Positions 1-64,000 of a DNA stretch of 64,000 nucleotides are shown here, one piece after another. Positions within the stretch are counted from its first letter, which is position 1, and each line of letters begins with the position of its first letter. Source of the DNA: an uncultured Gammaproteobacteria bacterium (lineage in GTDB: Bacteria > Patescibacteriota > Microgenomatia > Daviesbacterales > UBA10151); assembly GCA_964393545.1 (NCBI GenBank), contig CAYMUB010000058.1, positions 12,297 to 76,296 of the forward strand, read 5' to 3'. The notes below the pieces were generated by a model that saw nothing but the letters and a program-made list of their open reading frames with translations, did not search any database and was not told the DNA's origin. The translations under genes and the position numbers were made by a program.

Positions 1-231
1 TCCTTTCATGGTCCAGTATCTGCCAAATACGTCTTTAGGGATACTGGAAAGCAAAGAACCATAATGAGGACTGCCTGTGACAAAGGGGGGGCCGTCTAAA
101 AAAGTCCATTTTTTATCTTCAGGCCGCTCTTTGATTGACCGTTCAAAAATCTTATTCTCTTTCCAAAATCTTATTAACTCTTCTTCAAGATTTGCAAAAT
201 TAACTTGAGAATCAGCTACTTTAAACTTCAT
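1..231 (-). CDS. ileS: Isoleucine--tRNA ligase, N-terminal fragment. The gene runs off the window start and its start codon is at 229-231.
   Basis: Hand translation of the reverse strand gives MKFKVADSQVNFANLEEELIRFWKENKIFERSIKERPEDKKWTFLDGPPFVTGSPHYGSLLSSIPKD. This matches the type-2 IleRS N-terminal signature GPPxxxGxPHxGHxxxxxxKD, although the HIGH box reads HYGS here. The gene lies directly downstream of ftsZ. Confidence 0.6.
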   Translation of the reverse strand, partial: MKFKVADSQVNFANLEEELIRFWKENKIFERSIKERPEDKKWTFLDGPPFVTGSPHYGSLLSSIPKDVFGRYWTMKG

Positions 232-249
232 GAAGATATTATATACTTT

Positions 250-1470
250 TTAACGGTTGGATCTCAAAAAAGCGGGTATTTCTAAGTCTTCTTCCTCTTC
301 ATTGGACTTTTGCTGTTCTTCTATCTCTTCAGATTCTGCTACTGTTTGTAAAGACTTTTGTGAATCATTATCAGCAGATTGAGTAGGATTTGTCCAGGAA
401 TTTGGTTGAGATTGCTGCACAGAACCTGAACCTATACCTGATCCAATATATTCCCGGAGCCTTCTTCTTGTTTCATCAAATCCTGTAGCAATTACTGAAA
501 TCTTTATTTGATCTAATTGATCTTCCTTGATAGTTGCTCCAAAGATGATGTTAGCATCTGGATCTGCAGCTTGAGCAATAATTTGAGCTGCTTCATTAAC
601 CTCTGACATAGAAAGATCAGAACCACCTACAATATTAAACAGTACCCCTTTGGCGCCTTCTATAGAAACTTCCAAAAGGGGAGAAGCAATAGCCATTCTG
701 GCTGCCGCAGCAGCTCTGTTTTCTCCTCCTGCCATCCCAATTCCCATTAAAGCAGAGCCGGCATTGGACATAATTGTTTTAACATCAGCAAAATCAACAT
801 TAATAAGTCCTGGCATAGTAATTAAGTCAGAAATTCCCTGAACTCCCTGACCTAAGACTGAATCAGCCAACTTAAAAGCCTCTTGCAAAGTCATATTTTT
901 CTCAACAGATTCAAGTAATCTTTGATTTGGGATAATAATTAAAGCATCAACTTTATCTTTTAACTTCTCAACTCCTTCTTCTGCCACCACCATTCTTCTG
1001 GTGCCTTCAAAAGCAAAAGGCTTGGTCACAACAGCCACTGTCAAAGCTCCCATATTTTTGGCAATCTGGGCCACCACTGGGATTGATCCTGTTCCTGTGC
1101 CTCCACCCATTCCTGCTGTCAGAAAAACCATATCAGCATCCTGTAAAACATCTTCTAGTTTTTGTGTTGATTCCTCTGCAGCCTGTCTGCCAACCTCTGG
1201 ATCTCCTCCAGAACCTAAACCCCGGGTGATTGTTTCTCCAATTTGAACTTTAGTAGGAGATTGATTACCCAGTAAAGCCTGTGCATCAGTATTAATTGCC
1301 ACGAATTCAACACCTTGAATTTGCTGCAAGGAAATCATGGAGTTTAAAGAATTTGAACCACCACCACCTAAACCAACTACTTTAATCTTGGCAAATCTTT
1401 GTACATCAGGCTTAATAAGCATAAAAATCTCTTTGGGCAGAATATAGCAGATTATTCTTGGTAATATCAA
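250..1470 (-). CDS. ftsZ: Cell division GTPase FtsZ
   Basis: The protein has the tubulin-like GTP-binding motifs [10 protein letters not shown] and [13 protein letters not shown]. It has a long disordered linker and ends in the conserved C-terminal peptide DLEIPAFLR. It is the last gene of the dcw cluster. Confidence 0.95.
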
Positions 1471-1481
1471 GACCCTAAAAC

Positions 1482-2780
1482 TTAAGGTAAAAAGGATTTA
1501 ATCAAAGCAATACCTTTTTGAATTAAACCCTTGATTGGTATGTTTCCTGAAAAGACTGGAATATGCATTGCTGCGTTATTCCTTTGTGCTGCTCCATATA
1601 AAATTAACCCTGCAGCTGAAGCAAAGGATGGTGAATCTATTTCCTCTACTAATCCTGAAAGGCCATCAATGCTTCCTGTCCGTGCTGGAAATCCTAAAAC
1701 GTATTTTGCCTGATCCAAAACTCCTGCAGTTTGAGATCCACCTCCACAAAGCACTAATCCTGAAGGAATTTGTGTCCCAAAACCACTTTTTTTTAATTCT
1801 TTGCCTACAAATTTAAATATTTCCTGCAGTCTGGGCTTTATTATTCCGTCAACTACTGATTTTTTGGAAATTTTTTGAATATCTTCTTCAATTCCTAAAG
1901 ATTTAATATCTAAAATTTCATCATCCTTTTTTTTGGAGTTAGTTTTTATTCCCTCTCCATCTCTCTGGTCTGCCAAAGCAGGAGCTTTTTGATTCTTACT
2001 TAAAAACAATTTTATTTTTTCCGCTGAGTCTAAAGAAATTCTCAAACCAACTGCCATATCAGAAGTAATATGCCTGGCTCCAATTGGCACAACTGAAGAA
2101 TAAGCAACTGATCCATCTATAAAAATAACTACATCTGTTGTTTCTCCGCCAATATCCACTAACACCACTCCTAATTCTTTCTCTGTATCAGTTAATATCG
2201 CAAATGATGCGGCAATTCCAGAGAAAACCAATTCTGACACATTGATTCCTACCTCAGATACACATTTGACTAGATTTCTCATAGAAGTTGAAGAACCAGT
2301 TATAATGTGGGTTTGGGTCTCCAACCTTACTCCTGTCATACCAATTGGATCTTTAATTCCTTCTTGCCCATCCACAGTAAAGGCTCTGGGAATAACATGT
2401 AGAATCTCTCTGGATGAAGGAAGAGGTATTGCTCTTGCTGCTTCATTAACCCTTTGAATATCGCTTTCTTTAATTTCCCCTTCCGGTTCTGAAACTGCCA
2501 CAACTGCATGCTGATTAATACTCTCAATCTGGGGTCCACCCATAGAAATATATGCAGATGAAATAGAGTATCCTGCCATCCGCTCCGAAGATTCCACAGA
2601 TTCAGTTATCGCTGCAACTGCTTCATCAATATCAACTACCTGGTTTTTCCTAACTCCTTTTGAAATAGTTGAAGAAACACCAATTAAATTAATTTTTCCA
2701 TTTTCATCAACAGATGCAATCAGAGTTGCAATCTTTGATGAACCAACATCTATTCCACAAATAATTTTATCCTTAGCCAT
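1482..2780 (-). CDS. ftsA: Cell division protein FtsA (actin-like ATPase)
   Basis: The N-terminal actin fold begins [15 protein letters not shown]. The protein sits between ftsQ and ftsZ and ends in an amphipathic helix. Confidence 0.9.
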
Positions 2781-2783
2781 AAA

Positions 2784-3596
2784 CTACTTCTTTTTTGGGG
2801 CGAGACGTAAAATGGGTTTATCAAACCGTAAGTCGATAAACTCTATACTTTCCTTGTCTATTTTAGCTTTCTTAAAGATTAGTTGTAAAGATCCAATTTG
2901 AAGATTATTATCTTTTTCTAAACTAAATAAAATTTTAGGTTGGGAATCAGTAGGAAAGATAACTAGAGATTTGTCTGTTATTTGTGTAGTTTGAGTATCT
3001 AATCCGAAGGTTTTTATCTGATTTAAAATATCTAGAGATTTTTTTATTAAATCATTTATATTTTTTCCTAATGACAAATCTGAATCTTGTATATAAATTT
3101 GAGAATCTGAAGCTTGATTTAGATCTTTGGCAAAAATAATTTCCTCATCTGCTAAATATGTAGTTTGAACTACTTTTGCACTGGGCGTAGCAATATTTTC
3201 TAAATTTGCAGCAGCAGTTGCTACTTTATTTAAAATCAGAAGTTTAACTTTAGGTTCTCTTTCCAATACATCTAATTTAACTTTATCAGGAAAGTTTTTT
3301 GAAAAATTGATTGCTTTAACACAAATGAATTTTTCTTTGATATTTTTTATGCTATTTGTACTATCTACAAAAAGGATGTTTTTTCCAAGTAGTTTAGATA
3401 CATCTTTTAATAGATCAGTATTTGCGCAATCTAAATCTTTATCAATTTCGATTTTTTTAATATTAAACAAACCAGTTCTAAAAATGAGTAGACCTAAGAT
3501 TAGCAAAATTAAAATAAAACCAGCAATTGGAATTGCCAGTTTAGTCGATCTTTTTTGATTTAATTTTAATTTCTTTCTTTGAGTAAACTTTCGCAT
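2784..3596 (-). CDS. ftsQ: Cell division protein FtsQ/DivIB-like (N-terminal TM plus POTRA)
   Basis: It has one N-terminal TM helix followed by a POTRA-like region and sits upstream of ftsA. Sequence similarity is weak. The apparent 31-nt overlap with murG suggests the true start may lie further in. Confidence 0.55.
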   Translation of the reverse strand: MRKFTQRKKLKLNQKRSTKLAIPIAGFILILLILGLLIFRTGLFNIKKIEIDKDLDCANTDLLKDVSKLLGKNILFVDSTNSIKNIKEKFICVKAINFSKNFPDKVKLDVLEREPKVKLLILNKVATAAANLENIATPSAKVVQTTYLADEEIIFAKDLNQASDSQIYIQDSDLSLGKNINDLIKKSLDILNQIKTFGLDTQTTQITDKSLVIFPTDSQPKILFSLEKDNNLQIGSLQLIFKKAKIDKESIEFIDLRFDKPILRLAPKKK

Positions 3597-4657
3597 TCTA
3601 AAGCTAATCTTTTGGCAGCATCAGGTCTGATGACTGTTTTTGCATTCTTTGCTTTTTGTTTTAATTCATCCATATTTTTCAACATCAATTTTATATTCTC
3701 AAACAAAGTCTTACCTGATAATTTTGATTGAGGAATTATTCTAACCAGTCCCTGTTCTTGAAAGAATATGGCATTTTTATTCTGTTCATCTTTATACAAT
3801 GGTTCAAAGGGAATAACCAAAGCCGGTTTGGAAAGATAGGCTAATTCACTCAAAGTATTAATCCCAGCGCGTGAAACTACCAGATCAGATTTTTGTAAGA
3901 TTGAACCATATTCCTCCCCTATCCACTTTTTTACCAGGTACTTCCCGCCATAATCCCCTTTTTCTGTTAACCTTTCATAGTCTTTAAATTTATTATCCCC
4001 TGTTACATGAATGATCGAAGTAATTTTTGTTAATTTATCTAAAGATTCTTCAACTACTTTATTAATGATATGAGAACCTTGATTCCCACCTGTAATGAGA
4101 ATTAATGGAGACTTGCCTGGAGTTTGTTTCCCTTCTTTAATATTTCTCACCATAGATCTGATAGGGTTTCCTGTAATTATTATTTTTGTTCTATCAAATC
4201 CGTTTACCTGGTTGAATGAAAGGGCAATCTTGTCTGCAAAAAAACTGCTTATTTTATTTGCCAGTCCCGACACTAAAGTTTGTTCATGAACAATAATAGG
4301 AATAGATAGCAACCAACCAATAAATACTGTGGGAACTGCCACATACCCACCAAAAGATAGTATTAGATTAGGTTTTTCTTTTAAAATAATATATGCAGCT
4401 TGAATAATTCCAATTGGAATTTTTAAAATAGAGGGGATGGTATAGATAGTAAAAGACCTTTGCAGCCTTCCAGTCATAATAGGAATATATTTTACCCCTA
4501 ATCTTGGTAAAACCTGTGATTCTGCAGAAGGAGAGGAATCTCCTTCCTGAGTAGTCTGTCTGCCTACATAAACTACATTTACATCCGGGTATTTTTTTAA
4601 CTCCTCAATTGTGGCGACAGCTGGCGTAAAATGCGCGCCTGTTATCAATATTTTCAT
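3566..4657 (-). CDS. murG: Undecaprenyl-PP-MurNAc-pentapeptide-UDP-GlcNAc GlcNAc transferase MurG
   Basis: It has the GT28 fold, begins MKILITGAHFTP, and carries a C-terminal UDP-binding region. Its position between ftsW and ftsQ fits the dcw cluster. Confidence 0.85.
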   Translation of the reverse strand: MKILITGAHFTPAVATIEELKKYPDVNVVYVGRQTTQEGDSSPSAESQVLPRLGVKYIPIMTGRLQRSFTIYTIPSILKIPIGIIQAAYIILKEKPNLILSFGGYVAVPTVFIGWLLSIPIIVHEQTLVSGLANKISSFFADKIALSFNQVNGFDRTKIIITGNPIRSMVRNIKEGKQTPGKSPLILITGGNQGSHIINKVVEESLDKLTKITSIIHVTGDNKFKDYERLTEKGDYGGKYLVKKWIGEEYGSILQKSDLVVSRAGINTLSELAYLSKPALVIPFEPLYKDEQNKNAIFFQEQGLVRIIPQSKLSGKTLFENIKLMLKNMDELKQKAKNAKTVIRPDAAKRLALECESLLKERN

Positions 4658-4674
4658 GCTTCTTTATATATTAA

Positions 4675-5775
4675 TCAATCATGAGTCTGTTTAGAAATAT
4701 TCAAAAGTATTCCAACTGCTGTAAGGTTGGCAACTAAAGCTGATCCGCCATAAGAGATAAAAGGTAATGGCACACCGGTCAAAGGTAATAAAGCAATCAT
4801 GGAGGATATATTTATTACAATTTGAATCCCCAACCAGCAGGTTAACCCTAAAGCCAGAATTTTTCCAAAATTATCTGGACAATTCTGTGATATCTTAAAT
4901 CCCCTGAAAATCATTATTAAAAATAAGCTGAGTAAGAAAGTAGCTCCCAAAAATCCTAACTCCTCTCCAATAACTCCAAAAATAGAATCAGTTGATACTT
5001 CTGGAATATATTCAAACTTTTGTCTTGAATGACCTAAACCCAAACCAAACAATCCTCCTGATCCTAGAGCTATTAAAACCTGTGAAATATGATAAGTATA
5101 TCCCTGTGGATCAGAAAAAGGATCTAAAAAAGCCAAGATTCTTTTACTTCTATAACTAGAGGTAGAGATTAAGAAAAAAAGAGTTGCCGCTACAACCGGT
5201 AAACTAACTAGAAAGTGCCAGAAAGGAGCTTTGGCAGCAAAGTACAAAAAAGCAGCTGTGGTTACAAATACAATAGTCGAACCCAAATCTTTTTGCAAAA
5301 CAGCTGTCACAAATGATATTCCTCCTATCAAAATCAAAAAAGGTAATAGTTTAGCTTTCTTTTCAAAAACTGCCGATAGAAAAATTACTCCTGTCAGTTT
5401 TATAATCTCTGCTGGTTGAATTGTAATAGAACCTAACCTTAACCATCTATGCGCTCCCCCACTTGATACCCCCAGTCCGGGAATAAAAACTGCCATAAGC
5501 ATCAAAAAGGATAAAAGTACCAAAGGTAAAGAATAAATTTTAAACTTCTTGTAATCAAATACAATAAAAAAGATCATGGAAAATATACCTAAAACCACCC
5601 AAATCAACTGCTGTCTAATATAGTAATAACTGTCTTTAAAATCCTTTAATCCCTGAATAACTGAGGCATCATAAACCATGATTAAACCAAAAACTACTAA
5701 AATTAAAATACTTACTAAAAGGGGTAAATCAACTCCTGTTTTTTGCGTAGCATAAGAAACTTTAAGATTTCTCAT
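4675..5775 (-). CDS. ftsW: SEDS-family peptidoglycan glycosyltransferase FtsW/RodA
   Basis: The protein is a 10-TM SEDS protein positioned after mraY. The start is placed at the internal Met (MRNLK...) at 5775, which makes an ATGA overlap with the mraY stop. The longer ORF running to 5862 would overlap mraY by 91 nt. Confidence 0.8.
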   Translation of the reverse strand: MRNLKVSYATQKTGVDLPLLVSILILVVFGLIMVYDASVIQGLKDFKDSYYYIRQQLIWVVLGIFSMIFFIVFDYKKFKIYSLPLVLLSFLMLMAVFIPGLGVSSGGAHRWLRLGSITIQPAEIIKLTGVIFLSAVFEKKAKLLPFLILIGGISFVTAVLQKDLGSTIVFVTTAAFLYFAAKAPFWHFLVSLPVVAATLFFLISTSSYRSKRILAFLDPFSDPQGYTYHISQVLIALGSGGLFGLGLGHSRQKFEYIPEVSTDSIFGVIGEELGFLGATFLLSLFLIMIFRGFKISQNCPDNFGKILALGLTCWLGIQIVINISSMIALLPLTGVPLPFISYGGSALVANLTAVGILLNISKQTHD

Positions 5776-6782
5776 TTTGAAAGAAGGGCTATCCAAAGAC
5801 CAAGTATGGCAAATAGCCCTTGCGCTAACCAGAATCTGGCAACTATTTTTGGCTCTTCCCAACCAATATATTTAAAGTACATATGTAATGGTAAAACAGG
5901 CAGAATTTTTCTTTTGAATATTTTTTTAGAAAGAATTTGAAGCAATGAGGAAACAATAATGATAACAAACATTCCTCCAATAGCAGCTAGAGCTAGTACT
6001 TTACCAGTAAGCAATCCAACTACAGCCAGAGTGGCGCCAAAGCCAAAAGCTCCTGCATCACCCAAAAAAATCCTGGCCGGCCAGACGTTGAAATAAAGAT
6101 ATGCAAAAAGTAGTCCAATCCAAATTCCAATAAATGAGGCCAGCGTTAAATCTAAAGCTTGAGAAGTAAGAGCCAAAAAAGCAAATAAGCAGATTAATAA
6201 CAGGCCTGAGGCCAGCCCATCCAGTCCATCTGAAATATTATAGGCATTAGCAAAAGAGATTATAATAAATGCAGCCAAAGGTATAAACCAAAAATTAATA
6301 ACAAAATTCCCCAAGCCCGCTATGTAAAAATTATTCAAACCCGCCCAAAAATATAACATGGCAGCGATGGTAAAGGCCAAAACAAGCTGAATAATAAACA
6401 TTTTTCTCCTGCCCAAACCTAAAAACTTCCCTTTTCTTCTGGTTAGAATAAATTTAATATCATCAGATAATCCCAAGAGACCAAAAGATACCAGAGTAAA
6501 AAGCAGTATCTTCAGACTAATTTTATCAATAGAAGAGTTTAAAAAAGCATATCCAACACTTAAAACTACCAGAATTAAGATTAATAATATTCCACCTCCT
6601 GAGGGAGTATCTTCATCTTTTTTCATTAATTGATCATGAATTGGAGTTTCACTTATTTTTAGAGCAGCTTTTTGTTTCTTTTCAAATCTGTGTTTTAAAT
6701 AAAAAAGTAGATCAATAAAAGGCACCATGAATATACTGGTGGTGATAAATGAGAGTAAAACTAAACCTAAAAGTTGCGTCAT
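5772..6782 (-). CDS. mraY: Phospho-N-acetylmuramoyl-pentapeptide transferase MraY
   Basis: It carries the MraY/WecA signature NAYNISDGLDGLASG and is a multi-TM protein. Confidence 0.9.
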   Translation of the reverse strand: MTQLLGLVLLSFITTSIFMVPFIDLLFYLKHRFEKKQKAALKISETPIHDQLMKKDEDTPSGGGILLILILVVLSVGYAFLNSSIDKISLKILLFTLVSFGLLGLSDDIKFILTRRKGKFLGLGRRKMFIIQLVLAFTIAAMLYFWAGLNNFYIAGLGNFVINFWFIPLAAFIIISFANAYNISDGLDGLASGLLLICLFAFLALTSQALDLTLASFIGIWIGLLFAYLYFNVWPARIFLGDAGAFGFGATLAVVGLLTGKVLALAAIGGMFVIIIVSSLLQILSKKIFKRKILPVLPLHMYFKYIGWEEPKIVARFWLAQGLFAILGLWIALLSK

Positions 6783-7915
6783 TGTTTTTTAGCTATTCTT
6801 TTAACTACTTCATCAAGTCTAACTGCTTTTGAACCCTTTATCAAACATACATCACCTTTTCCTAATATTTTTAGCAACTTACCAACCAACTGAGAATTTT
6901 GCAGATTAGTCTGTAATTTTTCATCCCAAAATCCTAAACTGAGAAGTTCATCAGCTATTATTTTTGTATCACCCTGGCCTAAAATTACTAGATCAATTTT
7001 TTCCTTATATATTATTTGAGCAATCTGCCTATGTAAGGCATCAGAATATTTACCAAGTTCTTTTATTTCCCCCAAAACTAGGATTCTACGTCTGGCTGGT
7101 ACTTTCAAAAGTGTATCTATAGCAGCTTCAATATCAGAAGGTGAAGAATCATATGAATCATCTAAGATAATCGAACCATTTGGACCCAGGATTGCTTGCA
7201 ACCTGTGTTCTTGGGGTAAAACAGACTCTAAAGCAATCTTTATTTTTGTCAGAGGAATATCACAAGAAACTCCCAAAGCAGCAGCAGCCAAAGCTGGATA
7301 AACCTGGTGTTCTCCCAGGAGTTGATAGTTTACCTTGACTCTTTCAACTCCTAAATTCAATTCAAATGTAGTTCTAAAATCTTCAATTTTAATATTATCT
7401 GCCCAAACAGTACATTTTTGGGGATCAGTACCGAAATAAATAATAGTTCCTTTACACTTATCTGCTAATTTTTTGGAGTTTGGATCATCCCAATTCAAAA
7501 TAGCCACCCCGTTTGCAGGAAGTTGTTCTATTAATTTACCCTTCTCATCCAGTATTTCATTTAAATCACTTAAAGATTCAGAATGTGGATATGAAATCTT
7601 GGTAACAATAACTGTATTGGGTTTAACTTGTGATAAATAAGAATCCATTTCTCCTTTATATTCAATCCCCATCTCTAAAATAACTTTCTTAACTTGGGGA
7701 GAAAGTTTTAACAAAGTTTGGGGAATATTGGACATAGAACTTGAGTTAGAAGCTGTTGTAATGGTTTTAAATCTTTGTGACAGAACAGCTAAAGAAGCTC
7801 TTACACAAGTAGTCTTACCTATTGATCCAGTTACACCAATAAATAAACTTTTAGAATATAACTTGGTATATTGCCTGGCCAGATATGTTCTTAGAATGTT
7901 TAGAGGCTGATCCAC
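6779..7915 (-). CDS. murF: UDP-MurNAc-tripeptide--D-Ala-D-Ala ligase MurF (compact)
   Basis: It has the Mur ligase P-loop GVTGSIGKTT and the MurF-type C-terminal motif LDDSYDSSP (compare DDSYNANP). It lies immediately upstream of mraY. Confidence 0.75.
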   Translation of the reverse strand: MDQPLNILRTYLARQYTKLYSKSLFIGVTGSIGKTTCVRASLAVLSQRFKTITTASNSSSMSNIPQTLLKLSPQVKKVILEMGIEYKGEMDSYLSQVKPNTVIVTKISYPHSESLSDLNEILDEKGKLIEQLPANGVAILNWDDPNSKKLADKCKGTIIYFGTDPQKCTVWADNIKIEDFRTTFELNLGVERVKVNYQLLGEHQVYPALAAAALGVSCDIPLTKIKIALESVLPQEHRLQAILGPNGSIILDDSYDSSPSDIEAAIDTLLKVPARRRILVLGEIKELGKYSDALHRQIAQIIYKEKIDLVILGQGDTKIIADELLSLGFWDEKLQTNLQNSQLVGKLLKILGKGDVCLIKGSKAVRLDEVVKRIAKKQ

Positions 7916-7918
7916 AGT

Positions 7919-9184
7919 CTACTTCTCAATTCTCTCAATTTGAGCCCCTAGAAGCTTAAGTTTACCCACTACGTCTTCATATCCTCTCTCAATCAATTCT
8001 GCCTGATTAATAGTACTCTTACCTTTAGCAACTAAGGCCGCTAAGACTAAGGCCATTCCTGCTCTAATATCTGGTGTTGCAAGTTTTGTCCCTCTTAATT
8101 TCTTTGGGCCCAAGACAAGTACTCTATGTGGATCAGCTAGAATAATCTGAGCTCCCATAGAAATTAATTTATCTATAAAAAACATTCTTGATTCATACAT
8201 CCAATCATGACACATCATCATACCTTTAGATTGAGTAGCTAAAACTATTGCCACGCTCATCACATCTGTGGGAAATCCTGGCCAAATATTTGTTACTAAT
8301 CTTTGAGGTGATTTTAAGCTTGATGCGGAAAAGGTAAGATCATTCCCTACATTCCCTACTTCTATTCCAAATCTTTTTAAAGGGACTAAAACAGGATCCA
8401 GATCAGTATTATCCAATCCTGTCACTTTTACTTTCCCCCCAGTGACAGCAGCTGCTATAGCATAAGTTCCTACCTCTAGATAATCTATTCCCAGCCTAAA
8501 TCTCGTTCCATATAATTTTTCAACACCCTCAATAACCAGGGTATTTGTTCCAATCCCTTCAATTTTGGCACCCATTTGGGTTAACATTTTACATAAATCT
8601 ACTACATGAGGTTCTATTGGACAATTTTTCAAAATTACCCTTCTTTCACCCAAAACTGAGGCAATAATTAAATTTTCAGCAGCTGTGACTGAAGCCTCTT
8701 GTAAGAAAATGGTGCAATCTTTGTTATGTTTAGTATCTTCAGCAAACTGCAAAGTTAATTTTAAATTATCTCTTTTATAAGATGCTCCTAAAGCTTTAAA
8801 CCCTTCTATATGAGTCTCAATACTTCTTTGTCCAATAATATCCCCACCTGGATGATAAAAATTAACTTTTCCTTTATTGGCTAAAACTGCGCTTACTAAA
8901 AGAATTGATCCTCTAAGTTTAGTCATTAAATCCCGGGGTAGGCTAAATTGTTTAATTTCTTGTGCTTTAATTGTTAAAGTATTTTTATCAAAAACTGCAT
9001 TAACACCCAGTTTCTTTAGAATTTGTACTAAAACTGCGGTATCTGCAAGTTTTGAAACATTTTCTAAAACCACTTCCTCGCAAGTAAGTAATGCGGCTGC
9101 TACACAAGGGAAGACTGAGTTTTTATTCCCTGAAATCTTGATTTCACCTATTAATTTTTTCCCACCTTCGATAATATATTTCAT
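7919..9184 (-). CDS. murA: UDP-GlcNAc 1-carboxyvinyltransferase MurA. It carries Asp at the position of the catalytic/fosfomycin-target Cys115.
   Basis: The N-terminus MKYIIEGGKKLIGEIKISGNKNSVFPCVAAALL is typical of MurA. The active-site loop reads HPGGDIIGQRS where E. coli has PGGCTIGARP. Confidence 0.9.
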   Translation of the reverse strand: MKYIIEGGKKLIGEIKISGNKNSVFPCVAAALLTCEEVVLENVSKLADTAVLVQILKKLGVNAVFDKNTLTIKAQEIKQFSLPRDLMTKLRGSILLVSAVLANKGKVNFYHPGGDIIGQRSIETHIEGFKALGASYKRDNLKLTLQFAEDTKHNKDCTIFLQEASVTAAENLIIASVLGERRVILKNCPIEPHVVDLCKMLTQMGAKIEGIGTNTLVIEGVEKLYGTRFRLGIDYLEVGTYAIAAAVTGGKVKVTGLDNTDLDPVLVPLKRFGIEVGNVGNDLTFSASSLKSPQRLVTNIWPGFPTDVMSVAIVLATQSKGMMMCHDWMYESRMFFIDKLISMGAQIILADPHRVLVLGPKKLRGTKLATPDIRAGMALVLAALVAKGKSTINQAELIERGYEDVVGKLKLLGAQIERIEK

Positions 9185-9192
9185 TTCAAACT

Positions 9193-9777
9193 CTATATTT
9201 TTGACTTAATTCTAAAAACACCTGATAAAATTATATGTTTCTTTAAACTTAGTTCTTTTGGTTCAATATCCCAAATATTAGACTTTAGATCTAATACTTT
9301 AATACTTTTTGTAAGTCTTTGCAAAAAATTATTTATTAAAAGGTTGCCTCCAATGCTTCCTGGAAAATTTGACAATTCATCAGATTGTAATCCTTGAGTG
9401 TCTAAAAATTCCGCAAATTTTTTCATACTCATACCTGATTCTACCTCAATTAAAGCTTCTTCAATTCCTATCCCAAGTTTGGAAACCCGTCCTTTAACAG
9501 AAACTGTCTGAATATTTTTTGTTCTATTTTTTATCACTAGTCCCTCAAATCCTAAATCAGACATCAGAATTTTACTGCCTGTACCAAATAAAAAAAATGG
9601 TAGATTTAATTCTCTACACATGCTTATTGTCTTAATCAATTCTCTTGTCGTAAAGGCAATAAAAAATAATTTTGCAGAGCCACCAACCTCTAAGGCAGTA
9701 TAGTTTTTGATTGGTTCGTTAAACTTAAATTTGTCAGATCCTATTGAATCAACAATTAACTTAAATTTGCTATCCAT
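9193..9777 (-). CDS. murB: MurB-like protein (UDP-N-acetylenolpyruvoylglucosamine reductase). It is only 194 aa and essentially comprises the FAD-binding domain.
   Basis: The FAD-binding (PCMH) motifs are present: KNYTALEVGGSAKLF, FLFGTGSKIL and FPGSIGGNLLINNF. The C-terminal substrate domain found in canonical MurB (~300 aa) is largely missing. Confidence 0.55.
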   Translation of the reverse strand: MDSKFKLIVDSIGSDKFKFNEPIKNYTALEVGGSAKLFFIAFTTRELIKTISMCRELNLPFFLFGTGSKILMSDLGFEGLVIKNRTKNIQTVSVKGRVSKLGIGIEEALIEVESGMSMKKFAEFLDTQGLQSDELSNFPGSIGGNLLINNFLQRLTKSIKVLDLKSNIWDIEPKELSLKKHIILSGVFRIKSKI

Positions 9778-10969
9778 TCAAGGCCCTTTCAACTGCTTTA
9801 AAGTCTGACCAGGGAATTTCGCGGCCATGATAGTTCATAGATTCCTCATGTCCTTTGCCGAATATCCCCACAATGTCTCCCTTTTTTGCCAAAGATATGG
9901 CAAACTCAATGGCTCTTTGTCTGTTAGACTGTTTAAATAAACTTTGATTATCTTTTGCGCCAGCTTCATAAGCTCCTTTGGCAATTTCTGCCATTATCTT
10001 GTGGCTATCTTCAAATCTGGGGTCTTCATCTGTTAACACCGTGATGTCAGCAAGTTTGGCAGAAATTCCTCCCATAATTGGTCTTTTTCCTAAATCTCTT
10101 TGGGAAGCTGCACCAAAAACAGAAATTAATTTTCCAGATCTATTTTGGGAACGAAGAGTAGTTAGAACCTTTTCTAAAGCATTAGGAGTATGGGCAAAAT
10201 CCACAAATACTCTTATCCCTTTTTTATTTTTTACTTCCTGCATTCTACCGGTTAAACTCTCAAAGTTTTCCAAAGAAACTTGGGCAATTTTCCTGTTTAC
10301 ATTCAAAACAAAAGCTGTAGCCAGAGCAACCAAAGCATTTTCAATATTAAAGTCTCCTGGAATTTTTAAGTTTAGTTTAAGATCTTTTTGGTTAAAATTG
10401 CCTTTATTCAGTCCAAAAGTTATCACCTTACCTAAAGTTTCCCCAACCAGTTTAATATTTTGATTAACTATGGCGGATTTGGCGTTTTTAATAAACTTAA
10501 GTTTGGTATTTTTATAGCTATCAAAAGTTTTATGATAATCTAAATGTTCGCGGGTAATATTGGTTATTACCCCCACATCAAATTTTATTCCCCAAAATCT
10601 AAATTGATCTATGGCATGTGATGTAACTTCCAAAACTAAATACTCATCTCCATTCTGCTTTGCAGAATTTGCTAATTTTTGTATCATAAAGGGATCAGGA
10701 CTGGTTACATGAAATCCCGTTTGATAAGTTTTTCCTGCAATAATAGCATTAATTGTTGATACCATAGAAACTTTTTTTCCTGCTGCTTTTAAAATCTGGT
10801 AAATCATATTTGTGGTCGTTGTTTTCCCATCTGTTCCAGTAACACCTATAACAGTCATTCCCTTTGTGGGAAAATCATAAGCGGTACTAGCCAAAAATGC
10901 CTTTGGCCTGTGATAAAAATTATTTACTACTCTCTGAGATAATATTGATTTTAAAACCTTTTTAAGCAT
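9770..10969 (-). CDS. murE: UDP-MurNAc-L-Ala-D-Glu--diamino acid ligase MurE (N-terminally compact)
   Basis: It has the P-loop GVTGTDGKTTTT, the MurE motif VDFAHTPNALEKVL, and a C-terminal GKGHE. Confidence 0.75.
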   Translation of the reverse strand: MLKKVLKSILSQRVVNNFYHRPKAFLASTAYDFPTKGMTVIGVTGTDGKTTTTNMIYQILKAAGKKVSMVSTINAIIAGKTYQTGFHVTSPDPFMIQKLANSAKQNGDEYLVLEVTSHAIDQFRFWGIKFDVGVITNITREHLDYHKTFDSYKNTKLKFIKNAKSAIVNQNIKLVGETLGKVITFGLNKGNFNQKDLKLNLKIPGDFNIENALVALATAFVLNVNRKIAQVSLENFESLTGRMQEVKNKKGIRVFVDFAHTPNALEKVLTTLRSQNRSGKLISVFGAASQRDLGKRPIMGGISAKLADITVLTDEDPRFEDSHKIMAEIAKGAYEAGAKDNQSLFKQSNRQRAIEFAISLAKKGDIVGIFGKGHEESMNYHGREIPWSDFKAVERALNG

Positions 10970-11017
10970 TGGGGATATTATATCAAGTTACTCCCCCTAT
11001 TGGGAACGATCCTCGGA

Positions 11018-11046
11018 TTGACAAACAATATAGTATGTAATACGAT
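11018..11046 (+). promoter_or_regulatory. Sigma70-like promoter for brnT (TTGACA-17-TACGAT)
   Basis: TTGACA lies at 11018-11023, followed by a 17-nt spacer and TACGAT at 11041-11046. This sits about 15 nt upstream of the GTG start of brnT. Confidence 0.4.
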
Positions 11047-11060
11047 ACTTATTATCTACG

Positions 11061-11384
11061 GTGAATATAGTGATTAAGAAATTAGTTTGGGATGAATGGA
11101 ATGTAGCACATATCGCACACCATGAGGTTTTACCGGAGGAAGTGGAAGAGGTATGTCGGGCAACATTTGTTGCCTATGAAAGCTACGATGAGAGATTTGA
11201 GATTATTGGATCAACCAAACAGGGAAAAATTCTATTGATTGTCCTCGATCCTGAGAGAGCCGAAGGAGAGTACTACGTAGTAACCGCTCATACGGCAAAT
11301 AAAAAAGATCGGGCGCTATATAAATTGAGAATAATAAATAAGAAAGAAAAAGGAGGTGGACAAAATGACGAAGCAGAAAAGTAA
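11061..11384 (+). CDS. brnT: BrnT-family type II toxin (DUF497 ribonuclease toxin)
   Basis: WDEWNVAHIAHHEV...VTAHTANKKDR matches the BrnT/DUF497 signature. It uses a GTG start and overlaps the next gene by 29 nt, as TA operons often do. Confidence 0.7.
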   Translation: MNIVIKKLVWDEWNVAHIAHHEVLPEEVEEVCRATFVAYESYDERFEIIGSTKQGKILLIVLDPERAEGEYYVVTAHTANKKDRALYKLRIINKKEKGGGQNDEAEK

Positions 11385-11643
11385 AATACCGATATTTAAA
11401 AATCGTCAGGAATTGGCAGCGTTTTGGGATACACACGATGTTGCAGATTTTAAAGATGAGCTAAAACCAGTTGATATCCACTTTGATCTGGGAAAACCCA
11501 AGGAAGAAACGGTGATGTTCCGATTAGACAGAGGAGTGAAGCAGTACCTTGCTCAGCTTGCAAGAAAGAAAGGGTTAAGTACGTCAAGTTTGCTTAGGAT
11601 GTGGATTATGGAAAAATTTCATCAACTGCAGCAAGCGCACTAA
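11356..11643 (+). CDS. brnA: BrnA-family antitoxin (RHH-like C-terminus)
   Basis: This small protein follows brnT. Its C-terminus GLSTSSLLRMWIMEKF resembles the BrnA/CopG-like DNA-binding tail. The toxin-first order is characteristic of brnTA. Confidence 0.6.
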   Translation: MDKMTKQKSKIPIFKNRQELAAFWDTHDVADFKDELKPVDIHFDLGKPKEETVMFRLDRGVKQYLAQLARKKGLSTSSLLRMWIMEKFHQLQQAH

Positions 11644-11802
11644 ATCAGTTTCAAAAAGGAAGGTTTTAATAAAAGGTAAGAAGCAGCTTTTGGATCAAAT
11701 AAATTCAATACTTTAACTAAAAAGAAATACTTAAGGAGAAAGATAAAACTATGATTAATCTAGGCTGTTGTAACAATAAAATCCAGAACCGTCCCCATTT
11801 TA

Positions 11803-13500
11803 TTACTCACTGGGAGCTATTTTGTAATAGGTAAATAGTTGTTTGGCAATCTCAAAAAAAGTTGGTGCTGCTGTCTCTGCTCCATAAATTGAAGAAGAGG
11901 GTTGATCGTATCTAACCAGCATGACAAATTTTGGATTATCTGCCGGGGCAAATCCGACAAAAGAAGCAATAGTTTTATTTGGATCATAATGACCGGCGAC
12001 TGGAATTTGAGCTGTTCCTGTTTTACCTGCTATTTTAAATCCTTTTGGTTTAAAAAACTTAGCTTCCCCCTCATCAATTGCTGCCACCATCATCTCTTTG
12101 ATCATTTCAGCTGTAGACTCTTTAATAACTTGTTTTACTATTTTAGGTTTTATTTCAAAAGTATTTTTATTATCTTTAATCAATCTGACAATATGCGGCT
12201 CCATTAAACTACCATTATTGGCAATAGCTGATACAGCAGTTATCATTTGAATCGGGGTAACAGCAATTCCCTGCCCAAATGAAGCTGTTGCCAAATCAAT
12301 TTCTCTCCATTCATTTTTGGGCCTAATGTCTGGAACAGATTCATCTTGTAAATCTATATTGGTTGGTTTGTTAAAACCAAAGTTTTCCAGGTATGAATAA
12401 AACTTATCCAAACCTAATTTTTTCCCAACAAATACCATCCCGGTATTATCTGAATGAATTATGACATCCTTTAGAGTTGTGTTTTCATAAAATTTATCAT
12501 TCCAGGTTCTAATTAAAAATCCCCCCAAAGAAATAGGTCCTGAGCAAATATCGCATTTTGTATCTGGCTTAACTAAATCTTCATTTAATGCAGCTGCCAT
12601 CACTAAAACCTTAAAGGTTGATCCTGGTTCATATTGGTCTGCCACTATGGGATTTTTGTAATATTCCTTGGGGAAATTAGAATAATTCTTAGGATCATAG
12701 TTAGGAAACACAGCTAATCCCAGGATTGCCCCTGTTTTAGGATCCATGACAATTACTGATGCTGCTTTGGCTCCATATTTTTCTATTCCTTTCTTTAAAC
12801 TTTGTTCAACAATAAACTGAACTGACCTATCAATGTTTAAACTCAAATCCTTACCATTTTTAGCGTTAGATGATAAAAAATTCCCAATCATGATAGGTAA
12901 ACCAGTTGCATCCTGTTCATGCCTTAAAGAACCAGATATACCTCTTAACTCTCCGTCATAAAACCCTTCTACTCCAAAATATCCTTTACTTTCTCCTTTA
13001 GAATCAAAGCCCACAAATCCTAATAAATTAGCAGAAGATGATCCTTCCGGATAAAACCTGCTGTTGGTTTGGTCAAATCCAATTCCAGATAAATTTAAAT
13101 TTTCAATTTCTTTCTTCTTATCAAGAGTAATTTCTTTTTTTATAGACACCCAAAATAAATCCGAAGAGATTCTATTTATTATTTCTTTGGCTAGATCATC
13201 AACATCTCCACCTTCTTCTACTAGTGCTTTAGCAAGTAAATATCCTGTAGTTACTCTTTGTTCTTTAGTAATTAATTTAGGTTGGACAAAAAGAGTGAAC
13301 GAAGGGTTATTTGATGCTAAAATTGATCCATCAGTGAAAAAAATATTTCCTCTTAAAGCCCCCACTTTTACATTTGTAAAATGCTGTCCTTCTGCTTGTG
13401 CTGTCAAATACTCAGCCTTTACTGCTTGCCAGTAAAATAGCCTTATTATAATGATCAGGAAAAATATCAGAAAAAAAGATTTTATACAAAATATCCGCAT
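11803..13500 (-). CDS. ftsI: Class B penicillin-binding protein / septal transpeptidase FtsI
   Basis: It has an N-terminal TM anchor, the PBP dimerisation domain, and the transpeptidase motifs STFK, SDN and KTGT. Confidence 0.9.
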   Translation of the reverse strand: MRIFCIKSFFLIFFLIIIIRLFYWQAVKAEYLTAQAEGQHFTNVKVGALRGNIFFTDGSILASNNPSFTLFVQPKLITKEQRVTTGYLLAKALVEEGGDVDDLAKEIINRISSDLFWVSIKKEITLDKKKEIENLNLSGIGFDQTNSRFYPEGSSSANLLGFVGFDSKGESKGYFGVEGFYDGELRGISGSLRHEQDATGLPIMIGNFLSSNAKNGKDLSLNIDRSVQFIVEQSLKKGIEKYGAKAASVIVMDPKTGAILGLAVFPNYDPKNYSNFPKEYYKNPIVADQYEPGSTFKVLVMAAALNEDLVKPDTKCDICSGPISLGGFLIRTWNDKFYENTTLKDVIIHSDNTGMVFVGKKLGLDKFYSYLENFGFNKPTNIDLQDESVPDIRPKNEWREIDLATASFGQGIAVTPIQMITAVSAIANNGSLMEPHIVRLIKDNKNTFEIKPKIVKQVIKESTAEMIKEMMVAAIDEGEAKFFKPKGFKIAGKTGTAQIPVAGHYDPNKTIASFVGFAPADNPKFVMLVRYDQPSSSIYGAETAAPTFFEIAKQLFTYYKIAPSE

Positions 13501-13502
13501 CT

Positions 13503-13796
13503 TTAGCGGATATATTGTATACCCAAAGATGGAGTAAATCCAAGCTCTGCGCTTTTTGAGGCAATGGTTTTTAAAGAAGAATTCAAGGCTACTTCATTTT
13601 CTAAAATCTGATTTTCCATCTTTAGATTTTTTTCCAAAACTGACAATTTTTCATATTTTTCTCCATAAGCAATCACTGTATTACTAACCCAAATTTCAAT
13701 TAATGTTAGGGTAAACAAACTAATAATAGTCAGGATAATAAACTTTTTAGGAAATTTTCTTTTTTGTTTCTCTGATTCAAATTTTTTAATAATCAT
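13503..13796 (-). CDS. ftsL: FtsL/DivIC-like septum formation protein
   Basis: This 97-aa bitopic protein has a TM helix followed by a coiled-coil (LEKNLKMENQILENEV). It sits between rsmH and ftsI. Confidence 0.5.
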   Translation of the reverse strand: MIIKKFESEKQKRKFPKKFIILTIISLFTLTLIEIWVSNTVIAYGEKYEKLSVLEKNLKMENQILENEVALNSSLKTIASKSAELGFTPSLGIQYIR

Positions 13797-14668
13797 GTTT
13801 TTCTAAATATTCTTAATTTTGCTGACCTGGACCTGATGTTTTTTTCAACTTCTTCGTCTTTGGGTGTAATTGGTTTTTCAGTTAAAACTTTACCCCAACT
13901 TTTCTCTTCCCACTCTCTAAAAGATAATTTAACGATCCTATCTTCAAGTGAGTGAAAACTAATGACACTAATACAACCATTTTTTGCTGTTAAATCTATT
14001 ACTTGCTTTAATCCTTCCCTTAAAGCATCCAATTCATCATTCACTGCTATTCTCAGTGCCTGAAATACCCGGGTAGCCGGATGTATCCCTTCCTTATTAC
14101 CTCCCACCACTCTCTCTACAACCTTGGCCAGTTGTGTTGTAGTTGAAAAGGTTTCTACTTCACGGGCGCGCACCAAAGCGCCAGCCAAATCCCAAGAATA
14201 TTTTTCTTCACCAAAGTTGTTAAATAATTCATATAACTCCTTTCTTGATAAGATCTTTATTAAATCCAAAGCCCTGACATTTAAGCTTGGATCCATTCTC
14301 ATATCCAAAGGCCCATTCTTTGAAAAAGAAAAACCTCTTTCCCCAGTCTCAAGTTGCAGACTGGAAACCCCCAGATCAAATACCACACCTTTAAACTCCT
14401 GATCCAAAAGTAAATTTTTAAGATCTCTAAAATTACCTTTAATTAATCTAAACCTATTCTTATCTATCTCCGCTTTTTCAAATCTTTTTTCCACTCTCTC
14501 TAAAGCCTGGGGATCAACATCTATTCCAACAACATTTCCTCCTAATCTTAAAATTTCTAAACTATGTCCCCCATCACCCAAAGTACAATCCAAATACCAT
14601 TTCTCTTTTTCAACCTTTAAACTATCTATTACTTCTTTGAGAAGAACGGACCTATGATATCCTTCCAT
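13793..14668 (-). CDS. rsmH: 16S rRNA (cytosine1402-N4)-methyltransferase RsmH/MraW
   Basis: MEGYHRSVLLKEV...DCTLGDGGHS is the canonical RsmH N-terminus. It is the second gene of the dcw cluster. Confidence 0.9.
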   Translation of the reverse strand: MEGYHRSVLLKEVIDSLKVEKEKWYLDCTLGDGGHSLEILRLGGNVVGIDVDPQALERVEKRFEKAEIDKNRFRLIKGNFRDLKNLLLDQEFKGVVFDLGVSSLQLETGERGFSFSKNGPLDMRMDPSLNVRALDLIKILSRKELYELFNNFGEEKYSWDLAGALVRAREVETFSTTTQLAKVVERVVGGNKEGIHPATRVFQALRIAVNDELDALREGLKQVIDLTAKNGCISVISFHSLEDRIVKLSFREWEEKSWGKVLTEKPITPKDEEVEKNIRSRSAKLRIFRKT

Positions 14669-15068
14669 TGCGGTACTCTCCTTCTATTATTTTGATATGT
14701 TTTTCCCAAAGTTTTAATTCCCAGATTTCAAAATGATCTCCTGCGCCAATAATTACTACTTCCTTTTTAACTTGAGCAAAATCCAACAGGTTAGATGGTA
14801 TGATAATCCTACCTTGACCATCCAACTCCACAGATTCACTTCCCGAAAATAAATACCTTCTCAAAAATCTGGCCCGTTCTTCTGTTGCAGAAATCTCCAG
14901 TTGCTTTTGTGCCTCTTTTTCAAATTCTTTTACATCAAATCCCCAAATGCAACTTTCAAATCCCCTGCTTAAAATAATTTCTAAACTTGTCAGTTCTTGC
15001 CTAAATTTACGCGGCAAGACAATTCTTCCCTTTCCCGAGAATTTTGTCTGATATTTACCCAAAAACAT
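14652..15068 (-). CDS. mraZ: Transcriptional regulator MraZ
   Basis: MFLGKYQTKFSGKGRIVLPRKFR is the MraZ/SpoVT-AbrB-type N-terminus. The tandem DUF199 organisation is present. It is the first gene of the cluster. Confidence 0.85.
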   Translation of the reverse strand: MFLGKYQTKFSGKGRIVLPRKFRQELTSLEIILSRGFESCIWGFDVKEFEKEAQKQLEISATEERARFLRRYLFSGSESVELDGQGRIIIPSNLLDFAQVKKEVVIIGAGDHFEIWELKLWEKHIKIIEGEYRNGRIS

Positions 15069-15102
15069 GAGGTCATCCTCTTTTCTGGGCAGATATCATG
15101 AG

Positions 15103-15133
15103 GCTTTCACCTCTTTTCACCATCTGTAACCAT
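15103..15133 (-). promoter_or_regulatory. Candidate MraZ operator: three direct repeats at 10-bp phasing upstream of mraZ
   Basis: The minus strand reads TGGTtacagaTGGTgaaaagaGGTGaaag. These are three (T/A)GGTG-like repeats spaced by 10 bp, 35-65 nt upstream of the mraZ ATG. A TTGACA on the minus strand lies at 15157-15162. Confidence 0.35.
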
Positions 15134-15154
15134 TCTCCGCCATTTTAATATTAT

Positions 15155-16714
15155 TTGTCAATAGGTAAGATGAATCTGATCTCAAGAAATGTTATTATTC
15201 ACCCTGTGAGCAAGATAAATAATATTGAACGTTTTGGTTACCACCAGGATGGATCATTTGAATCACTTGGGACAGCAGCACTTAAACTTCGTTTATCTGC
15301 TGATAAACCTATAACAAAAGCAGTTCCTCCTGAAATTGAACTTCAAATCTCCAGAGGTATACTCACACCTACTGATACTGAATATATAAGAGCCATTTTG
15401 CAAAGGACTCCTGAAGTTGCCAGCAGTGCAGGCTATCTTTTGCAGGGAATTGAGACCCCAGCAGCTAGAAGAAAAATTGCAGAACGTAATTCTCAAGCTC
15501 ATATTGACCTGGGTCAGCTACTAAGTCCCTTTTCTGAAAAAGAGAAGGCAATTCTTACTCAAAATTTAGGTGAGTTTCAGCTTACTGACGGCTGTACTGT
15601 GGGCTGTGCCTGGTGTGGTGTAAATGCTTTGAGGAGAACAACAACCGCCTTTAGTTTACAGTCAGTTGTCAAATTTGCCCATGAGTATGGAAACTTATCA
15701 AAAAATGCTGGTCTATATTCAGCTTCTGACCCTTTTGATTGGGTTGAAGGAGATTATACTTATTTAGATATTCATGCAGTTTGGGGAATCTATAGCAAGT
15801 CAGAACCATTTGTTAGCACCGCTGTCCCATTGGGAACAGAATTTTCAATATTAAGATTTGTAGAAGCACAGTATGAAGCGTTAAGAAAATCTTCCATTTT
15901 AGATGGAAGCAATTTCAGATTTTCCCGGACTGATAGAAATGCAGAAAGAGTTGATCAGATGCTTAATATACTTCGGTTAAGAGGACTTAATGAAGATTTT
16001 CTCAATACGATTAGGATCAGCGACGTAAGTGATAAGAAAGTTGCTCATATAGGCTATTTTATTAATCATCGAGATAGAGATGATATTTACGATAATCCCG
16101 GAATTACATGTAAAGACTGCATTGTCATTACCCCATCAGCAATTCGAGGAAAGACAATGGAAGCATACACAAAAACAAGCCCAAAAGGTATGCGGGAATG
16201 GACAATAGCTCCTGGAGAAATGCAGGTTCCAGTCTATAGAATAAGACAAGACTATTATGGTTCTGACTTTGCAGAAAATCAGGATGTAGGAACAGTACCT
16301 TTTTCCATTTTGCCCGATGTTAAAATTCTTCATGTAAAAGATGGTGAGGTTGTAGATGAAGAAGTAGTACGATCAATAGGTAGGACTGCTTTAGCTTTTT
16401 GTTTCACTGCTTGGAATATGCATGATCTTGGTGCAAAGCTTACTTCAGATCAGGTAGATTATTTCCTAAATAATTTCCCCGGAGGATTAAGATCTATTGA
16501 GAAACATCTTATTGATTTTGAAAGAAGATATCTTACGATGAAAGATGAATCAACTCCTCTACTTGATGATCCAAATCAAATAGCTATAAAAATTGCAAGG
16601 GAATATGAAAGCATGACTCGTGGAGAACTAAGAAACGCAAAAAAAGCAGTAGAAACACTTAAAAAAAGAAGAAGAACTTTCTTAGGTTTACAAACCCCTA
16701 TTCCTTATTATTGA
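15155..16714 (+). CDS. Hypothetical protein with a CxxxCxxC motif and a downstream GGE-like motif. It is a candidate divergent radical-SAM-type enzyme with an N-terminal extension of about 140 aa.
   Basis: DGCTVGCAWCG lies at residues 145-155 (nt 15593-15616). SASDPF follows about 40 residues later, a GGEP-like position. The ORF opens with TTG at 15155, and the more likely start is the ATG at 15170 (MNLISRN...). Its GC content is higher than that of neighbouring genes. Confidence 0.5.
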   Translation: MSIGKMNLISRNVIIHPVSKINNIERFGYHQDGSFESLGTAALKLRLSADKPITKAVPPEIELQISRGILTPTDTEYIRAILQRTPEVASSAGYLLQGIETPAARRKIAERNSQAHIDLGQLLSPFSEKEKAILTQNLGEFQLTDGCTVGCAWCGVNALRRTTTAFSLQSVVKFAHEYGNLSKNAGLYSASDPFDWVEGDYTYLDIHAVWGIYSKSEPFVSTAVPLGTEFSILRFVEAQYEALRKSSILDGSNFRFSRTDRNAERVDQMLNILRLRGLNEDFLNTIRISDVSDKKVAHIGYFINHRDRDDIYDNPGITCKDCIVITPSAIRGKTMEAYTKTSPKGMREWTIAPGEMQVPVYRIRQDYYGSDFAENQDVGTVPFSILPDVKILHVKDGEVVDEEVVRSIGRTALAFCFTAWNMHDLGAKLTSDQVDYFLNNFPGGLRSIEKHLIDFERRYLTMKDESTPLLDDPNQIAIKIAREYESMTRGELRNAKKAVETLKKRRRTFLGLQTPIPYY

Positions 16715-16718
16715 TAAA

Positions 16719-17618
16719 CTACTTCCTAGGGATTAAGACTGTAAATATGCCTGCTCCATCTGATTTGGCAGATAATTTACTTCCATCTATTTTTGTATCT
16801 AATTCCTTCCATTCACTTTTGTTGGGATTGTATCTATATATTTTGGCATCTGAAGTGGGATTTTCTGCTAACTCTATTGTAATTGCTCCTCCAGGTAAAT
16901 CCTTAGCCAAAGGAATATTCAATGAATAAACCTTACCCAATATAGATTTACCTGAAGGAAGTTTTGGTAAACCTGTTAAATCATTAATTATGGAAAAACC
17001 AACATTTGATAAAGCTGCTCTGTCAGCATCTACTTTATAAATTAAATGTCCGTCTCCTGAGGAAAGTAAGCCCAATGCCACATCTGGTTGTTGTAAATGC
17101 CATTGAGTATTCATTTTGTAAACATTATTCCCTTTTTTGATGTGTAAAGTTAAAGTACCGTTTTCTACGCCTTTATCATATTTACAAACATTTTTAGAAC
17201 AGGTCCCAAACAGGATTTCCTGCTCATATTCACCTTTTTTTTCTTTTGCATCAATTGTACCCACTACCCCTCTATCTATAGTGCCTGCCTTTGACTGTCC
17301 CTCTCCATCCTCTGAGATCTTGTTACCCTTAACTATAATTTCATCAACTTTGCTGGTATAGGCCAGCTCATATGAAATAGCATCATAGCTGGAAGTTCTT
17401 TTTAAATTTAAAATAACTGCATTACCATCACGCCTGGGAGATAAAATTGCATACGGCCCTTCACTGTCAAAGGTTAAACCAACCTCCTCAACAGGGACTG
17501 TAGGTTTGCCAGTAAGTTGCACAGCAGCGAACCAACCCAAAATCCCTAAAATCAAAAAACCTGCAGCCAGCATCACAGTTATTTTATGGGATTTAATCCA
17601 GGCAGTTATATTTTCCAC
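16719..17618 (-). CDS. Hypothetical membrane-anchored or secreted protein
   Basis: It has an N-terminal signal-anchor helix (ITVMLAAGFLILGILGWFAAV) and a Gly/Lys/Asp-rich soluble domain. No recognisable catalytic motif was found. Confidence 0.55.
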   Translation of the reverse strand: MENITAWIKSHKITVMLAAGFLILGILGWFAAVQLTGKPTVPVEEVGLTFDSEGPYAILSPRRDGNAVILNLKRTSSYDAISYELAYTSKVDEIIVKGNKISEDGEGQSKAGTIDRGVVGTIDAKEKKGEYEQEILFGTCSKNVCKYDKGVENGTLTLHIKKGNNVYKMNTQWHLQQPDVALGLLSSGDGHLIYKVDADRAALSNVGFSIINDLTGLPKLPSGKSILGKVYSLNIPLAKDLPGGAITIELAENPTSDAKIYRYNPNKSEWKELDTKIDGSKLSAKSDGAGIFTVLIPRK

Positions 17619-18911
17619 TTAGGTATATATTTTATCAGATAAAAAGGTAGACAAGTCAACTATCTTCACCCTGTCTTGTTTGGCAGTATCTCTATTTCTC
17701 ACAGTTACCATTTGATCTTCTAATGTTTGAAAGTCAACTGTGATGCAAAATGGTGTTCCAACCTCATCTTGAGATGCATATCTTTTACCAATATTACCTC
17801 TGGCATCCCAGGAAGTTGTAAAACTCTTTTTTAAAGTTTGATATACCTCCCTTGCCTTATCTATTAACTCGGGTTTATTGGCAAGCAAGGGAAAAACAGC
17901 TGCTTTGTATGGTGCTAGTTTTGGATTAAGTTTTAGAAAAATTCTCCCCTCTTCTTCTCTATAAGAATCAAGTAACACCACCAAAACTGATCTATCAACC
18001 CCCCAGGTTGGTTCAATTACATGAGGAGTAAATTCTTCCTGAGTCTCTGGATCCTTATATTTTACATTATGATTTGTTAGATCAAAATCTCCCCTGTATG
18101 CCAATCCGTATAACTCGCTTGTCCCAAATGGAAAATCATACTCAAAATCAATGGTTCTTTTAGAGTAATGAGCCCTCTCTGTATCTCCAATTTCTTTCTC
18201 ATGGACTTTGCTTATATCTATTCCTAAATCTTCTTTAATCCAGGATAAAATCTCTTTTCTCCATATTTCAAATGGACCTTGCCAGTCTGCCTCATTTTGT
18301 GGAGGGGGAATAAAATATTCAATTTCCATTTGTTCAAATTCTCTGGTCCTAAAAATAAAATTTCCCGGAGTTATTTCATTTCTAAAAGCCTTACCAATTT
18401 GAGCAATTCCAAAAGGCAACCTTAATCTTTGAGTATCTAATATATTTTTAAAATCAATGAAACTTGCTTGAGCTGTTTCTGGTCTAAAATAAGCAATATT
18501 GGCTGACTCCTCTGCAGGACCAATAAATGTTTTAAACATTAGATTAAACATTTGCTCTTTTGTAAAAGAATCTTTTTCTCCGCAGTTTGGACAGATATTT
18601 TCTTTTATATGATCTGCCCTAAAACGGGCATGGCATTTTTTACATTCCACTAAAGGATCTTGAAAATTTGCCACATGCCCTGATGCTTCCCAAACTTTAG
18701 GATTCATAATTAATGCAGCATCAAGTCCTACAATATCATCTCTCAAATGCACAAACTTTTTCCACCAAGCTTGTTTAATATTATTTTTAAGTTCCACCCC
18801 TAAAGGACCATAGTCCCAAGAATTGGCCAGCCCTCCATAGATCTCAGAACCAGGAAATATAAATCCCCGGCGTTTGCATAAAGCCACAATTTTTTCCATC
18901 AAGTCATTCAT
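17619..18911 (-). CDS. glyQS: Glycine--tRNA ligase (alpha2 GlyQS type)
   Basis: RGFIFPGSEIYGGLANSWDYGPLG is the class II GlyRS N-terminal signature. The length fits the dimeric GlyRS. Confidence 0.9.
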   Translation of the reverse strand: MNDLMEKIVALCKRRGFIFPGSEIYGGLANSWDYGPLGVELKNNIKQAWWKKFVHLRDDIVGLDAALIMNPKVWEASGHVANFQDPLVECKKCHARFRADHIKENICPNCGEKDSFTKEQMFNLMFKTFIGPAEESANIAYFRPETAQASFIDFKNILDTQRLRLPFGIAQIGKAFRNEITPGNFIFRTREFEQMEIEYFIPPPQNEADWQGPFEIWRKEILSWIKEDLGIDISKVHEKEIGDTERAHYSKRTIDFEYDFPFGTSELYGLAYRGDFDLTNHNVKYKDPETQEEFTPHVIEPTWGVDRSVLVVLLDSYREEEGRIFLKLNPKLAPYKAAVFPLLANKPELIDKAREVYQTLKKSFTTSWDARGNIGKRYASQDEVGTPFCITVDFQTLEDQMVTVRNRDTAKQDRVKIVDLSTFLSDKIYT

Positions 18912-19561
18912 GATAATTTCTTTAAAAACTGTCTGCTTTTTAAAGCTCCTTCAATTACTCTTTCTAAATAATATCTCAATACGCTCTCAAGTTCCATAGC
19001 TTCTTTCTCATTTATTTTTAACTGCTCAATAGAATCCCAAGACATACCTTCCAAATCCCTTAATATATTCTTCACATTTAAGCTTACACTTTCCAGGTGT
19101 GAATCTAAACTTTCTTGGAAATTGGCAAAACCCATCAAAGATAAAATCCTTACCTCAAAAGCTCTGATAAAAATCTGTCTTGGTTTTTGTTCTAATTTTT
19201 TTAATACTTGAGTCAGATTAAAATACAGATTAGAACTTTCTTGGTTTTCTGCAGTTAATTTATCAACTAATTCTAAAATGTGGAAAGACACAGTTGATAA
19301 AGTTAAATCTTCTTTAAGCTTTGAGTAGGTATCTAAACTTACTGCCTCAGTTAAAATAGGCATGCCTTTGGTTTGATGTAAAAAAATAGATACTCTATTA
19401 AGCAGTTCAACATTCCCTGCTCTTCTTGAAGTAATTCTCCTAACTCCTTTTGCCAAAATAGAAATCTTCCCTCTATCTTTTGAAAATACAGTTAATATTC
19501 TATCTGCTTCCCCAAAATTCCTTCTCTTGAGTACTATCCCTTCTGTCTTAAATCCTCTCAT
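18908..19561 (-). CDS. recO: DNA repair protein RecO
   Basis: EGIVLKRRNFGEADRILTVFSKDRGKI matches the RecO N-terminal OB fold. The adjacency to glyQS is conserved. Confidence 0.75.
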   Translation of the reverse strand: MRGFKTEGIVLKRRNFGEADRILTVFSKDRGKISILAKGVRRITSRRAGNVELLNRVSIFLHQTKGMPILTEAVSLDTYSKLKEDLTLSTVSFHILELVDKLTAENQESSNLYFNLTQVLKKLEQKPRQIFIRAFEVRILSLMGFANFQESLDSHLESVSLNVKNILRDLEGMSWDSIEQLKINEKEAMELESVLRYYLERVIEGALKSRQFLKKLS

Positions 19562-19970
19562 GGAAGGGATTTATAACTTTAAGTTCAGATATTTTTTTAA
19601 AATCTCTGATATTATCTGTTGCGATTACATTTATGTCATTACTCAACGTTGTTGCCACTAAGTAGGCATCGAATATTTCATCAGCTGAAAGTTTATACTT
19701 TTTAATCAATTGTAAAGCGATTTGATGTGTACGATAATCTGGAGAAATTATTCTGCAACTTTTTAATATACTTTCCACCACCTCTATGGCTTTATTTATC
19801 TTCATAGGCGAGGGAAATTTTGGATGTGTAAGCACTCTGAGAGTTTCAAAAATGTTTTGATGGGCAACTTCCAAATTCCCGGTATTCTTTTGTAAAAAGT
19901 TTTGGGCCTGTTTATGTTTTGGAGAGGAAATATTGATTGAGTAAATTAAGATATTTGAATCAATCAGCAT
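19548..19970 (-). CDS. vapC: PIN-domain ribonuclease toxin VapC
   Basis: MLIDSNILIY is followed by the acidic residues Glu (FETLRV), DAYLVAT and DNIRDF that make up the PIN quartet. It is preceded by a small RHH gene. Confidence 0.7.
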   Translation of the reverse strand: MLIDSNILIYSINISSPKHKQAQNFLQKNTGNLEVAHQNIFETLRVLTHPKFPSPMKINKAIEVVESILKSCRIISPDYRTHQIALQLIKKYKLSADEIFDAYLVATTLSNDINVIATDNIRDFKKISELKVINPFHERI

Positions 19971-19974
19971 TTTT

Positions 19975-20217
19975 TTAAGGCTTAGGATAGTAATCCGCCC
20001 GCTTAAGGTTATCTAACGGTTCTCCTAAATCATGAGTCTTGAAAACTATTTTCTTGGCTTCTTTTTTAGCCTCGTTTTCTAGATAATATTCCAAAGCGCA
20101 GTTAAAAACCTGCTGCAGGGTAACATCATCTTCCAAAGCTTTATGTTCTGCGCCCTTTTTCAAGTTTTCCTGAATCCGGAGAGTAGTTCTTACTAACATA
20201 TAGATTAATTTTGTCAT
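19975..20217 (-). CDS. vapB: VapB-like RHH antitoxin
   Basis: This 80-aa protein has TTLRIQENLKKGAEHKALEDDVTLQQVFNCALEYYLE, which is RHH-like. It lies 4 nt upstream of vapC. Confidence 0.55.
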   Translation of the reverse strand: MTKLIYMLVRTTLRIQENLKKGAEHKALEDDVTLQQVFNCALEYYLENEAKKEAKKIVFKTHDLGEPLDNLKRADYYPKP

Positions 20218-20245
20218 ATATATGACAAAGTGTCAACAACTAAAT

Positions 20246-20842
20246 TTACGGAAGAAATTTAGGAGGCTGGGATATTTCCTCTATTTTCATAAACTCTATT
20301 ACTCCTCTTTGTACCCACCAATCATCTGCTCTTCCAGAAAATTTAGCTCCTAAACCAAAGTATCTAACATCCCCAGTTGCTATTTTAGTCACTCTTACTA
20401 AACCTGCCCTAATACCAGGATTGCCCAGAAGATCTTGATCTCCCCAATCTCTAGAACCAACCTTCATACGGAGTAAATTACCATAGTCTGCAGCAACAGC
20501 TATTTCATCACCAGGTTTGCGAGGACTTTGCCATTTAGGTAATCCTGTTTCCTCATCAACTGTTAGAGCCTCAACTGCATATCCTTCCAGAGTAGCTGCA
20601 TGTACTTCAGTATGACCAGTTGAGGATTGGCTTACAATAAACCCTATTCCAGCTTTAGGAAGATCAGTCCTCTCATCATCTTTAAATCCATTATTCCATC
20701 CACCAGGAGCTAAAGGAAGCCGCCCTATATGAACAGCGTTAAGCGGTAATTCGGATCCTGGAATAGGAATTATTTGCCCTACCCCTTCGGCTCTTAGAGC
20801 AAGTTTACCGGACATTCTAGTAATTTCACTTTCTAAACTCAT
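20246..20842 (-). CDS. Hypothetical protein with higher GC. A possible double-psi-beta-barrel/3D-type cell-wall-binding fold is speculative.
   Basis: The ORF runs to 20878 with a TTG start, and ATG at 20842 (MSLESEI...) is more likely. By eye GC is about 45-47%, against roughly 33-38% around it. There is no clear homology. The segments AVAADYGNLLRM...GLVRVTKIATGD weakly resemble RlpA/MltA/YuiC-like barrels. Confidence 0.45.
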   Translation of the reverse strand: MSLESEITRMSGKLALRAEGVGQIIPIPGSELPLNAVHIGRLPLAPGGWNNGFKDDERTDLPKAGIGFIVSQSSTGHTEVHAATLEGYAVEALTVDEETGLPKWQSPRKPGDEIAVAADYGNLLRMKVGSRDWGDQDLLGNPGIRAGLVRVTKIATGDVRYFGLGAKFSGRADDWWVQRGVIEFMKIEEISQPPKFLP

Positions 20843-20917
20843 TTTGTGAATTTTAGCAAAATACCACCTAAAAATCAACCCATAGTCGTCCGCGGTATGT
20901 TTTAAAAATAAGATAAT

Positions 20918-22771
20918 TCAGAAATTGAATTTGAATTCTTTGTCAGTTTCTAAGTTAAGATCAGCTTTTTGAGAACCATTGATTTTAATTTTATAGTGAA
21001 AATCTTTTGCTCCAGGTTGTTTTTGAATTAATAATCTATATTCTCCCTTTGGTTGATAAGGTAGTTCATATTCCACTTCCAGTTTCCTGCTGTTTTGAGG
21101 CCTGACTTGTATAAAGGCTTCAAACACTGTTTTATCTAAATCCTCTATAGTGGTAACTGGATCTTCAGATCCTTTGGATGAAATTAACTTACTCCCTTTT
21201 GGCACATAAAATCTGACATAATCTCTATTAATTCCATTTAACCAAGTATTAAAACCCTGTGGATTTTTATACTCTATAGAGATTTTCTTTTTGACAGTTC
21301 CATCTTTTTGAATATCAATTTCTTGTGTAACTGTTTGTTCTACATAAATATTAGACTTCCCTCCGGCAAAATTAGCATCATTGATATGCAAATAGTCCTG
21401 CCTGCCGGCAGGCAGGTCACTATCAAATTGTTTTATTTCTCCAGTCCAATTTAATTTAGATAAAGCTTTTTGACTCTTTTCATCATGCATAAAAAACATT
21501 ATATGCTTATTATTTGCCAGCCTGGCAACAGCCTCAATAAGTTGCGGTAATTTTTCAATATCTGCTCCTACTGATCTGGCTAAAATCTGCTGCATTAATA
21601 CTCCTAAAACTGCTTTCCTATCCTTTTCTCCTTTAGCTGCTATCTCGGCATAAGATTCAAGTTCATAAATTACATTTGGGCAGTTACATCTTTTATCAAT
21701 CTCTGCTGAATATCTGGTTCCATAAACATCAATTGGCCCTGTCACTTCTATTAGTTGCTCAACCACTTGAGTGTCTATAAAAATTATTCCGTCAAAAGGC
21801 AGACCTTCTCCCAACATCTGATACATTCTCTCAAACTCTTTTGCAGAAGTTGGAACATCAGGAGAGATATTTGAATCCCTCATGCTCCAGGCAGATCTTA
21901 CTTTCCCGGTAACTTCTGGAAGATATTTTACTATTGGGGCTGGCGGGGTTAATGGACAAATCTTGGTTAGACAAACATGTAACAGTTTTTCATCCAGTCT
22001 ATAGATATCATCTGATGTTGTTGAATTTACCTGTCCATTATTAATAGTCATGGTGGCATAAGCTGTCATAAATCCGCCAGTAGGTCTGATTTCCTTATCA
22101 TTTTGGAAAAGGAGTAAATAATTTTTAGCAGATGGTATACCCAACGCCTGAGGAGCAATCGAAAGAGCATCTTTACCTTCACCTACTGCAATGGCGGCAC
22201 CAAGAATAAAGTTTTTGGCAACTGCCAAATTCTTTTTTATCTCCTTACCTTTAAATTTTTCTGGATATTTATTGGTATCTATATTTTTAACTAAATCTGC
22301 ACCTTTTTTTAAATTTCCTTCCACTTTACCCAAAAGAGGAATTGATTTATCCAGTATTTTTACTGCCTGAGTTGTTCTATCCGGTCCTTTTTTCTCATGA
22401 CCATCAAATCCAAGCTCTACTTCACTTTGAGCAAGATTTGTCAAAATTGTGTCTATGGCAGTTAATTCTTCTGCTCCTGCTCCAACAACTCCTTTAATAT
22501 CAGAGTAATATCCTCCCACAAAGGGAATTATTCTCATCCAGAATAAGAAATTCAAAGAAAAGTTTGCTAAGTTTAAACCATTTTTTGTCGCACTGGTTTC
22601 ATTTTTTAGTGAATTGAAGTTTTGCAGTTTATAGGCATTTACCAGACTCTTACCATGAGATGAGGCTTGTTTTAAACCTATGTAAGTAAATAAAGCAGGA
22701 ATAATGGTAAAAAATATCAAGATACCCAAAATAACAGAAATTCTAATCAGATTCTTCTTTGGTTTTCTCAT
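20918..22771 (-). CDS. DUF4012-like large extracytoplasmic protein with N-terminal TM anchor
   Basis: The TM anchor is LIRISVILGILIFFTIIPALF. The motif LLLFQNDKEIRPTGGFMTAYAT matches the remembered DUF4012 signature. It sits at the head of the polysaccharide locus. The start is placed at the internal Met to avoid a 55-nt overlap. Confidence 0.55.
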   Translation of the reverse strand: MRKPKKNLIRISVILGILIFFTIIPALFTYIGLKQASSHGKSLVNAYKLQNFNSLKNETSATKNGLNLANFSLNFLFWMRIIPFVGGYYSDIKGVVGAGAEELTAIDTILTNLAQSEVELGFDGHEKKGPDRTTQAVKILDKSIPLLGKVEGNLKKGADLVKNIDTNKYPEKFKGKEIKKNLAVAKNFILGAAIAVGEGKDALSIAPQALGIPSAKNYLLLFQNDKEIRPTGGFMTAYATMTINNGQVNSTTSDDIYRLDEKLLHVCLTKICPLTPPAPIVKYLPEVTGKVRSAWSMRDSNISPDVPTSAKEFERMYQMLGEGLPFDGIIFIDTQVVEQLIEVTGPIDVYGTRYSAEIDKRCNCPNVIYELESYAEIAAKGEKDRKAVLGVLMQQILARSVGADIEKLPQLIEAVARLANNKHIMFFMHDEKSQKALSKLNWTGEIKQFDSDLPAGRQDYLHINDANFAGGKSNIYVEQTVTQEIDIQKDGTVKKKISIEYKNPQGFNTWLNGINRDYVRFYVPKGSKLISSKGSEDPVTTIEDLDKTVFEAFIQVRPQNSRKLEVEYELPYQPKGEYRLLIQKQPGAKDFHYKIKINGSQKADLNLETDKEFKFNF

Positions 22772-23427
22772 ATTGCTCCTTTGCCGGATAAAACCGCCGG
22801 AATGGTTTTTAATATAATCCAAAAATCATATAGTAGTGATCTTTTTTCAACATACTGCGCATCCATTTCTACCCTTTTATCAAAATTTATTTCAGACCTG
22901 CCAGTCACCTGCCAAAGACCGGTTAAACCAGGCTTACCTGACAGGATAATCTTAACAAATTTTTTTGATGCAGGGTATTTGATTTGTTGTTCTTCCAATT
23001 CATAAGGATAGTAAGCCCTGGGTCCCACAATGCTCATCTCTCCAATTAGTATATTTAAAAACTGAGGCAGTTCATCTATAGAAAACCTTCTGATAAATTT
23101 ACCTACCCTGGTTATCCTGGGATCATTAAAAATTTTATAACTGTTTTTCTTATACTCATCTAAAAGCTTAGGGTTATTTTCAAGTAATTGATGGGCATTT
23201 TGCACCATAGAGCGGAATTTATATAATTTAAACTGCTTGCCATTCTTTCCTGCCCTCATGGGAGTATCAGCCAAAAACGGACCCGGGGAATCAAATTTTA
23301 TAGCCAAAGCCACCAGTAACAGGAGTGGGGAAAGAAATACCAAGCCAAAGACAGATCCAACAATATCCACAAATCTTTTGTAAAAACTATATAACATCTT
23401 AAACTTTAGTGTACAACAAAGAGGCAA
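22768..23427 (-). CDS. Initiating polyprenyl-phosphate sugar-1-phosphate transferase (bacterial sugar transferase, PglC/WbaP C-terminal-domain type)
   Basis: FKRFVDIVGSVFGLVFLSPLLLLVALAIKFDSPGPF...KLYKFRSM...DELPQFLNILIGEMSIVGPR is the canonical Bac_transf motif. Confidence 0.8.
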   Translation of the reverse strand: MPLCCTLKFKMLYSFYKRFVDIVGSVFGLVFLSPLLLLVALAIKFDSPGPFLADTPMRAGKNGKQFKLYKFRSMVQNAHQLLENNPKLLDEYKKNSYKIFNDPRITRVGKFIRRFSIDELPQFLNILIGEMSIVGPRAYYPYELEEQQIKYPASKKFVKIILSGKPGLTGLWQVTGRSEINFDKRVEMDAQYVEKRSLLYDFWIILKTIPAVLSGKGAI

Positions 23428-24418
23428 CTATTTGCACAAAATTTTTTTTGAAGATTTCTTTGCTAAATTTACTGGCATTTTCTTTACAGTTATCACTCTT
23501 AATATTTAAAGAATGTAATTTATTCATTGCCTCTTTTAAAGATTCTTTGCTTTGATCATTAAAAAAAATTCCGGTCTTACTTTCTATCACTGTTTCTAAA
23601 ACCCCGCCTTTTTTAAATGCTATCACCCTCTTACCCAAAGCCTGAGCTTCAAGCGATGCTAATCCAAAATCCTCTTCTCCGGGAATTATTAAAGCCTTAC
23701 ATCCTGCCAAGATTTTGATCACCATCTGATCACTTAAAGTACCATCAATAACCTTTAATTCTGCTCCTAAGTCTTTGCATGATTCTATAGCCAAATCAAA
23801 TCTTTTATACTTATTGGGTCTGCCAATTACTACAAAATAACCTCCATCAAATGTTTCAATATCTTTAAATCTGTCTAAATCAATAAAAGGGTAAACAACT
23901 TTTGCCTCCCTTTGGTACGTCCTGTTAATTCTTCTTCTGGAATTTTCTGATCCGGCAATAAAATAATCAACCCTGGAGGATGAAATTTGATCATATAATC
24001 TAAGCTTAGACATTAAACTTTCAAGAACTCCAAAATTTCCCATACCGGAAAAGTGCCAAAGGAATCTAGGTGGTGTATGACAGTAACAGATGTGTTTAGT
24101 TTGAGGCTTTGTAATTATAGATTTGGCAAAACGGGTGGTATGAGAAATAACCAAATCAAAATCATCAAAATTAAACTGCTCAAATGCTAAAGGGTAAAGC
24201 GGCAACAAGGCTTTATAGAGTTTTTTCCAAACCGGAATTTTTTGTAAAAAAGATGTGATAATTTTTTTACCTGAAAAGTTCTTTGCCAGGATGTTATTTT
24301 GTGAATCAAAAACTGAGGTAAAAATTGGCGCTTCTGGATAGATTTCACAAAGCCCTAACAGTACTCTTTCCGCCCCTCCCCATTGCACTAAATCATCATG
24401 AACTAAAGCTACGCGCAT
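23399..24418 (-). CDS. Glycosyltransferase family 4 (GT-B)
   Basis: The N-terminus is MRVALVHDDLVQWGGAERV. The C-terminal EX7E-like region reads ALIIPGEEDFGLASLEAQALG. Confidence 0.8.
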   Translation of the reverse strand: MRVALVHDDLVQWGGAERVLLGLCEIYPEAPIFTSVFDSQNNILAKNFSGKKIITSFLQKIPVWKKLYKALLPLYPLAFEQFNFDDFDLVISHTTRFAKSIITKPQTKHICYCHTPPRFLWHFSGMGNFGVLESLMSKLRLYDQISSSRVDYFIAGSENSRRRINRTYQREAKVVYPFIDLDRFKDIETFDGGYFVVIGRPNKYKRFDLAIESCKDLGAELKVIDGTLSDQMVIKILAGCKALIIPGEEDFGLASLEAQALGKRVIAFKKGGVLETVIESKTGIFFNDQSKESLKEAMNKLHSLNIKSDNCKENASKFSKEIFKKNFVQIVASLLYTKV

Positions 24419-25527
24419 TGTAAGTAGATCTCCAAAGTTTTTTTTGCTAAAACTTCCCAGCTAAAATTAAGTACTCTTTTTTTCCCTTTTAAAATTAAAT
24501 CTTGTCTTAACCTTTCCGATTTTAAAACCTGATTTATCTTGTTTTCGATATCTTGTTGATCTTTAGCATTAAAGTAAATTGCTGCATCTTCACCCACTTC
24601 GGGTAAACTACCGGCATCAGAAGAAACAACCGGAACCCCGCAGGCCATAGCTTCCAATAGTGGTATGCCAAATCCCTCTTCCAATGAAGGTAGAATAAAC
24701 GCTTCGGCATTTTTATATAGTGTTCCTAATTCTTTATCAGAAACAAATCCTGTAAAAATAAGGTCTTTATGTTGAAATTCTTTTTTAATCCTTTGCCAAA
24801 AATAGTGGTCTTGTCCGGATAAAACTAAGGTTAAATATTGATATTGCTTTCTTAAATTTATAAATGCCTTAATCAATCCTTCTACATTTTTATGAAGATG
24901 AGCATTTCCTACATAAAAAATATAGGGGGGTTTGATATTAAATTTTTTCATTACTGAATTTATTTGATTTGAGTTAATTTTGTTTATTAGGGTGTGTATT
25001 TTATCATCAACCGCTTCATAAGTTACCACAATTTTTTCATCTTTAACATTCCATTCTTCTTTAAGTAGATTTTTTACATATTCTGAAGGAACTAAAATTT
25101 TTTGGGATTTTGAAACCGCATTTTTAAAAACAGTTTTATATCCAATTTGCTTTGCTTTATAGATTAACGGGGCAAGTGTGGTTGCCCGTCTCATTTGAAA
25201 ATGTTGGTGGATTAGATCATGTATAGTAACCACAAACTTCCCGGTATAGAAAATTGGTACATTGAAATGAGGGAAATGAACTAAGTCCAATTTAAACCTA
25301 TTCAAAAGACTTGGTAACTTAAACTGTTCTGCAAAACCATACCAGGTAAAATTTGCACTTACTCCAGTAAAGTTTTTGGTATTCTCAAATTTTTCAAAAT
25401 CTTTTTCCAGTAAAAAAATAAAATACTGATTCTTTTTATCCAAATTCTTAAGCTGATGGATTAAATTTCTTAGATATCTTCCTACACCTGATTCGTCATA
25501 AAACCTGGCATCAATTCCTATTTTCAT
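24409..25527 (-). CDS. Glycosyltransferase family 4 (GT-B)
   Basis: GIDARFYDESGVGRY...FILPSLEEGFGIPLLEAMACGVPVV. Confidence 0.8.
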   Translation of the reverse strand: MKIGIDARFYDESGVGRYLRNLIHQLKNLDKKNQYFIFLLEKDFEKFENTKNFTGVSANFTWYGFAEQFKLPSLLNRFKLDLVHFPHFNVPIFYTGKFVVTIHDLIHQHFQMRRATTLAPLIYKAKQIGYKTVFKNAVSKSQKILVPSEYVKNLLKEEWNVKDEKIVVTYEAVDDKIHTLINKINSNQINSVMKKFNIKPPYIFYVGNAHLHKNVEGLIKAFINLRKQYQYLTLVLSGQDHYFWQRIKKEFQHKDLIFTGFVSDKELGTLYKNAEAFILPSLEEGFGIPLLEAMACGVPVVSSDAGSLPEVGEDAAIYFNAKDQQDIENKINQVLKSERLRQDLILKGKKRVLNFSWEVLAKKTLEIYLQCA

Positions 25528-26711
25528 TTTCTACCCAATTCTTCATAAATCTTACTTAAATTCTTTGCAATGGGATCCCAATCATATTTTTCTAAAACCT
25601 TTTCTTTAGCATTGTTTGCAATTTCCTGGTATAACTTTTGGTTATTCAAAAGGTTTACCGCTGCTTTTGCGATTTCTTGGGGAGTATCTCTAATGATAAC
25701 TTCTTTTCCATCCTTAACATTAGTTCCTCTTATTCCAATGGAGGTTGTTACAACAGGTAAGCTGGATGCAAAAGCTTCAAAGTTTTTATAACGGGTTCCC
25801 CCACCGCCATAAATTGGCGCCACTAAAACAGAGGCTTGTTGATAAACTTCTCTTACATCAGAAACTTCATCAACCCGGATATTGTCTGATTCAAGATTCA
25901 AGAAAAAATCCTTAGCATCCTTACCAATTATCCATAATTTAGCATCAGGAATACTTTTTAAAATATCAGGCCAGACTTTAGAAATTAATACTTCTACTGC
26001 TTCTCTATTTTGCAACCAGGTAAAATTTCCCAAATAAAGAATTACTGGGGATTTTGATTTCTCTTTAATTTTTTTTCCAAAATAATTGCTATCTACACCA
26101 TTCGGTACAATATCAACATGAAGTGATGGCAGTTGGAATAACATTGATTTTTTATCTTCCTCAGACATAGCAACAACCCTACTCGCTCTTTTCCAATATT
26201 TAAGCTCCCAATGTTTCATTTTTGCTACATCAATATATAAAAGTTGTTTTATTCCGGGCAATTTATAGCTGTCTGCAAAATGGCGGTAAACTAGATATTC
26301 AATGGTTTGCTCAACCAGCAGTATTGGGATTTTAGTTTTTGGGATATGTGGCATAACATAAAAAGTTTCAGCATGAATTAAATCAAAATCTTCTTCTTTT
26401 AATTTTTTTTCAATACCTAAGCGTTCACCTTTTGCCCAATTTCTGATTACTAAAAATGGATAAAAACTTAAACCGGTTTTGAGAATATTTTTTAAAGTCC
26501 AAGGCTTCTCTGGCCGGTTAAACACCTGCACTTCTTTGCAAAACTTTTCCAGTTCTGAAACATATTTTCTTTCACTGTTATTTTTCACTAAACAAAAAAG
26601 TGTAATCTGATGTCCTAGAGATGAAAGTCTTTTTATTAAATTGTATGACCTGGTCTGCCCTCCTGTTAAAAGCGGGTAAGGCAGGTATGGTGTCAGCATT
26701 AAAATCTTCAT
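25524..26711 (-). CDS. Glycosyltransferase family 4 (GT-B)
   Basis: MKILMLTPYLPYPLLTGGQTRSYNL is followed by a C-terminal GT1 domain. Confidence 0.8.
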   Translation of the reverse strand: MKILMLTPYLPYPLLTGGQTRSYNLIKRLSSLGHQITLFCLVKNNSERKYVSELEKFCKEVQVFNRPEKPWTLKNILKTGLSFYPFLVIRNWAKGERLGIEKKLKEEDFDLIHAETFYVMPHIPKTKIPILLVEQTIEYLVYRHFADSYKLPGIKQLLYIDVAKMKHWELKYWKRASRVVAMSEEDKKSMLFQLPSLHVDIVPNGVDSNYFGKKIKEKSKSPVILYLGNFTWLQNREAVEVLISKVWPDILKSIPDAKLWIIGKDAKDFFLNLESDNIRVDEVSDVREVYQQASVLVAPIYGGGGTRYKNFEAFASSLPVVTTSIGIRGTNVKDGKEVIIRDTPQEIAKAAVNLLNNQKLYQEIANNAKEKVLEKYDWDPIAKNLSKIYEELGRK

Positions 26712-28162
26712 GGTTCCGGATCAGCTGTTAATGGTATTTTAATCTGAGTTAAATCAGCAATAACAAATTTTGGATTATCTTCTAAAACCTTAAAGTGTCT
26801 AATCACCCAGTTTGTCTTGTCATCTCTGGAGGTAGATATATAGTTGGTAACTCCAAAATCCGCCACCAGCTCGGTCAAAGGAAGAGCAGTGACAGGCCAA
26901 CCAGCCCGGTTGGTTTGGTACAAAAAAGCAGTATCACCATTATAGGGCGCAACTACAATTGCCTCTTTTTTAAGTATCTGGTCTGCTCTCTTTCCGGCTT
27001 CCATTATCACCGGGTTATTAATCTTATAAAACTCTTTTACCTGATTCCAGCTGAAATAAAATGAAAGAGGTAGAAATAACAAGGCTAAAAGAATAGTCCA
27101 AATCCTGGGCAGAAAATTAGGTAATCCATTTATTAAGGAAATAAAACCCTGACTAAAAAACACAGCGATAATTGGCACAGAAATATACTGATAGTAATTA
27201 TGCCGGACATTACCTGTAGCAAAAATAATATAATAGGCAAACATCGATAACATCCAAACATGCAAAAAATAATTTCCATTTTTCGGTTTGATAAGCAGTC
27301 CTAGAATAAAAAGCGCAAACCCTGTTACGCCCAATATTTCCCTACCCAATCTCTCCGAAACTAACCACCACCAAAAACTAGGCCTAAAACGAATGTGGTC
27401 TCCGTTCATCAGCCATCCTGAGGCAGGAATACCTTGAGGTTGTTGCAAAATCCAAAACCTCCAGGCTATAAAAGGCAAAAGCGCCAAAACAATAAACCAA
27501 AATTTTTTGGGAATTTTAAATCCATACTTTGATAAAACTGAATAAATTAAGGGGGGTGTAAAAAAGATGGCCCATGGTTTTATTAAGAAAGCAATTGCAG
27601 TAAAGATAAACCCGGCAATCCCTATCCGCCATCTGGCGGACCAAATCCATTTATCAACAAAATAAACCATTCCTAAAACGAAAAAAAGAAAGGTAGGTTC
27701 AGGTAAAGTTGTTCTGGAGAAGAAAACATTGAATGGCAATAATGCGTACAGAAATGATGTTATAAGAGCAGAAACCTTTCCCAAATATTTTTTACAGATT
27801 AAATACAAAAAGGCAATACTGCCTAAGGAAAATAGAACTGATACTAAACGGGAGTATCTATCTTCTACACCAAAGAACAAATACAGTGGGTAAGTTGCAA
27901 TATTATATATGGGAAATTCTACAAATCTAAAGGTATTAGGGTTTACAATTGGTGTTTCTGAGACTCCTGACATATCATCGTAATGGGGCATTAAAGGATT
28001 AAACCCATTCTTGATAAAGTTTCTCGTAACAGCTGCTGTATCTGCTTGTCTCCATGAATGCCAATCAGCAATAGGAGCATCAATCTTATATAGCCGCACA
28101 GCAAAAGCTAAAGCTAGAATCAAAATTAACCATAGATATTCATTTTTTAGTAGCTTAATCAT
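26708..28162 (-). CDS. GT-C fold membrane glycosyltransferase, ArnT/PMT_2 (GT39/GT83-like)
   Basis: AVRLYKIDAPIADWHSWRQADTAAVTRNF is the characteristic first-loop motif of polyprenyl-phosphate-sugar-dependent GT-C enzymes. The protein has about 12 TM helices. Confidence 0.7.
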   Translation of the reverse strand: MIKLLKNEYLWLILILALAFAVRLYKIDAPIADWHSWRQADTAAVTRNFIKNGFNPLMPHYDDMSGVSETPIVNPNTFRFVEFPIYNIATYPLYLFFGVEDRYSRLVSVLFSLGSIAFLYLICKKYLGKVSALITSFLYALLPFNVFFSRTTLPEPTFLFFVLGMVYFVDKWIWSARWRIGIAGFIFTAIAFLIKPWAIFFTPPLIYSVLSKYGFKIPKKFWFIVLALLPFIAWRFWILQQPQGIPASGWLMNGDHIRFRPSFWWWLVSERLGREILGVTGFALFILGLLIKPKNGNYFLHVWMLSMFAYYIIFATGNVRHNYYQYISVPIIAVFFSQGFISLINGLPNFLPRIWTILLALLFLPLSFYFSWNQVKEFYKINNPVIMEAGKRADQILKKEAIVVAPYNGDTAFLYQTNRAGWPVTALPLTELVADFGVTNYISTSRDDKTNWVIRHFKVLEDNPKFVIADLTQIKIPLTADPEP

Positions 28163-29618
28163 AGTCTTTAATACTTTGTACTCCCAAATTCATTCCCAAC
28201 ATCATCCAAAAAAGAGCTGCCACTTTTGATGCTTCAAAAACATCAATGAATAATCCGTTAATAATAAATGCCACCATCATAGAAAAAACTCCGGCAGAAA
28301 AGAAGCGTACTAACTTATTATTCTTTTTTAACCCTGTTAAAATCCTTTTAGAAACCTCAATAAAAATGAGTATTAAAGATACTGTACCCAGTAGTCCTGC
28401 TTCACCTAAAGATCTTAAAAAGTCATTATCTGTTGCAATGTCAATTGAAGAATAACCGGTTCCCAAAAATGGATTTTTCATAAGGGCCCTAATAGCTCTT
28501 GGCCACTCTATATTTAACCTAATTTGTAGTGATCTATATACACCAAGTTGCGTAGTATCAATCGGCTCTCCGGGGGTTATATCTGTTGCAATACCTCCTG
28601 ACGGAGAGGCAAAACTGGAAGCAGATGCTGAGCTACTGGATGTCTTTACAGCCAGGGTAGGGATATTTAGCTTACTTCTTACTTTTTGATCAACTGTCTT
28701 ACCCTGGTATCTTTGCCCCCAATTAAGAACATTTATTGTTATGGTGGAAATAAATCTATCACGGAGCTGTGATGGGTAAACAAGAATAATAATAACAGAG
28801 ATGATTAAAAGCAGAATATATTTTCTCTTTTTGGAAAAAACTAAGGCTAAAATTATTCCAATAAAAGTTGCGACAAATGATTGCCTGGCTGCAGTCATAA
28901 TTAAAGTAAGCAGAGAAACCCCACCCAGCATACTCATTGGAATTCTAAATCTTTTTTTCAGCGAAAATGATAAAGCAATTAAAACTACAATTGACATGCT
29001 TAAAAAAACAGCAAAATCATAATGCCCAGCAAAGGTTGAGCTTACTCTGGCTCCGGGAGTAAGTCTTAAGATTAGACCCTTGGAAAATTCCGAATTGGTG
29101 GTGGAGATAACCGGCCAATCTAAATATTGTTGGCCCAAAGCATAAATATTAGCCAGTAAAATCACCATTCCCAAAGTAATCAGGACAACAATAAATCTTT
29201 TTCTGGTAGTTAGAACAGTTGCCACAATTGGCAACAAAATAATAAATTCCACTCTTCTTAAAAAATGAAAAATACTTAAGTGTGGAGTAACAGAATGAGT
29301 TAAAAAAATTGCTGAAAAAGTTGAAACAATACCCACAAAGAAAAAAAGCAAAATAGCCTGAATCAGTTTATCATTTAAGATAGCTTTAATTTTATTTAGC
29401 TTTATCAGGTAAAAACCCCAGATTATAACTGTTAGAGCAATAAAAAAATCTTCCAGTCTAACTGCCACAAAGGTTCCTTTTATATTAATCAAAGGGAATT
29501 TAGGGTATAGAGGAATAAATACAAAAAGAAACAAGACTAAAAAGAATAAAATTTGGTTTATTCCTTTTATTGGACTATGTATTACTACTTTTTGGTCAAA
29601 ATATTTAAGTATGGCCAT
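28155..29618 (-). CDS. O-antigen ligase/polymerase (Wzy/WaaL)-like polytopic membrane protein
   Basis: It has more than 10 TM helices and a large loop rich in Ser/Ala (SSSSASASSFASPSGG). Its position is in the polysaccharide locus. Confidence 0.55.
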   Translation of the reverse strand: MAILKYFDQKVVIHSPIKGINQILFFLVLFLFVFIPLYPKFPLINIKGTFVAVRLEDFFIALTVIIWGFYLIKLNKIKAILNDKLIQAILLFFFVGIVSTFSAIFLTHSVTPHLSIFHFLRRVEFIILLPIVATVLTTRKRFIVVLITLGMVILLANIYALGQQYLDWPVISTTNSEFSKGLILRLTPGARVSSTFAGHYDFAVFLSMSIVVLIALSFSLKKRFRIPMSMLGGVSLLTLIMTAARQSFVATFIGIILALVFSKKRKYILLLIISVIIILVYPSQLRDRFISTITINVLNWGQRYQGKTVDQKVRSKLNIPTLAVKTSSSSASASSFASPSGGIATDITPGEPIDTTQLGVYRSLQIRLNIEWPRAIRALMKNPFLGTGYSSIDIATDNDFLRSLGEAGLLGTVSLILIFIEVSKRILTGLKKNNKLVRFFSAGVFSMMVAFIINGLFIDVFEASKVAALFWMMLGMNLGVQSIKDYD

Positions 29619-30166
29619 TATGAAAGTATCTTTCTGCCTAATCTATAGGTATAAAGAATGGATAAACAGATACTAAACCAGACGATTAATCTAACAAAGA
29701 CAGATGAGGGGTAAAATCTTATAGTTGTTTTGGTATACCAATCTTTACCCCCTTCACTAAACTTAGAAGATCCCCAAAATTTGGGAGAACCATCTTCATA
29801 AAAAGGTTCCAGACCATTCACGTATAATGAATCTCTTAATGGGTAAACAAACTCTTCTAAGAAAGTTGAGTCTGTATGTTTCTTGATCACATTCCAGGAC
29901 ACCTCCGGCGGATGGTTTAATCTCATTGGTGGAAAAGGTAATAAAGTTTTCTGAAAATAATTAGTGCGGTAGAAGTAAGTTACAAAATTACGGTATTTAT
30001 TTGAAAAATATCCTGCCACATTTGGTACTTGAGCTACATTATCACCGGCGAGGGTGGATTTATAAGAATCCGGCAATTGTTTAAAAACAGAAATTGAACC
30101 TGGACCAGGCCAAAGCATATACAATAAAAATAATCCTGCAAAAGTCAGATACAATTTTTTGATCAT
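29618..30166 (-). CDS. Hypothetical bitopic membrane protein
   Basis: It has an N-terminal and a C-terminal hydrophobic segment and no recognisable motifs. Confidence 0.45.
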   Translation of the reverse strand: MIKKLYLTFAGLFLLYMLWPGPGSISVFKQLPDSYKSTLAGDNVAQVPNVAGYFSNKYRNFVTYFYRTNYFQKTLLPFPPMRLNHPPEVSWNVIKKHTDSTFLEEFVYPLRDSLYVNGLEPFYEDGSPKFWGSSKFSEGGKDWYTKTTIRFYPSSVFVRLIVWFSICLSILYTYRLGRKILS

Positions 30167-30786
30167 TGAAATAATCTAGCTCTGCCTAATTTATAGTGGG
30201 GATCTGTTAATTTTCTTTCCCCGATTACTTGGGCTGGTACACCACCCACTATGGCAAACTCTAGCACATCTTTAGTCACTACAGCTCCTGCTGCCACAAC
30301 TGCTCCTTTTCCAATCCTTACGCCTGCCAGAATAATTGACCTGGGTCCGATAAAAACATAATCTGCTATTTCCACTGAATCCAAACTAGCCTGAAAATCT
30401 TCAGAATTTAAATCATGTTCAGAGTTATAGATCATCACTTCAGATGCAATATCTACATGATTGCCTATGATCAAAGTGTCCCTTCCATCCAGAAAGACAT
30501 TCATGCCTATAATGGAATCTTCACCAATTTTTATTTTTCTTAAAGAAAAAAAACGACCGCCCATATGAATACTTGAACCCTTACCAATTTTTGCTCCTCC
30601 GAGACGCATTATAAAACGGCGCAAATGATGTGAAGGAAGATTTACCAGTAGATGAATAAGAAATAAACCAAGGTCCGCCAAATAATTATACAATCTAGTG
30701 GTTCCTTTCTGGTGAACTTGCTTTAAGGAAAGCTCTTTTCCCATCCTGTCATGAAAAATGGACATAATTAGATTATAGCAGTTCAA
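30163..30786 (-). CDS. Hexapeptide-repeat (LbH) sugar O-acetyltransferase
   Basis: Left-handed beta-helix repeats are present: IGKGSSIHMGGRF...IGNHVDIASEVMIYN...GVRIGKGAVVAAGAVV. Confidence 0.75.
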   Translation of the reverse strand: MNCYNLIMSIFHDRMGKELSLKQVHQKGTTRLYNYLADLGLFLIHLLVNLPSHHLRRFIMRLGGAKIGKGSSIHMGGRFFSLRKIKIGEDSIIGMNVFLDGRDTLIIGNHVDIASEVMIYNSEHDLNSEDFQASLDSVEIADYVFIGPRSIILAGVRIGKGAVVAAGAVVTKDVLEFAIVGGVPAQVIGERKLTDPHYKLGRARLFQ

Positions 30787-31870
30787 ACACTTTCAAGGTA
30801 GTTTTTGCCATTTTATCCCAGGAAAATTTCTTGCTCTGCAAGACAACTGCTTTAGCAAACTTTAAATGCATTTTTTTATCAGTAATTATTGTTCTTATTG
30901 CCTGTTCCAACTGGTTTATAGAATAAGGATCAATCAAAATACCTGCTTTACCTACCACCTCAGGTAAGGATGAAACATTAGAAACTATAACTGGTGTTCC
31001 ACAAGCCATAGCTTCCAGCACAGGTATGCCAAATCCTTCCCAAAGAGATGGCATTACAAAAGATTTCGCTCCTGCGATAAGCTCTGGTAAATCATCTGAA
31101 GGTATAAAACCTAAAAATTTAACTCTATCCGCTATTTTTAATCTATTAGCAGTTTCCAAGATTTCATCATACATCCAGCCTTTTTTCCCCACCACTACTA
31201 AAGTCAGGTTATCAATTCTGAATACTGCTTCAATCAAACGGATAAGATTTTTTCTTGGCTGAAGGGTTCCAATATATATGATGTAATTATCCCCTGTCTT
31301 ATATTTAGTTTTTATTTCCTGTACCCTGTTCCCTGTACCCTGTTCCCTATATTTCTCTTTATCATATCCTGGATAAGCTACAGTAATTTTTGTCCTATCA
31401 ATTTTATATTGGTCAATAATATCCTGTTTTGAAAAATTAGAAATAGTAATTATATGATCAGCATTTTTGATTGAAAATTTTGTCCAGTTGGTAAGCTGCC
31501 ATAGGTCTTTTTTGTTAAACATTTCCGGAAAATGTAAGAAGGATAAGTCAAAAATAGTTACAATTCGCTTTACCGGAGAAAATCTGGGAATATAATGTGT
31601 GGGAGAAAAAAAGATATCAGGCTTTTCCTTTGTGGAGTAGAGTGCTAAGGGCAAGGCAATTTGGGTCCATAATCTTTTGGGTTTTAGTATTCTATACTTC
31701 CATCCCATTCTTTCTTTTGGTAAATCTACAATTGGTGGGTTTGGTAGAACAACAGTATATTCATTAGTTTTATCAATGTCTTCTAAATTTTTTAACAACT
31801 CAAAAGCAACTTGGGATGATCCAAGTCTTTGCTGTACATTTGCTTCGTACCCATCAATCCAAATTTTCAT
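30773..31870 (-). CDS. Glycosyltransferase family 4 (GT-B)
   Basis: [29 protein letters not shown]. Confidence 0.8.
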
Positions 31871-31871
31871 A

Positions 31872-33404
31872 TTATCTTAATTTCTTTATATAAGCAGAAT
31901 ATCCTCCTTCATCAATCTTATTATATCCACCTACATCTTTATCAGGTGGTACTCTAGATTCTGATAAAATTACATCATAGGTGACCGTATCATGCTTTAT
32001 TTCTTCAGGATATAGCCAGCTGAAATTGTGATCAGTATAACTTATAGTAGGGATTCTCCCATAAATTTTAAATAGATATCTCCACCCTTCGAAGTTATGA
32101 CAAATACCCATTCCATCTATTGAAAAATTACTATCTCCTACTACCTCCATTACTTTACTAATCAGTCCCTTCTTTGCACCCAGACTAAATTTATCTGATG
32201 AACTAAGAATTGTATTGATCCCAATTACTAGGATGAGTAATATAAAAACAAAAAAAAGTATTTTTAATTTTTTATTTGCTCTACTTATTATTATTCCTGG
32301 AATTAAAGTAAAAAAAGCTATAAAGCCATTAAGGTGGTAGTCTAAAGCACCACCAGTATAAATAATATAGGATCCAAGAGATATGAGTAAAAAATATCTT
32401 AGAAGACTATATGCTTTTTTCTTCTCTTTAAAACTAATTACTAAGAAAAATAGAAATAATACTAAAGATAATCCTGAGAGCCAGGGGAAAGAAGAACTTC
32501 TTTCAGTAAAAGTATTAGAAAACTTAATTCCCTTTTTTATCAATAGGGGATTACAATGAATATTTAATTCATCCGCATTGGGCACATTTTGTTTTAAGTA
32601 CCAAAATCTACCCATAGAACTGAGGAAAGAAACAAACTTACCCTGAGGATCAAATCTTGCTCCCAGTTTTTCTGCCTGATTACTATAACGGCTTAAAACT
32701 GTTAGATTACTCCAATTGTGAAAGTAATCAAATACAACCAAAGGCCAGTAGAATAAAAAGAATACTAGAATACAACCCAAAACTAATTTCTTATTTAGAA
32801 AATATTTCCCCTTTAAAAATAACCAAACGCCAATTATTACTAAAGGCAGGGGAGCTAACTCTGTTTCAAATATTGCTCCAACTAGAGCTGAGTAAAGAAG
32901 CCACCACCAAGGGGATTTTTTTACCATCATCAATGATATAAACATCAAAAGTCCAATAAGTGGGGCAAACATTGGATTCCAATACTTCTGATCATAAAAA
33001 ACTACTAAAGGTAATCCTGTATAAAGCAATGATGCTACAATTCCCGTAGTTAAGTTAAAAAATTTCCACCCTGCATAGAATAAAATTACTGAGGTAATTA
33101 CTCCAAAAACTGCGGCAACATAACCAGTAAATAAGGGGTCTCCTGAAGAAATCCAAAGCAAAAAAGCAGTAAAATAAGTAAAATAAGGACCTAAATAATA
33201 ATCCAAGAAAGATGCGCTTACACCTATCCAGATAGGATGCAGGTCTTTGACCAGAGTCATAGCATAAGTAGCTTGATATTCCTCATCAAAACCAAATATA
33301 TAAAGTTTAGAAAGGTTGTGGAACCTAAGAAATATTCCCAAACAAATAATTAACACAAGAAAGATTCCTATCTTGTGTTTATTTAACTTTTTAACTATTA
33401 GCAT
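31872..33404 (-). CDS. GT-C-like polytopic membrane glycosyltransferase (ArnT/PMT_2-like)
   Basis: The protein is 510 aa with about 12 TM helices. An N-terminal loop, FRFHNLSKLYIFGFDEEYQATYA, is followed by hydrophobic repeats. Confidence 0.55.
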   Translation of the reverse strand: MLIVKKLNKHKIGIFLVLIICLGIFLRFHNLSKLYIFGFDEEYQATYAMTLVKDLHPIWIGVSASFLDYYLGPYFTYFTAFLLWISSGDPLFTGYVAAVFGVITSVILFYAGWKFFNLTTGIVASLLYTGLPLVVFYDQKYWNPMFAPLIGLLMFISLMMVKKSPWWWLLYSALVGAIFETELAPLPLVIIGVWLFLKGKYFLNKKLVLGCILVFFLFYWPLVVFDYFHNWSNLTVLSRYSNQAEKLGARFDPQGKFVSFLSSMGRFWYLKQNVPNADELNIHCNPLLIKKGIKFSNTFTERSSSFPWLSGLSLVLFLFFLVISFKEKKKAYSLLRYFLLISLGSYIIYTGGALDYHLNGFIAFFTLIPGIIISRANKKLKILFFVFILLILVIGINTILSSSDKFSLGAKKGLISKVMEVVGDSNFSIDGMGICHNFEGWRYLFKIYGRIPTISYTDHNFSWLYPEEIKHDTVTYDVILSESRVPPDKDVGGYNKIDEGGYSAYIKKLR

Positions 33405-34425
33405 CGAGTAGTTTTCTGTATACTTGAAATGTCTGTTCAGCAGTTTTTTTCCAGGAGAATTTTTTGACTTGTTCCTTACCTTTTTTTATCATCTCATTTT
33501 TCAGTGCTTGATCTCTCATTACTAAATCCAATTTTTCTTTAATATCTTCTACTTCTAAGGGGTCAACATACAATGCTGCTTCTCCGCCTACCTCTGGCAT
33601 TGATGAAACATTAGAAGTTATTACAGGCAGATTTGAAGAAAAGGCATCTAATATTGGAATTCCAAACCCCTCATAAACTGATGCATATAGTAAAACTGAA
33701 GCTGACTGATAAAGTAGTTCCAATTCATCAAATTCTAACCAGGGTATAGTTTGTCCGGTTATTACCAGATTGTATTCTTTACAAGCTTCTTTAATTCTAT
33801 TTAGATTCCTTCTCTCTCCCACTCCTCCAATTGCCAGTACAAATTTTTCAGGTAAATTGTATTTTTTTAAAAATTCCCTAATCTTTTCTTGAGATTGAGG
33901 TTTAAAATCTACTGTGGGTGCTTCATAAATTACAGTTATTTTCTCCTCAGGAATACTGGAAACTTCCAGCAAATCCTTTTTTGTGACATTAGAAACTACT
34001 ATTACTTCATCTATCTCTTTTTCAACTATTTTTAATCTTCTTTTATGCACCTCTACAATTTTAGGGTGAGACCATTGGGGATATTTTAAAGGCACCACAT
34101 CATGATAGGTAGTAACCTTTTTTGCCTTACTTGGCGGTTGGGTCCAATCAGACGAGTGGAAGATATCCAACGACCCCAGGAATTTTTCAATACCAACATT
34201 TCTCCATCTGTTAAAAAGCATTTCAAAAAAAGTCGGCGGCAGTTTATATTTTTTGACGTTTTTTAAAATGCCATGATAAGATTTTCTAAAGGATGAATAA
34301 AAAAAGGCCATTTCTAAATCCTTATTTTTTAGTAATTGCTCAGCTAAATTTTTGGTATAAGTAGCAACTCCGCCTCTGTGAGCAAGTTGTGAGATATCCA
34401 TTCCAACAAGAATTTTGGTACTCAT
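33391..34425 (-). CDS. Glycosyltransferase family 4 (GT-B)
   Basis: [28 protein letters not shown]. Confidence 0.75.
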
Positions 34426-35783
34426 TTTCTTTTTAAAATCTCCGTATCTCCCACATTATCTATCTTCTCATAGTTATCTATCAAATATGCATTAATATCA
34501 CTGCCAAATCCGCTAATAGGCCGGCCTTCAATCTTAACTGTTTTATCAACAACCACAATATCAGGTCTATCCTGTTTAAGTCCCGCTAAAATCCTATCTT
34601 GCGCAATCTGGAAAAACCAGGGAAATTGGAAAACAAAAATATCTCCAGCAGGCAAAGTTTGAGTCATCTGATAAAGATGCGGGGCTGCCCCAAAAACAAA
34701 AATTTTATCCTTGGGTTTTGTATACTGCATAATCTTTCCTGCTATTTTATACGTTTGTTCATCAAAAAAGAAAACTTTATTTCCTGTATGGCCTTTGTAG
34801 AAAATATTCTGCCACCATAAAGCTATAAATATATAAATGCCAATAAATATTAGGCCCATTTTCTGTTTGTTTAGAGAATAGGCGGCTAAAGCAGTAAGTA
34901 TTACAGCAAAAGGCAATGCCGGTTGAAAATGCACAAAATCAAACCTTGTAGTAAGCCCTAATAAACTTCCAACCAGAAAAATCAAAAGAATTTGGACCGG
35001 CCGTTCCTTTATTTTGCCAACCGTTAAAAAAGCAGTTCCGAAAACTAAAATTACTCTTGATAAATGAGCAAAGTCGCCTCCCCCTCCCCTGCCATATTTT
35101 GCAAAAACTGTTAGATTAAAAATTACTGTCCAATAAAAAAAATCATTAAATACATCCTTGCTTATTAAATAAATAATCATTAGAAAAACAGGTAAAGATA
35201 AACCGATAAAAAAATCTCTCATTTTTTTAAATTCCCTGCTCTCCCACCAGACATAGAATAAGAGTATGGCAGCAAGCGGAATCATTACTTGTTTAAAAAC
35301 TACTGCTAAGCCTATGAATATACCGCTGATAAAAAACTTTCTGTTATATAGAAAATAAAATGCCGGTAATAAAATAAGCGGTAAAAAACTATCAATCCAC
35401 AAAACCCATCCCTCAAAAAACGGCTGCCATATTAAATACAATAAGTTTACTAAAAGAGCTTTGTAGCCATTTTTAAAAAAATTTCTGGAAATTACAAACA
35501 AAAATAGATGGGTAATTAATACCACAGCAATCAACCATATCCTTGCTGTATCAGGATTTGTCATTCCTAAATTATTAAAATTTATGGGTAAAAACATAAG
35601 TCCGGGAAAATGCTGGTCTAAAATTTGTTTATACGGCAGCAGCCCATTGTTTGTTAAATACGGATAAATAAAAAGTTCAGGATATGGAAAAAAAATTAGT
35701 TTAGTAAGTAAAAGGCCGTGAACCAGTAAAATTAAACCAAATAAAAAATATTGCAGATTATTCTTTAACATAATGATAAACAA
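34422..35783 (-). CDS. Polytopic membrane protein, putative GT-C/DUF2029-type glycosyltransferase
   Basis: This 453-aa protein has more than 10 TM helices and sits in the glycan locus. No soluble domain is evident. Confidence 0.45.
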   Translation of the reverse strand: MFIIMLKNNLQYFLFGLILLVHGLLLTKLIFFPYPELFIYPYLTNNGLLPYKQILDQHFPGLMFLPINFNNLGMTNPDTARIWLIAVVLITHLFLFVISRNFFKNGYKALLVNLLYLIWQPFFEGWVLWIDSFLPLILLPAFYFLYNRKFFISGIFIGLAVVFKQVMIPLAAILLFYVWWESREFKKMRDFFIGLSLPVFLMIIYLISKDVFNDFFYWTVIFNLTVFAKYGRGGGGDFAHLSRVILVFGTAFLTVGKIKERPVQILLIFLVGSLLGLTTRFDFVHFQPALPFAVILTALAAYSLNKQKMGLIFIGIYIFIALWWQNIFYKGHTGNKVFFFDEQTYKIAGKIMQYTKPKDKIFVFGAAPHLYQMTQTLPAGDIFVFQFPWFFQIAQDRILAGLKQDRPDIVVVDKTVKIEGRPISGFGSDINAYLIDNYEKIDNVGDTEILKRK

Positions 35784-37146
35784 ATCCTACACCTGTAAAG
35801 TTCTTAATCTCTGTTTGTTTGTATCCCAAATTCTCTAATTTTTTAGCTACCAATCTGTCGGGGTCACTAATCTGCACTAAATAATCAACAAGGTAAATAT
35901 TTGTTCCTATAATATCCGATATATCATTCCTGGCCGGAAAATTTTTCAAAGCTCCTTTTGCATTTAATCTTTCTTTATTATAATAATCAAAAGGAGGAAA
36001 TGTCCCGGAGCTTTCAAATAAAACCAATCCGGGTTTGTCTCTAAAAAAGTTTACTAATCCTTTCCAGTCTTCCCTCTGATACAGAGGATTGTACAAATAA
36101 ACCAGTGTACAAAATAGTTCTATTAAGACAACAAGCAACAAGAAAATATTCTTTAATCTTTTCATGGATAAAATGCCTAAGGATACTAAAATAAGAAATA
36201 AAGGCAAAATATATAAAACTCTAAAGTAACTAAAAATGGGCGCCACAAAAGAAATAGTTGTTGCTATAAACAAAGGAATAATAATCAAAATAATTAACAG
36301 CTTACTGCGAAAATTATTAATAGATTTAACTCCTCTATATAAAAGAAACGTAAACAAACTACATACCGGCAATAAAACTAACCCATACAATAATTTATCT
36401 GCCAAACTAATTCTGCCGATGATAAATTTTACAAATGTCAAGGGTAATGTTTTAAAATCAAAAGCCCCGTTAACAAACTTCCAGGTTGGCAAATTTGCGG
36501 ATGCCACAGACCCCACATCAAGCTGGGTCAAAAATATTGGCAGCCACCAGACTCCAAATAATAACGCGGAAGCTAATGCTATCAACCACTTTTTAAACAG
36601 TTCTTTTTTGAAAAGCAACAAAAATACAAATTGTGCCGGAAAAATAAAATAGGCTAAATAATCTGATGCCAATACTACTATATTACTAAAAATAAGAAAA
36701 AGTAAATTTAGCTTTTCTCCTTTGACTAACTTTAAGAGGAGTAAAATATTAACTGAAACTACCAAGGTTGCCATGACATACATTCTGGCTTCCTGACTGT
36801 AGTAGATATGCAAAGGATTAATGGACAAAAGTAATGCAGCTATCAACCCAAGTCCGCTGGATTTTAATTTCTTGCCAATTAAGTAAACTACCCATATAGT
36901 TAGTACTCCAAAAATCACTGAGGGCATTCTGACTACAATTTCAGAGTAACCAAAAAGTTTACCCCAAAACCATAAAATTATAAACCAGCCTGGTGGATGA
37001 AAATCAGCTGTAGCATACTGCGTAAGCATTCCATATAAAGAATTATTTCTAGCGGCAATAACATTAATCGCTTCATCCAACCAGAGACTTTGATTTAAAT
37101 TAACCAACCTTAAAACTAAACCTAAGAGTAAAATTAGAAAAATCAT
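35758..37146 (-). CDS. GT-C fold membrane glycosyltransferase, PMT_2/ArnT-like
   Basis: LVLRLVNLNQSLWLDEAINVIAARN...YSQEARMY is the dolichyl-P-mannose-protein mannosyltransferase-like first-loop motif. Confidence 0.65.
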   Translation of the reverse strand: MIFLILLLGLVLRLVNLNQSLWLDEAINVIAARNNSLYGMLTQYATADFHPPGWFIILWFWGKLFGYSEIVVRMPSVIFGVLTIWVVYLIGKKLKSSGLGLIAALLLSINPLHIYYSQEARMYVMATLVVSVNILLLLKLVKGEKLNLLFLIFSNIVVLASDYLAYFIFPAQFVFLLLFKKELFKKWLIALASALLFGVWWLPIFLTQLDVGSVASANLPTWKFVNGAFDFKTLPLTFVKFIIGRISLADKLLYGLVLLPVCSLFTFLLYRGVKSINNFRSKLLIILIIIPLFIATTISFVAPIFSYFRVLYILPLFLILVSLGILSMKRLKNIFLLLVVLIELFCTLVYLYNPLYQREDWKGLVNFFRDKPGLVLFESSGTFPPFDYYNKERLNAKGALKNFPARNDISDIIGTNIYLVDYLVQISDPDRLVAKKLENLGYKQTEIKNFTGVGFVYHYVKE

Positions 37147-37899
37147 TTACTTTTGATCCTTTTCCCATAGCTTAATCTCAACCATTAATTGATAAACCAT
37201 CATAAAATAGATTAAACTAAAGCCTAAGCTACCATCCAAAAACCCCTGATGTTTTATAAATCTGACTAAAAACTCACGGGTAGGCATCGAAAAAAAACTT
37301 TTCCAGGAAAATCTTTTACCTAATTCATATCTCTGTTGTGCCTCAATCTCAGAATACCTATTTTGACGGTCTAAAAATTGGCTCAAATTATCATACCCAA
37401 AATGTAAAATGGCTAAATCCTCATCTGCCGGTAATTGCAATATTTCCCCTTCAACTTTCGGATAGCTGTGTATTTTTACGGACCACGAAACCTTTCCTTT
37501 TTTGAAAAACCTAATATGTCTATCCGGCCACCAATTACTGTGGGCTACCCATTTATCAAAAAATATATTTTTCCGTGGAATATTAACAGCAGTATACTTG
37601 TCTTCAGATGCTATTTGCTTAAGTTTCTTTTTTAAATTATCTGAAACTGTCTCATCCGGATCTAAAATTAAAATCCAATCTAATGATGCTTTTGAAATAG
37701 AGTAATTCCTCACTAACTCAACAAGATTTACAAAATCATGATGATAAATTTTTGCTTTATATTTTTTTGCAATCTCTAAACTATTATCCTCTGAACCTAA
37801 GTCCAAAACTATTATTTCATCTGCAAAATCAGAAACGCTTTTTAAGCATCTATCTAATTTTTCCCCTTCATTAAAACAAATTGAAACTACTGATATCAT
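37147..37899 (-). CDS. Glycosyltransferase family 2
   Basis: MISVVSICFNEGEKLDRCL...DEIIVLDLGSEDNS and DPDE are present. Confidence 0.75.
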   Translation of the reverse strand: MISVVSICFNEGEKLDRCLKSVSDFADEIIVLDLGSEDNSLEIAKKYKAKIYHHDFVNLVELVRNYSISKASLDWILILDPDETVSDNLKKKLKQIASEDKYTAVNIPRKNIFFDKWVAHSNWWPDRHIRFFKKGKVSWSVKIHSYPKVEGEILQLPADEDLAILHFGYDNLSQFLDRQNRYSEIEAQQRYELGKRFSWKSFFSMPTREFLVRFIKHQGFLDGSLGFSLIYFMMVYQLMVEIKLWEKDQK

Positions 37900-38843
37900 T
37901 TTTTTATCTTAAGATTTTTTATTAGTTCTTCATATCTTTTTGCTATTTGATCCCAAGAAAATTTCTCAGCCTGCTGTCTTGGGATATTACCCCAGTTCTT
38001 TTCTAATGCCTTCTGAATAACCATGGCATATTTGTACGAATCTTCTACATCTGTCAATATGCCGGCATTCCCTACTATCTCTCTCCTTGATTGATCATCA
38101 GGCGCTACCACTGCCAATCCAGATGCCATTGCTTCCAAATATACAATCCCAAAAGCTTCTCTATCCCAGGAAGGTAGTGTAAACAAATCACAAGATCTAT
38201 AAACTCTTGGCATATCTTCATTTTTTGCATCCATTATCTTAAATCTTTGACCAAGCTTTTCTTCTCCTCTTTTCTGTAATTCTTCCCTTAACGGACCTTC
38301 CCCAACAATTAATAGAGATACATTTCCTATCTTTGACAGTGCATCAATAACTTTTTTCTGGTGCTTATACCAAACAAGTGCGCCTACCGATAGAATAATC
38401 GGTTTTGGTAAATTTATGTTTATTTTTTCACCATTTGGCGAGAATTTATCTAAGTCAATTCCGTTGGAAATTTTTACCACCTTTGATCCCCAGGCATATT
38501 TTTTTGCCCAATTTGCAGCAAAATCAGAAAGAGCCACAAACACGTTGGGTTTTATAATAATGTTCCAAATATCATCTATTCCCACACCACTATGCCCACT
38601 GATTAATAATTTATATCCCCCTATGATTCGACCAAGTGAAAATTTCAAGCTTTGTAATCTTCCATTAATTGGAATTACTACATCATACTTTCCTGCTAAA
38701 ACATCTTTTAATGAATCTGCTTTCCCTCCTGAGAATATATCAACAGTAAAGTTTTTAGATAACCTTATTGATAGCTCTTTTACAAAAACTTCTGCTCCTC
38801 TCTCCACAGTATTTTGATATCTGCTTAAAAAAACAATTTTCAT
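37896..38843 (-). CDS. Glycosyltransferase family 4 (GT-B)
   Basis: DLFTLPSWDREAFGIVYLEAMASGLAVVAPD. Confidence 0.75.
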   Translation of the reverse strand: MKIVFLSRYQNTVERGAEVFVKELSIRLSKNFTVDIFSGGKADSLKDVLAGKYDVVIPINGRLQSLKFSLGRIIGGYKLLISGHSGVGIDDIWNIIIKPNVFVALSDFAANWAKKYAWGSKVVKISNGIDLDKFSPNGEKININLPKPIILSVGALVWYKHQKKVIDALSKIGNVSLLIVGEGPLREELQKRGEEKLGQRFKIMDAKNEDMPRVYRSCDLFTLPSWDREAFGIVYLEAMASGLAVVAPDDQSRREIVGNAGILTDVEDSYKYAMVIQKALEKNWGNIPRQQAEKFSWDQIAKRYEELIKNLKIKK

Positions 38844-38844
38844 T

Positions 38845-39567
38845 TTAATTAGTAAACTTATATTTTATTAAACTCCAAATAGCTGCCACCCCATCCCTCC
38901 ACCCTATTTTTTTCCCCTCTTCATATGTCCTTGGAGTAACTTTAATAGGTACTTCAAGTATTTTAATTCCTTTTTTCATGATTTTGGCTGTAACTTCTGC
39001 TTCAAAATCAAACTTCTTTGACTTAAGCTCAATTCCTATTAGTACATCTTTTTTAAAAATTTTATATCCTGTTTCCATGTCATTTAGCCTTCCACCATAT
39101 AATATATTAGTTAACAGTGTTAATAGCTTATTAGCAATCAAATGAACAGGTAACACACTTTTCCCCTTACCCCAAAAAATTAAAGGGTAGTTTGATAGTC
39201 TATCTCCATACACCACACTTGCTTCATCTTTTAAAATAGGTTCCATAAGCATAGGGTAATACTTTGGATTGTATTCTAAATCTGCATCCTGAATGATAAT
39301 GTAATCTCCTGTTATTTCTTTAAGAGCCGACCTAATAGCTGCTCCTTTTCCCATATTTTTCTGATGAAAAATCCTCTTTAAATTTTTAAGTTTTGAATTT
39401 TGGATTTTTAATTTTGAACCATCTGTTGAAGCATCATCTACTATTACAATCTCTTTTTCTATAAAGGGCAACCTAACAGAAGCAACTCTTTTTAAAACCT
39501 CCTGTATAGTTTTCTCTTCATTAAAAATTGGTATTATTATTGAAAGCTTCATATTATCTTTTAGCAA
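38845..39567 (-). CDS. GT2 polyprenyl-phosphate sugar synthase (DPM1/GtrB-like). It is the likely source of lipid-linked monosaccharide donors for the GT-C enzymes.
   Basis: LSIIIPIFNEEKTIQEV...VIVDDASTDGS...IIIQDADLEY is the compact 240-aa DPM1-type layout. Confidence 0.75.
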   Translation of the reverse strand: MLKDNMKLSIIIPIFNEEKTIQEVLKRVASVRLPFIEKEIVIVDDASTDGSKLKIQNSKLKNLKRIFHQKNMGKGAAIRSALKEITGDYIIIQDADLEYNPKYYPMLMEPILKDEASVVYGDRLSNYPLIFWGKGKSVLPVHLIANKLLTLLTNILYGGRLNDMETGYKIFKKDVLIGIELKSKKFDFEAEVTAKIMKKGIKILEVPIKVTPRTYEEGKKIGWRDGVAAIWSLIKYKFTN

Positions 39568-40240
39568 CTATTAAAATTGATGTTCCTATAGGTGGCTCTA
39601 TTAAGTTCTCCAGATATAGAATTGGGGACATTATATTAAATAATTTGATATTATTTTTTGTTATTTGTTTATTTTTAAAAATTTTTCCTGTAACAAACCA
39701 ACCTAATGCTCCTATAAAATTTAGCTTTCTGGATGAGATTATAGTCAATCCAATTTCCTGCATATTTTTTGTTAAGACTTTTGGATTATATCTTCTGTAA
39801 TGATGAACTGCTCTATCTATTTCACCAAACAAGAAAGTATAAATCGGCACAAGGAGAATTAAAGTCCCATTGTTTTTAAGAAGTTTATAAATATTTCTCA
39901 ACGCTAAATAATCATCATTGATATGCTCTAATACATTTATACAAACAATCGTGTCAAATTCTTTATCCTTAAAAAAATACTTACCTTTTTCTATATCACC
40001 AAAACCCACCTTTACTTTTGCATTATTATCACTTTTAAACTTTTGTATTAAATTTTGATCTATGTCAATCGCAGTAGTGTTCCCATATTCAGATAAGGTT
40101 GATGTAAAATTTCCTATTCCACAGCCAATTTCCAAAATTTCTCCTTTTAAGTATTTTTTAAACTTATCGAAAGTCCATTTATTATAAAAACCTGCCTGAC
40201 TCATACTTTCAAGTGTTGAAGTGCCTGTATATTTACTCAT
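39554..40240 (-). CDS. Class I SAM-dependent methyltransferase
   Basis: EILEIGCGIGNFT (motif I) and VLEHINDD are present. Confidence 0.75.
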   Translation of the reverse strand: MSKYTGTSTLESMSQAGFYNKWTFDKFKKYLKGEILEIGCGIGNFTSTLSEYGNTTAIDIDQNLIQKFKSDNNAKVKVGFGDIEKGKYFFKDKEFDTIVCINVLEHINDDYLALRNIYKLLKNNGTLILLVPIYTFLFGEIDRAVHHYRRYNPKVLTKNMQEIGLTIISSRKLNFIGALGWFVTGKIFKNKQITKNNIKLFNIMSPILYLENLIEPPIGTSILIVAKR

Positions 40241-41031
40241 GATAATTTTCTTCTAATTTTCCTAAGCGGTGTCAACAATCTGGAGGCAACTAGATCTAAA
40301 CCAGAAAGTTTAACCCAAGGGCTTGAGACAATTGAAGGAAAGAAATCATATAAAACTTCTGGATATTTAAAATCACTTGAAACTGGCTTTCCTAATTCAT
40401 ACTTAAATTTATTAGATACTCTTGGAGAATTTGATCTTTTTAGATAAGTAGTATGTAAATATGGTGTATCCAAGAAAATAATATCTTTCCTTTCCTGGAT
40501 TAGTTTATTATTTTCATCAAAATAACTCTCTTTACCATAAGGCCAATCTACATGAAGTCCAGGAATATTCTTACTAAAAGCCCGCAGACTTAAATGACCT
40601 CTGCGACCCAATAATTGATACTTACCCGCCCTTTCTTCCTGAATATGATAAATATCTCCAACAGGAACAACAAAAGGCACTACAATCCCATCAATATCTC
40701 TCCCTTGTTTATTAACTTCCAAGGTGAGTTTTTTTATAGAATCTCTCCACCAGATTTCATCACCATCCAACACTAAAATCCAATCACATTGCGATTCCTC
40801 TAACATCTTTTGTCGTAGTTTAGGAAATTCATTTTTACTAGTTGGACCTACTTCTTCAAGTCTAATTTTATCTTTTTTTATCTTTTGTATTTCTTTGATT
40901 ATCTCTACTGTTCTATCAGTAGATCCAGTATCATAGACTAAAACCCGATCAACATAATCTACAACACTCATTATAGAAAACCAAATAAAGTTTTCCTCAT
41001 TATTTACAATAGTGTTGGCCCAAATTGTCAT
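40237..41031 (-). CDS. Glycosyltransferase family 2-like
   Basis: DTGSTDRT...ILVLDGDEIWW is GT2/GT-A-like (DxD). Confidence 0.65.
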   Translation of the reverse strand: MTIWANTIVNNEENFIWFSIMSVVDYVDRVLVYDTGSTDRTVEIIKEIQKIKKDKIRLEEVGPTSKNEFPKLRQKMLEESQCDWILVLDGDEIWWRDSIKKLTLEVNKQGRDIDGIVVPFVVPVGDIYHIQEERAGKYQLLGRRGHLSLRAFSKNIPGLHVDWPYGKESYFDENNKLIQERKDIIFLDTPYLHTTYLKRSNSPRVSNKFKYELGKPVSSDFKYPEVLYDFFPSIVSSPWVKLSGLDLVASRLLTPLRKIRRKLS

Positions 41032-42308
41032 TTTCGTAATTTATTAATAAACCAAAACAAAGGTAATAAAAAGTTAGCTATCATTCCAATCAATACTGTA
41101 AATGCTGTCCCTATAACTCCGTAGTTTGTAATAAGTAAGAACCCAACTACTCCAACTATCAAAAAATGGATCATAGAAACCCAAACAAAAACATCAGACC
41201 TTCCATAGTAATAAATGATTGAATTGTGTAGAGGAACGGACAGTAAAAATATCACCATAGCCAAAAGTAAAATGATAAAAGGTATAACTGCACCTGCATA
41301 GCTCACACCGTATAAAAAGGGTATTGCATAAAATGAAATTGGGATTGCAAGCACAATTAACAAACTTATTCCCAACACCATTAGCTGGAATTTTTTAAAA
41401 AACTTAAGCATGTCAGTTTTACTTTGAAAGGATGCAAATTTAGGAGCAGCTACTACCCCTAAAGCACCAACTATTTGTGGAATGACTTGGGTTAATTGAC
41501 TAGCAGATGCATAAATACCAATATCTTTTGCATTTAATAACCTGGCATTTAAAAAAATGTCTAGCCTGGAAGAAATTGCTGCAACAATTGTGAATATGGC
41601 CACCCATCTATTAAATTTAAAGAATTGACCTGCAACTTCATTCTCACCCTTAACTGATAATATTTGTTGTGTTGGTAGAAACAGTAATGATAATGAGAAT
41701 CCCAAAAAAGGCAAAGCAATAAAAGATATAAGTCCTGTCAGTAAATTCAACTGCTGACTCATTACAAGTAAAAAGATCAATATTATTCGGAGTAAATTAG
41801 AGGAAATATTTACAAAACTCCAAATAAAATATTTTTGGAAGGATTGCAAAGAAGAAGTTGCAAAAGAAAAAAGCAAAGCCCCTCCTACTCCTAACGTAAC
41901 CAATCGAAGTGGTTCAGTAAGTTCTTCTTTATTAAAAATTGTTCCTGCAATAAAAGGAGAGAGAATCATTCCTAAAATTAATACTAAAATCCAAACTAGT
42001 ACCTTAACTTCTAAGCTTAACTTCAAAAATCGCAATGCTTTCTCTTTATTAGAAGATATATTAGCTGAAACAAAACGCACAAGTCCCGTATTTGTTCCCA
42101 AATCTGCAATGTCTGCAATAAGAGTCAGAGTTACAATTGATACAATTAAAAGGCCAAAATCGGCAGGGCCTAAAAAGCGGGCCATCGCTATATAGAAAAA
42201 AGCTCCTAAAATACCATTAATTACTGTTCCTATAACTGTGATTTGTGATTGCTTAAATGTAGTGGTAGAAAAGATGGATTTAAGCATATATACCATCATT
42301 ATATCCAA
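41028..42308 (-). CDS. Wzx-type polysaccharide flippase (MOP superfamily)
   Basis: This 426-aa protein has about 12 TM helices, which is the architecture of a polysaccharide biosynthesis protein, and sits in the glycan locus. Confidence 0.7.
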   Translation of the reverse strand: MDIMMVYMLKSIFSTTTFKQSQITVIGTVINGILGAFFYIAMARFLGPADFGLLIVSIVTLTLIADIADLGTNTGLVRFVSANISSNKEKALRFLKLSLEVKVLVWILVLILGMILSPFIAGTIFNKEELTEPLRLVTLGVGGALLFSFATSSLQSFQKYFIWSFVNISSNLLRIILIFLLVMSQQLNLLTGLISFIALPFLGFSLSLLFLPTQQILSVKGENEVAGQFFKFNRWVAIFTIVAAISSRLDIFLNARLLNAKDIGIYASASQLTQVIPQIVGALGVVAAPKFASFQSKTDMLKFFKKFQLMVLGISLLIVLAIPISFYAIPFLYGVSYAGAVIPFIILLLAMVIFLLSVPLHNSIIYYYGRSDVFVWVSMIHFLIVGVVGFLLITNYGVIGTAFTVLIGMIANFLLPLFWFINKLRK

Positions 42309-42333
42309 ATTCCACCTGTCATTGCGAGGAAGT

Positions 42334-45018
42334 TTACCTCGAGTCTCCGAGGGGTGGCAATCTTAATAAAAATATAAGTAAGATCGCTAATGTTATTCCG
42401 CTAATAATTAGCCCTGGGTTAACAAATTTTTGTGCTTCATATTCAATTATATATTCTCCATCATGGTCTATTTTAAATCCATTTAACAAACTATACACGG
42501 GCAGGGCAATCTGACCATTTAATCTCCATAAATTATCATAGTTTTGAGAAAATACCAAAGATGCACTTTGAGCAAGATTACTTACATTTACAATATATTT
42601 AGTAGGATTTATTTTCTGATAGGTAACTTTGGGACTATTGGAATTCTCAGCATTTTCCTTATCAAAAGGTACAACCCTCAATTGCAATTTGTCAGCTTTA
42701 TCCTGATCATTTAACCATTCATTTTTATCCAAAATCGCCAGAGCACTTACTACATTAATGTCTCCTGAGGAAAATATTTCTAATTCTTCTCCATCTTTTT
42801 GTAAGTCCCCTACCTCAAACCACCTTATATTATTTCCCTCTTTCTTGGTATTTATGCTTCCTACTTTTTGTCCATCCTGGCTAAAATTTAACTCCCCGCT
42901 TTTGGTACTTTCAAGGACACGAGCTAAAAGAACCTGCTTTTTTTTTAGATTTTCACTTTGAACTTTTAACTTTAAACTTTTTTCAGCAACTGCCCAACCT
43001 CCACCTAAATCAAAATCCTGATTATCGATACCATATTTAGTTTGTAAAAAATCCCGCCAATTAATTAGATCTGCTGTTTCTCTTTTCCACCACCCCGATG
43101 TTACATCGGGATCAAAACCAAGCTGCTTTGCTGGAAAAATTAAGGATTCACTTTTAATAAATGAGGCGGCAAGATCTATTGATGTTTTATTATTAAGAAC
43201 TATTTTCGCCAGTGGCAATTCATCAATTCTGTTAACTAAATTTGGATATTCTTCTGCAAATATTAAGGCATTTTTAGAAAGTTTTAAATTTGCACTTTTT
43301 GTAGATTCATTATAAATATTATCTGATCCAATTATCCACCAGGTATTGGGTGTAACAAAAAATCTGTCTTGGCGATTTTTTACTTTAAAGAGTGGAATTG
43401 CAGAGCCTTCTACCTTAGTAAGCCAAGGACTTTTTGACAATTGATCTGAAAATGTATAGTAATACTCAACATTATCTGGGTGCATATTATCCCGTCTTGG
43501 ATCAAGATATGGATAAGCAATATAGCCAATTCCCGCAACATCAAAAATCTCTCCCATGTATGGGGCTTCCCTTAAGAAATTAATATATTCATAACTACCT
43601 ACAGTTCCTACCGCAAAAGGTCGTTTTTGCACTAATCTTGTTGCTTCAACTCTGGGATGATTCTGAGATAAATAACCCAAAGGTGGAAAGCTAGGAATCC
43701 AAAATACACGGCTAAAATTGGTATCTTGCTGCAACACACTTTCTAATTCTTGATATTCCTTTTTATAATAACTTTGAGAAAACGTACCAGTAGTCCAACC
43801 TAACCAAACTGGACTTGCTAAAAATAGTAAATATAAAACAATAAACAGAAAAAATAGTCTTTTTATTCTCTGGACTTTAATTTTTTGTTTTATTTCCTCT
43901 AGAGTAAATCCTAAAAGAACCGTGTATGAAAGTGCAACCAGGGTAAAAAATTTTGTAGAGTCCCGGAATATGGAAAAATAGGGAATTTTGTTAAATAGCC
44001 AATGGAAAAAACTAGAAAAAGGTTGTGCATCTCCTTTTGCTAAAAAGGTAGAAATTAGGGCAACCAAAAGCCAAAACCCCAAACTTGGACTTTTAGGCCT
44101 GAGGACGGGGGCAAAGAAAACCAAAATGGGAATTAAAATAAACTCCCACCTCAAAGGAGAAATTACACCAAAAATATTTTTGTACCAATTTGGGCTGATT
44201 AAAAGAAGCGGGTGACCTAAATTTAGATTGGAAGAAGAAAGTTGGGTAAAAAGAGAATAGGCAATTTTTGAAGAAGGATCTTTCAAAATAGGAAACAGCC
44301 AATAAAAATGTAATCCTAAAACAATTCCTCCCCCAACTAACCCTGTCTTTAGCCACTCAAAAATCCATTCTTTTTTGTTCTGTTTATCCAAAAACAAAAA
44401 TTGGTAAAAAAATCTGATCAAACAAAGAAGAAATAAAATATAAACAAATCTGATATCCAAAAACCCCAAAATAGATATTGTTATTCCAGCAAGCATTTTC
44501 TCTCTTATTCTGCCTGTCAAAGATCTCTCTACCGCCAAAAAGCTCAGTGGGAAAAAAGCGTAAGTAAGGCCAATCGATAGTTGTCCCCCATCAACCAAAA
44601 GCAAGATATAAGTGTTTGTTAAATAAAAAAGTGCACAAATAAATCTTGTTGAACTTGATAGGTTTAAATTCTTAGTAAGTTTTAAAATCCCATAAACCCC
44701 AATAGTAAGTATGGGCATAAGTAAAAAAAATTTTTCTAAAAACTGGAAAGTTACTCCTAAATTTGCAAGAACACCCGATATAAAACTTAAAGGCCATGCC
44801 CAAAGAAAAAAGGCTGAATACTCTCCCAATCCTTCAGCACCACCTTCACTCCAAATTCTTGGAAAATCTATCATAGACTTAAGCTGATTATCTGAAACTA
44901 AAGGAAAATCAGTAGCTACTCTTGGTCCCGGTAAGAAAAATCTCCAGTAAATTCCAAAAATAAGCAGTAAAAGAAAAAGTATCGTAAGGTTTTTCTTAGT
45001 CATGATTTTGCCTCCCAT
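42334..45018 (-). CDS. Very large polytopic membrane protein (894 aa). It has an N-terminal TM domain of about 450 aa plus an extracytoplasmic domain and a C-terminal TM, and is putatively GT-C/YfhO-like.
   Basis: The N-terminal loop LPGPRVATDFPLVSDN...WSEGGAEGLGEYSAFFLWAWPL is followed by about 12 TM helices and a soluble region. It ends with a TM helix (LIISGITLAILLIFLL). This architecture parallels the 1179-aa protein below. Confidence 0.5.
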   Translation of the reverse strand: MGGKIMTKKNLTILFLLLLIFGIYWRFFLPGPRVATDFPLVSDNQLKSMIDFPRIWSEGGAEGLGEYSAFFLWAWPLSFISGVLANLGVTFQFLEKFFLLMPILTIGVYGILKLTKNLNLSSSTRFICALFYLTNTYILLLVDGGQLSIGLTYAFFPLSFLAVERSLTGRIREKMLAGITISILGFLDIRFVYILFLLCLIRFFYQFLFLDKQNKKEWIFEWLKTGLVGGGIVLGLHFYWLFPILKDPSSKIAYSLFTQLSSSNLNLGHPLLLISPNWYKNIFGVISPLRWEFILIPILVFFAPVLRPKSPSLGFWLLVALISTFLAKGDAQPFSSFFHWLFNKIPYFSIFRDSTKFFTLVALSYTVLLGFTLEEIKQKIKVQRIKRLFFLFIVLYLLFLASPVWLGWTTGTFSQSYYKKEYQELESVLQQDTNFSRVFWIPSFPPLGYLSQNHPRVEATRLVQKRPFAVGTVGSYEYINFLREAPYMGEIFDVAGIGYIAYPYLDPRRDNMHPDNVEYYYTFSDQLSKSPWLTKVEGSAIPLFKVKNRQDRFFVTPNTWWIIGSDNIYNESTKSANLKLSKNALIFAEEYPNLVNRIDELPLAKIVLNNKTSIDLAASFIKSESLIFPAKQLGFDPDVTSGWWKRETADLINWRDFLQTKYGIDNQDFDLGGGWAVAEKSLKLKVQSENLKKKQVLLARVLESTKSGELNFSQDGQKVGSINTKKEGNNIRWFEVGDLQKDGEELEIFSSGDINVVSALAILDKNEWLNDQDKADKLQLRVVPFDKENAENSNSPKVTYQKINPTKYIVNVSNLAQSASLVFSQNYDNLWRLNGQIALPVYSLLNGFKIDHDGEYIIEYEAQKFVNPGLIISGITLAILLIFLLRLPPLGDSR

Positions 45019-45182
45019 AAATAAAAAAAAGTTCCCAGAACCATTATAAAAAAAGAGTATATTAAAAGTCTTAGGGCAACTCCTGCGTGATTGGAAAAAA
45101 GTAATACCGCACTAGAACAAAAAAGGAGAAGGCTTGATATAAAAAGGTATTTACTCATCTTTCATATGATATAATTTTTTCA

Positions 45183-46673
45183 ATGCTGAGAAAAGCCCTA
45201 CCTCTCTTGTTCATATTTACAGTAGTCTTACTGTTATACTACCCAGTGTTAACAACTTATTACACCCAAGATCATTTTCTTCATTTTAAGGTGGGTCTCA
45301 CTGATGGAAGTTTAAAACAATTCTTAAACCTCTTTGAATTCCATACATTTGAAGAAAGGGGTCTAGCTTATTATAGACCAATATTCAGGGACGTCTTATT
45401 TCATATTCTCTATAACTCATTTGGTCTAAATCACATTCCTTACAGAATTTTATATTTTGTAATTCACTTTATAAACATATCTTTGGTCTATATTTTTATC
45501 CAAAAACTATTTCAAAAAAAACAAATTTCTTTTTTTGTATCATTTTTCTTTGGGATTTCATCTGCCAATATTGGAATACTTTACTGGGGCATTGAAATTC
45601 TAGGCGCAACTATGTTTATAATTTCAACTCTAATTCTTTTTATTAAATTTTTAGAAACCCACAAAAATAAATTCCTGATATTCTCATTATTAACATTTTT
45701 ATTGGCACTTGGATCTCATGAATTCGGGGCAATTATCCCTATTCTTTTGGTTGGTTTAATACTTATTTATCTACCATCTAAATCTATCCCTATAAATATT
45801 TTTCGTCTTTTACCATTTTTCTTGATAGTAATCCCTTATGTTTTTTTGGACTTCACCCAAACAGGTTATTCATCAAAGGATCTACAATACAGCCCTGTTC
45901 TTAATTTAAAAAGCACACTAAACACCCTCAGCTGGTATACTGGTTGGGCTTTAGGCTTACCCGAAATGCTAGTCGATTTTGTACTTCCCGGTTTAAAACT
46001 AAACCCAAATCTAATAAGGTATTGGGGAAATTATTTTCTTATAATTTTTCCAACTTTCGTTATTTCTCTAGCCTTTTTGTGGATACTAATCATTTATCTA
46101 ATAGTTACTGTGAGAAATGTCTTATATACTAAAAAGTTCTTATTCTTAATATTTTTGTTCCCGTTAAACCTGTTACCAGTTTTATTCTTTCCATTTCATA
46201 AATTTACTTATTATCTAAGCGCCTCTTTACCGGCTTTTTGGGGAACCATAGGATATATACTTTTTAATGCCTATTGGCATCTTAAAAAGAAGTCCCCTCG
46301 TCTAGCATTAATGGTAATAGCAACATTTATTTCAAGTATTTTATTGCTGAATACGACTTCAATTTTGTTAGGGCATTCTACCTATTGGGCTGCACAAAGA
46401 GGAAAAATAGCAGAAAAAATAATTAAGCAAGTTACATCTAGGTATCCAACACTTCCTAAGGGCTCTGTTATCTACATTACCAATGATCCCACTTATTCAT
46501 ATGTTGCCAAAGATTGGGGTGGATCTTCTAAGCAGGCTAGTATTATTTTAAGCGGGTCTGACGCATTACAACTTATATATAAAGACCCCACCCTTAGGGT
46601 TTATTATGAAGATTTGGAAAAATTAACTACTCAAGATAAGAATGTCTATCCTTTAGTTGCCAAGATATATTAA
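45183..46673 (+). CDS. Polytopic membrane protein, putative GT-C-type glycosyltransferase
   Basis: This 496-aa protein has an N-terminal loop (DHFLHFKVGLTDG...EERGLAYYRPI) followed by more than 10 TM helices. It is transcribed divergently from the 894-aa gene. Confidence 0.45.
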   Translation: MLRKALPLLFIFTVVLLLYYPVLTTYYTQDHFLHFKVGLTDGSLKQFLNLFEFHTFEERGLAYYRPIFRDVLFHILYNSFGLNHIPYRILYFVIHFINISLVYIFIQKLFQKKQISFFVSFFFGISSANIGILYWGIEILGATMFIISTLILFIKFLETHKNKFLIFSLLTFLLALGSHEFGAIIPILLVGLILIYLPSKSIPINIFRLLPFFLIVIPYVFLDFTQTGYSSKDLQYSPVLNLKSTLNTLSWYTGWALGLPEMLVDFVLPGLKLNPNLIRYWGNYFLIIFPTFVISLAFLWILIIYLIVTVRNVLYTKKFLFLIFLFPLNLLPVLFFPFHKFTYYLSASLPAFWGTIGYILFNAYWHLKKKSPRLALMVIATFISSILLLNTTSILLGHSTYWAAQRGKIAEKIIKQVTSRYPTLPKGSVIYITNDPTYSYVAKDWGGSSKQASIILSGSDALQLIYKDPTLRVYYEDLEKLTTQDKNVYPLVAKIY

Positions 46674-46684
46674 AGTTTACAAGA

Positions 46685-46963
46685 TTAGGAATCCGAAACT
46701 GTAATTAATTGTAAAATTCCCACGCCCAAAAAAATAAAAGCATATTCAGCTAGGGTTTGTGCTATAAATTTTAATGTTAATACTTGAGCTATAATGGATA
46801 ACAATAGTAGGAAAAGTGACCAACCTATTGATGTTTGATATCTAACCTTAGATCTACGGATAATATAAACCCAAAGCAAAAGAATGATTAATTGCACAAC
46901 AGAGGGAATATTGTCACTAAGATTTTCCAACCTCGATAAATTATCAATTACTGCATTTAACAT
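46685..46963 (-). CDS. Small 3-TM membrane protein (hypothetical)
   Basis: This 92-aa ORF has a hydrophobic profile and an AT-rich promoter-like stretch upstream. Confidence 0.3.
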   Translation of the reverse strand: MLNAVIDNLSRLENLSDNIPSVVQLIILLLWVYIIRRSKVRYQTSIGWSLFLLLLSIIAQVLTLKFIAQTLAEYAFIFLGVGILQLITVSDS

Positions 46964-47010
46964 ATTTTAAAACTTGCTTCAATTTACAAGAACAAGATAT
47001 AATCTTACGA

Positions 47011-50000
47011 TTATAAACCTTTACTTCTATTTTTTAAATTAATTTGCATGCGGGTAAAATAACCAACTAGGATTAAAATTGAAATGATTATAAAAGCAAA
47101 AGAGAGTTTTCGTCCTATTGCAAGCACTCTTTCGGGAGAGTACTCTAAAAACATTTCGAAGTTACCTGTTTTTTCTATATACCAACCATTGGAATATCCG
47201 TTAACCTCAAGGTGATTTTTCGTAGGCATTTGATCACTTCTACCATCGGAGGTAGTAAAATATGCACTCCATTTTGGGTCGAATGAGGTAGAGAGTACTA
47301 AAAAGAAAGGGTTTTGAGCATTGCTCACCCTTACCTTATATCTGGCAGGACTGATCATTTCAAAATCTATTTTGGGAGGAATCTTCTTGATAGAATCCGC
47401 TTCCACTTCCCGTAGAATAACCTGATTAAGAAATTGCTTTTCCACCTTTAGATTGCGGATCTTGGTACTTGAATCCTTCAAAAATCTTTGGTTAAAACTG
47501 TTATCCTCACAATATCTACGGTAAGGACGCTGAACTACTCCTTTACAATCTCCAAAGGGAATAATTTTTATTGATATATAATTTTCGCCAGAAGCAGGAA
47601 ATGGTGTAAAGGTAGCATTATATTTTTTCCACCCAAAATCATAATTATCCCGGGTTAAAGCTATTCCAAACCTGGGAATTTTTTCCCCTTTTGTATCTAT
47701 GAAATCAACATCTGAGTGGATTGCTATGACTGGAATATTGCCTTTTTCCTCAAGATATTCAAATGAAATTGAGTAGCTGAAATTGTTATCTAACTGCCCA
47801 ATTGGAATTATTTTTGTAATAGGTTTTTGATCTTCAGACGATAGATCTAACTCCTCTGGTAACTTCTCTGTAATAAGATTCTTCGCTTTAGGTTGAGTTA
47901 TACTTACCTCATGAATCCCTTTGTTAAGCTGGTATGTTCCTAAAGAAAAACTATATCCGTCATCTTTTTGCTTCAAAATATCTAATTTAATAACATTTCC
48001 ATCCAGATTTAATTCCGAAATTCCGATATTCTCAAAATAATAACTCCATTTACTTTTTGTGATTAAAACTTCATATTGGGAGTCCTTTGGTACATAAAAA
48101 CGGTGGATTAAATCCTTGTCTGTAGGATATACTGATTTAGCTCTTATAGCAATCAATAAACTGTCAAGATCAGAAACAATTTGATCTATAATTTTAGAAT
48201 CCTTAGTCTTTTTCTTAATCACCTCCAAAGCTTCACTTTGATTTATCAATACTTCAACTATTGCTCTATCAATTGATTTAGAGCTAATTAACTCAGTAGC
48301 AATTGATTGAATCCCTTGATAGTATTCATTAACTGCTGACACATCCTCTGGAGAATGATTTATTTCTGCCAGTCTTTTTCCCAGCAAATTAACCCGAAAA
48401 CCCATCTTGGTATCCGGAGTCTGCAGTTGATTTTCCAACTCTTCCCTTAGTCTCACTAAAGCATAAAAAGGAGTATCCCGGTAAATACTCACAAAAGGCA
48501 GGTTCTCAATTAATTTGTTTAAATTAATTTTAATGTCTTCAATTTTAGTCCCATTAATTATAATTTTATCAGCGAATGCTAAATATGGATTCTCTAAAAT
48601 ATTCCCGACTGGAGATTCAGGAGGAACAATAAAGATCTCGTCACCTAAAGAATTAGAAAAAGGCATCAGATTCAAACCCTTTCCTATAGAATTGGATAAA
48701 TAGACAAGTTTTGTACGGGCAAAAACTTTGGGTGTAAATTGAGCAGGATTCAATTCAAAAAATTTTAACTTACCAAATTCAGCAACTTGTGAGAAATGTT
48801 CAGCTGCATATTCTTTTAATTTGGCTAAATCTGTTGCTGGAGCTTCTGTATCCCTGGCCAAATAATCAATATCATCACGCACCATAATATATTTCACATT
48901 TAATTGTTGTGCCAGATTCCAAAGTTTATCAGGATAATCCAACAAAGTCTGTTTAATATTGTCTACCAACTCCGGTAAAGAACCGTTACTAGTATTTAAT
49001 GAAATCATTGGTTGATCGAAGAGATTATTAGAAAGCTCTACGCCTGCAAAACCATATTCCCATTTATAAGTCATCCCTTCCCCATCAATGGGCAATACCA
49101 ATACTCTAAAAACACCCGGCTGTTTATCTAACCACTCTCTAGCATCTTTATAATAATCTGGTACCTTAACATACTGACCAATATTAATATCATTGGCAGG
49201 AGGACCTCCTCCTGTAAAAACTAAGCCCGTAACCGTAGGAAACATAAACACGGGAAAAGCCAAAGTTAAAATTAAAAAAGCCATTAATTTTTTTGAAAAC
49301 CTCAGTTTACTACTCAAAGCATTAACAATCCCAACAATGCCAAATCCAACAGGAATAGCCATAGCAAAGGGTAACAATAATCCAATTTTTTCAAACGGAT
49401 TTCTAAAAACATGCAAAAATGTAAACCATTCAAATATACGCAACGTAACACCACCAAAAGGCGCTAAAGTACCTTTCATCCAAAACATAACTATTAATGC
49501 TACTAAAATTAAGAACTTGTAAAGCAGCTCTTTTTCTCTCTTGAATAAACCCACAATAAAAGCAATTATTGAAAAAAAGCTTAAGAGTATAAAAGGAGTT
49601 GTGCCATAAATCCATACCCATGAAGTATTGTCTTTAAGATAATCATTTGGTTTGAAGAGTCGGAAAACACCCAAAACCGATTCTATTTGATCACTAATTC
49701 CCTTAAACGTAGCGATATTATCCGAAGGATTAAAAGATTTACCAGAACCTCTGCTTCCTAAATCAACAAACACTGAAGCAAATAATGGGCTTAACCACCA
49801 GCAATTCACCAGTATAAAAATTACTGCAAATACTAAAAAGTAAAATAAGGGAAAATAATCTTTCTCCTTTTTAAAGGTTGATACAAATACAAAAATGCTC
49901 AAAAAACCTAATATTCCAAAAAACAATTCCAAAAAAGCAGGACCAACAAATGTAAAACTAAAAATAAGGCTTGCTAAACTTAGTACAACCAAATAAATAA

Positions 50001-50550
50001 AATTTTTAGACTTTAACCCTTTAAAGTATATAAGAAATGCAAGCGGCATAAAACCGTAAAAAAATATCAAGGGATATTGAAATCTGTGTAGTACCGATAT
50101 ATGTGCTATTGGGTTAAAAATATAAAACAAGGCTGATGATAATCTGGATAAAGGAGAATTCTCTTTAATTAAGGAAGCAATTTTATGAACAGAAAGTACT
50201 CCAGCAACAAATATCAACCAAAATAATCCCCCCTGAAGAATATAGCTGGGAACATTCAGTTGCTGAAAGAATGCAACTATCCCATAAAGGGGATAACTTG
50301 GAAATGCAATTGAACCATTACCACCAATAGGCACATCAGCCCAACTACTTTTTAATATTTCAAAAAGTCTTGATGTGTTATAAAAAGGTAAACCTGATTC
50401 ACCAGAACCGAGAATTAATCCTTTTCTAAACCAAATAGCTACAAGCGCAGTTATCAAAAGTATTAAAAAGAATCTTTCTTTAGCTAGTTGGCTTTTAAAA
50501 TTTTTTGACAAGAAATTATTTATATTTACTATACGTAAGAATTCTTTCAT
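47011..50550 (-). CDS. Giant polytopic membrane protein (1179 aa). Its N-terminal GT-C-like TM domain, large extracytoplasmic region and C-terminal TM anchor give it AftD/DUF3367/YfhO-like architecture.
   Basis: FRKGLILGSGESGLPFYNTSRLFEILKSSWADVPIGG is followed by about 14 TM helices, then roughly 700 aa of soluble domain. The protein ends FAFIIISILILVGYF (a TM helix). Confidence 0.5.
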   Translation of the reverse strand: MKEFLRIVNINNFLSKNFKSQLAKERFFLILLITALVAIWFRKGLILGSGESGLPFYNTSRLFEILKSSWADVPIGGNGSIAFPSYPLYGIVAFFQQLNVPSYILQGGLFWLIFVAGVLSVHKIASLIKENSPLSRLSSALFYIFNPIAHISVLHRFQYPLIFFYGFMPLAFLIYFKGLKSKNFIYLVVLSLASLIFSFTFVGPAFLELFFGILGFLSIFVFVSTFKKEKDYFPLFYFLVFAVIFILVNCWWLSPLFASVFVDLGSRGSGKSFNPSDNIATFKGISDQIESVLGVFRLFKPNDYLKDNTSWVWIYGTTPFILLSFFSIIAFIVGLFKREKELLYKFLILVALIVMFWMKGTLAPFGGVTLRIFEWFTFLHVFRNPFEKIGLLLPFAMAIPVGFGIVGIVNALSSKLRFSKKLMAFLILTLAFPVFMFPTVTGLVFTGGGPPANDINIGQYVKVPDYYKDAREWLDKQPGVFRVLVLPIDGEGMTYKWEYGFAGVELSNNLFDQPMISLNTSNGSLPELVDNIKQTLLDYPDKLWNLAQQLNVKYIMVRDDIDYLARDTEAPATDLAKLKEYAAEHFSQVAEFGKLKFFELNPAQFTPKVFARTKLVYLSNSIGKGLNLMPFSNSLGDEIFIVPPESPVGNILENPYLAFADKIIINGTKIEDIKINLNKLIENLPFVSIYRDTPFYALVRLREELENQLQTPDTKMGFRVNLLGKRLAEINHSPEDVSAVNEYYQGIQSIATELISSKSIDRAIVEVLINQSEALEVIKKKTKDSKIIDQIVSDLDSLLIAIRAKSVYPTDKDLIHRFYVPKDSQYEVLITKSKWSYYFENIGISELNLDGNVIKLDILKQKDDGYSFSLGTYQLNKGIHEVSITQPKAKNLITEKLPEELDLSSEDQKPITKIIPIGQLDNNFSYSISFEYLEEKGNIPVIAIHSDVDFIDTKGEKIPRFGIALTRDNYDFGWKKYNATFTPFPASGENYISIKIIPFGDCKGVVQRPYRRYCEDNSFNQRFLKDSSTKIRNLKVEKQFLNQVILREVEADSIKKIPPKIDFEMISPARYKVRVSNAQNPFFLVLSTSFDPKWSAYFTTSDGRSDQMPTKNHLEVNGYSNGWYIEKTGNFEMFLEYSPERVLAIGRKLSFAFIIISILILVGYFTRMQINLKNRSKGL

Positions 50551-51604
50551 CCTTAGCCTCCTTAGAAAGCATTATGGGAGTAATCACTCTTTGAACCCAT
50601 CTTAGATGTTTATAAAAAGCCCATAAAGATAACCTCCCAAATATTTGGTCATGGAGATACTCATCAGAAACAGCTCTAACTTGATTTTGAATTATTTGCC
50701 TTTTCTTAAGTGCTTTAGGAAGATAACCAAGAGACCAAAAAATTGACTTAATCCAACCCTTTAAAGGATCGGGATTACCTTGTATTAAAGTCACTAATCC
50801 TCTAATTGTATAGACAGCGATCAGTTGTGGGAGATAAATTAGAAGATACTTTATACTATAGTTTTGTATAAATAGATTTATCATTTTAGCATATGCAAAT
50901 TCCCATTTAACAGATCCTCTACCCATCTTAAGTGACCAATGATAAATTTTTGCAGAAGGAACTCTTACAACCTTAAAACCTGCAAGCCAAGTTCTCCATA
51001 TCATATCCAAATCATTTATATTCAAATCTATATCAACATCAAACAACCCGGCTTTTTCAAAAACCTCCTTTTTAAATAACGTACCATCTATCCCACTAAA
51101 ACCAACAAAAGGTTTGTTATATTTTTTACTGTCTTTAAAACCATACTCTGGAATATACAAGAATCCCGTTTGTGGCATTAAATACATTCTATAGGTTTGA
51201 ATTCGATCATGTTTGTGATAATCTAGAATTTTTGCAACTACAGCTCCTACAGATTGATCAGGAACTCTTTCAATAAAGTTCACCAATTCATTTAGACAAT
51301 TAGGATCAGTAAACTCATCAGTCATAAAAAATACAATATATTTACCTTTACTTTTCTTTATTCCTAAATTCAATGACTTACCAATACCTAAATGTATTTT
51401 ATTAACAATAATATGCCAATTTTCTTTTCTCGCTGTAATCTGTTTTGCTTTCTCCACACCACTATCAAAAGAAGGATCAAAAACCATAATCACTTCTAAA
51501 TTTGAGTAATGGATATTGCTAATATTTTTGATAAAATTACTAATGAAATATTCTGCTCTATAGGCTGGAATTATTACACTGACCAATGGTGATTTCTTTT
51601 TCAT
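50516..51604 (-). CDS. Glycosyltransferase family 2
   Basis: VSVIIPAYRAEYFI...FFMTDEF and a GT-A fold are present. Confidence 0.75.
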   Translation of the reverse strand: MKKKSPLVSVIIPAYRAEYFISNFIKNISNIHYSNLEVIMVFDPSFDSGVEKAKQITARKENWHIIVNKIHLGIGKSLNLGIKKSKGKYIVFFMTDEFTDPNCLNELVNFIERVPDQSVGAVVAKILDYHKHDRIQTYRMYLMPQTGFLYIPEYGFKDSKKYNKPFVGFSGIDGTLFKKEVFEKAGLFDVDIDLNINDLDMIWRTWLAGFKVVRVPSAKIYHWSLKMGRGSVKWEFAYAKMINLFIQNYSIKYLLIYLPQLIAVYTIRGLVTLIQGNPDPLKGWIKSIFWSLGYLPKALKKRQIIQNQVRAVSDEYLHDQIFGRLSLWAFYKHLRWVQRVITPIMLSKEAKDERILTYSKYK

Positions 51605-52599
51605 TTATTTTTAATATACCAATCAATTGTCTTTTTTAATCCATCAACAAAAGGTGTTCTTGCAATAAATCCAAATTTTTCTTTTGCTTTAGTATTATCA
51701 CTATTTCTCCTTGGACTTCCATCTGGCTTGGAAATATCAAAAATAACTTTTCTTTTCTGTCCGCATATTTTTAAAATTATCTCAATTAACTCCTTAATTG
51801 ATATTTCCTCATCTGTCCCTAAATTAATTGGATCCGGTACGCAAATTTTTTCAATTGCAAGCATTATCCCTTCTGCCGCATCCTCTGCGTATAGAAATGC
51901 CCTGGTTTGATTACCACTTCCCCAAACTACTAAAGGGTTCTCTCCGTCAAAAACCCGTTTTATTAAAGCAGGAATTACATGAGAAAGCTGGGGATCAAAA
52001 TGATCTCTGGGACCGTAGCAATTATAAGGCCTAACTATCCCTATATTCATACCGTATTCCTCCGAATAATATCTTCCCAACAGTTCTCCCATTCTCTTCC
52101 CCCAACCATAACCTCCATTTGTAGGTTCAGGCTCATTTCTAAACCCCTCTGATTCGGGAGTAGGTATAATCGCATCTCTTGGATATACACAAGCAGAAGA
52201 AACTTGTAAAAACCTCTCCACCTTAGCAAGCCTTGCCGCCTCCATCATATTACAAGCAATCAATAAATTCTCCCGCAAAATACTCCCATGATGTGCTCTA
52301 TTATATTCTATACCTCCAACTCTGGCTGCCATATTTATAACAATATTCTGATCCTTGCATGCTATCTGGCAGGTTTTTAAATTCTCGATATTACCATCTA
52401 TTAATTTAATTTTATCTTTAACGCTATTTATATTCTCAAGCTTGTTGGAACGAATATGGTCTAAAACAGTCACTACTGCACCATTTGCTACCAATCTTTC
52501 AGTAACATGGCTTCCAACAAACCCACATCCACCTGTTACCAAAACTTTTTTATTTTGCCAGAAGGAACTTTGTTCATCTTTCAAAAAAACCTTTTTCAT
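51601..52599 (-). CDS. NAD(P)-dependent sugar epimerase/reductase (extended SDR). It resembles GDP-fucose-synthase/CDP-abequose-synthase-type 4-keto-6-deoxy sugar reductases.
   Basis: VLVTGGCGFVGSHV is a Rossmann motif. YNCYGPRDHFDPQLSHVIPALIKRV is close to the Fcl motif NLYGPHDNF..SHVIPAL. Confidence 0.75.
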   Translation of the reverse strand: MKKVFLKDEQSSFWQNKKVLVTGGCGFVGSHVTERLVANGAVVTVLDHIRSNKLENINSVKDKIKLIDGNIENLKTCQIACKDQNIVINMAARVGGIEYNRAHHGSILRENLLIACNMMEAARLAKVERFLQVSSACVYPRDAIIPTPESEGFRNEPEPTNGGYGWGKRMGELLGRYYSEEYGMNIGIVRPYNCYGPRDHFDPQLSHVIPALIKRVFDGENPLVVWGSGNQTRAFLYAEDAAEGIMLAIEKICVPDPINLGTDEEISIKELIEIILKICGQKRKVIFDISKPDGSPRRNSDNTKAKEKFGFIARTPFVDGLKKTIDWYIKNK

Positions 52600-52601
52600 T
52601 T

Positions 52602-53774
52602 TTAACTAAATATTTCAATCAACTCTTTAATTTCGGCTTGTGTTAACTCTGGATTATTCCCAAAATATAAACCTTGTTCGTGTATAATCCTAGCATTTAC
52701 GTTTTCATCAATGCGATTATTTATATATTTTTTGTAGAATGGTTGCAATTCCATATCTCCACCTACAATTGGTCTAATCTCTACTTTATCTTTACATTTC
52801 TCTACTAAATCGTTTCTAATTTTCTGAGATTTACAAATTACTGGTATCGCAAAATTTGAGAGAAAATCTATATGCTGATACTTTAAGGAATAGTATTTAT
52901 TAGTTTTTTTATAAATTGAAGTTGCTATTTTTAAAAAATTATCTCTTCTCCTGGAGAGGATTTCATCCAGATATTGCATTTGTGCATTTCCGATAAATCC
53001 ATTAATTTCTGATGTTCGCAAATTATACCCTAAATCATAGAACGTATAACGAGAGTAAAATGTAGAATTAACATTATGCTTCACCCGAATTTTTAATTGT
53101 TTTTGTTCTGTTAAGTTTCTATCCCATCCATGTGCTCTAACCATCTGAAGCATTATTTCAAGCTCTTCATTATCCGTACAAACTGCCCCACCTTCAATTG
53201 TCGATAAGTGATGACCGACATAAAAAGAAAATGTTGAAGCCATTCCAAAATTTCCAAGCTTACGACCTTTATATTCTGTTCCTAAGGACTCACAATTATC
53301 TTCAATTAATATAATCTTTTTCTTGTCACATATTTTCTTAATTTCATCTATATCATCACAAAATCCCAGCAAATTAGTAAGAAAAAGCATTTTGAGTTGG
53401 TATTTTTCAAGAACCTGAAGCAATTTTTCACTTGAAACGTTTAATGTATCCAGCTCAACATCTACAGGTACTGTACGTAATCCCAGCTGCATAAGTGGCA
53501 TAACATTGGTAGACCAAGTCACAGCAGAAAAACCTACATAGTCATCTTTTTTTAATTTTCCTAAATTGAGAAGTGCCTGAATTATAGCAAGATTAGCTGA
53601 ACTACCACTATTAACCATAACGCAATGTTTTCTTCCTTGCCATTTAGCAAATCCTATTTCAAACTTCTTGCATTCTTTTCCAATGCTTAGCTGATCTGAA
53701 GCCAGAATAAACTTACAAAGCTTTCTTTTTATTTCCTCCTCTTTATAAAATGTTGATTTAACAAGTTGAATCAT
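52602..53774 (-). CDS. DegT/DnrJ/EryC1 family PLP/PMP enzyme, predicted nucleotide-sugar 3-dehydratase (E1/ColD type)
   Basis: The motif FSFYVGHHLSTIEGGAV places His where aminotransferases of this family carry the Schiff-base Lys. That substitution is the hallmark of CDP-4-keto-6-deoxyglucose 3-dehydrase (E1) and of ColD. Confidence 0.75.
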   Translation of the reverse strand: MIQLVKSTFYKEEEIKRKLCKFILASDQLSIGKECKKFEIGFAKWQGRKHCVMVNSGSSANLAIIQALLNLGKLKKDDYVGFSAVTWSTNVMPLMQLGLRTVPVDVELDTLNVSSEKLLQVLEKYQLKMLFLTNLLGFCDDIDEIKKICDKKKIILIEDNCESLGTEYKGRKLGNFGMASTFSFYVGHHLSTIEGGAVCTDNEELEIMLQMVRAHGWDRNLTEQKQLKIRVKHNVNSTFYSRYTFYDLGYNLRTSEINGFIGNAQMQYLDEILSRRRDNFLKIATSIYKKTNKYYSLKYQHIDFLSNFAIPVICKSQKIRNDLVEKCKDKVEIRPIVGGDMELQPFYKKYINNRIDENVNARIIHEQGLYFGNNPELTQAEIKELIEIFS

Positions 53775-53813
53775 TGATATTTTAGGCGGGCCTAACTCCC
53801 TACTATAGCCTAA

Positions 53814-54860
53814 TCACTTCATAAGAACAACTGATGTTTTTTCGGTTCTAAAATATATCTTATAGATGTTGAAAATATTTGTAGAAATCATTATGCTGCC
53901 AAAAATATCTTTATCTCTAGCTTTCCTTAAACTTTGAACTTTTGATCTCTCTTTTAATGTATCTGATAAGAAAAATAAACTCCAAGCAAGTCCTTGCAAA
54001 ACTCCTAAAATTGCTGCAAAGCTTCCTTTTCTAAAAAGTACAGAAACTGCTCCTAAAGTATTAAGGATTAAAGAAAAGGGTAAGTATTTTATCGTATTAG
54101 AAAGCTCATAATTTTTAATTAACATTCTTATAGAGTTTTTACAAAGATGAAAATAAAGTTTATAGTTTAAATTATGTACTTTTGTGTAATGATAAACTTT
54201 CGAATTTGGAGCTAATACAACTCTATAGCCTGCAATCCATATTCTCCAGGAAAAATCTAAATCATCAGTAGTATGCTTAAGTTTTAGATCAAAACCCCCT
54301 ATCTTGCCTGCAACTTCTTTCCTAACAGCCAAAGCTGCTCCTAAAGCAATGATTTCCTCTTCCTTTTCAAATTGCCCATTATCTTTTTCTCCTCTTCCTA
54401 AAGGGATTCCAAAACCTGTGTAGGGATACAATTTCATCCCAATCTCTTGAATAACATCAGTTTTGTCAAAGTCAAAAATTTTGCATTGAACTCCTCCTAT
54501 AGTCTTATCTTTTGAAAAAACTTGAGAAATACCTTGTAACCAGTTCCTATCTACCTTAGTATCATTATCTAAAAATACCAAAATATCTCCCTTTGCTTCT
54601 TTGATAGCCCTATTTCTGCTAAAGGGTACACCTCTATTGACCTCATTTATTAAAATTCTGATTCTAGCATCCTTTTTTGCAAATTCATTAATTATTTCAA
54701 TACTAGAATCTGTTGACTTATTATCTATAAATATAATTTCATAATTCTTTGTGGAGGATTTTAATACTGATGTAATACAAGTCTTTAAATATTTCTCACC
54801 ATTACGATTTGCGATAATTATAGAAATAAGAGGGAGGTTAGTTTTCATATACTTATACAA
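53814..54860 (-). CDS. Glycosyltransferase family 2 with C-terminal TM segments
   Basis: LISIIIANRNGEKYLKTCI...IFIDNKSTDSS...FLDNDT is present. Confidence 0.75.
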   Translation of the reverse strand: MYKYMKTNLPLISIIIANRNGEKYLKTCITSVLKSSTKNYEIIFIDNKSTDSSIEIINEFAKKDARIRILINEVNRGVPFSRNRAIKEAKGDILVFLDNDTKVDRNWLQGISQVFSKDKTIGGVQCKIFDFDKTDVIQEIGMKLYPYTGFGIPLGRGEKDNGQFEKEEEIIALGAALAVRKEVAGKIGGFDLKLKHTTDDLDFSWRIWIAGYRVVLAPNSKVYHYTKVHNLNYKLYFHLCKNSIRMLIKNYELSNTIKYLPFSLILNTLGAVSVLFRKGSFAAILGVLQGLAWSLFFLSDTLKERSKVQSLRKARDKDIFGSIMISTNIFNIYKIYFRTEKTSVVLMK

Positions 54861-54955
54861 ATGTTTTACCTATTCTATAAGATCTTAAACTAATTTATCA
54901 ACCTATCAACTTGACTTATAGAGAAATATTGATTTAGTATTGATAAGATTAAAAT

Positions 54956-55732
54956 ATGAAAGTCATAATACTTTGTGGTGGCATCGGATATAGGCTTAAA
55001 GAAGAAACGGAATTTAAACCAAAACCAATGGTTTCTATCGGTAATCAACCTATTCTATGGCACATAATGAAAATTTATTCACACTTCGGATTTAATGAAT
55101 TTATTATTGCCTTAGGATATAAGGGTGATTATATAAAAGATTATTTTTTAAACCAGAAATATTTCACTGATAATTTTACTCTTAATACCAAAAACGGATT
55201 TGTTAAACTACATAAAAACAATACAGATAATAAAGATGATTTTAAAATTACGTTTGTTGATACAGGACAAGAAACTCTACCTGGTGAACGTATTCTTAGA
55301 GTAAAAGATTTTATACCAGAAACTGATCAAGATTTTATGGTGACATATGGAGATGGTGTATCAGATGTAAATATTGAACAATTAGTTAAATTTCATAAAA
55401 AACATAATCTAGTTGGGACAGTTACAGGTGTTCATCCAAGAAGTAAATACGGACTTTTAACAATAGACAAAAACAATGTTGTACAAAATTTTTTAGAAAA
55501 ACCGGTACTTGAGGAGTGGATTAATGGCGGATTTATGATCTTTAAGAGAGAGTTTTTTTCATACCTTAGAAAAGGGGAGTTTGAACATCCAGCCATTAAA
55601 AGACTTATCAACAATAAGCAGCTTTCTGTTTTTATTCACGATGGATTCTGGCACTCAATGGATTCCTATCCAGATGTTGATAATCTTAATAAACTATGGA
55701 ATGAGGATCCAAAGTGGAAAATCTGGAAATAG
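54956..55732 (+). CDS. rfbF: Glucose-1-phosphate cytidylyltransferase
   Basis: MKVIILCGGIGYRLKEETEFKPKPMVSIGNQPILWHIMKIYSHFGFNEFIIALGYKG matches canonical RfbF/DdhA. Confidence 0.85.
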   Translation: MKVIILCGGIGYRLKEETEFKPKPMVSIGNQPILWHIMKIYSHFGFNEFIIALGYKGDYIKDYFLNQKYFTDNFTLNTKNGFVKLHKNNTDNKDDFKITFVDTGQETLPGERILRVKDFIPETDQDFMVTYGDGVSDVNIEQLVKFHKKHNLVGTVTGVHPRSKYGLLTIDKNNVVQNFLEKPVLEEWINGGFMIFKREFFSYLRKGEFEHPAIKRLINNKQLSVFIHDGFWHSMDSYPDVDNLNKLWNEDPKWKIWK

Positions 55733-56793
55733 AAAAAGAAGATTTATCTTATATTTTAGCCAATGCCAAAGAAGAATTTGAAGTTTTAGCTGGAAATAAA
55801 ATTCTTTTTACAGGAGCTAATGGTTTCTTAGGATATTACTTTATAAAATCGATTCTCTACTGGAATGAAATTAATCCCAATAGAAAAATCACTCTTTATG
55901 CATTAGATACTTTTGAATCGGGTGTACCAAGCTGGTTAAAAAATCCGCAAACAAAAATTCTTAGGAAAGATGTTACAAAATTTAAAATACCTGCAAATAT
56001 AAATCTTGACTATATTATTCATGCAGCTTCTATTGCTTCCCCAATTTTTTATAGACAATTCCCTATAGAAACAATGAAAGCCAATATTCAAGGACTCATA
56101 AATGCGTTGGAATATATGGTTTCTAAAAAAGATACAAAAAATTCGGTTAAAGGACTTTTATTTTTTTCATCGAGTGAGATATATGGAGATCCTACTAAGG
56201 GAAATATCCCCACCCCTGAGACTTATAGGGGAAATGTCTCTTGTACAGGTCCCAGGGCCTGCTACGATGAATCAAAGCGGTTCGGAGAAACACTTTGTGT
56301 TAATTATTCCAGTGTTCACAATCTTCCTATTAAAATTGCCAGACCATTTAATAATTATGGCCCTGGGTTAAAACTCACCGATGGTCGAGTGATCCCTGAT
56401 TTTGCAAAGGATATCTTAGCAAATGACAACATCACTCTCCTCTCACAAGGCTCCCCGACACGAACATTCTGCTATATAACCGATGCTATCGTAGGTTACA
56501 TAAAGATACTAATAAAAGGTAAAAATGGGGAAAGCTATAATATTGGGGTGGAAGAAGAAGAAATTTCTATGACTGATCTGGCAAAGAAAATGAAAGATAT
56601 ATCAGCTAAACTTTTTGAATATAGAGGCGAGGTAGTTATGGAAAAAAGTAAAGATCAAAATTATCTAACCGATAGCCCAAACAGAAGATGTCCTCAAATC
56701 TCAAAAGCCATGAAAGATTTAGAGTATAATCCTAAGGTTTCCTTGGACGAAGGACTTAAAAATACTTTAATTTGGTATAAAGGCAATTTATAA
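55714..56793 (+). CDS. NAD-dependent epimerase/dehydratase (extended SDR). By context it is the likely CDP-glucose 4,6-dehydratase.
   Basis: KILFTGANGFLGYY is the Rossmann motif and the catalytic triad lies in YGDPTK...Y..SK. It is translationally coupled to rfbF. Confidence 0.65.
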   Translation: MENLEIEKEDLSYILANAKEEFEVLAGNKILFTGANGFLGYYFIKSILYWNEINPNRKITLYALDTFESGVPSWLKNPQTKILRKDVTKFKIPANINLDYIIHAASIASPIFYRQFPIETMKANIQGLINALEYMVSKKDTKNSVKGLLFFSSSEIYGDPTKGNIPTPETYRGNVSCTGPRACYDESKRFGETLCVNYSSVHNLPIKIARPFNNYGPGLKLTDGRVIPDFAKDILANDNITLLSQGSPTRTFCYITDAIVGYIKILIKGKNGESYNIGVEEEEISMTDLAKKMKDISAKLFEYRGEVVMEKSKDQNYLTDSPNRRCPQISKAMKDLEYNPKVSLDEGLKNTLIWYKGNL

Positions 56794-58118
56794 TGAAAAT
56801 CTCTATTGTTGGAACAGGATATGTTGGATTAGTTACAGGAATATCTCTTAGTGAGTTAGGTCACGATGTTAATTGTATTGATAGTGACGAAGATAAGGTT
56901 TCAAAGATTAATAAAGGCATTTCTCCATTCTATGAACCAGGACTTGATGAAATACTTAAAAAATCATTAAAGAAAAATTTATCGGCTACAGTTGATTTAG
57001 AAAAAGCAGTTTGCCAATCAGATGTAATAATCATTGCAGTTGGTACCCCGACAATTAACGATAGTATTGATTTATCCTTTATTGAAAAGGCTTCTGAACA
57101 AATTGGCCAAGCCATATCAAAGGCAAAAAAATATCAGATAGTTGCTGTTAAGTCTACTGTTTTACCCGGAGTTAGTGAAAAGGTGGTAAAACCTATTCTT
57201 GAGAAATTCTCAAAGAAAAAAGCAGGAAAGGATTTTGGGCTTTGTATGAATCCGGAGTTTCTAAGAGAAGGCAGCGCTTTAGATGATGCTCTAAACCCTG
57301 ATAGGATTGTTATTGGGCAATTTGACGATAAAAGTGGTAAGGAATTTGCAAAAATTTATTCCAAAGTATCAGCCCCCAAAATATTTACTAATCTTCCCAC
57401 AGCAGAACTCACAAAATATGCTGCCAATGCGCTTTTTGCAACACTTATAAGTTTTTCCAATGAAATTGCCAGAATCTCAGAAAGCATTGGAAAAGTAGAT
57501 GTTCTGGATGTATGGAGTGGTGTGCATCTTGATAGAAGATTAAGTCCCATACAAGGTAATACAAGGATTAAACCAGGAGTATTAAGTTATATCCTTTCTG
57601 GATGTGGCTTTGGAGGAAGCTGTTTTCCAAAAGATATAAAAGCACTAGCTTCTTTTGCCAAGGATCAAGGAGTAGAAAACCCTTTTATTCAAAGTGTCAT
57701 AGACATTAATAATACTCAACCACATAGAGTAACTTTACTTCTTAAAAATGCTCTTGGAGAAAACTTGAAAGACAAAAAAATTGCTATTTTAGGTCTTAGC
57801 TTTAAGCCAAACACAGATGATACTCGTGAATCTCCTGCATTAGCTATCATAAAGGAACTTATATCAGAAGGTGCTAAAGTGATTTTGCATGATCCAATGG
57901 CAAAAAGTGCAAATTATCCTATGGCAAGTAAAGCAAAAGATGCTATAAAAGAAAGCGATGCAGCAGTTGTAGTTACTTCCTGGGAGCAGTATCGTAAACT
58001 GACTCCACAATTTTTCAAAGAAAATATGAAAAAACCTATTGTGATTGATGGAAGAAGAATATATGATAAAAATTCCTTTTTAAAGGCTGGAGTCATATAT
58101 AAAGGTATAGGCCTATGA
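56793..58118 (+). CDS. ugd: UDP-glucose 6-dehydrogenase / nucleotide-sugar dehydrogenase
   Basis: MKISIVGTGYVGLVTG is the NAD-binding motif. GFGGSCFPKDI contains the catalytic Cys motif. Confidence 0.85.
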   Translation: MKISIVGTGYVGLVTGISLSELGHDVNCIDSDEDKVSKINKGISPFYEPGLDEILKKSLKKNLSATVDLEKAVCQSDVIIIAVGTPTINDSIDLSFIEKASEQIGQAISKAKKYQIVAVKSTVLPGVSEKVVKPILEKFSKKKAGKDFGLCMNPEFLREGSALDDALNPDRIVIGQFDDKSGKEFAKIYSKVSAPKIFTNLPTAELTKYAANALFATLISFSNEIARISESIGKVDVLDVWSGVHLDRRLSPIQGNTRIKPGVLSYILSGCGFGGSCFPKDIKALASFAKDQGVENPFIQSVIDINNTQPHRVTLLLKNALGENLKDKKIAILGLSFKPNTDDTRESPALAIIKELISEGAKVILHDPMAKSANYPMASKAKDAIKESDAAVVVTSWEQYRKLTPQFFKENMKKPIVIDGRRIYDKNSFLKAGVIYKGIGL

Positions 58119-59395
58119 AATTAAGTTATCCTAAAAATCATTTTGTAAAAACAGGACATATTTCAAATTGTCAGGTATGTAATTCTCAAAAACTACATAC
58201 AATTTTGGACCTAGGTCATCAACCTCTTTGTGATAGCTTGCTCACCAAAGATATGTTAAATCAACCTGAAAAAACTTACCCCTTAAGGATGGTTTGGTGT
58301 GAAAATTGTACTCTAGTACAAATAGATTATTGTGTCTCAGGTGAAGAAGTCTATCATCCAGATTATCCTTACAGAAGCGGGATAACAAAAGAGCTGGCAA
58401 CCTATCAAGAAAGTATCGCTTCCTCTTTGGTAAAAAAATACAATTTAACCCCTAAAGATCTTGTTATAGATGTTGGATCAAATGATGGTACTTTATTAAA
58501 AGGTTTTCAAAAAGAGAATATTAAAGTATTAGGGGTTGAACCAACCAATATAGCAAAAATTGCTATCGCCAGTGGTGTAGAAACAGTCCAAGCTTTTTTT
58601 GATATTAAAACTTCAGAAAATATAAAGAAAAAATACGGGAAAGCTGCCTTGATTATAACTACCAATACTTTTGCTCATATGCAAACCTTGGGTGAATTTA
58701 TAATGGGTGCATATAATTTATTAGAGGATGATGGAGTTTTTGTTAATGAAACTCATTACATACTTGATGTAATAAGAGGCGGTCAGTTTGATACTATTTA
58801 TCACGAGCATTTGCGAACCTACTCACTAAAATCACTAATCAGTTTATTTAACCAATACGATTTCACAGTCACTGATGTTGAGAGAGGCGATAGATATGGA
58901 GGAAATATTAGAGTAATTGCCACCAAAGGTAAGGGCAGACAGGTTAGTACAGAAGTTAAAAAATTATTAAAATTGGAAGAAGAATTTGGACTTGATAAAA
59001 TTGAAACATATGTAAAATTTGCTGATCGTGTAAAACAGGCTCGTTTGGAATTTATGGACTTTGTAATTAAAACAAAAAAATCCGGCAAATCCATTGTTGG
59101 AAACTCAAGTCCAGCCAGAGCATCAACTCTTTTAAATTATTATGGGGTGGACCCTGAGTTACTCCCCTATCTTGCAGAACAACCTACTTCTTTAAAACTC
59201 AATATGTTCCTACCCGGAAAACATATTCCTATTGTAAATAACCAAAGACTTATAGTTGAACAGCCTGATTTCGTAGTTATCTTAGCCTGGCATTATGCCA
59301 AACCTATTATGGAGCAATTAAAGGCTAGGGGATTAAAATCAGATTTTGTAATCCCACTTCCCGATTTTAAGATAGTTAAAAATTCAGAAGTTTAA
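58115..59395 (+). CDS. NDP-hexose C-methyltransferase (TylCIII-like). It has a zinc ribbon, a class I SAM methyltransferase domain, and the C-terminal C-methyltransferase domain.
   Basis: The N-terminal CxxC...C ribbon is NCQVCNSQK...CDS. DVGSNDGT is SAM motif I. The length (about 410-430 aa) and layout fit the Methyltransf_13/14 sugar C-methyltransferases. Confidence 0.7.
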   Translation: MKLSYPKNHFVKTGHISNCQVCNSQKLHTILDLGHQPLCDSLLTKDMLNQPEKTYPLRMVWCENCTLVQIDYCVSGEEVYHPDYPYRSGITKELATYQESIASSLVKKYNLTPKDLVIDVGSNDGTLLKGFQKENIKVLGVEPTNIAKIAIASGVETVQAFFDIKTSENIKKKYGKAALIITTNTFAHMQTLGEFIMGAYNLLEDDGVFVNETHYILDVIRGGQFDTIYHEHLRTYSLKSLISLFNQYDFTVTDVERGDRYGGNIRVIATKGKGRQVSTEVKKLLKLEEEFGLDKIETYVKFADRVKQARLEFMDFVIKTKKSGKSIVGNSSPARASTLLNYYGVDPELLPYLAEQPTSLKLNMFLPGKHIPIVNNQRLIVEQPDFVVILAWHYAKPIMEQLKARGLKSDFVIPLPDFKIVKNSEV

Positions 59396-59403
59396 AATAA
59401 AAA

Positions 59404-60084
59404 TTATTCCGCTTCCTTTTGAGCAGGATTCCGAAATCCCTCAATAGTTTGTTTTGCAGCTTCTGTTGTAACAATTCTTCCTTCACCTACCACCTGCAGA
59501 TTTGCATCAATAATATATACTAAAGCTTGTCCTTTTTGGGGGTAATAAGAATCCCGCATTTCGCCATAAGAAATAGGCAAGTCCGTATGTTTTAAACTCC
59601 AATCCCAAGCACAAAGAGGATCTCCATGACCCACAATTCCTACTGATTTATATCCACGTTTTCTAGCATCAGATAATATAAATTCCTTAGCTCTCTTTTC
59701 TCTTTCAATAAGATGATCTAAGCTTTCCTGATTTTTACTAAAAGGGTAGGCATATATATCCCCTCCTATTTTTGCCAAATCATCATATGTTTTACCTTCT
59801 GCACTATTAGGAAAAGTTTCTTTTAATTCATCAATAACATGTATATTGGCAGCAGAGATTACAGCAGCTACAGCTAACTCCTCTGCAGATTGTCTAGCTC
59901 TCAAAACTGGACTTACGTAGAGAGCATCCAAAATCTCTCCTTGCTCACCTAACCTAGCACCTAATTCCCTAAGTTGCGTCCTTCCCAGTTCAACCAAAGG
60001 AGCATCAGGACTTGAAACCAATTTTCTTCCTTGCTCATCTTTGGGATATAGCTGTTCACCATGACGTATAAGAAATATTTTCAT
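59404..60084 (-). CDS. Histidine phosphatase superfamily (phosphoglycerate-mutase-like) protein
   Basis: MKIFLIRHGEQ contains the RHG catalytic motif and HGD lies downstream. Confidence 0.7.
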   Translation of the reverse strand: MKIFLIRHGEQLYPKDEQGRKLVSSPDAPLVELGRTQLRELGARLGEQGEILDALYVSPVLRARQSAEELAVAAVISAANIHVIDELKETFPNSAEGKTYDDLAKIGGDIYAYPFSKNQESLDHLIEREKRAKEFILSDARKRGYKSVGIVGHGDPLCAWDWSLKHTDLPISYGEMRDSYYPQKGQALVYIIDANLQVVGEGRIVTTEAAKQTIEGFRNPAQKEAE

Positions 60085-60091
60085 AATAGTT

Positions 60092-61315
60092 TTATATTCT
60101 TATCTCTAAAGTCTCCATTTCTTCCCTTGTTTGAGCAAGTACAAATGCTTCCTTTTGTTGAATTATCTGTAATTGATCTTTTGTAAGGTGTTTTGATATA
60201 TCCCGCTCTACTAACTTACTTGTATAAGCAGACCAAACCATAGCGTATGCTAAATCTTTATATGCCCAAAACCTATTAGCAATAAATCCTATTTGGACTC
60301 CCCTTTCAGCTTCGGTTAATTCATTACCCTTTTTTTGCGCCAAAATATCTAACTCACGCTCCATCACAACTTGTTCGTCCTTTGCAATAGCTGCTAGTAG
60401 TTTAAGTCCTAATTTTACACCACTAGAAAGATTTCTATGATTATCAATATATTTATCAATGTTTCGAAGTCGATTTTCTCTTAGTAATAATTGATACCTT
60501 GCTGACTCGTCTTGCTTAATAACAAACTTATTTGTCTCACTATTAAACTCAAAAAAACACTTTGCGAGTTCGTCATATTTTTGTTTTGCAAGTGAATCAA
60601 TTGCTTGTAATATTTTAGGAAGATCCGGATGTTGAAATCCGTTCCGTCCATCTGTCATTATAAATCTCTTTCTACCCCGCTGATCTCTTATCTCACTAAA
60701 TACTCTGTCAAATGAAGGGAATGCGGTTTTTAGTGCAGGAACGATTTCACCAAAAAAAAGTCCTTCACCAAGTGCATATAAAGCTTCTTCCGTTCTTCCA
60801 GTTAAATCTGAGCTTTCCATAATATCTTTAGTACTAACTGATTCCAAATCCTCGGGGGTGTAGCCAGTTACATGGATATGAAGATTTCGTGGAATTGAAG
60901 CAAGAGGTGATTTCTCACCCCTTTTCAGATCTCGAGAATGATTTATTCCAAAGTCAACTTCAGAAATTCCTCCTTGATTCAAGATTTTCCGAGCGAGAGA
61001 TTCTGCAAGTTGGAGAGATTGTCCTAATGCTTCTGGGCTTAAATCAGCAATACCAGGAATATTTAAATGATCCTTTCGGTCTGGGATAACAAGCAGGTGA
61101 ATCCCATGTTCACCTGTCCAGGGACTTGCCACAGCCTTTACATAAACATCTTCTTTCTCCCCTACAATTCGTCCTAAATAATTAGCTCTGGTATCATCCA
61201 TCAGAGATAGTAATTTACCATCAACATTTTCCCGAGCGACATTTAAGACTTGGGCTACCCGAAAATCAGGATTTTTAAAGCGAGGGAGATTCCTACGAAA
61301 AATTCCTTCAGTCAT
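60092..61315 (-). CDS. Hypothetical protein with a HIT-like core (degenerate NxHxH histidine triad) and a C-terminal extension of about 200 aa
   Basis: HLLVIPDRKDH...NLHIHVTGY resembles HIT proteins (HFLVIPK...HVHLHVLGG), with the first His of the triad replaced by Asn. The start is placed at Met16 (MTEGIF), because the first 15 codons lie in an AT-rich promoter-like stretch shared with the divergent gene. Confidence 0.45.
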   Translation of the reverse strand: MTEGIFRRNLPRFKNPDFRVAQVLNVARENVDGKLLSLMDDTRANYLGRIVGEKEDVYVKAVASPWTGEHGIHLLVIPDRKDHLNIPGIADLSPEALGQSLQLAESLARKILNQGGISEVDFGINHSRDLKRGEKSPLASIPRNLHIHVTGYTPEDLESVSTKDIMESSDLTGRTEEALYALGEGLFFGEIVPALKTAFPSFDRVFSEIRDQRGRKRFIMTDGRNGFQHPDLPKILQAIDSLAKQKYDELAKCFFEFNSETNKFVIKQDESARYQLLLRENRLRNIDKYIDNHRNLSSGVKLGLKLLAAIAKDEQVVMERELDILAQKKGNELTEAERGVQIGFIANRFWAYKDLAYAMVWSAYTSKLVERDISKHLTKDQLQIIQQKEAFVLAQTREEMETLEIRI

Positions 61316-61368
61316 CTGGTAATTATAACAAACAAAAAGTAATAAAGTATAATAATACAAAGCAAAAC

Positions 61369-62340
61369 ATGTTGAGCAATTATAAAAATATTAGACCGCT
61401 TGTAATTGGATTGGGTGTTGCTGGGAAAAGACACCTTGAGGCGCAACTTAATTTAGGAATCAAAACTGGCATCTATACCACCAATCCTCAAACCATTAAA
61501 TACCTGAGAGATAACAGAAATGTAACTATTTTTAATAATCTGGAGGAAGGTTTAGATTGGTCTAATTTGGTCCATGTATGCACACCTGATGATAAGCATA
61601 CTGAGTATGTGGCTGCTGCAGTAAAAAAAAGAAAAGTTGTTCTGTGTGAAAAGGCTTTTACAACTAGTTTAAAGGATGCCATATATTTGCAAAAACTAGC
61701 TCATAAATATAAAGCGACTGTTATCGTAGGTCAGAATTACCGTCTTACTCCCTCTTTTGCAAAAACTAGAAAAATGATTAAACAAGGTGCTTTGGGAAAA
61801 ATTAATAAAGTTGAAATAACTTATCTTCATGATAAAAATGAGTACCAAAAAAGAAAAACCTTAAGGAAAAATGAAGATTTTCTGTATATCGGTGGTTCTC
61901 ATGCTGTTGATTTAGCTTGTTGGGTGATAGGGGAGCCAATAATCAATATTAAGGCTACCTCAAAAAATAATCTAAGTTATGAAATAACACTAGAATTTGC
62001 CTCCGCAATTTACACAAATATTATTCTAGATGCAAGTTCCGCTCAAACAATCAGTGGAACAGATTTAAAAGTTTATGGAGACAAAGGAAAGCTAGCAAGC
62101 CATAATAAAAAAAATGAGTTATTATTTTACACAGATAAAGACAAAAAACATAAGTCTATTAAACTACCAAATAGTCAAACCTTAACAACTCGGATTGAGG
62201 TAAGTATTATCGATGATTATCTTTCTGGAAAAATTAAGTCTTTTTGGCCACTACCTGAAGTTAATGAAGCTGCCCATATTATAAAAATCTTAGATGCAAT
62301 TCACAAGTCTACTTCGTTTAATCAGGAAATATCTTTGTAA
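61369..62340 (+). CDS. Gfo/Idh/MocA family NAD(P)-dependent oxidoreductase
   Basis: The Rossmann motif is PLVIGLGVAGKRHL. The family motif LCEKAF (EKP-like) is present, followed by the C-terminal alpha/beta domain. Confidence 0.8.
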   Translation: MLSNYKNIRPLVIGLGVAGKRHLEAQLNLGIKTGIYTTNPQTIKYLRDNRNVTIFNNLEEGLDWSNLVHVCTPDDKHTEYVAAAVKKRKVVLCEKAFTTSLKDAIYLQKLAHKYKATVIVGQNYRLTPSFAKTRKMIKQGALGKINKVEITYLHDKNEYQKRKTLRKNEDFLYIGGSHAVDLACWVIGEPIINIKATSKNNLSYEITLEFASAIYTNIILDASSAQTISGTDLKVYGDKGKLASHNKKNELLFYTDKDKKHKSIKLPNSQTLTTRIEVSIIDDYLSGKIKSFWPLPEVNEAAHIIKILDAIHKSTSFNQEISL

Positions 62341-63983
62341 GCAATTAAAAATAAGGATGGCTGATGTATAAACCTAAGAAGGGGTGTAGCAAGATAAGAT
62401 ACAAGAAAAAGTAATGGATGTAAAGAGTTAGGAGTAATATCCTTTAGAGCCCCTGGTTTATAGATAAACCGTAATCCTGATCCCTGAATATGATATCCCC
62501 GCACAGTAAAATCATTAGCGGACCATCCTGAAAGATGATTATCATATTTCCCCGGTATCCGATGATTAAATTGGAAAAAACCATTAATAGTAGCAACAAT
62601 TATTCTTTTTTTGGCCAGCTTTTCTATTTTTTGAATTAACTCTAAAGCATTATTTTTTTCAAGGTGTTCAACTACCTGAGAACACAAAACTATATCAAAT
62701 TTTTTCTTTAGTGGCATTTTTTTGGTCAAATCTTCCATAAGTAAACTCTCAAAAATAGGTTTATTATGTCTTGTGATTCTCTTTCTTGCAATTTCCAGAT
62801 CTTGCTTATTTATATCAACTCCTACAATCTTATATTCCCCGAAATAATTGATCCACTGTGCAAGGTGACCATCTCCACAACCAACGTCTAAAACAGTTGA
62901 ATTCTTAGGCATAAATTTTTTTATTTCAGCAGGATATGTCCAAGGAAGACTATATTGAATTTTGTCTATTATCACTGCTTTAATTTTCCCTCCTATATCC
63001 GCTTTAGCAAATAATTTCAGAATATCATTATCTCGTTTTCCAGTTATATCTTTCCGAATATTACTTCTTTCTTTCAAAAGTTGGGGTAGATGTGTCACAA
63101 CATAGAAGATTGCCTGCAAACGAGTTAAGGATAGTGCAAGGTTTTTATTAGTAAACATTTCCCAAATAAAACTTCCCAAATAAATAAAAATAGTGACGGG
63201 TATTGATTTGATAAGTAATAATGGTGGATAGTTTCTTATCATTGCTGAAAGCCTGTTTTTATTAAAGTGCCACCTGACTTTTATCCTAACCATTTCCGAA
63301 AGATCAGTAGCACCACGCTTGTGGTAACAAATTGCTGCAGGGATCCTCATTATTACAAAACCTTTTTGACGTATCCTTAATCCTAAGTCCATATCTTCAT
63401 AACCAATGCCATATTCAGGTGCATAAAGACCAACCTCTTTTAGGGCTGCTCTTTTTATAATTCCTGCTGAGCCGCTGGCAGAAAGGATTTCTTCATCTCG
63501 ATCAAATTGCTGTTCGTCTAAAGTTTTATAACCAATGGTTACCGGATTACCAAATATATCCATTGTTTCACCAGCACTATCTATTACTTCGTGATCAAAA
63601 TACCATAGAAGTTTGCCCTGAGCTAAAGCTAACTTAGGATATTTATCAAAAGCTTCAACCAATCGATGAAAATATCTCCTCTCGAGAGCTATATCATTAT
63701 TAAAATATGCAACATACTCCCCTTTTGATGCCTTTAGCCCTAAATTTAAACCCTGGCTGTACATATTTATTGGATTTTTAATAATTTTAAATCTGGGATT
63801 TTTTCCAAGGATTCTTGTTGCAATATTTATACTATTATCTGAAGACGCATTATCCACCAAAATTAGCTCATAATTTGGGTAGTCAATTTTTGTAAAACTG
63901 GTTAAACAATCCTGCAAAATATTAAGCTTTGCCCCATTGTAATTTGAAATAATAATTGAAATTAAAGGGTGTTTAGTTTTCAT
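62322..63983 (-). CDS. Bifunctional GT2 glycosyltransferase fused to a class I SAM methyltransferase
   Basis: The N-terminus ISIIISNYNGAKLN...VDNASSDNS...FNNDIAL is GT2. The C-terminus VLDVGCGDGHLAQW...LCSQVVEHLE is a methyltransferase domain. Confidence 0.75.
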   Translation of the reverse strand: MKTKHPLISIIISNYNGAKLNILQDCLTSFTKIDYPNYELILVDNASSDNSINIATRILGKNPRFKIIKNPINMYSQGLNLGLKASKGEYVAYFNNDIALERRYFHRLVEAFDKYPKLALAQGKLLWYFDHEVIDSAGETMDIFGNPVTIGYKTLDEQQFDRDEEILSASGSAGIIKRAALKEVGLYAPEYGIGYEDMDLGLRIRQKGFVIMRIPAAICYHKRGATDLSEMVRIKVRWHFNKNRLSAMIRNYPPLLLIKSIPVTIFIYLGSFIWEMFTNKNLALSLTRLQAIFYVVTHLPQLLKERSNIRKDITGKRDNDILKLFAKADIGGKIKAVIIDKIQYSLPWTYPAEIKKFMPKNSTVLDVGCGDGHLAQWINYFGEYKIVGVDINKQDLEIARKRITRHNKPIFESLLMEDLTKKMPLKKKFDIVLCSQVVEHLEKNNALELIQKIEKLAKKRIIVATINGFFQFNHRIPGKYDNHLSGWSANDFTVRGYHIQGSGLRFIYKPGALKDITPNSLHPLLFLVSYLATPLLRFIHQPSLFLIAYKDIS

Positions 63984-64000
63984 AATTTATTAGCTTGCAA

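Follow-up and report, generated by a model that had tools for sequence, protein, structure and literature searches.

Gene content of the locus

The window, that is the whole 64-kb stretch of DNA analysed, comes from a Patescibacteria (Daviesbacteria-like) genome, and the interval described here is best read as part of a very large glycan-biosynthesis cluster, of which it holds two modules. The modules are carried by two divergent operons and, with their neighbours, comprise the following features.

47011-50550, minus strand: GT-C (AftD-like) polytopic membrane glycosyltransferase, final gene of the minus-strand operon (Pfam GT-C_AftD, 1.3e-12; syntenic in L086)
50516-51604, minus strand: GT2 glycosyltransferase, 3' of the Fcl-like gene, which it overlaps by 4 nt (Pfam Glycos_transf_2, 5.6e-22; syntenic in L086/L090)
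51601-52599, minus strand: Fcl/ColC/GME-like epimerase-reductase SDR, 332 aa, a conserved partner encoded downstream of the dehydratase (NF047922, Fcl/GME matches, motifs)
52602-53774, minus strand: ColD-type PMP-dependent NDP-4-keto-sugar 3-dehydratase, 390 aa (ColD match, His188 for Lys, no Fe-S motif)
53814-54860, minus strand: GT2 glycosyltransferase, first gene of the minus-strand operon (Pfam Glycos_transf_2, 1.7e-29; syntenic in L086/L090)
54861-54955, no strand: divergent intergenic region, 95 bp, between the two operons (coordinates)
54956-55732, plus strand: RfbF-like glucose-1-phosphate cytidylyltransferase, 258 aa, first gene of the cassette (TIGR02623, 1TZF match, orthologs)
55714-56793, plus strand: UXS-like extended SDR, 359 aa, predicted NDP(CDP)-glucuronate decarboxylase yielding a 4-keto-pentose (UXS1 match, motifs, dehydrogenase partner)
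56793-58118, plus strand: NDP-sugar 6-dehydrogenase, 441 aa, predicted CDP-glucose 6-dehydrogenase (Pfam, TIGR03026, UGD match, SDR adjacency)
58115-59395, plus strand: TylCIII/MtmC/TcaB9-type SAM-dependent sugar C-methyltransferase (C-MT), 426 aa (Pfam, structure matches, motifs)
59404-60084, minus strand: histidine phosphatase family protein, conserved together with the cassette in Patescibacteria (Pfam His_Phos_1)
60092-61360, minus strand: protein of restricted lineage distribution, conserved along with the cassette, its N-terminal fold weakly HIT/GalT-like (AF2 model, Foldseek)
61369-62340, plus strand: Gfo/Idh/MocA oxidoreductase, candidate ketoreductase that may finish the cassette product (Pfam GFO_IDH_MocA N- and C-terminal domains)

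All the open reading frames of an earlier sequence-only reading lie where it placed them, and the genes and motifs that it named are real. It mistook the type of the SDR, likened the dehydratase too closely to E1 and omitted the dehydrogenase, which falls within the interval that it had claimed (51601-59395). The 64-kb window encodes no 4,6-dehydratase, Gmd, ManC or E3. Promoter-like hexamers occur on both strands of the intergenic region but are no commoner than in shuffled sequence.

Enzymes of the two operons

The first cassette protein scores 271.5 bits against TIGR02623, below the cutoff of 300.25, and matches S. typhi RfbF (1TZF) over its full length at 189 bits, in agreement with its earlier assignment as a glucose-1-phosphate cytidylyltransferase. 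Orthologs that are 80-84% identical stand first in the same cassette in L002-L004, L006, L008 and L117. Outside Patescibacteria the nucleotidyltransferases beside the SDR-dehydrogenase pair are bona fide RfbF (442-463 bits on TIGR02623). CDP activation of the sugar, as previously suggested, is plausible, RfbF-type transferases being predominant in related loci. The proposed coupling of rfbF to a 4,6-dehydratase-type SDR is correct as to the coupling, the coordinates of the two frames overlapping by 19 nt, but not as to the type of SDR. The SDR and dehydrogenase frames overlap by 1 nt, those of the dehydrogenase and C-MT by 4 nt.

Against the CDP-glucose 4,6-dehydratase model TIGR02622 the SDR scores 50.8 bits (cutoff 278), against the dTDP 4,6-dehydratase model 100 bits (cutoff 365) and against the 4-keto-pentose/xylose synthase model 111.8 bits, below the cutoff of 294. 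Its closest solved relative (best PDB match) is human UDP-glucuronate decarboxylase UXS1 at 150 bits, compared with 50-68 bits for solved dTDP-glucose 4,6-dehydratases. The motifs SSSEIYG, GPRACYDESKR and NRRCP align with STSEVYG, GPRACYDEGKR and QKRKP of UXS1; the corresponding motif is STDEVYG in RmlB and SSDKAYG in the CDP-type dehydratase of L088. The S-S-E motif is also of the Gmd type (STSELYG), and therefore cannot by itself exclude a dehydratase. With these scores, and with a 6-dehydrogenase as partner, the SDR is not recognisable as a 4,6-dehydratase and that assignment is not confirmed; it is predicted to be a UXS-like NDP(CDP)-glucuronate decarboxylase giving a 4-keto-pentose. One source annotates a homolog as UDP-glucuronate decarboxylase.

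The dehydrogenase has all three UDPG_MGDP_dh Pfam domains and scores 429 bits on TIGR03026, under every UDP-glucose dehydrogenase equivalog cutoff; bacterial UGDs match it at 286 bits and GDP-mannose dehydrogenase at 240. The enzyme is predicted to act on CDP-glucose; nucleotide specificity is not readable from the sequences of this enzyme and the SDR, and we infer CDP for both.

The C-MT contains Methyltransf_13, Methyltransf_23 and Methyltransf_14 domains and scores 242 bits to MtmC (4RV9) and 193-199 to KijD1/TcaB9. Its four zinc cysteines (Cys19/22/62/65) and the NxxxH (NTFAH) and YxEH (YHEH) motifs are conserved. The TylCIII-type assignment, with an N-terminal zinc ribbon, is upheld, and with the C-MT domain present the idea of sugar C-methylation survives. 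The enzyme shares the three-domain architecture, Zn-Cys4 ribbon and both motifs of the TylCIII/MtmC/TcaB9/KijD1 C-3-methyltransferases but is only 30-32% identical to them. Known members use dTDP-4-keto-2,6-dideoxyhexoses from 4,6-dehydratase routes, whereas the operon of the window enzyme also encodes a CDP transferase, a dehydrogenase and a predicted decarboxylase, which makes a CDP-pentose its probable substrate.

On the minus strand, the DegT homolog contains FSFYVGHHLS. Its His188 aligns with His188 of ColD, His220 of E1 and the Lys of ArnB, and H188-H189 is invariant among 20 homologs. The reported His at the position of the PLP-lysine is thus confirmed and, there being no Lys at the Schiff-base position, the idea of a 3-dehydratase survives. 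This residue had been taken as a hallmark of E1 or ColD; the protein resembles ColD (2GMS, 220 bits, full-length) and not E1 (139 bits). The E1 Fe-S motif is absent, a Cys-free stretch replacing the E1 RDCYCAPGCDNTCKK stretch in the alignment, and the score on the RfbH model (208.8 bits) is below the cutoff of 423. By its sequence the protein is a ColD-type, PMP-type 3-dehydratase. Since there is no Fe-S motif an E3 partner would not be needed, and none is encoded within the 64-kb window.

The adjoining Fcl-like SDR scores 205 bits on NF047922 (cutoff 500); its matches to GDP-fucose synthase and GDP-mannose 3,5-epimerase reach 168 and 160 bits, respectively. It has the SHVIPAL motif noted before, and the Cys and His matching the GSSCIYP and SHVIPAL stretches of E. 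coli Fcl are conserved.

The pair resembles the colitose pathway (ColD and ColC) in that the dehydratase is a full-length ColD homolog (both 390 aa) with His188 for Lys and no Fe-S cluster, followed immediately by an Fcl-like epimerase-reductase. ColD forms a PMP Schiff base, expels the 3-OH, releases the product by hydrolysis and has its PMP regenerated by glutamate (PMC8987622), and the same mechanism is expected of the window enzyme. The window differs in having neither Gmd nor ManC and in a dehydratase clade that is set apart, with CDP-type genes. With the CDP-3,6-dideoxyhexose pathway (RfbF/DdhA, DdhB, E1/DdhC, E3/DdhD; AscA-F) the window shares an RfbF-type start and a His-for-Lys 3-dehydratase, and relatives of the pair adjoin SDK-motif CDP-glucose 4,6-dehydratase-like and tyvelose-epimerase-like genes. 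It differs from that pathway in lacking the E1 [2Fe-2S] cysteine motif, an RfbH score above cutoff, the E3 reductase and a CDP-glucose 4,6-dehydratase.

Conservation in related loci

The four-gene cassette is kept in L002, L003, L004, L006, L008, L086 and L117, and other Patescibacteria carry it intact, for the most part unaccompanied by the dehydratase pair. Five of the seven SDR-anchored lineages (L002-L004, L006, L008) have the cassette but not the pair, and the pair is itself mostly found without the cassette, so the assumption of a single pathway is not supported. The SDR gene is directly followed by the dehydrogenase gene in 72 of 83 related loci, and in all 51 of those flanked by 6 kb or more on each side. 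Among these 51 well-flanked loci RfbF-like genes occur in 40 and RmlA in one (GalU/GalF were not among the queries), RmlC-like epimerases in 31, and CDP-4,6-dehydratase-like genes, Gmd and ManC in none. One of the 83 loci carries a best match to an SDK-type dehydratase and a few others carry SDRs closest to RfbB. With bona fide RfbF, the SDR-dehydrogenase pair recurs across many phyla. C-MTs of two separate clades lie near it, as do His-type 3-dehydratases (window, L007, L113, L117); enzymes that require 4-keto-sugars thus cluster repeatedly around the pair.

Fcl-like partners 59-68% identical to that of the window lie directly downstream of ColD-like genes in the same clade, whose neighbours include RfbF, an SDK-motif CDP-glucose 4,6-dehydratase-like SDR and a CDP-tyvelose-2-epimerase-like SDR, not Gmd. 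Downstream of the ColD-Fcl-like pair of L088 comes first a CDP-tyvelose-2-epimerase-like SDR (136 bits to 9RL0) and then, farther along the same locus, RfbF with an SDK-type 4,6-dehydratase (223 bits on TIGR02622). Where RfbF lies near a ColD-like gene, it is coupled to an SDK-type 4,6-dehydratase (L088, L103, L111, L154) or to the UXS-like SDR (window/L086, L113, L117), never to both.

Orthologs of the Gfo/Idh/MocA protein (58-66% identical) accompany the cassette in L002 (where the gene comes immediately after that for the C-MT), L003, L004, L006, L086 and L117; no close characterised relative was found. Histidine phosphatase orthologs adjoin it in L003, L004, L006, L008 and L117. The protein at 60092-61360 has no Pfam match and only 23 homologs, of which three carry source names (two Daviesbacteria, one plain 'bacterium'). 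Its AF2 model (pLDDT 66.5) gives GalT-like/ADP-glucose phosphorylase and HIT proteins as best Foldseek matches (E about 1e-2, prob 0.98), and HLLVIP and HIHV motifs are seen in its sequence.

Candidate routes to the sugar products

The sequences show which genes are present, their motifs, how they overlap within operons, and their synteny and co-occurrence; from these we infer all substrates, the position of methylation and CDP as the carrier of the uronate and pentose intermediates. The joint reading that we prefer, with middling confidence, is that module A makes a CDP-linked C-methyl pentose via CDP-glucuronate and module B a CDP-linked 3-deoxy sugar. Module A is the plus-strand operon (54956-59395), a conserved, translationally coupled four-gene cassette. 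RfbF would make CDP-glucose, the NDP-sugar 6-dehydrogenase would oxidise it to CDP-glucuronate, and the UXS-like SDR, by C4 oxidation and decarboxylation, would yield a CDP-4-keto-pentose. The TylCIII-type enzyme would then methylate a carbon adjacent to the ketone (C3 by analogy, possibly C5), and reduction, probably by the co-conserved Gfo/Idh/MocA protein, would give the CDP-linked C-methyl pentose. Module B (minus strand, 51601-53774) combines the ColD-type 3-dehydratase, predicted to be PMP-dependent, glutamate-regenerated and E3-independent, with the Fcl/ColC-like epimerase-reductase. Its substrate might be the 4-keto-pentose of module A, or CDP-4-keto-6-deoxyglucose from a dehydratase encoded elsewhere, and its product would serve the flanking GT2 and GT-C transferases. 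Several points count against this reading: none of the RfbF-like protein, SDR and dehydrogenase attains an equivalog cutoff; the Fcl-like SDR retains residues for epimerisation, superfluous for a 3-deoxy-4-keto-pentose; in L087 a 44%-identical SDR relative adjoins a C-MT and a ColD-like gene, but the nearest 10 kb contain no dehydrogenase; and the analysis covers just 64 kb of the genome.

To our knowledge the only CDP-linked sugar with a C-methyl branch is CDP-vinelose (CDP-6-deoxy-3-C-methyl-2-O-methyl-L-talose), from Azotobacter vinelandii, which is thus the nearest natural-product precedent for a C-methyl-3,6-dideoxyhexose; we know of no characterisation of its genes. It differs in being a 6-deoxyhexose that retains the 3-OH, and does not imply a dehydrogenase or decarboxylase.

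An NDP-4-keto-pentose as a hub for branching and amination has precedent in ArnA, CalS9/AtmS9 and EvdS6 (PMC10338323). Known routes of this kind (Ugd/ArnA/ArnB, CalS7-S9/CalS13, EvdS6, RsU4kpxs) likewise use a nucleotidyltransferase, a 6-dehydrogenase and a UXS/ArnA-type SDR followed by a 4-ketone-using enzyme (PMC10338323), and the SDR of the window shares catalytic motifs with UXS1. The window differs in having a cytidylyltransferase rather than a UDP or dTDP enzyme, a SAM-dependent C-methyltransferase rather than an aminotransferase or TPP enzyme as the ketone user, and an SDR that forms a family of its own, scoring about 150 bits to UXS1 and extended by 28 residues at its N terminus. The literature that could be searched yielded no CDP-glucuronate, no route through it and no natural CDP-pentose, and the proposal is therefore both new and unprecedented.

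The earlier interpretation stands in part: CDP activation is plausible, and a PMP-type 3-dehydratase and a sugar C-methyltransferase are present, but the 6-deoxy step, the single pathway and the E1/E3 analogy are not supported. It led from CDP-glucose through CDP-4-keto-6-deoxyglucose, by His-DegT 3-deoxygenation, C-methylation and reduction, to one CDP-linked C-methyl-3,6-dideoxyhexose, with the rfbF-coupled SDR, or an enzyme encoded elsewhere, as 4,6-dehydratase. That RfbF, dehydratase, Fcl-like reductase and C-MT lie within 8 kb speaks for it, as do a CDP-linked ColD clade that elsewhere accompanies the SDK-type CDP-4,6-dehydratase, the alignment of ColD, RfbF, SDR, dehydrogenase and C-MT on one strand with short gaps in L117, the S-S-E motif shared with Gmd and the dehydrogenase-free arrangement in L087. 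This simple pathway is nevertheless not borne out and we consider it unlikely: the SDR is far more like UXS than any 4,6-dehydratase, its coupling in 51/51 loci to a C6-oxidising dehydrogenase makes no sense for a 6-deoxy route, cassette and ColD pair are mostly apart and, as the 64-kb window has no 4,6-dehydratase, "6-deoxy" is unsupported here. We see as little likelihood in ordinary supply genes that merely lie together, the dehydrogenase and SDR making UDP-glucuronate and UDP-xylose (or UDP-4-keto-pentose) and RfbF and the C-MT belonging to an unrelated CDP-hexose route with its dehydratase elsewhere. The closest solved relatives of both enzymes are UDP-specific, an SDR homolog is labelled accordingly, and UDP and dTDP are the sole nucleotides documented for NDP-glucuronate/4-keto-pentose chemistry (PMC10338323). 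Yet the four genes overlap or abut in fixed order, RfbF far outnumbers RmlA (40 against 1 of 51) and ManC (0), with GalU/GalF outside the query set, no CDP-4,6-dehydratase-like SDR in those loci could otherwise occupy RfbF, and the likeness to canonical UXS (150 bits) and UGD (286 bits) is only moderate, under equivalog cutoffs.

Slightly less probable still is that the ColD/Fcl-like pair simply makes GDP-colitose, supplied by Gmd and ManC encoded outside the window, and has nothing to do with the adjoining CDP genes. ColD and GDP-fucose synthase or GDP-mannose epimerase are the closest solved relatives, ColD homologs 64-68% identical directly follow Gmd in L137, L147, L155 and L158, and many ColD loci have no nearby sugar-supply genes. 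However, the Gmd-linked ColDs form a different clade whose partners are only 40-44% identical to the window Fcl-like protein, whereas the 59-68% identical partners keep company with CDP-type genes, and the window has neither Gmd nor ManC. We give very little weight to a roundabout 6-deoxyhexose route in which the C-MT would methylate C5 of the CDP-4-keto-pentose to give CDP-4-keto-6-deoxyhexose for deoxygenation and reduction by ColD/Fcl. The mutually exclusive coupling of RfbF near ColD-like genes would fit it, as would the C5-epimerisation residues of the Fcl-like partner, and NovU, of the TylCIII methyltransferase family, methylates C5 of a 4-keto sugar. But a single dehydratase would achieve as much with less waste, the cassette is mostly found without ColD, L007 has RfbF-SDR-dehydrogenase genes and an E1-like His-DegT but no C-MT, and the nearest solved methyltransferases are C3-specific. 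Of the end products, a C-methylated 3-deoxy sugar is possible, but the pentose-based product of our preferred reading, or a pair of distinct products, agrees better with the evidence.

Two divergent operons in a glycan cluster

The window is a bacterial chromosome segment of low GC content (about 33%), and close homologs of its proteins carry the source labels Candidatus Daviesbacteria, Levybacteria or Patescibacteria. The dcw cell-division cluster occupies positions 1-20 kb. One very large glycan-biosynthesis cluster runs from about 22.7 kb to the window end; its genes encode a sugar phosphotransferase, numerous glycosyltransferases of the GT1, GT2 and GT-C types, and proteins resembling Wzx and Wzy. 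The interval of interest within it holds two divergent operons separated by 95 bp. A promoter and terminator scan of 50000-62500 was uninformative, because counts did not exceed those in shuffled sequence.

Genes of the interval (window coordinates, strand, description)
47011-50550, minus, AftD-like GT-C of 1179 aa, divergent operon
50516-51604, minus, GT2, divergent operon
51601-52599, minus, Fcl-like SDR, divergent operon
52602-53774, minus, DegT homolog (ColD-type), divergent operon
53814-54860, minus, GT2, divergent operon
54956-55732, plus, RfbF-like transferase, first gene of the cassette
55714-56793, plus, SDR (UXS-like), 19-nt overlap with the RfbF-like gene
56793-58118, plus, NDP-sugar 6-dehydrogenase, 1-nt overlap with the SDR gene
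58115-59395, plus, C-methyltransferase (C-MT), 4-nt overlap with the dehydrogenase gene
within 59404-61360, minus, histidine phosphatase, downstream of the cassette
within 59404-61360, minus, lineage-restricted protein of 422 aa, downstream of the cassette
61369-62340, Gfo/Idh/MocA oxidoreductase, downstream of the cassette

The plus-strand cassette and its distribution

A sequence-only reading had taken the SDR coupled to rfbF for a 4,6-dehydratase-type enzyme. This assignment does not hold, as the protein scores far under cutoff on the models for CDP-glucose 4,6-dehydratase (TIGR02622, 50.8 vs 278) and its dTDP counterpart (TIGR01181, 100.4 vs 365). The best solved relative is human UDP-glucuronate decarboxylase, UXS1, at 150 bits, against 50-68 for dTDP-glucose dehydratases. 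The two proteins align at SSSEIYG/STSEVYG, GPRACYDESKR/GPRACYDEGKR and NRRCP/QKRKP, and the window enzyme is an extended SDR with the features T/S-x-E, YxxxK and a conserved Arg that mark the decarboxylases (UXS, the ArnA C-terminal domain, RsU4kpxs). Its S-S-E is neither the T-D-E of RmlB (STDEVYG) nor the S-D-K of a CDP-type enzyme at comparison locus L088 (SSDKAYG), although Gmd carries T-S-E and the motif alone is therefore not decisive. On its best curated model, NF008872, it reaches 111.8 bits (cutoff 294), under the decarboxylase equivalog level, and it represents a distinct subfamily. The simplest reading is a decarboxylase-type SDR, predicted to be a glucuronate decarboxylase and not a recognised 4,6-dehydratase. 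Structures do not explain whether decarboxylases release the 4-ketone or reduce it (PMC10338323).

Two other roles for the SDR were considered and rejected. Against a uronate 4-epimerase, epimerase structures score only 46-58 bits, and S-S-E contains the Glu that decarboxylases and dehydratases typically have. Against a ring contraction of the UDP-apiose/xylose synthase kind, the score is 65 bits vs 150 for UXS1.

The NDP-sugar 6-dehydrogenase directly after the SDR had gone unmentioned in the sequence-only reading. The first gene of the cassette, read there as a glucose-1-phosphate cytidylyltransferase, is credible as such: its product scores 271.5 bits on TIGR02623 (cutoff 300.25) and 189 bits over residues 2-258 against the solved S. 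typhi RfbF (1TZF). Counterparts outside Patescibacteria score 300-463 on the same model (442-463 bits in three phyla), which identifies the transferases accompanying the module there as bona fide RfbF by sequence.

The C-MT was likewise correctly recognised, N-terminal zinc ribbon included. It contains PF08421 (zinc ribbon, 78 bits), PF13489 (SAM, 49 bits) and the C-terminal C-MT domain PF08484 (146 bits), the last of which separates it from O- and N-methyltransferases in the earlier proposal. It matches MtmC at 242 bits, and in the alignment with MtmC and KijD1 it has CQVC, CENC, NTFAH and YHEH at the corresponding positions. The four zinc-binding cysteines are thus retained, as are the NxxxH and YxEH residues, which are catalytic in TcaB9. 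By these features it is a TylCIII/TcaB9-type sugar C-methyltransferase, whose substrate and methylated position are predictions. The C-MTs attached to the RfbF/SDR/dehydrogenase module in Patescibacteria form a clade distinct from that of the C-MTs attached to it elsewhere, which suggests repeated recruitment.

Homolog comparison showed the SDR family to be highly conserved. Contigs from Patescibacteria repeat the gene order RfbF-like, SDR, dehydrogenase, C-MT and have the Gfo/Idh/MocA, histidine phosphatase and 422-aa genes close by; at five such loci no DegT or Fcl-like gene was found within 8-10 kb. Scanning one genome per species yielded 80 loci with SDRs 52-74% identical, in cyanobacteria, proteobacteria, Nitrospira, Planctomycetes, Acidobacteria, Verrucomicrobia and others. 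The dehydrogenase gene directly follows the SDR gene in 72/83 loci. When only the 51 loci with flanks of 6 kb or more on each side are counted, the dehydrogenase is universal (51/51), and RfbF-like genes (40/51), RmlC-like epimerase genes (31/51) and C-MT genes (12/51) accompany it. RmlA occurs once (1/51), and CDP-4,6-dehydratase-like, Gmd and ManC genes in none (0/51). A DRL-type oxidoreductase, a PIG-L protein and DUF4910 are further common neighbours. The RfbF/UXS-like SDR/dehydrogenase trio looks like a widespread CDP-sugar module.

Outside Patescibacteria (L009-L085) the usual companions of the trio are an oxidoreductase with a DRL_cat domain and an epimerase of the RmlC-like kind (36 loci each; for example L018:6470-7780 and L037:8133-8678), and often by PIG-L and DUF4910/DUF2172/HTH_47 proteins as well. 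At L007 (Levyibacteriota) the RfbF-SDR-dehydrogenase genes (L007:9190-12414) are followed by a minus-strand, E1-like His-DegT gene (L007:12417-13649). Its product scores 241 bits to E1, has His at the Lys position and lacks the E1 Fe-S cysteines; no C-MT lies within 10 kb. Here the decarboxylase module has been joined to a 3-dehydratase independently. As for the genes downstream of the window cassette, the phosphatase and 422-aa protein are co-conserved with it in Patescibacteria. Only 23 homologs of the latter were found. Its sequence includes the motifs HLLVIP and HIHV, and Foldseek gives its AF2 model weak matches (E about 1e-2) to HIT folds and to those of GalT-like/ADP-glucose phosphorylase proteins. 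A part in nucleotide-sugar turnover or exchange is possible for this 422-aa protein. For the Gfo/Idh/MocA protein we found no close characterised relative, so a reductase role is conjectural.

A ColD-type dehydratase and its Fcl-like partner

The minus-strand DegT homolog has a full-length DegT/aspartate-aminotransferase fold (PF01041, 4.2e-65) and aligns with E. coli ColD over residues 13-382 of 390 at 220 bits, both proteins being 390 aa long. Its G-H188-H pairs with S-H188-H of ColD, a column identified by the deposited ColD mutants H188N and H188K. A joint alignment places E1 His220 in this column too, along with the Schiff-base lysines of ArnB and a Lys-type DegT protein, and H188-H189 is invariant across 20 homologs. 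The claim that His stands where the PLP-lysine normally sits is therefore borne out, and with it the distinction from an ordinary aminotransferase. A catalytic His in place of the Schiff-base Lys defines PMP-type 3-dehydratases, and the features separating ColD-type from E1-type enzymes have been set out (PMC8987622).

The earlier reading had left the choice between E1 and ColD open. The ColD half stands and the E1 half falls. The four-Cys [2Fe-2S] motif of E1/SpnQ is absent from the window protein: in the joint alignment E1 RDCYCAPGCDNTCKK lies opposite its Cys-free RNLTEQKQ--LKIR, and it has no Cys between residues 200 and 313. It reaches 208.8 on the RfbH model (cutoff 423). The missing Fe-S motif led us to reject an E1/E3 mechanism, so no E3 partner would be expected, and a scan of the window proteins found no ferredoxin-NADH reductase-type gene. 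Nor did it find Gmd or ManC. By sequence the enzyme is a ColD-type PMP-dependent NDP-sugar 3-dehydratase, with a CDP-linked predicted substrate.

The adjacent SDR was rightly described as an Fcl-like 4-reductase/epimerase. It shares SHVIPAL with E. coli Fcl, its VSSACVYP aligns with GSSCIYP, and it keeps the SDR triad together with the Cys and His that we take to be the acid/base pair for epimerisation. Its score on NF047922 (205.4, cutoff 500) is below the GDP-fucose synthase/ColC-type equivalog level.

The two genes are conserved as a unit. In a neighbour-joining tree of 80 metagenomic ColD-like homologs, ColDs encoded directly after Gmd form their own clade, and the proteins encoded downstream of them share no more than 40-44% identity with the window Fcl-like protein. 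The window protein belongs to a separate, large clade with partners 59-68% identical, in which the identifiable supply genes are CDP-type. At L088 the pair precedes an SDR that, among solved structures, matches CDP-tyvelose 2-epimerases best (136 and 122 bits), and an RfbF gene (268 bits) overlaps that of an SDK-motif SDR scoring 223 bits on the CDP-glucose 4,6-dehydratase model; L103, L111 and L154 have similar supply genes. Because of these genes, the proposed CDP activation is reasonable for the deoxygenation step, though the enzyme is of the ColD mechanistic type.

The full set at L088:9009-18959 comprises an SDR, the ColD-like and Fcl-like proteins, the CDP-tyvelose-2-epimerase-like SDR, and RfbF overlapping the SDK-motif SDR. 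L088 (also L096, L101 and L103) would thus be a cluster for a CDP-3,6-dideoxyhexose in which a ColD-type dehydratase without Fe-S is central, and so a version of the classical pathway that does not depend on E3. If so, this clade would make 3,6-dideoxyhexoses on CDP without the E1/E3 iron-sulfur system.

A candidate CDP-pentose route

The sequence-only reading had joined these genes into a pathway to a CDP-activated, C-methylated 3,6-dideoxyhexose. The island does hold genes for probable CDP activation, for a 3-dehydratase of the His type, for an epimerase-reductase and for a sugar C-MT, but the gene supposed to give the 6-deoxy function is a decarboxylase-type SDR, with a 6-dehydrogenase beside it. 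The observation is thus partly confirmed and the interpretation partly supported.

We propose instead that the dehydrogenase and then the SDR act sequentially on the RfbF product, the SDR as a glucuronate decarboxylase yielding a 4-keto-pentose. The ketone would be the substrate for whichever C-MT, epimerase or dehydratase each lineage has attached. The most likely product of the window cassette would be a CDP-linked C-methyl pentose, with the ColD/Fcl-like pair as an accessory module toward a CDP-linked 3-deoxy sugar. We hold this composite, in which all substrates are predicted, to be an evenly balanced proposition.

Whether the two modules share an intermediate was weighed on 64 kb of genome. 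Near ColD-like genes, RfbF is coupled either to an SDK-type dehydratase (four lineages) or to a UXS-like SDR (the window/L086/L090, L113, L117), never both. At L117, ColD, GT2, GalE-like SDR, RfbF, UXS-like SDR, dehydrogenase and C-MT genes follow one another on one strand with short gaps. These arrangements are consistent with the dehydratase taking the cassette's 4-keto-pentose. They would also fit a route in which C5 methylation of the 4-keto-pentose regenerates a 6-deoxyhexose. On the other side, the modules may be unlinked, with no common intermediate: cassettes mostly occur without ColD, ColD loci mostly lack supply genes nearby, and the Fcl-like partner retains epimerase residues that a 3-deoxy-pentose would not need. 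At L087 (Patescibacteria), moreover, a relative of the SDR lies beside a C-MT and a ColD-like gene, and neither a dehydrogenase nor a nucleotidyltransferase was found within 10 kb; a dehydratase function is conceivable at least for the SDR subfamily seen there. The genes there (L087:4651-12125) encode an aminotransferase (DegT family, Lys-type), a cupin, a C-MT and the UXS-like SDR (41% and 44% identical, respectively, to their window counterparts), a NeuD-like acetyltransferase, and ColD-like and Fcl-like proteins.

Returning to the linked reading, its broadest form is a CDP-4-keto-pentose route in many phyla (RfbF, CDP-glucose 6-dehydrogenase, CDP-glucuronate decarboxylase). In Patescibacteria the C-MT would turn its product into a C-methyl-branched (or C5-extended) CDP-pentose, and in the window the route would also feed an E3-independent ColD-type 3-dehydratase to give a 3-deoxy derivative. 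We advance this tentatively, as a possibility somewhat short of an even call.

To our knowledge, CDP sugars occur essentially only as 3,6-dideoxyhexoses and alditol donors. Glucuronate-decarboxylase routes to pentoses are not known with nucleotides other than UDP or, rarely, dTDP. The literature searched held nothing relevant on CDP-glucuronate, CDP-xylose, a natural CDP-pentose or a CDP-glucose dehydrogenase; the sole mention of CDP-D-xylose was as a ligand in crystals of CDP-glucose 4,6-dehydratase, and that of CDP-arabinose was a guess made in a preprint on phage. NDP-4-keto-pentoses are hubs for amination (ArnA/ArnB, CalS9, AtmS9) and TPP-dependent branching (EvdS6), described only as UDP and dTDP versions (PMC10338323). 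The proposed CDP-uronate route is apparently undescribed as well as widespread, and the island is a variant of known chemistry, not a new kind of system. If correct, conversion of CDP-glucuronate to CDP-4-keto-pentose would be a new branch of nucleotide-sugar metabolism and would give a function to a consistently mis-annotated trio widespread in cyanobacteria, Nitrospira, Planctomycetes, Acidobacteria, proteobacteria and Patescibacteria. On the same premise, uncultivated Patescibacteria would be expected to display new pentoses, branched or deoxy, on their cell surfaces.

Some other genes of the window deserve mention. The sole MurB-like ORF of the dcw/mur cluster (9193-9777, 194 aa) has the FAD_binding_4 domain alone and may be truncated, split or mis-called. 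Between the dcw and glycan clusters, a PIN-domain gene (19548-19970) overlaps the start of recO (18908-19561). Large ORFs of 299 to 894 aa without a Pfam match at E <= 1e-5 lie inside or beside the glycan cluster (15155-16714, 16719-17618, 31872-33404, 34422-35783, 42334-45018 and 45183-46673). On the minus strand at 62322-63983, a 553-aa protein fuses an N-terminal GT2 to a class I SAM methyltransferase domain at its C-terminus; L086/L090 have it at 75% identity, and the fusion might combine glycosylation and O-methylation.
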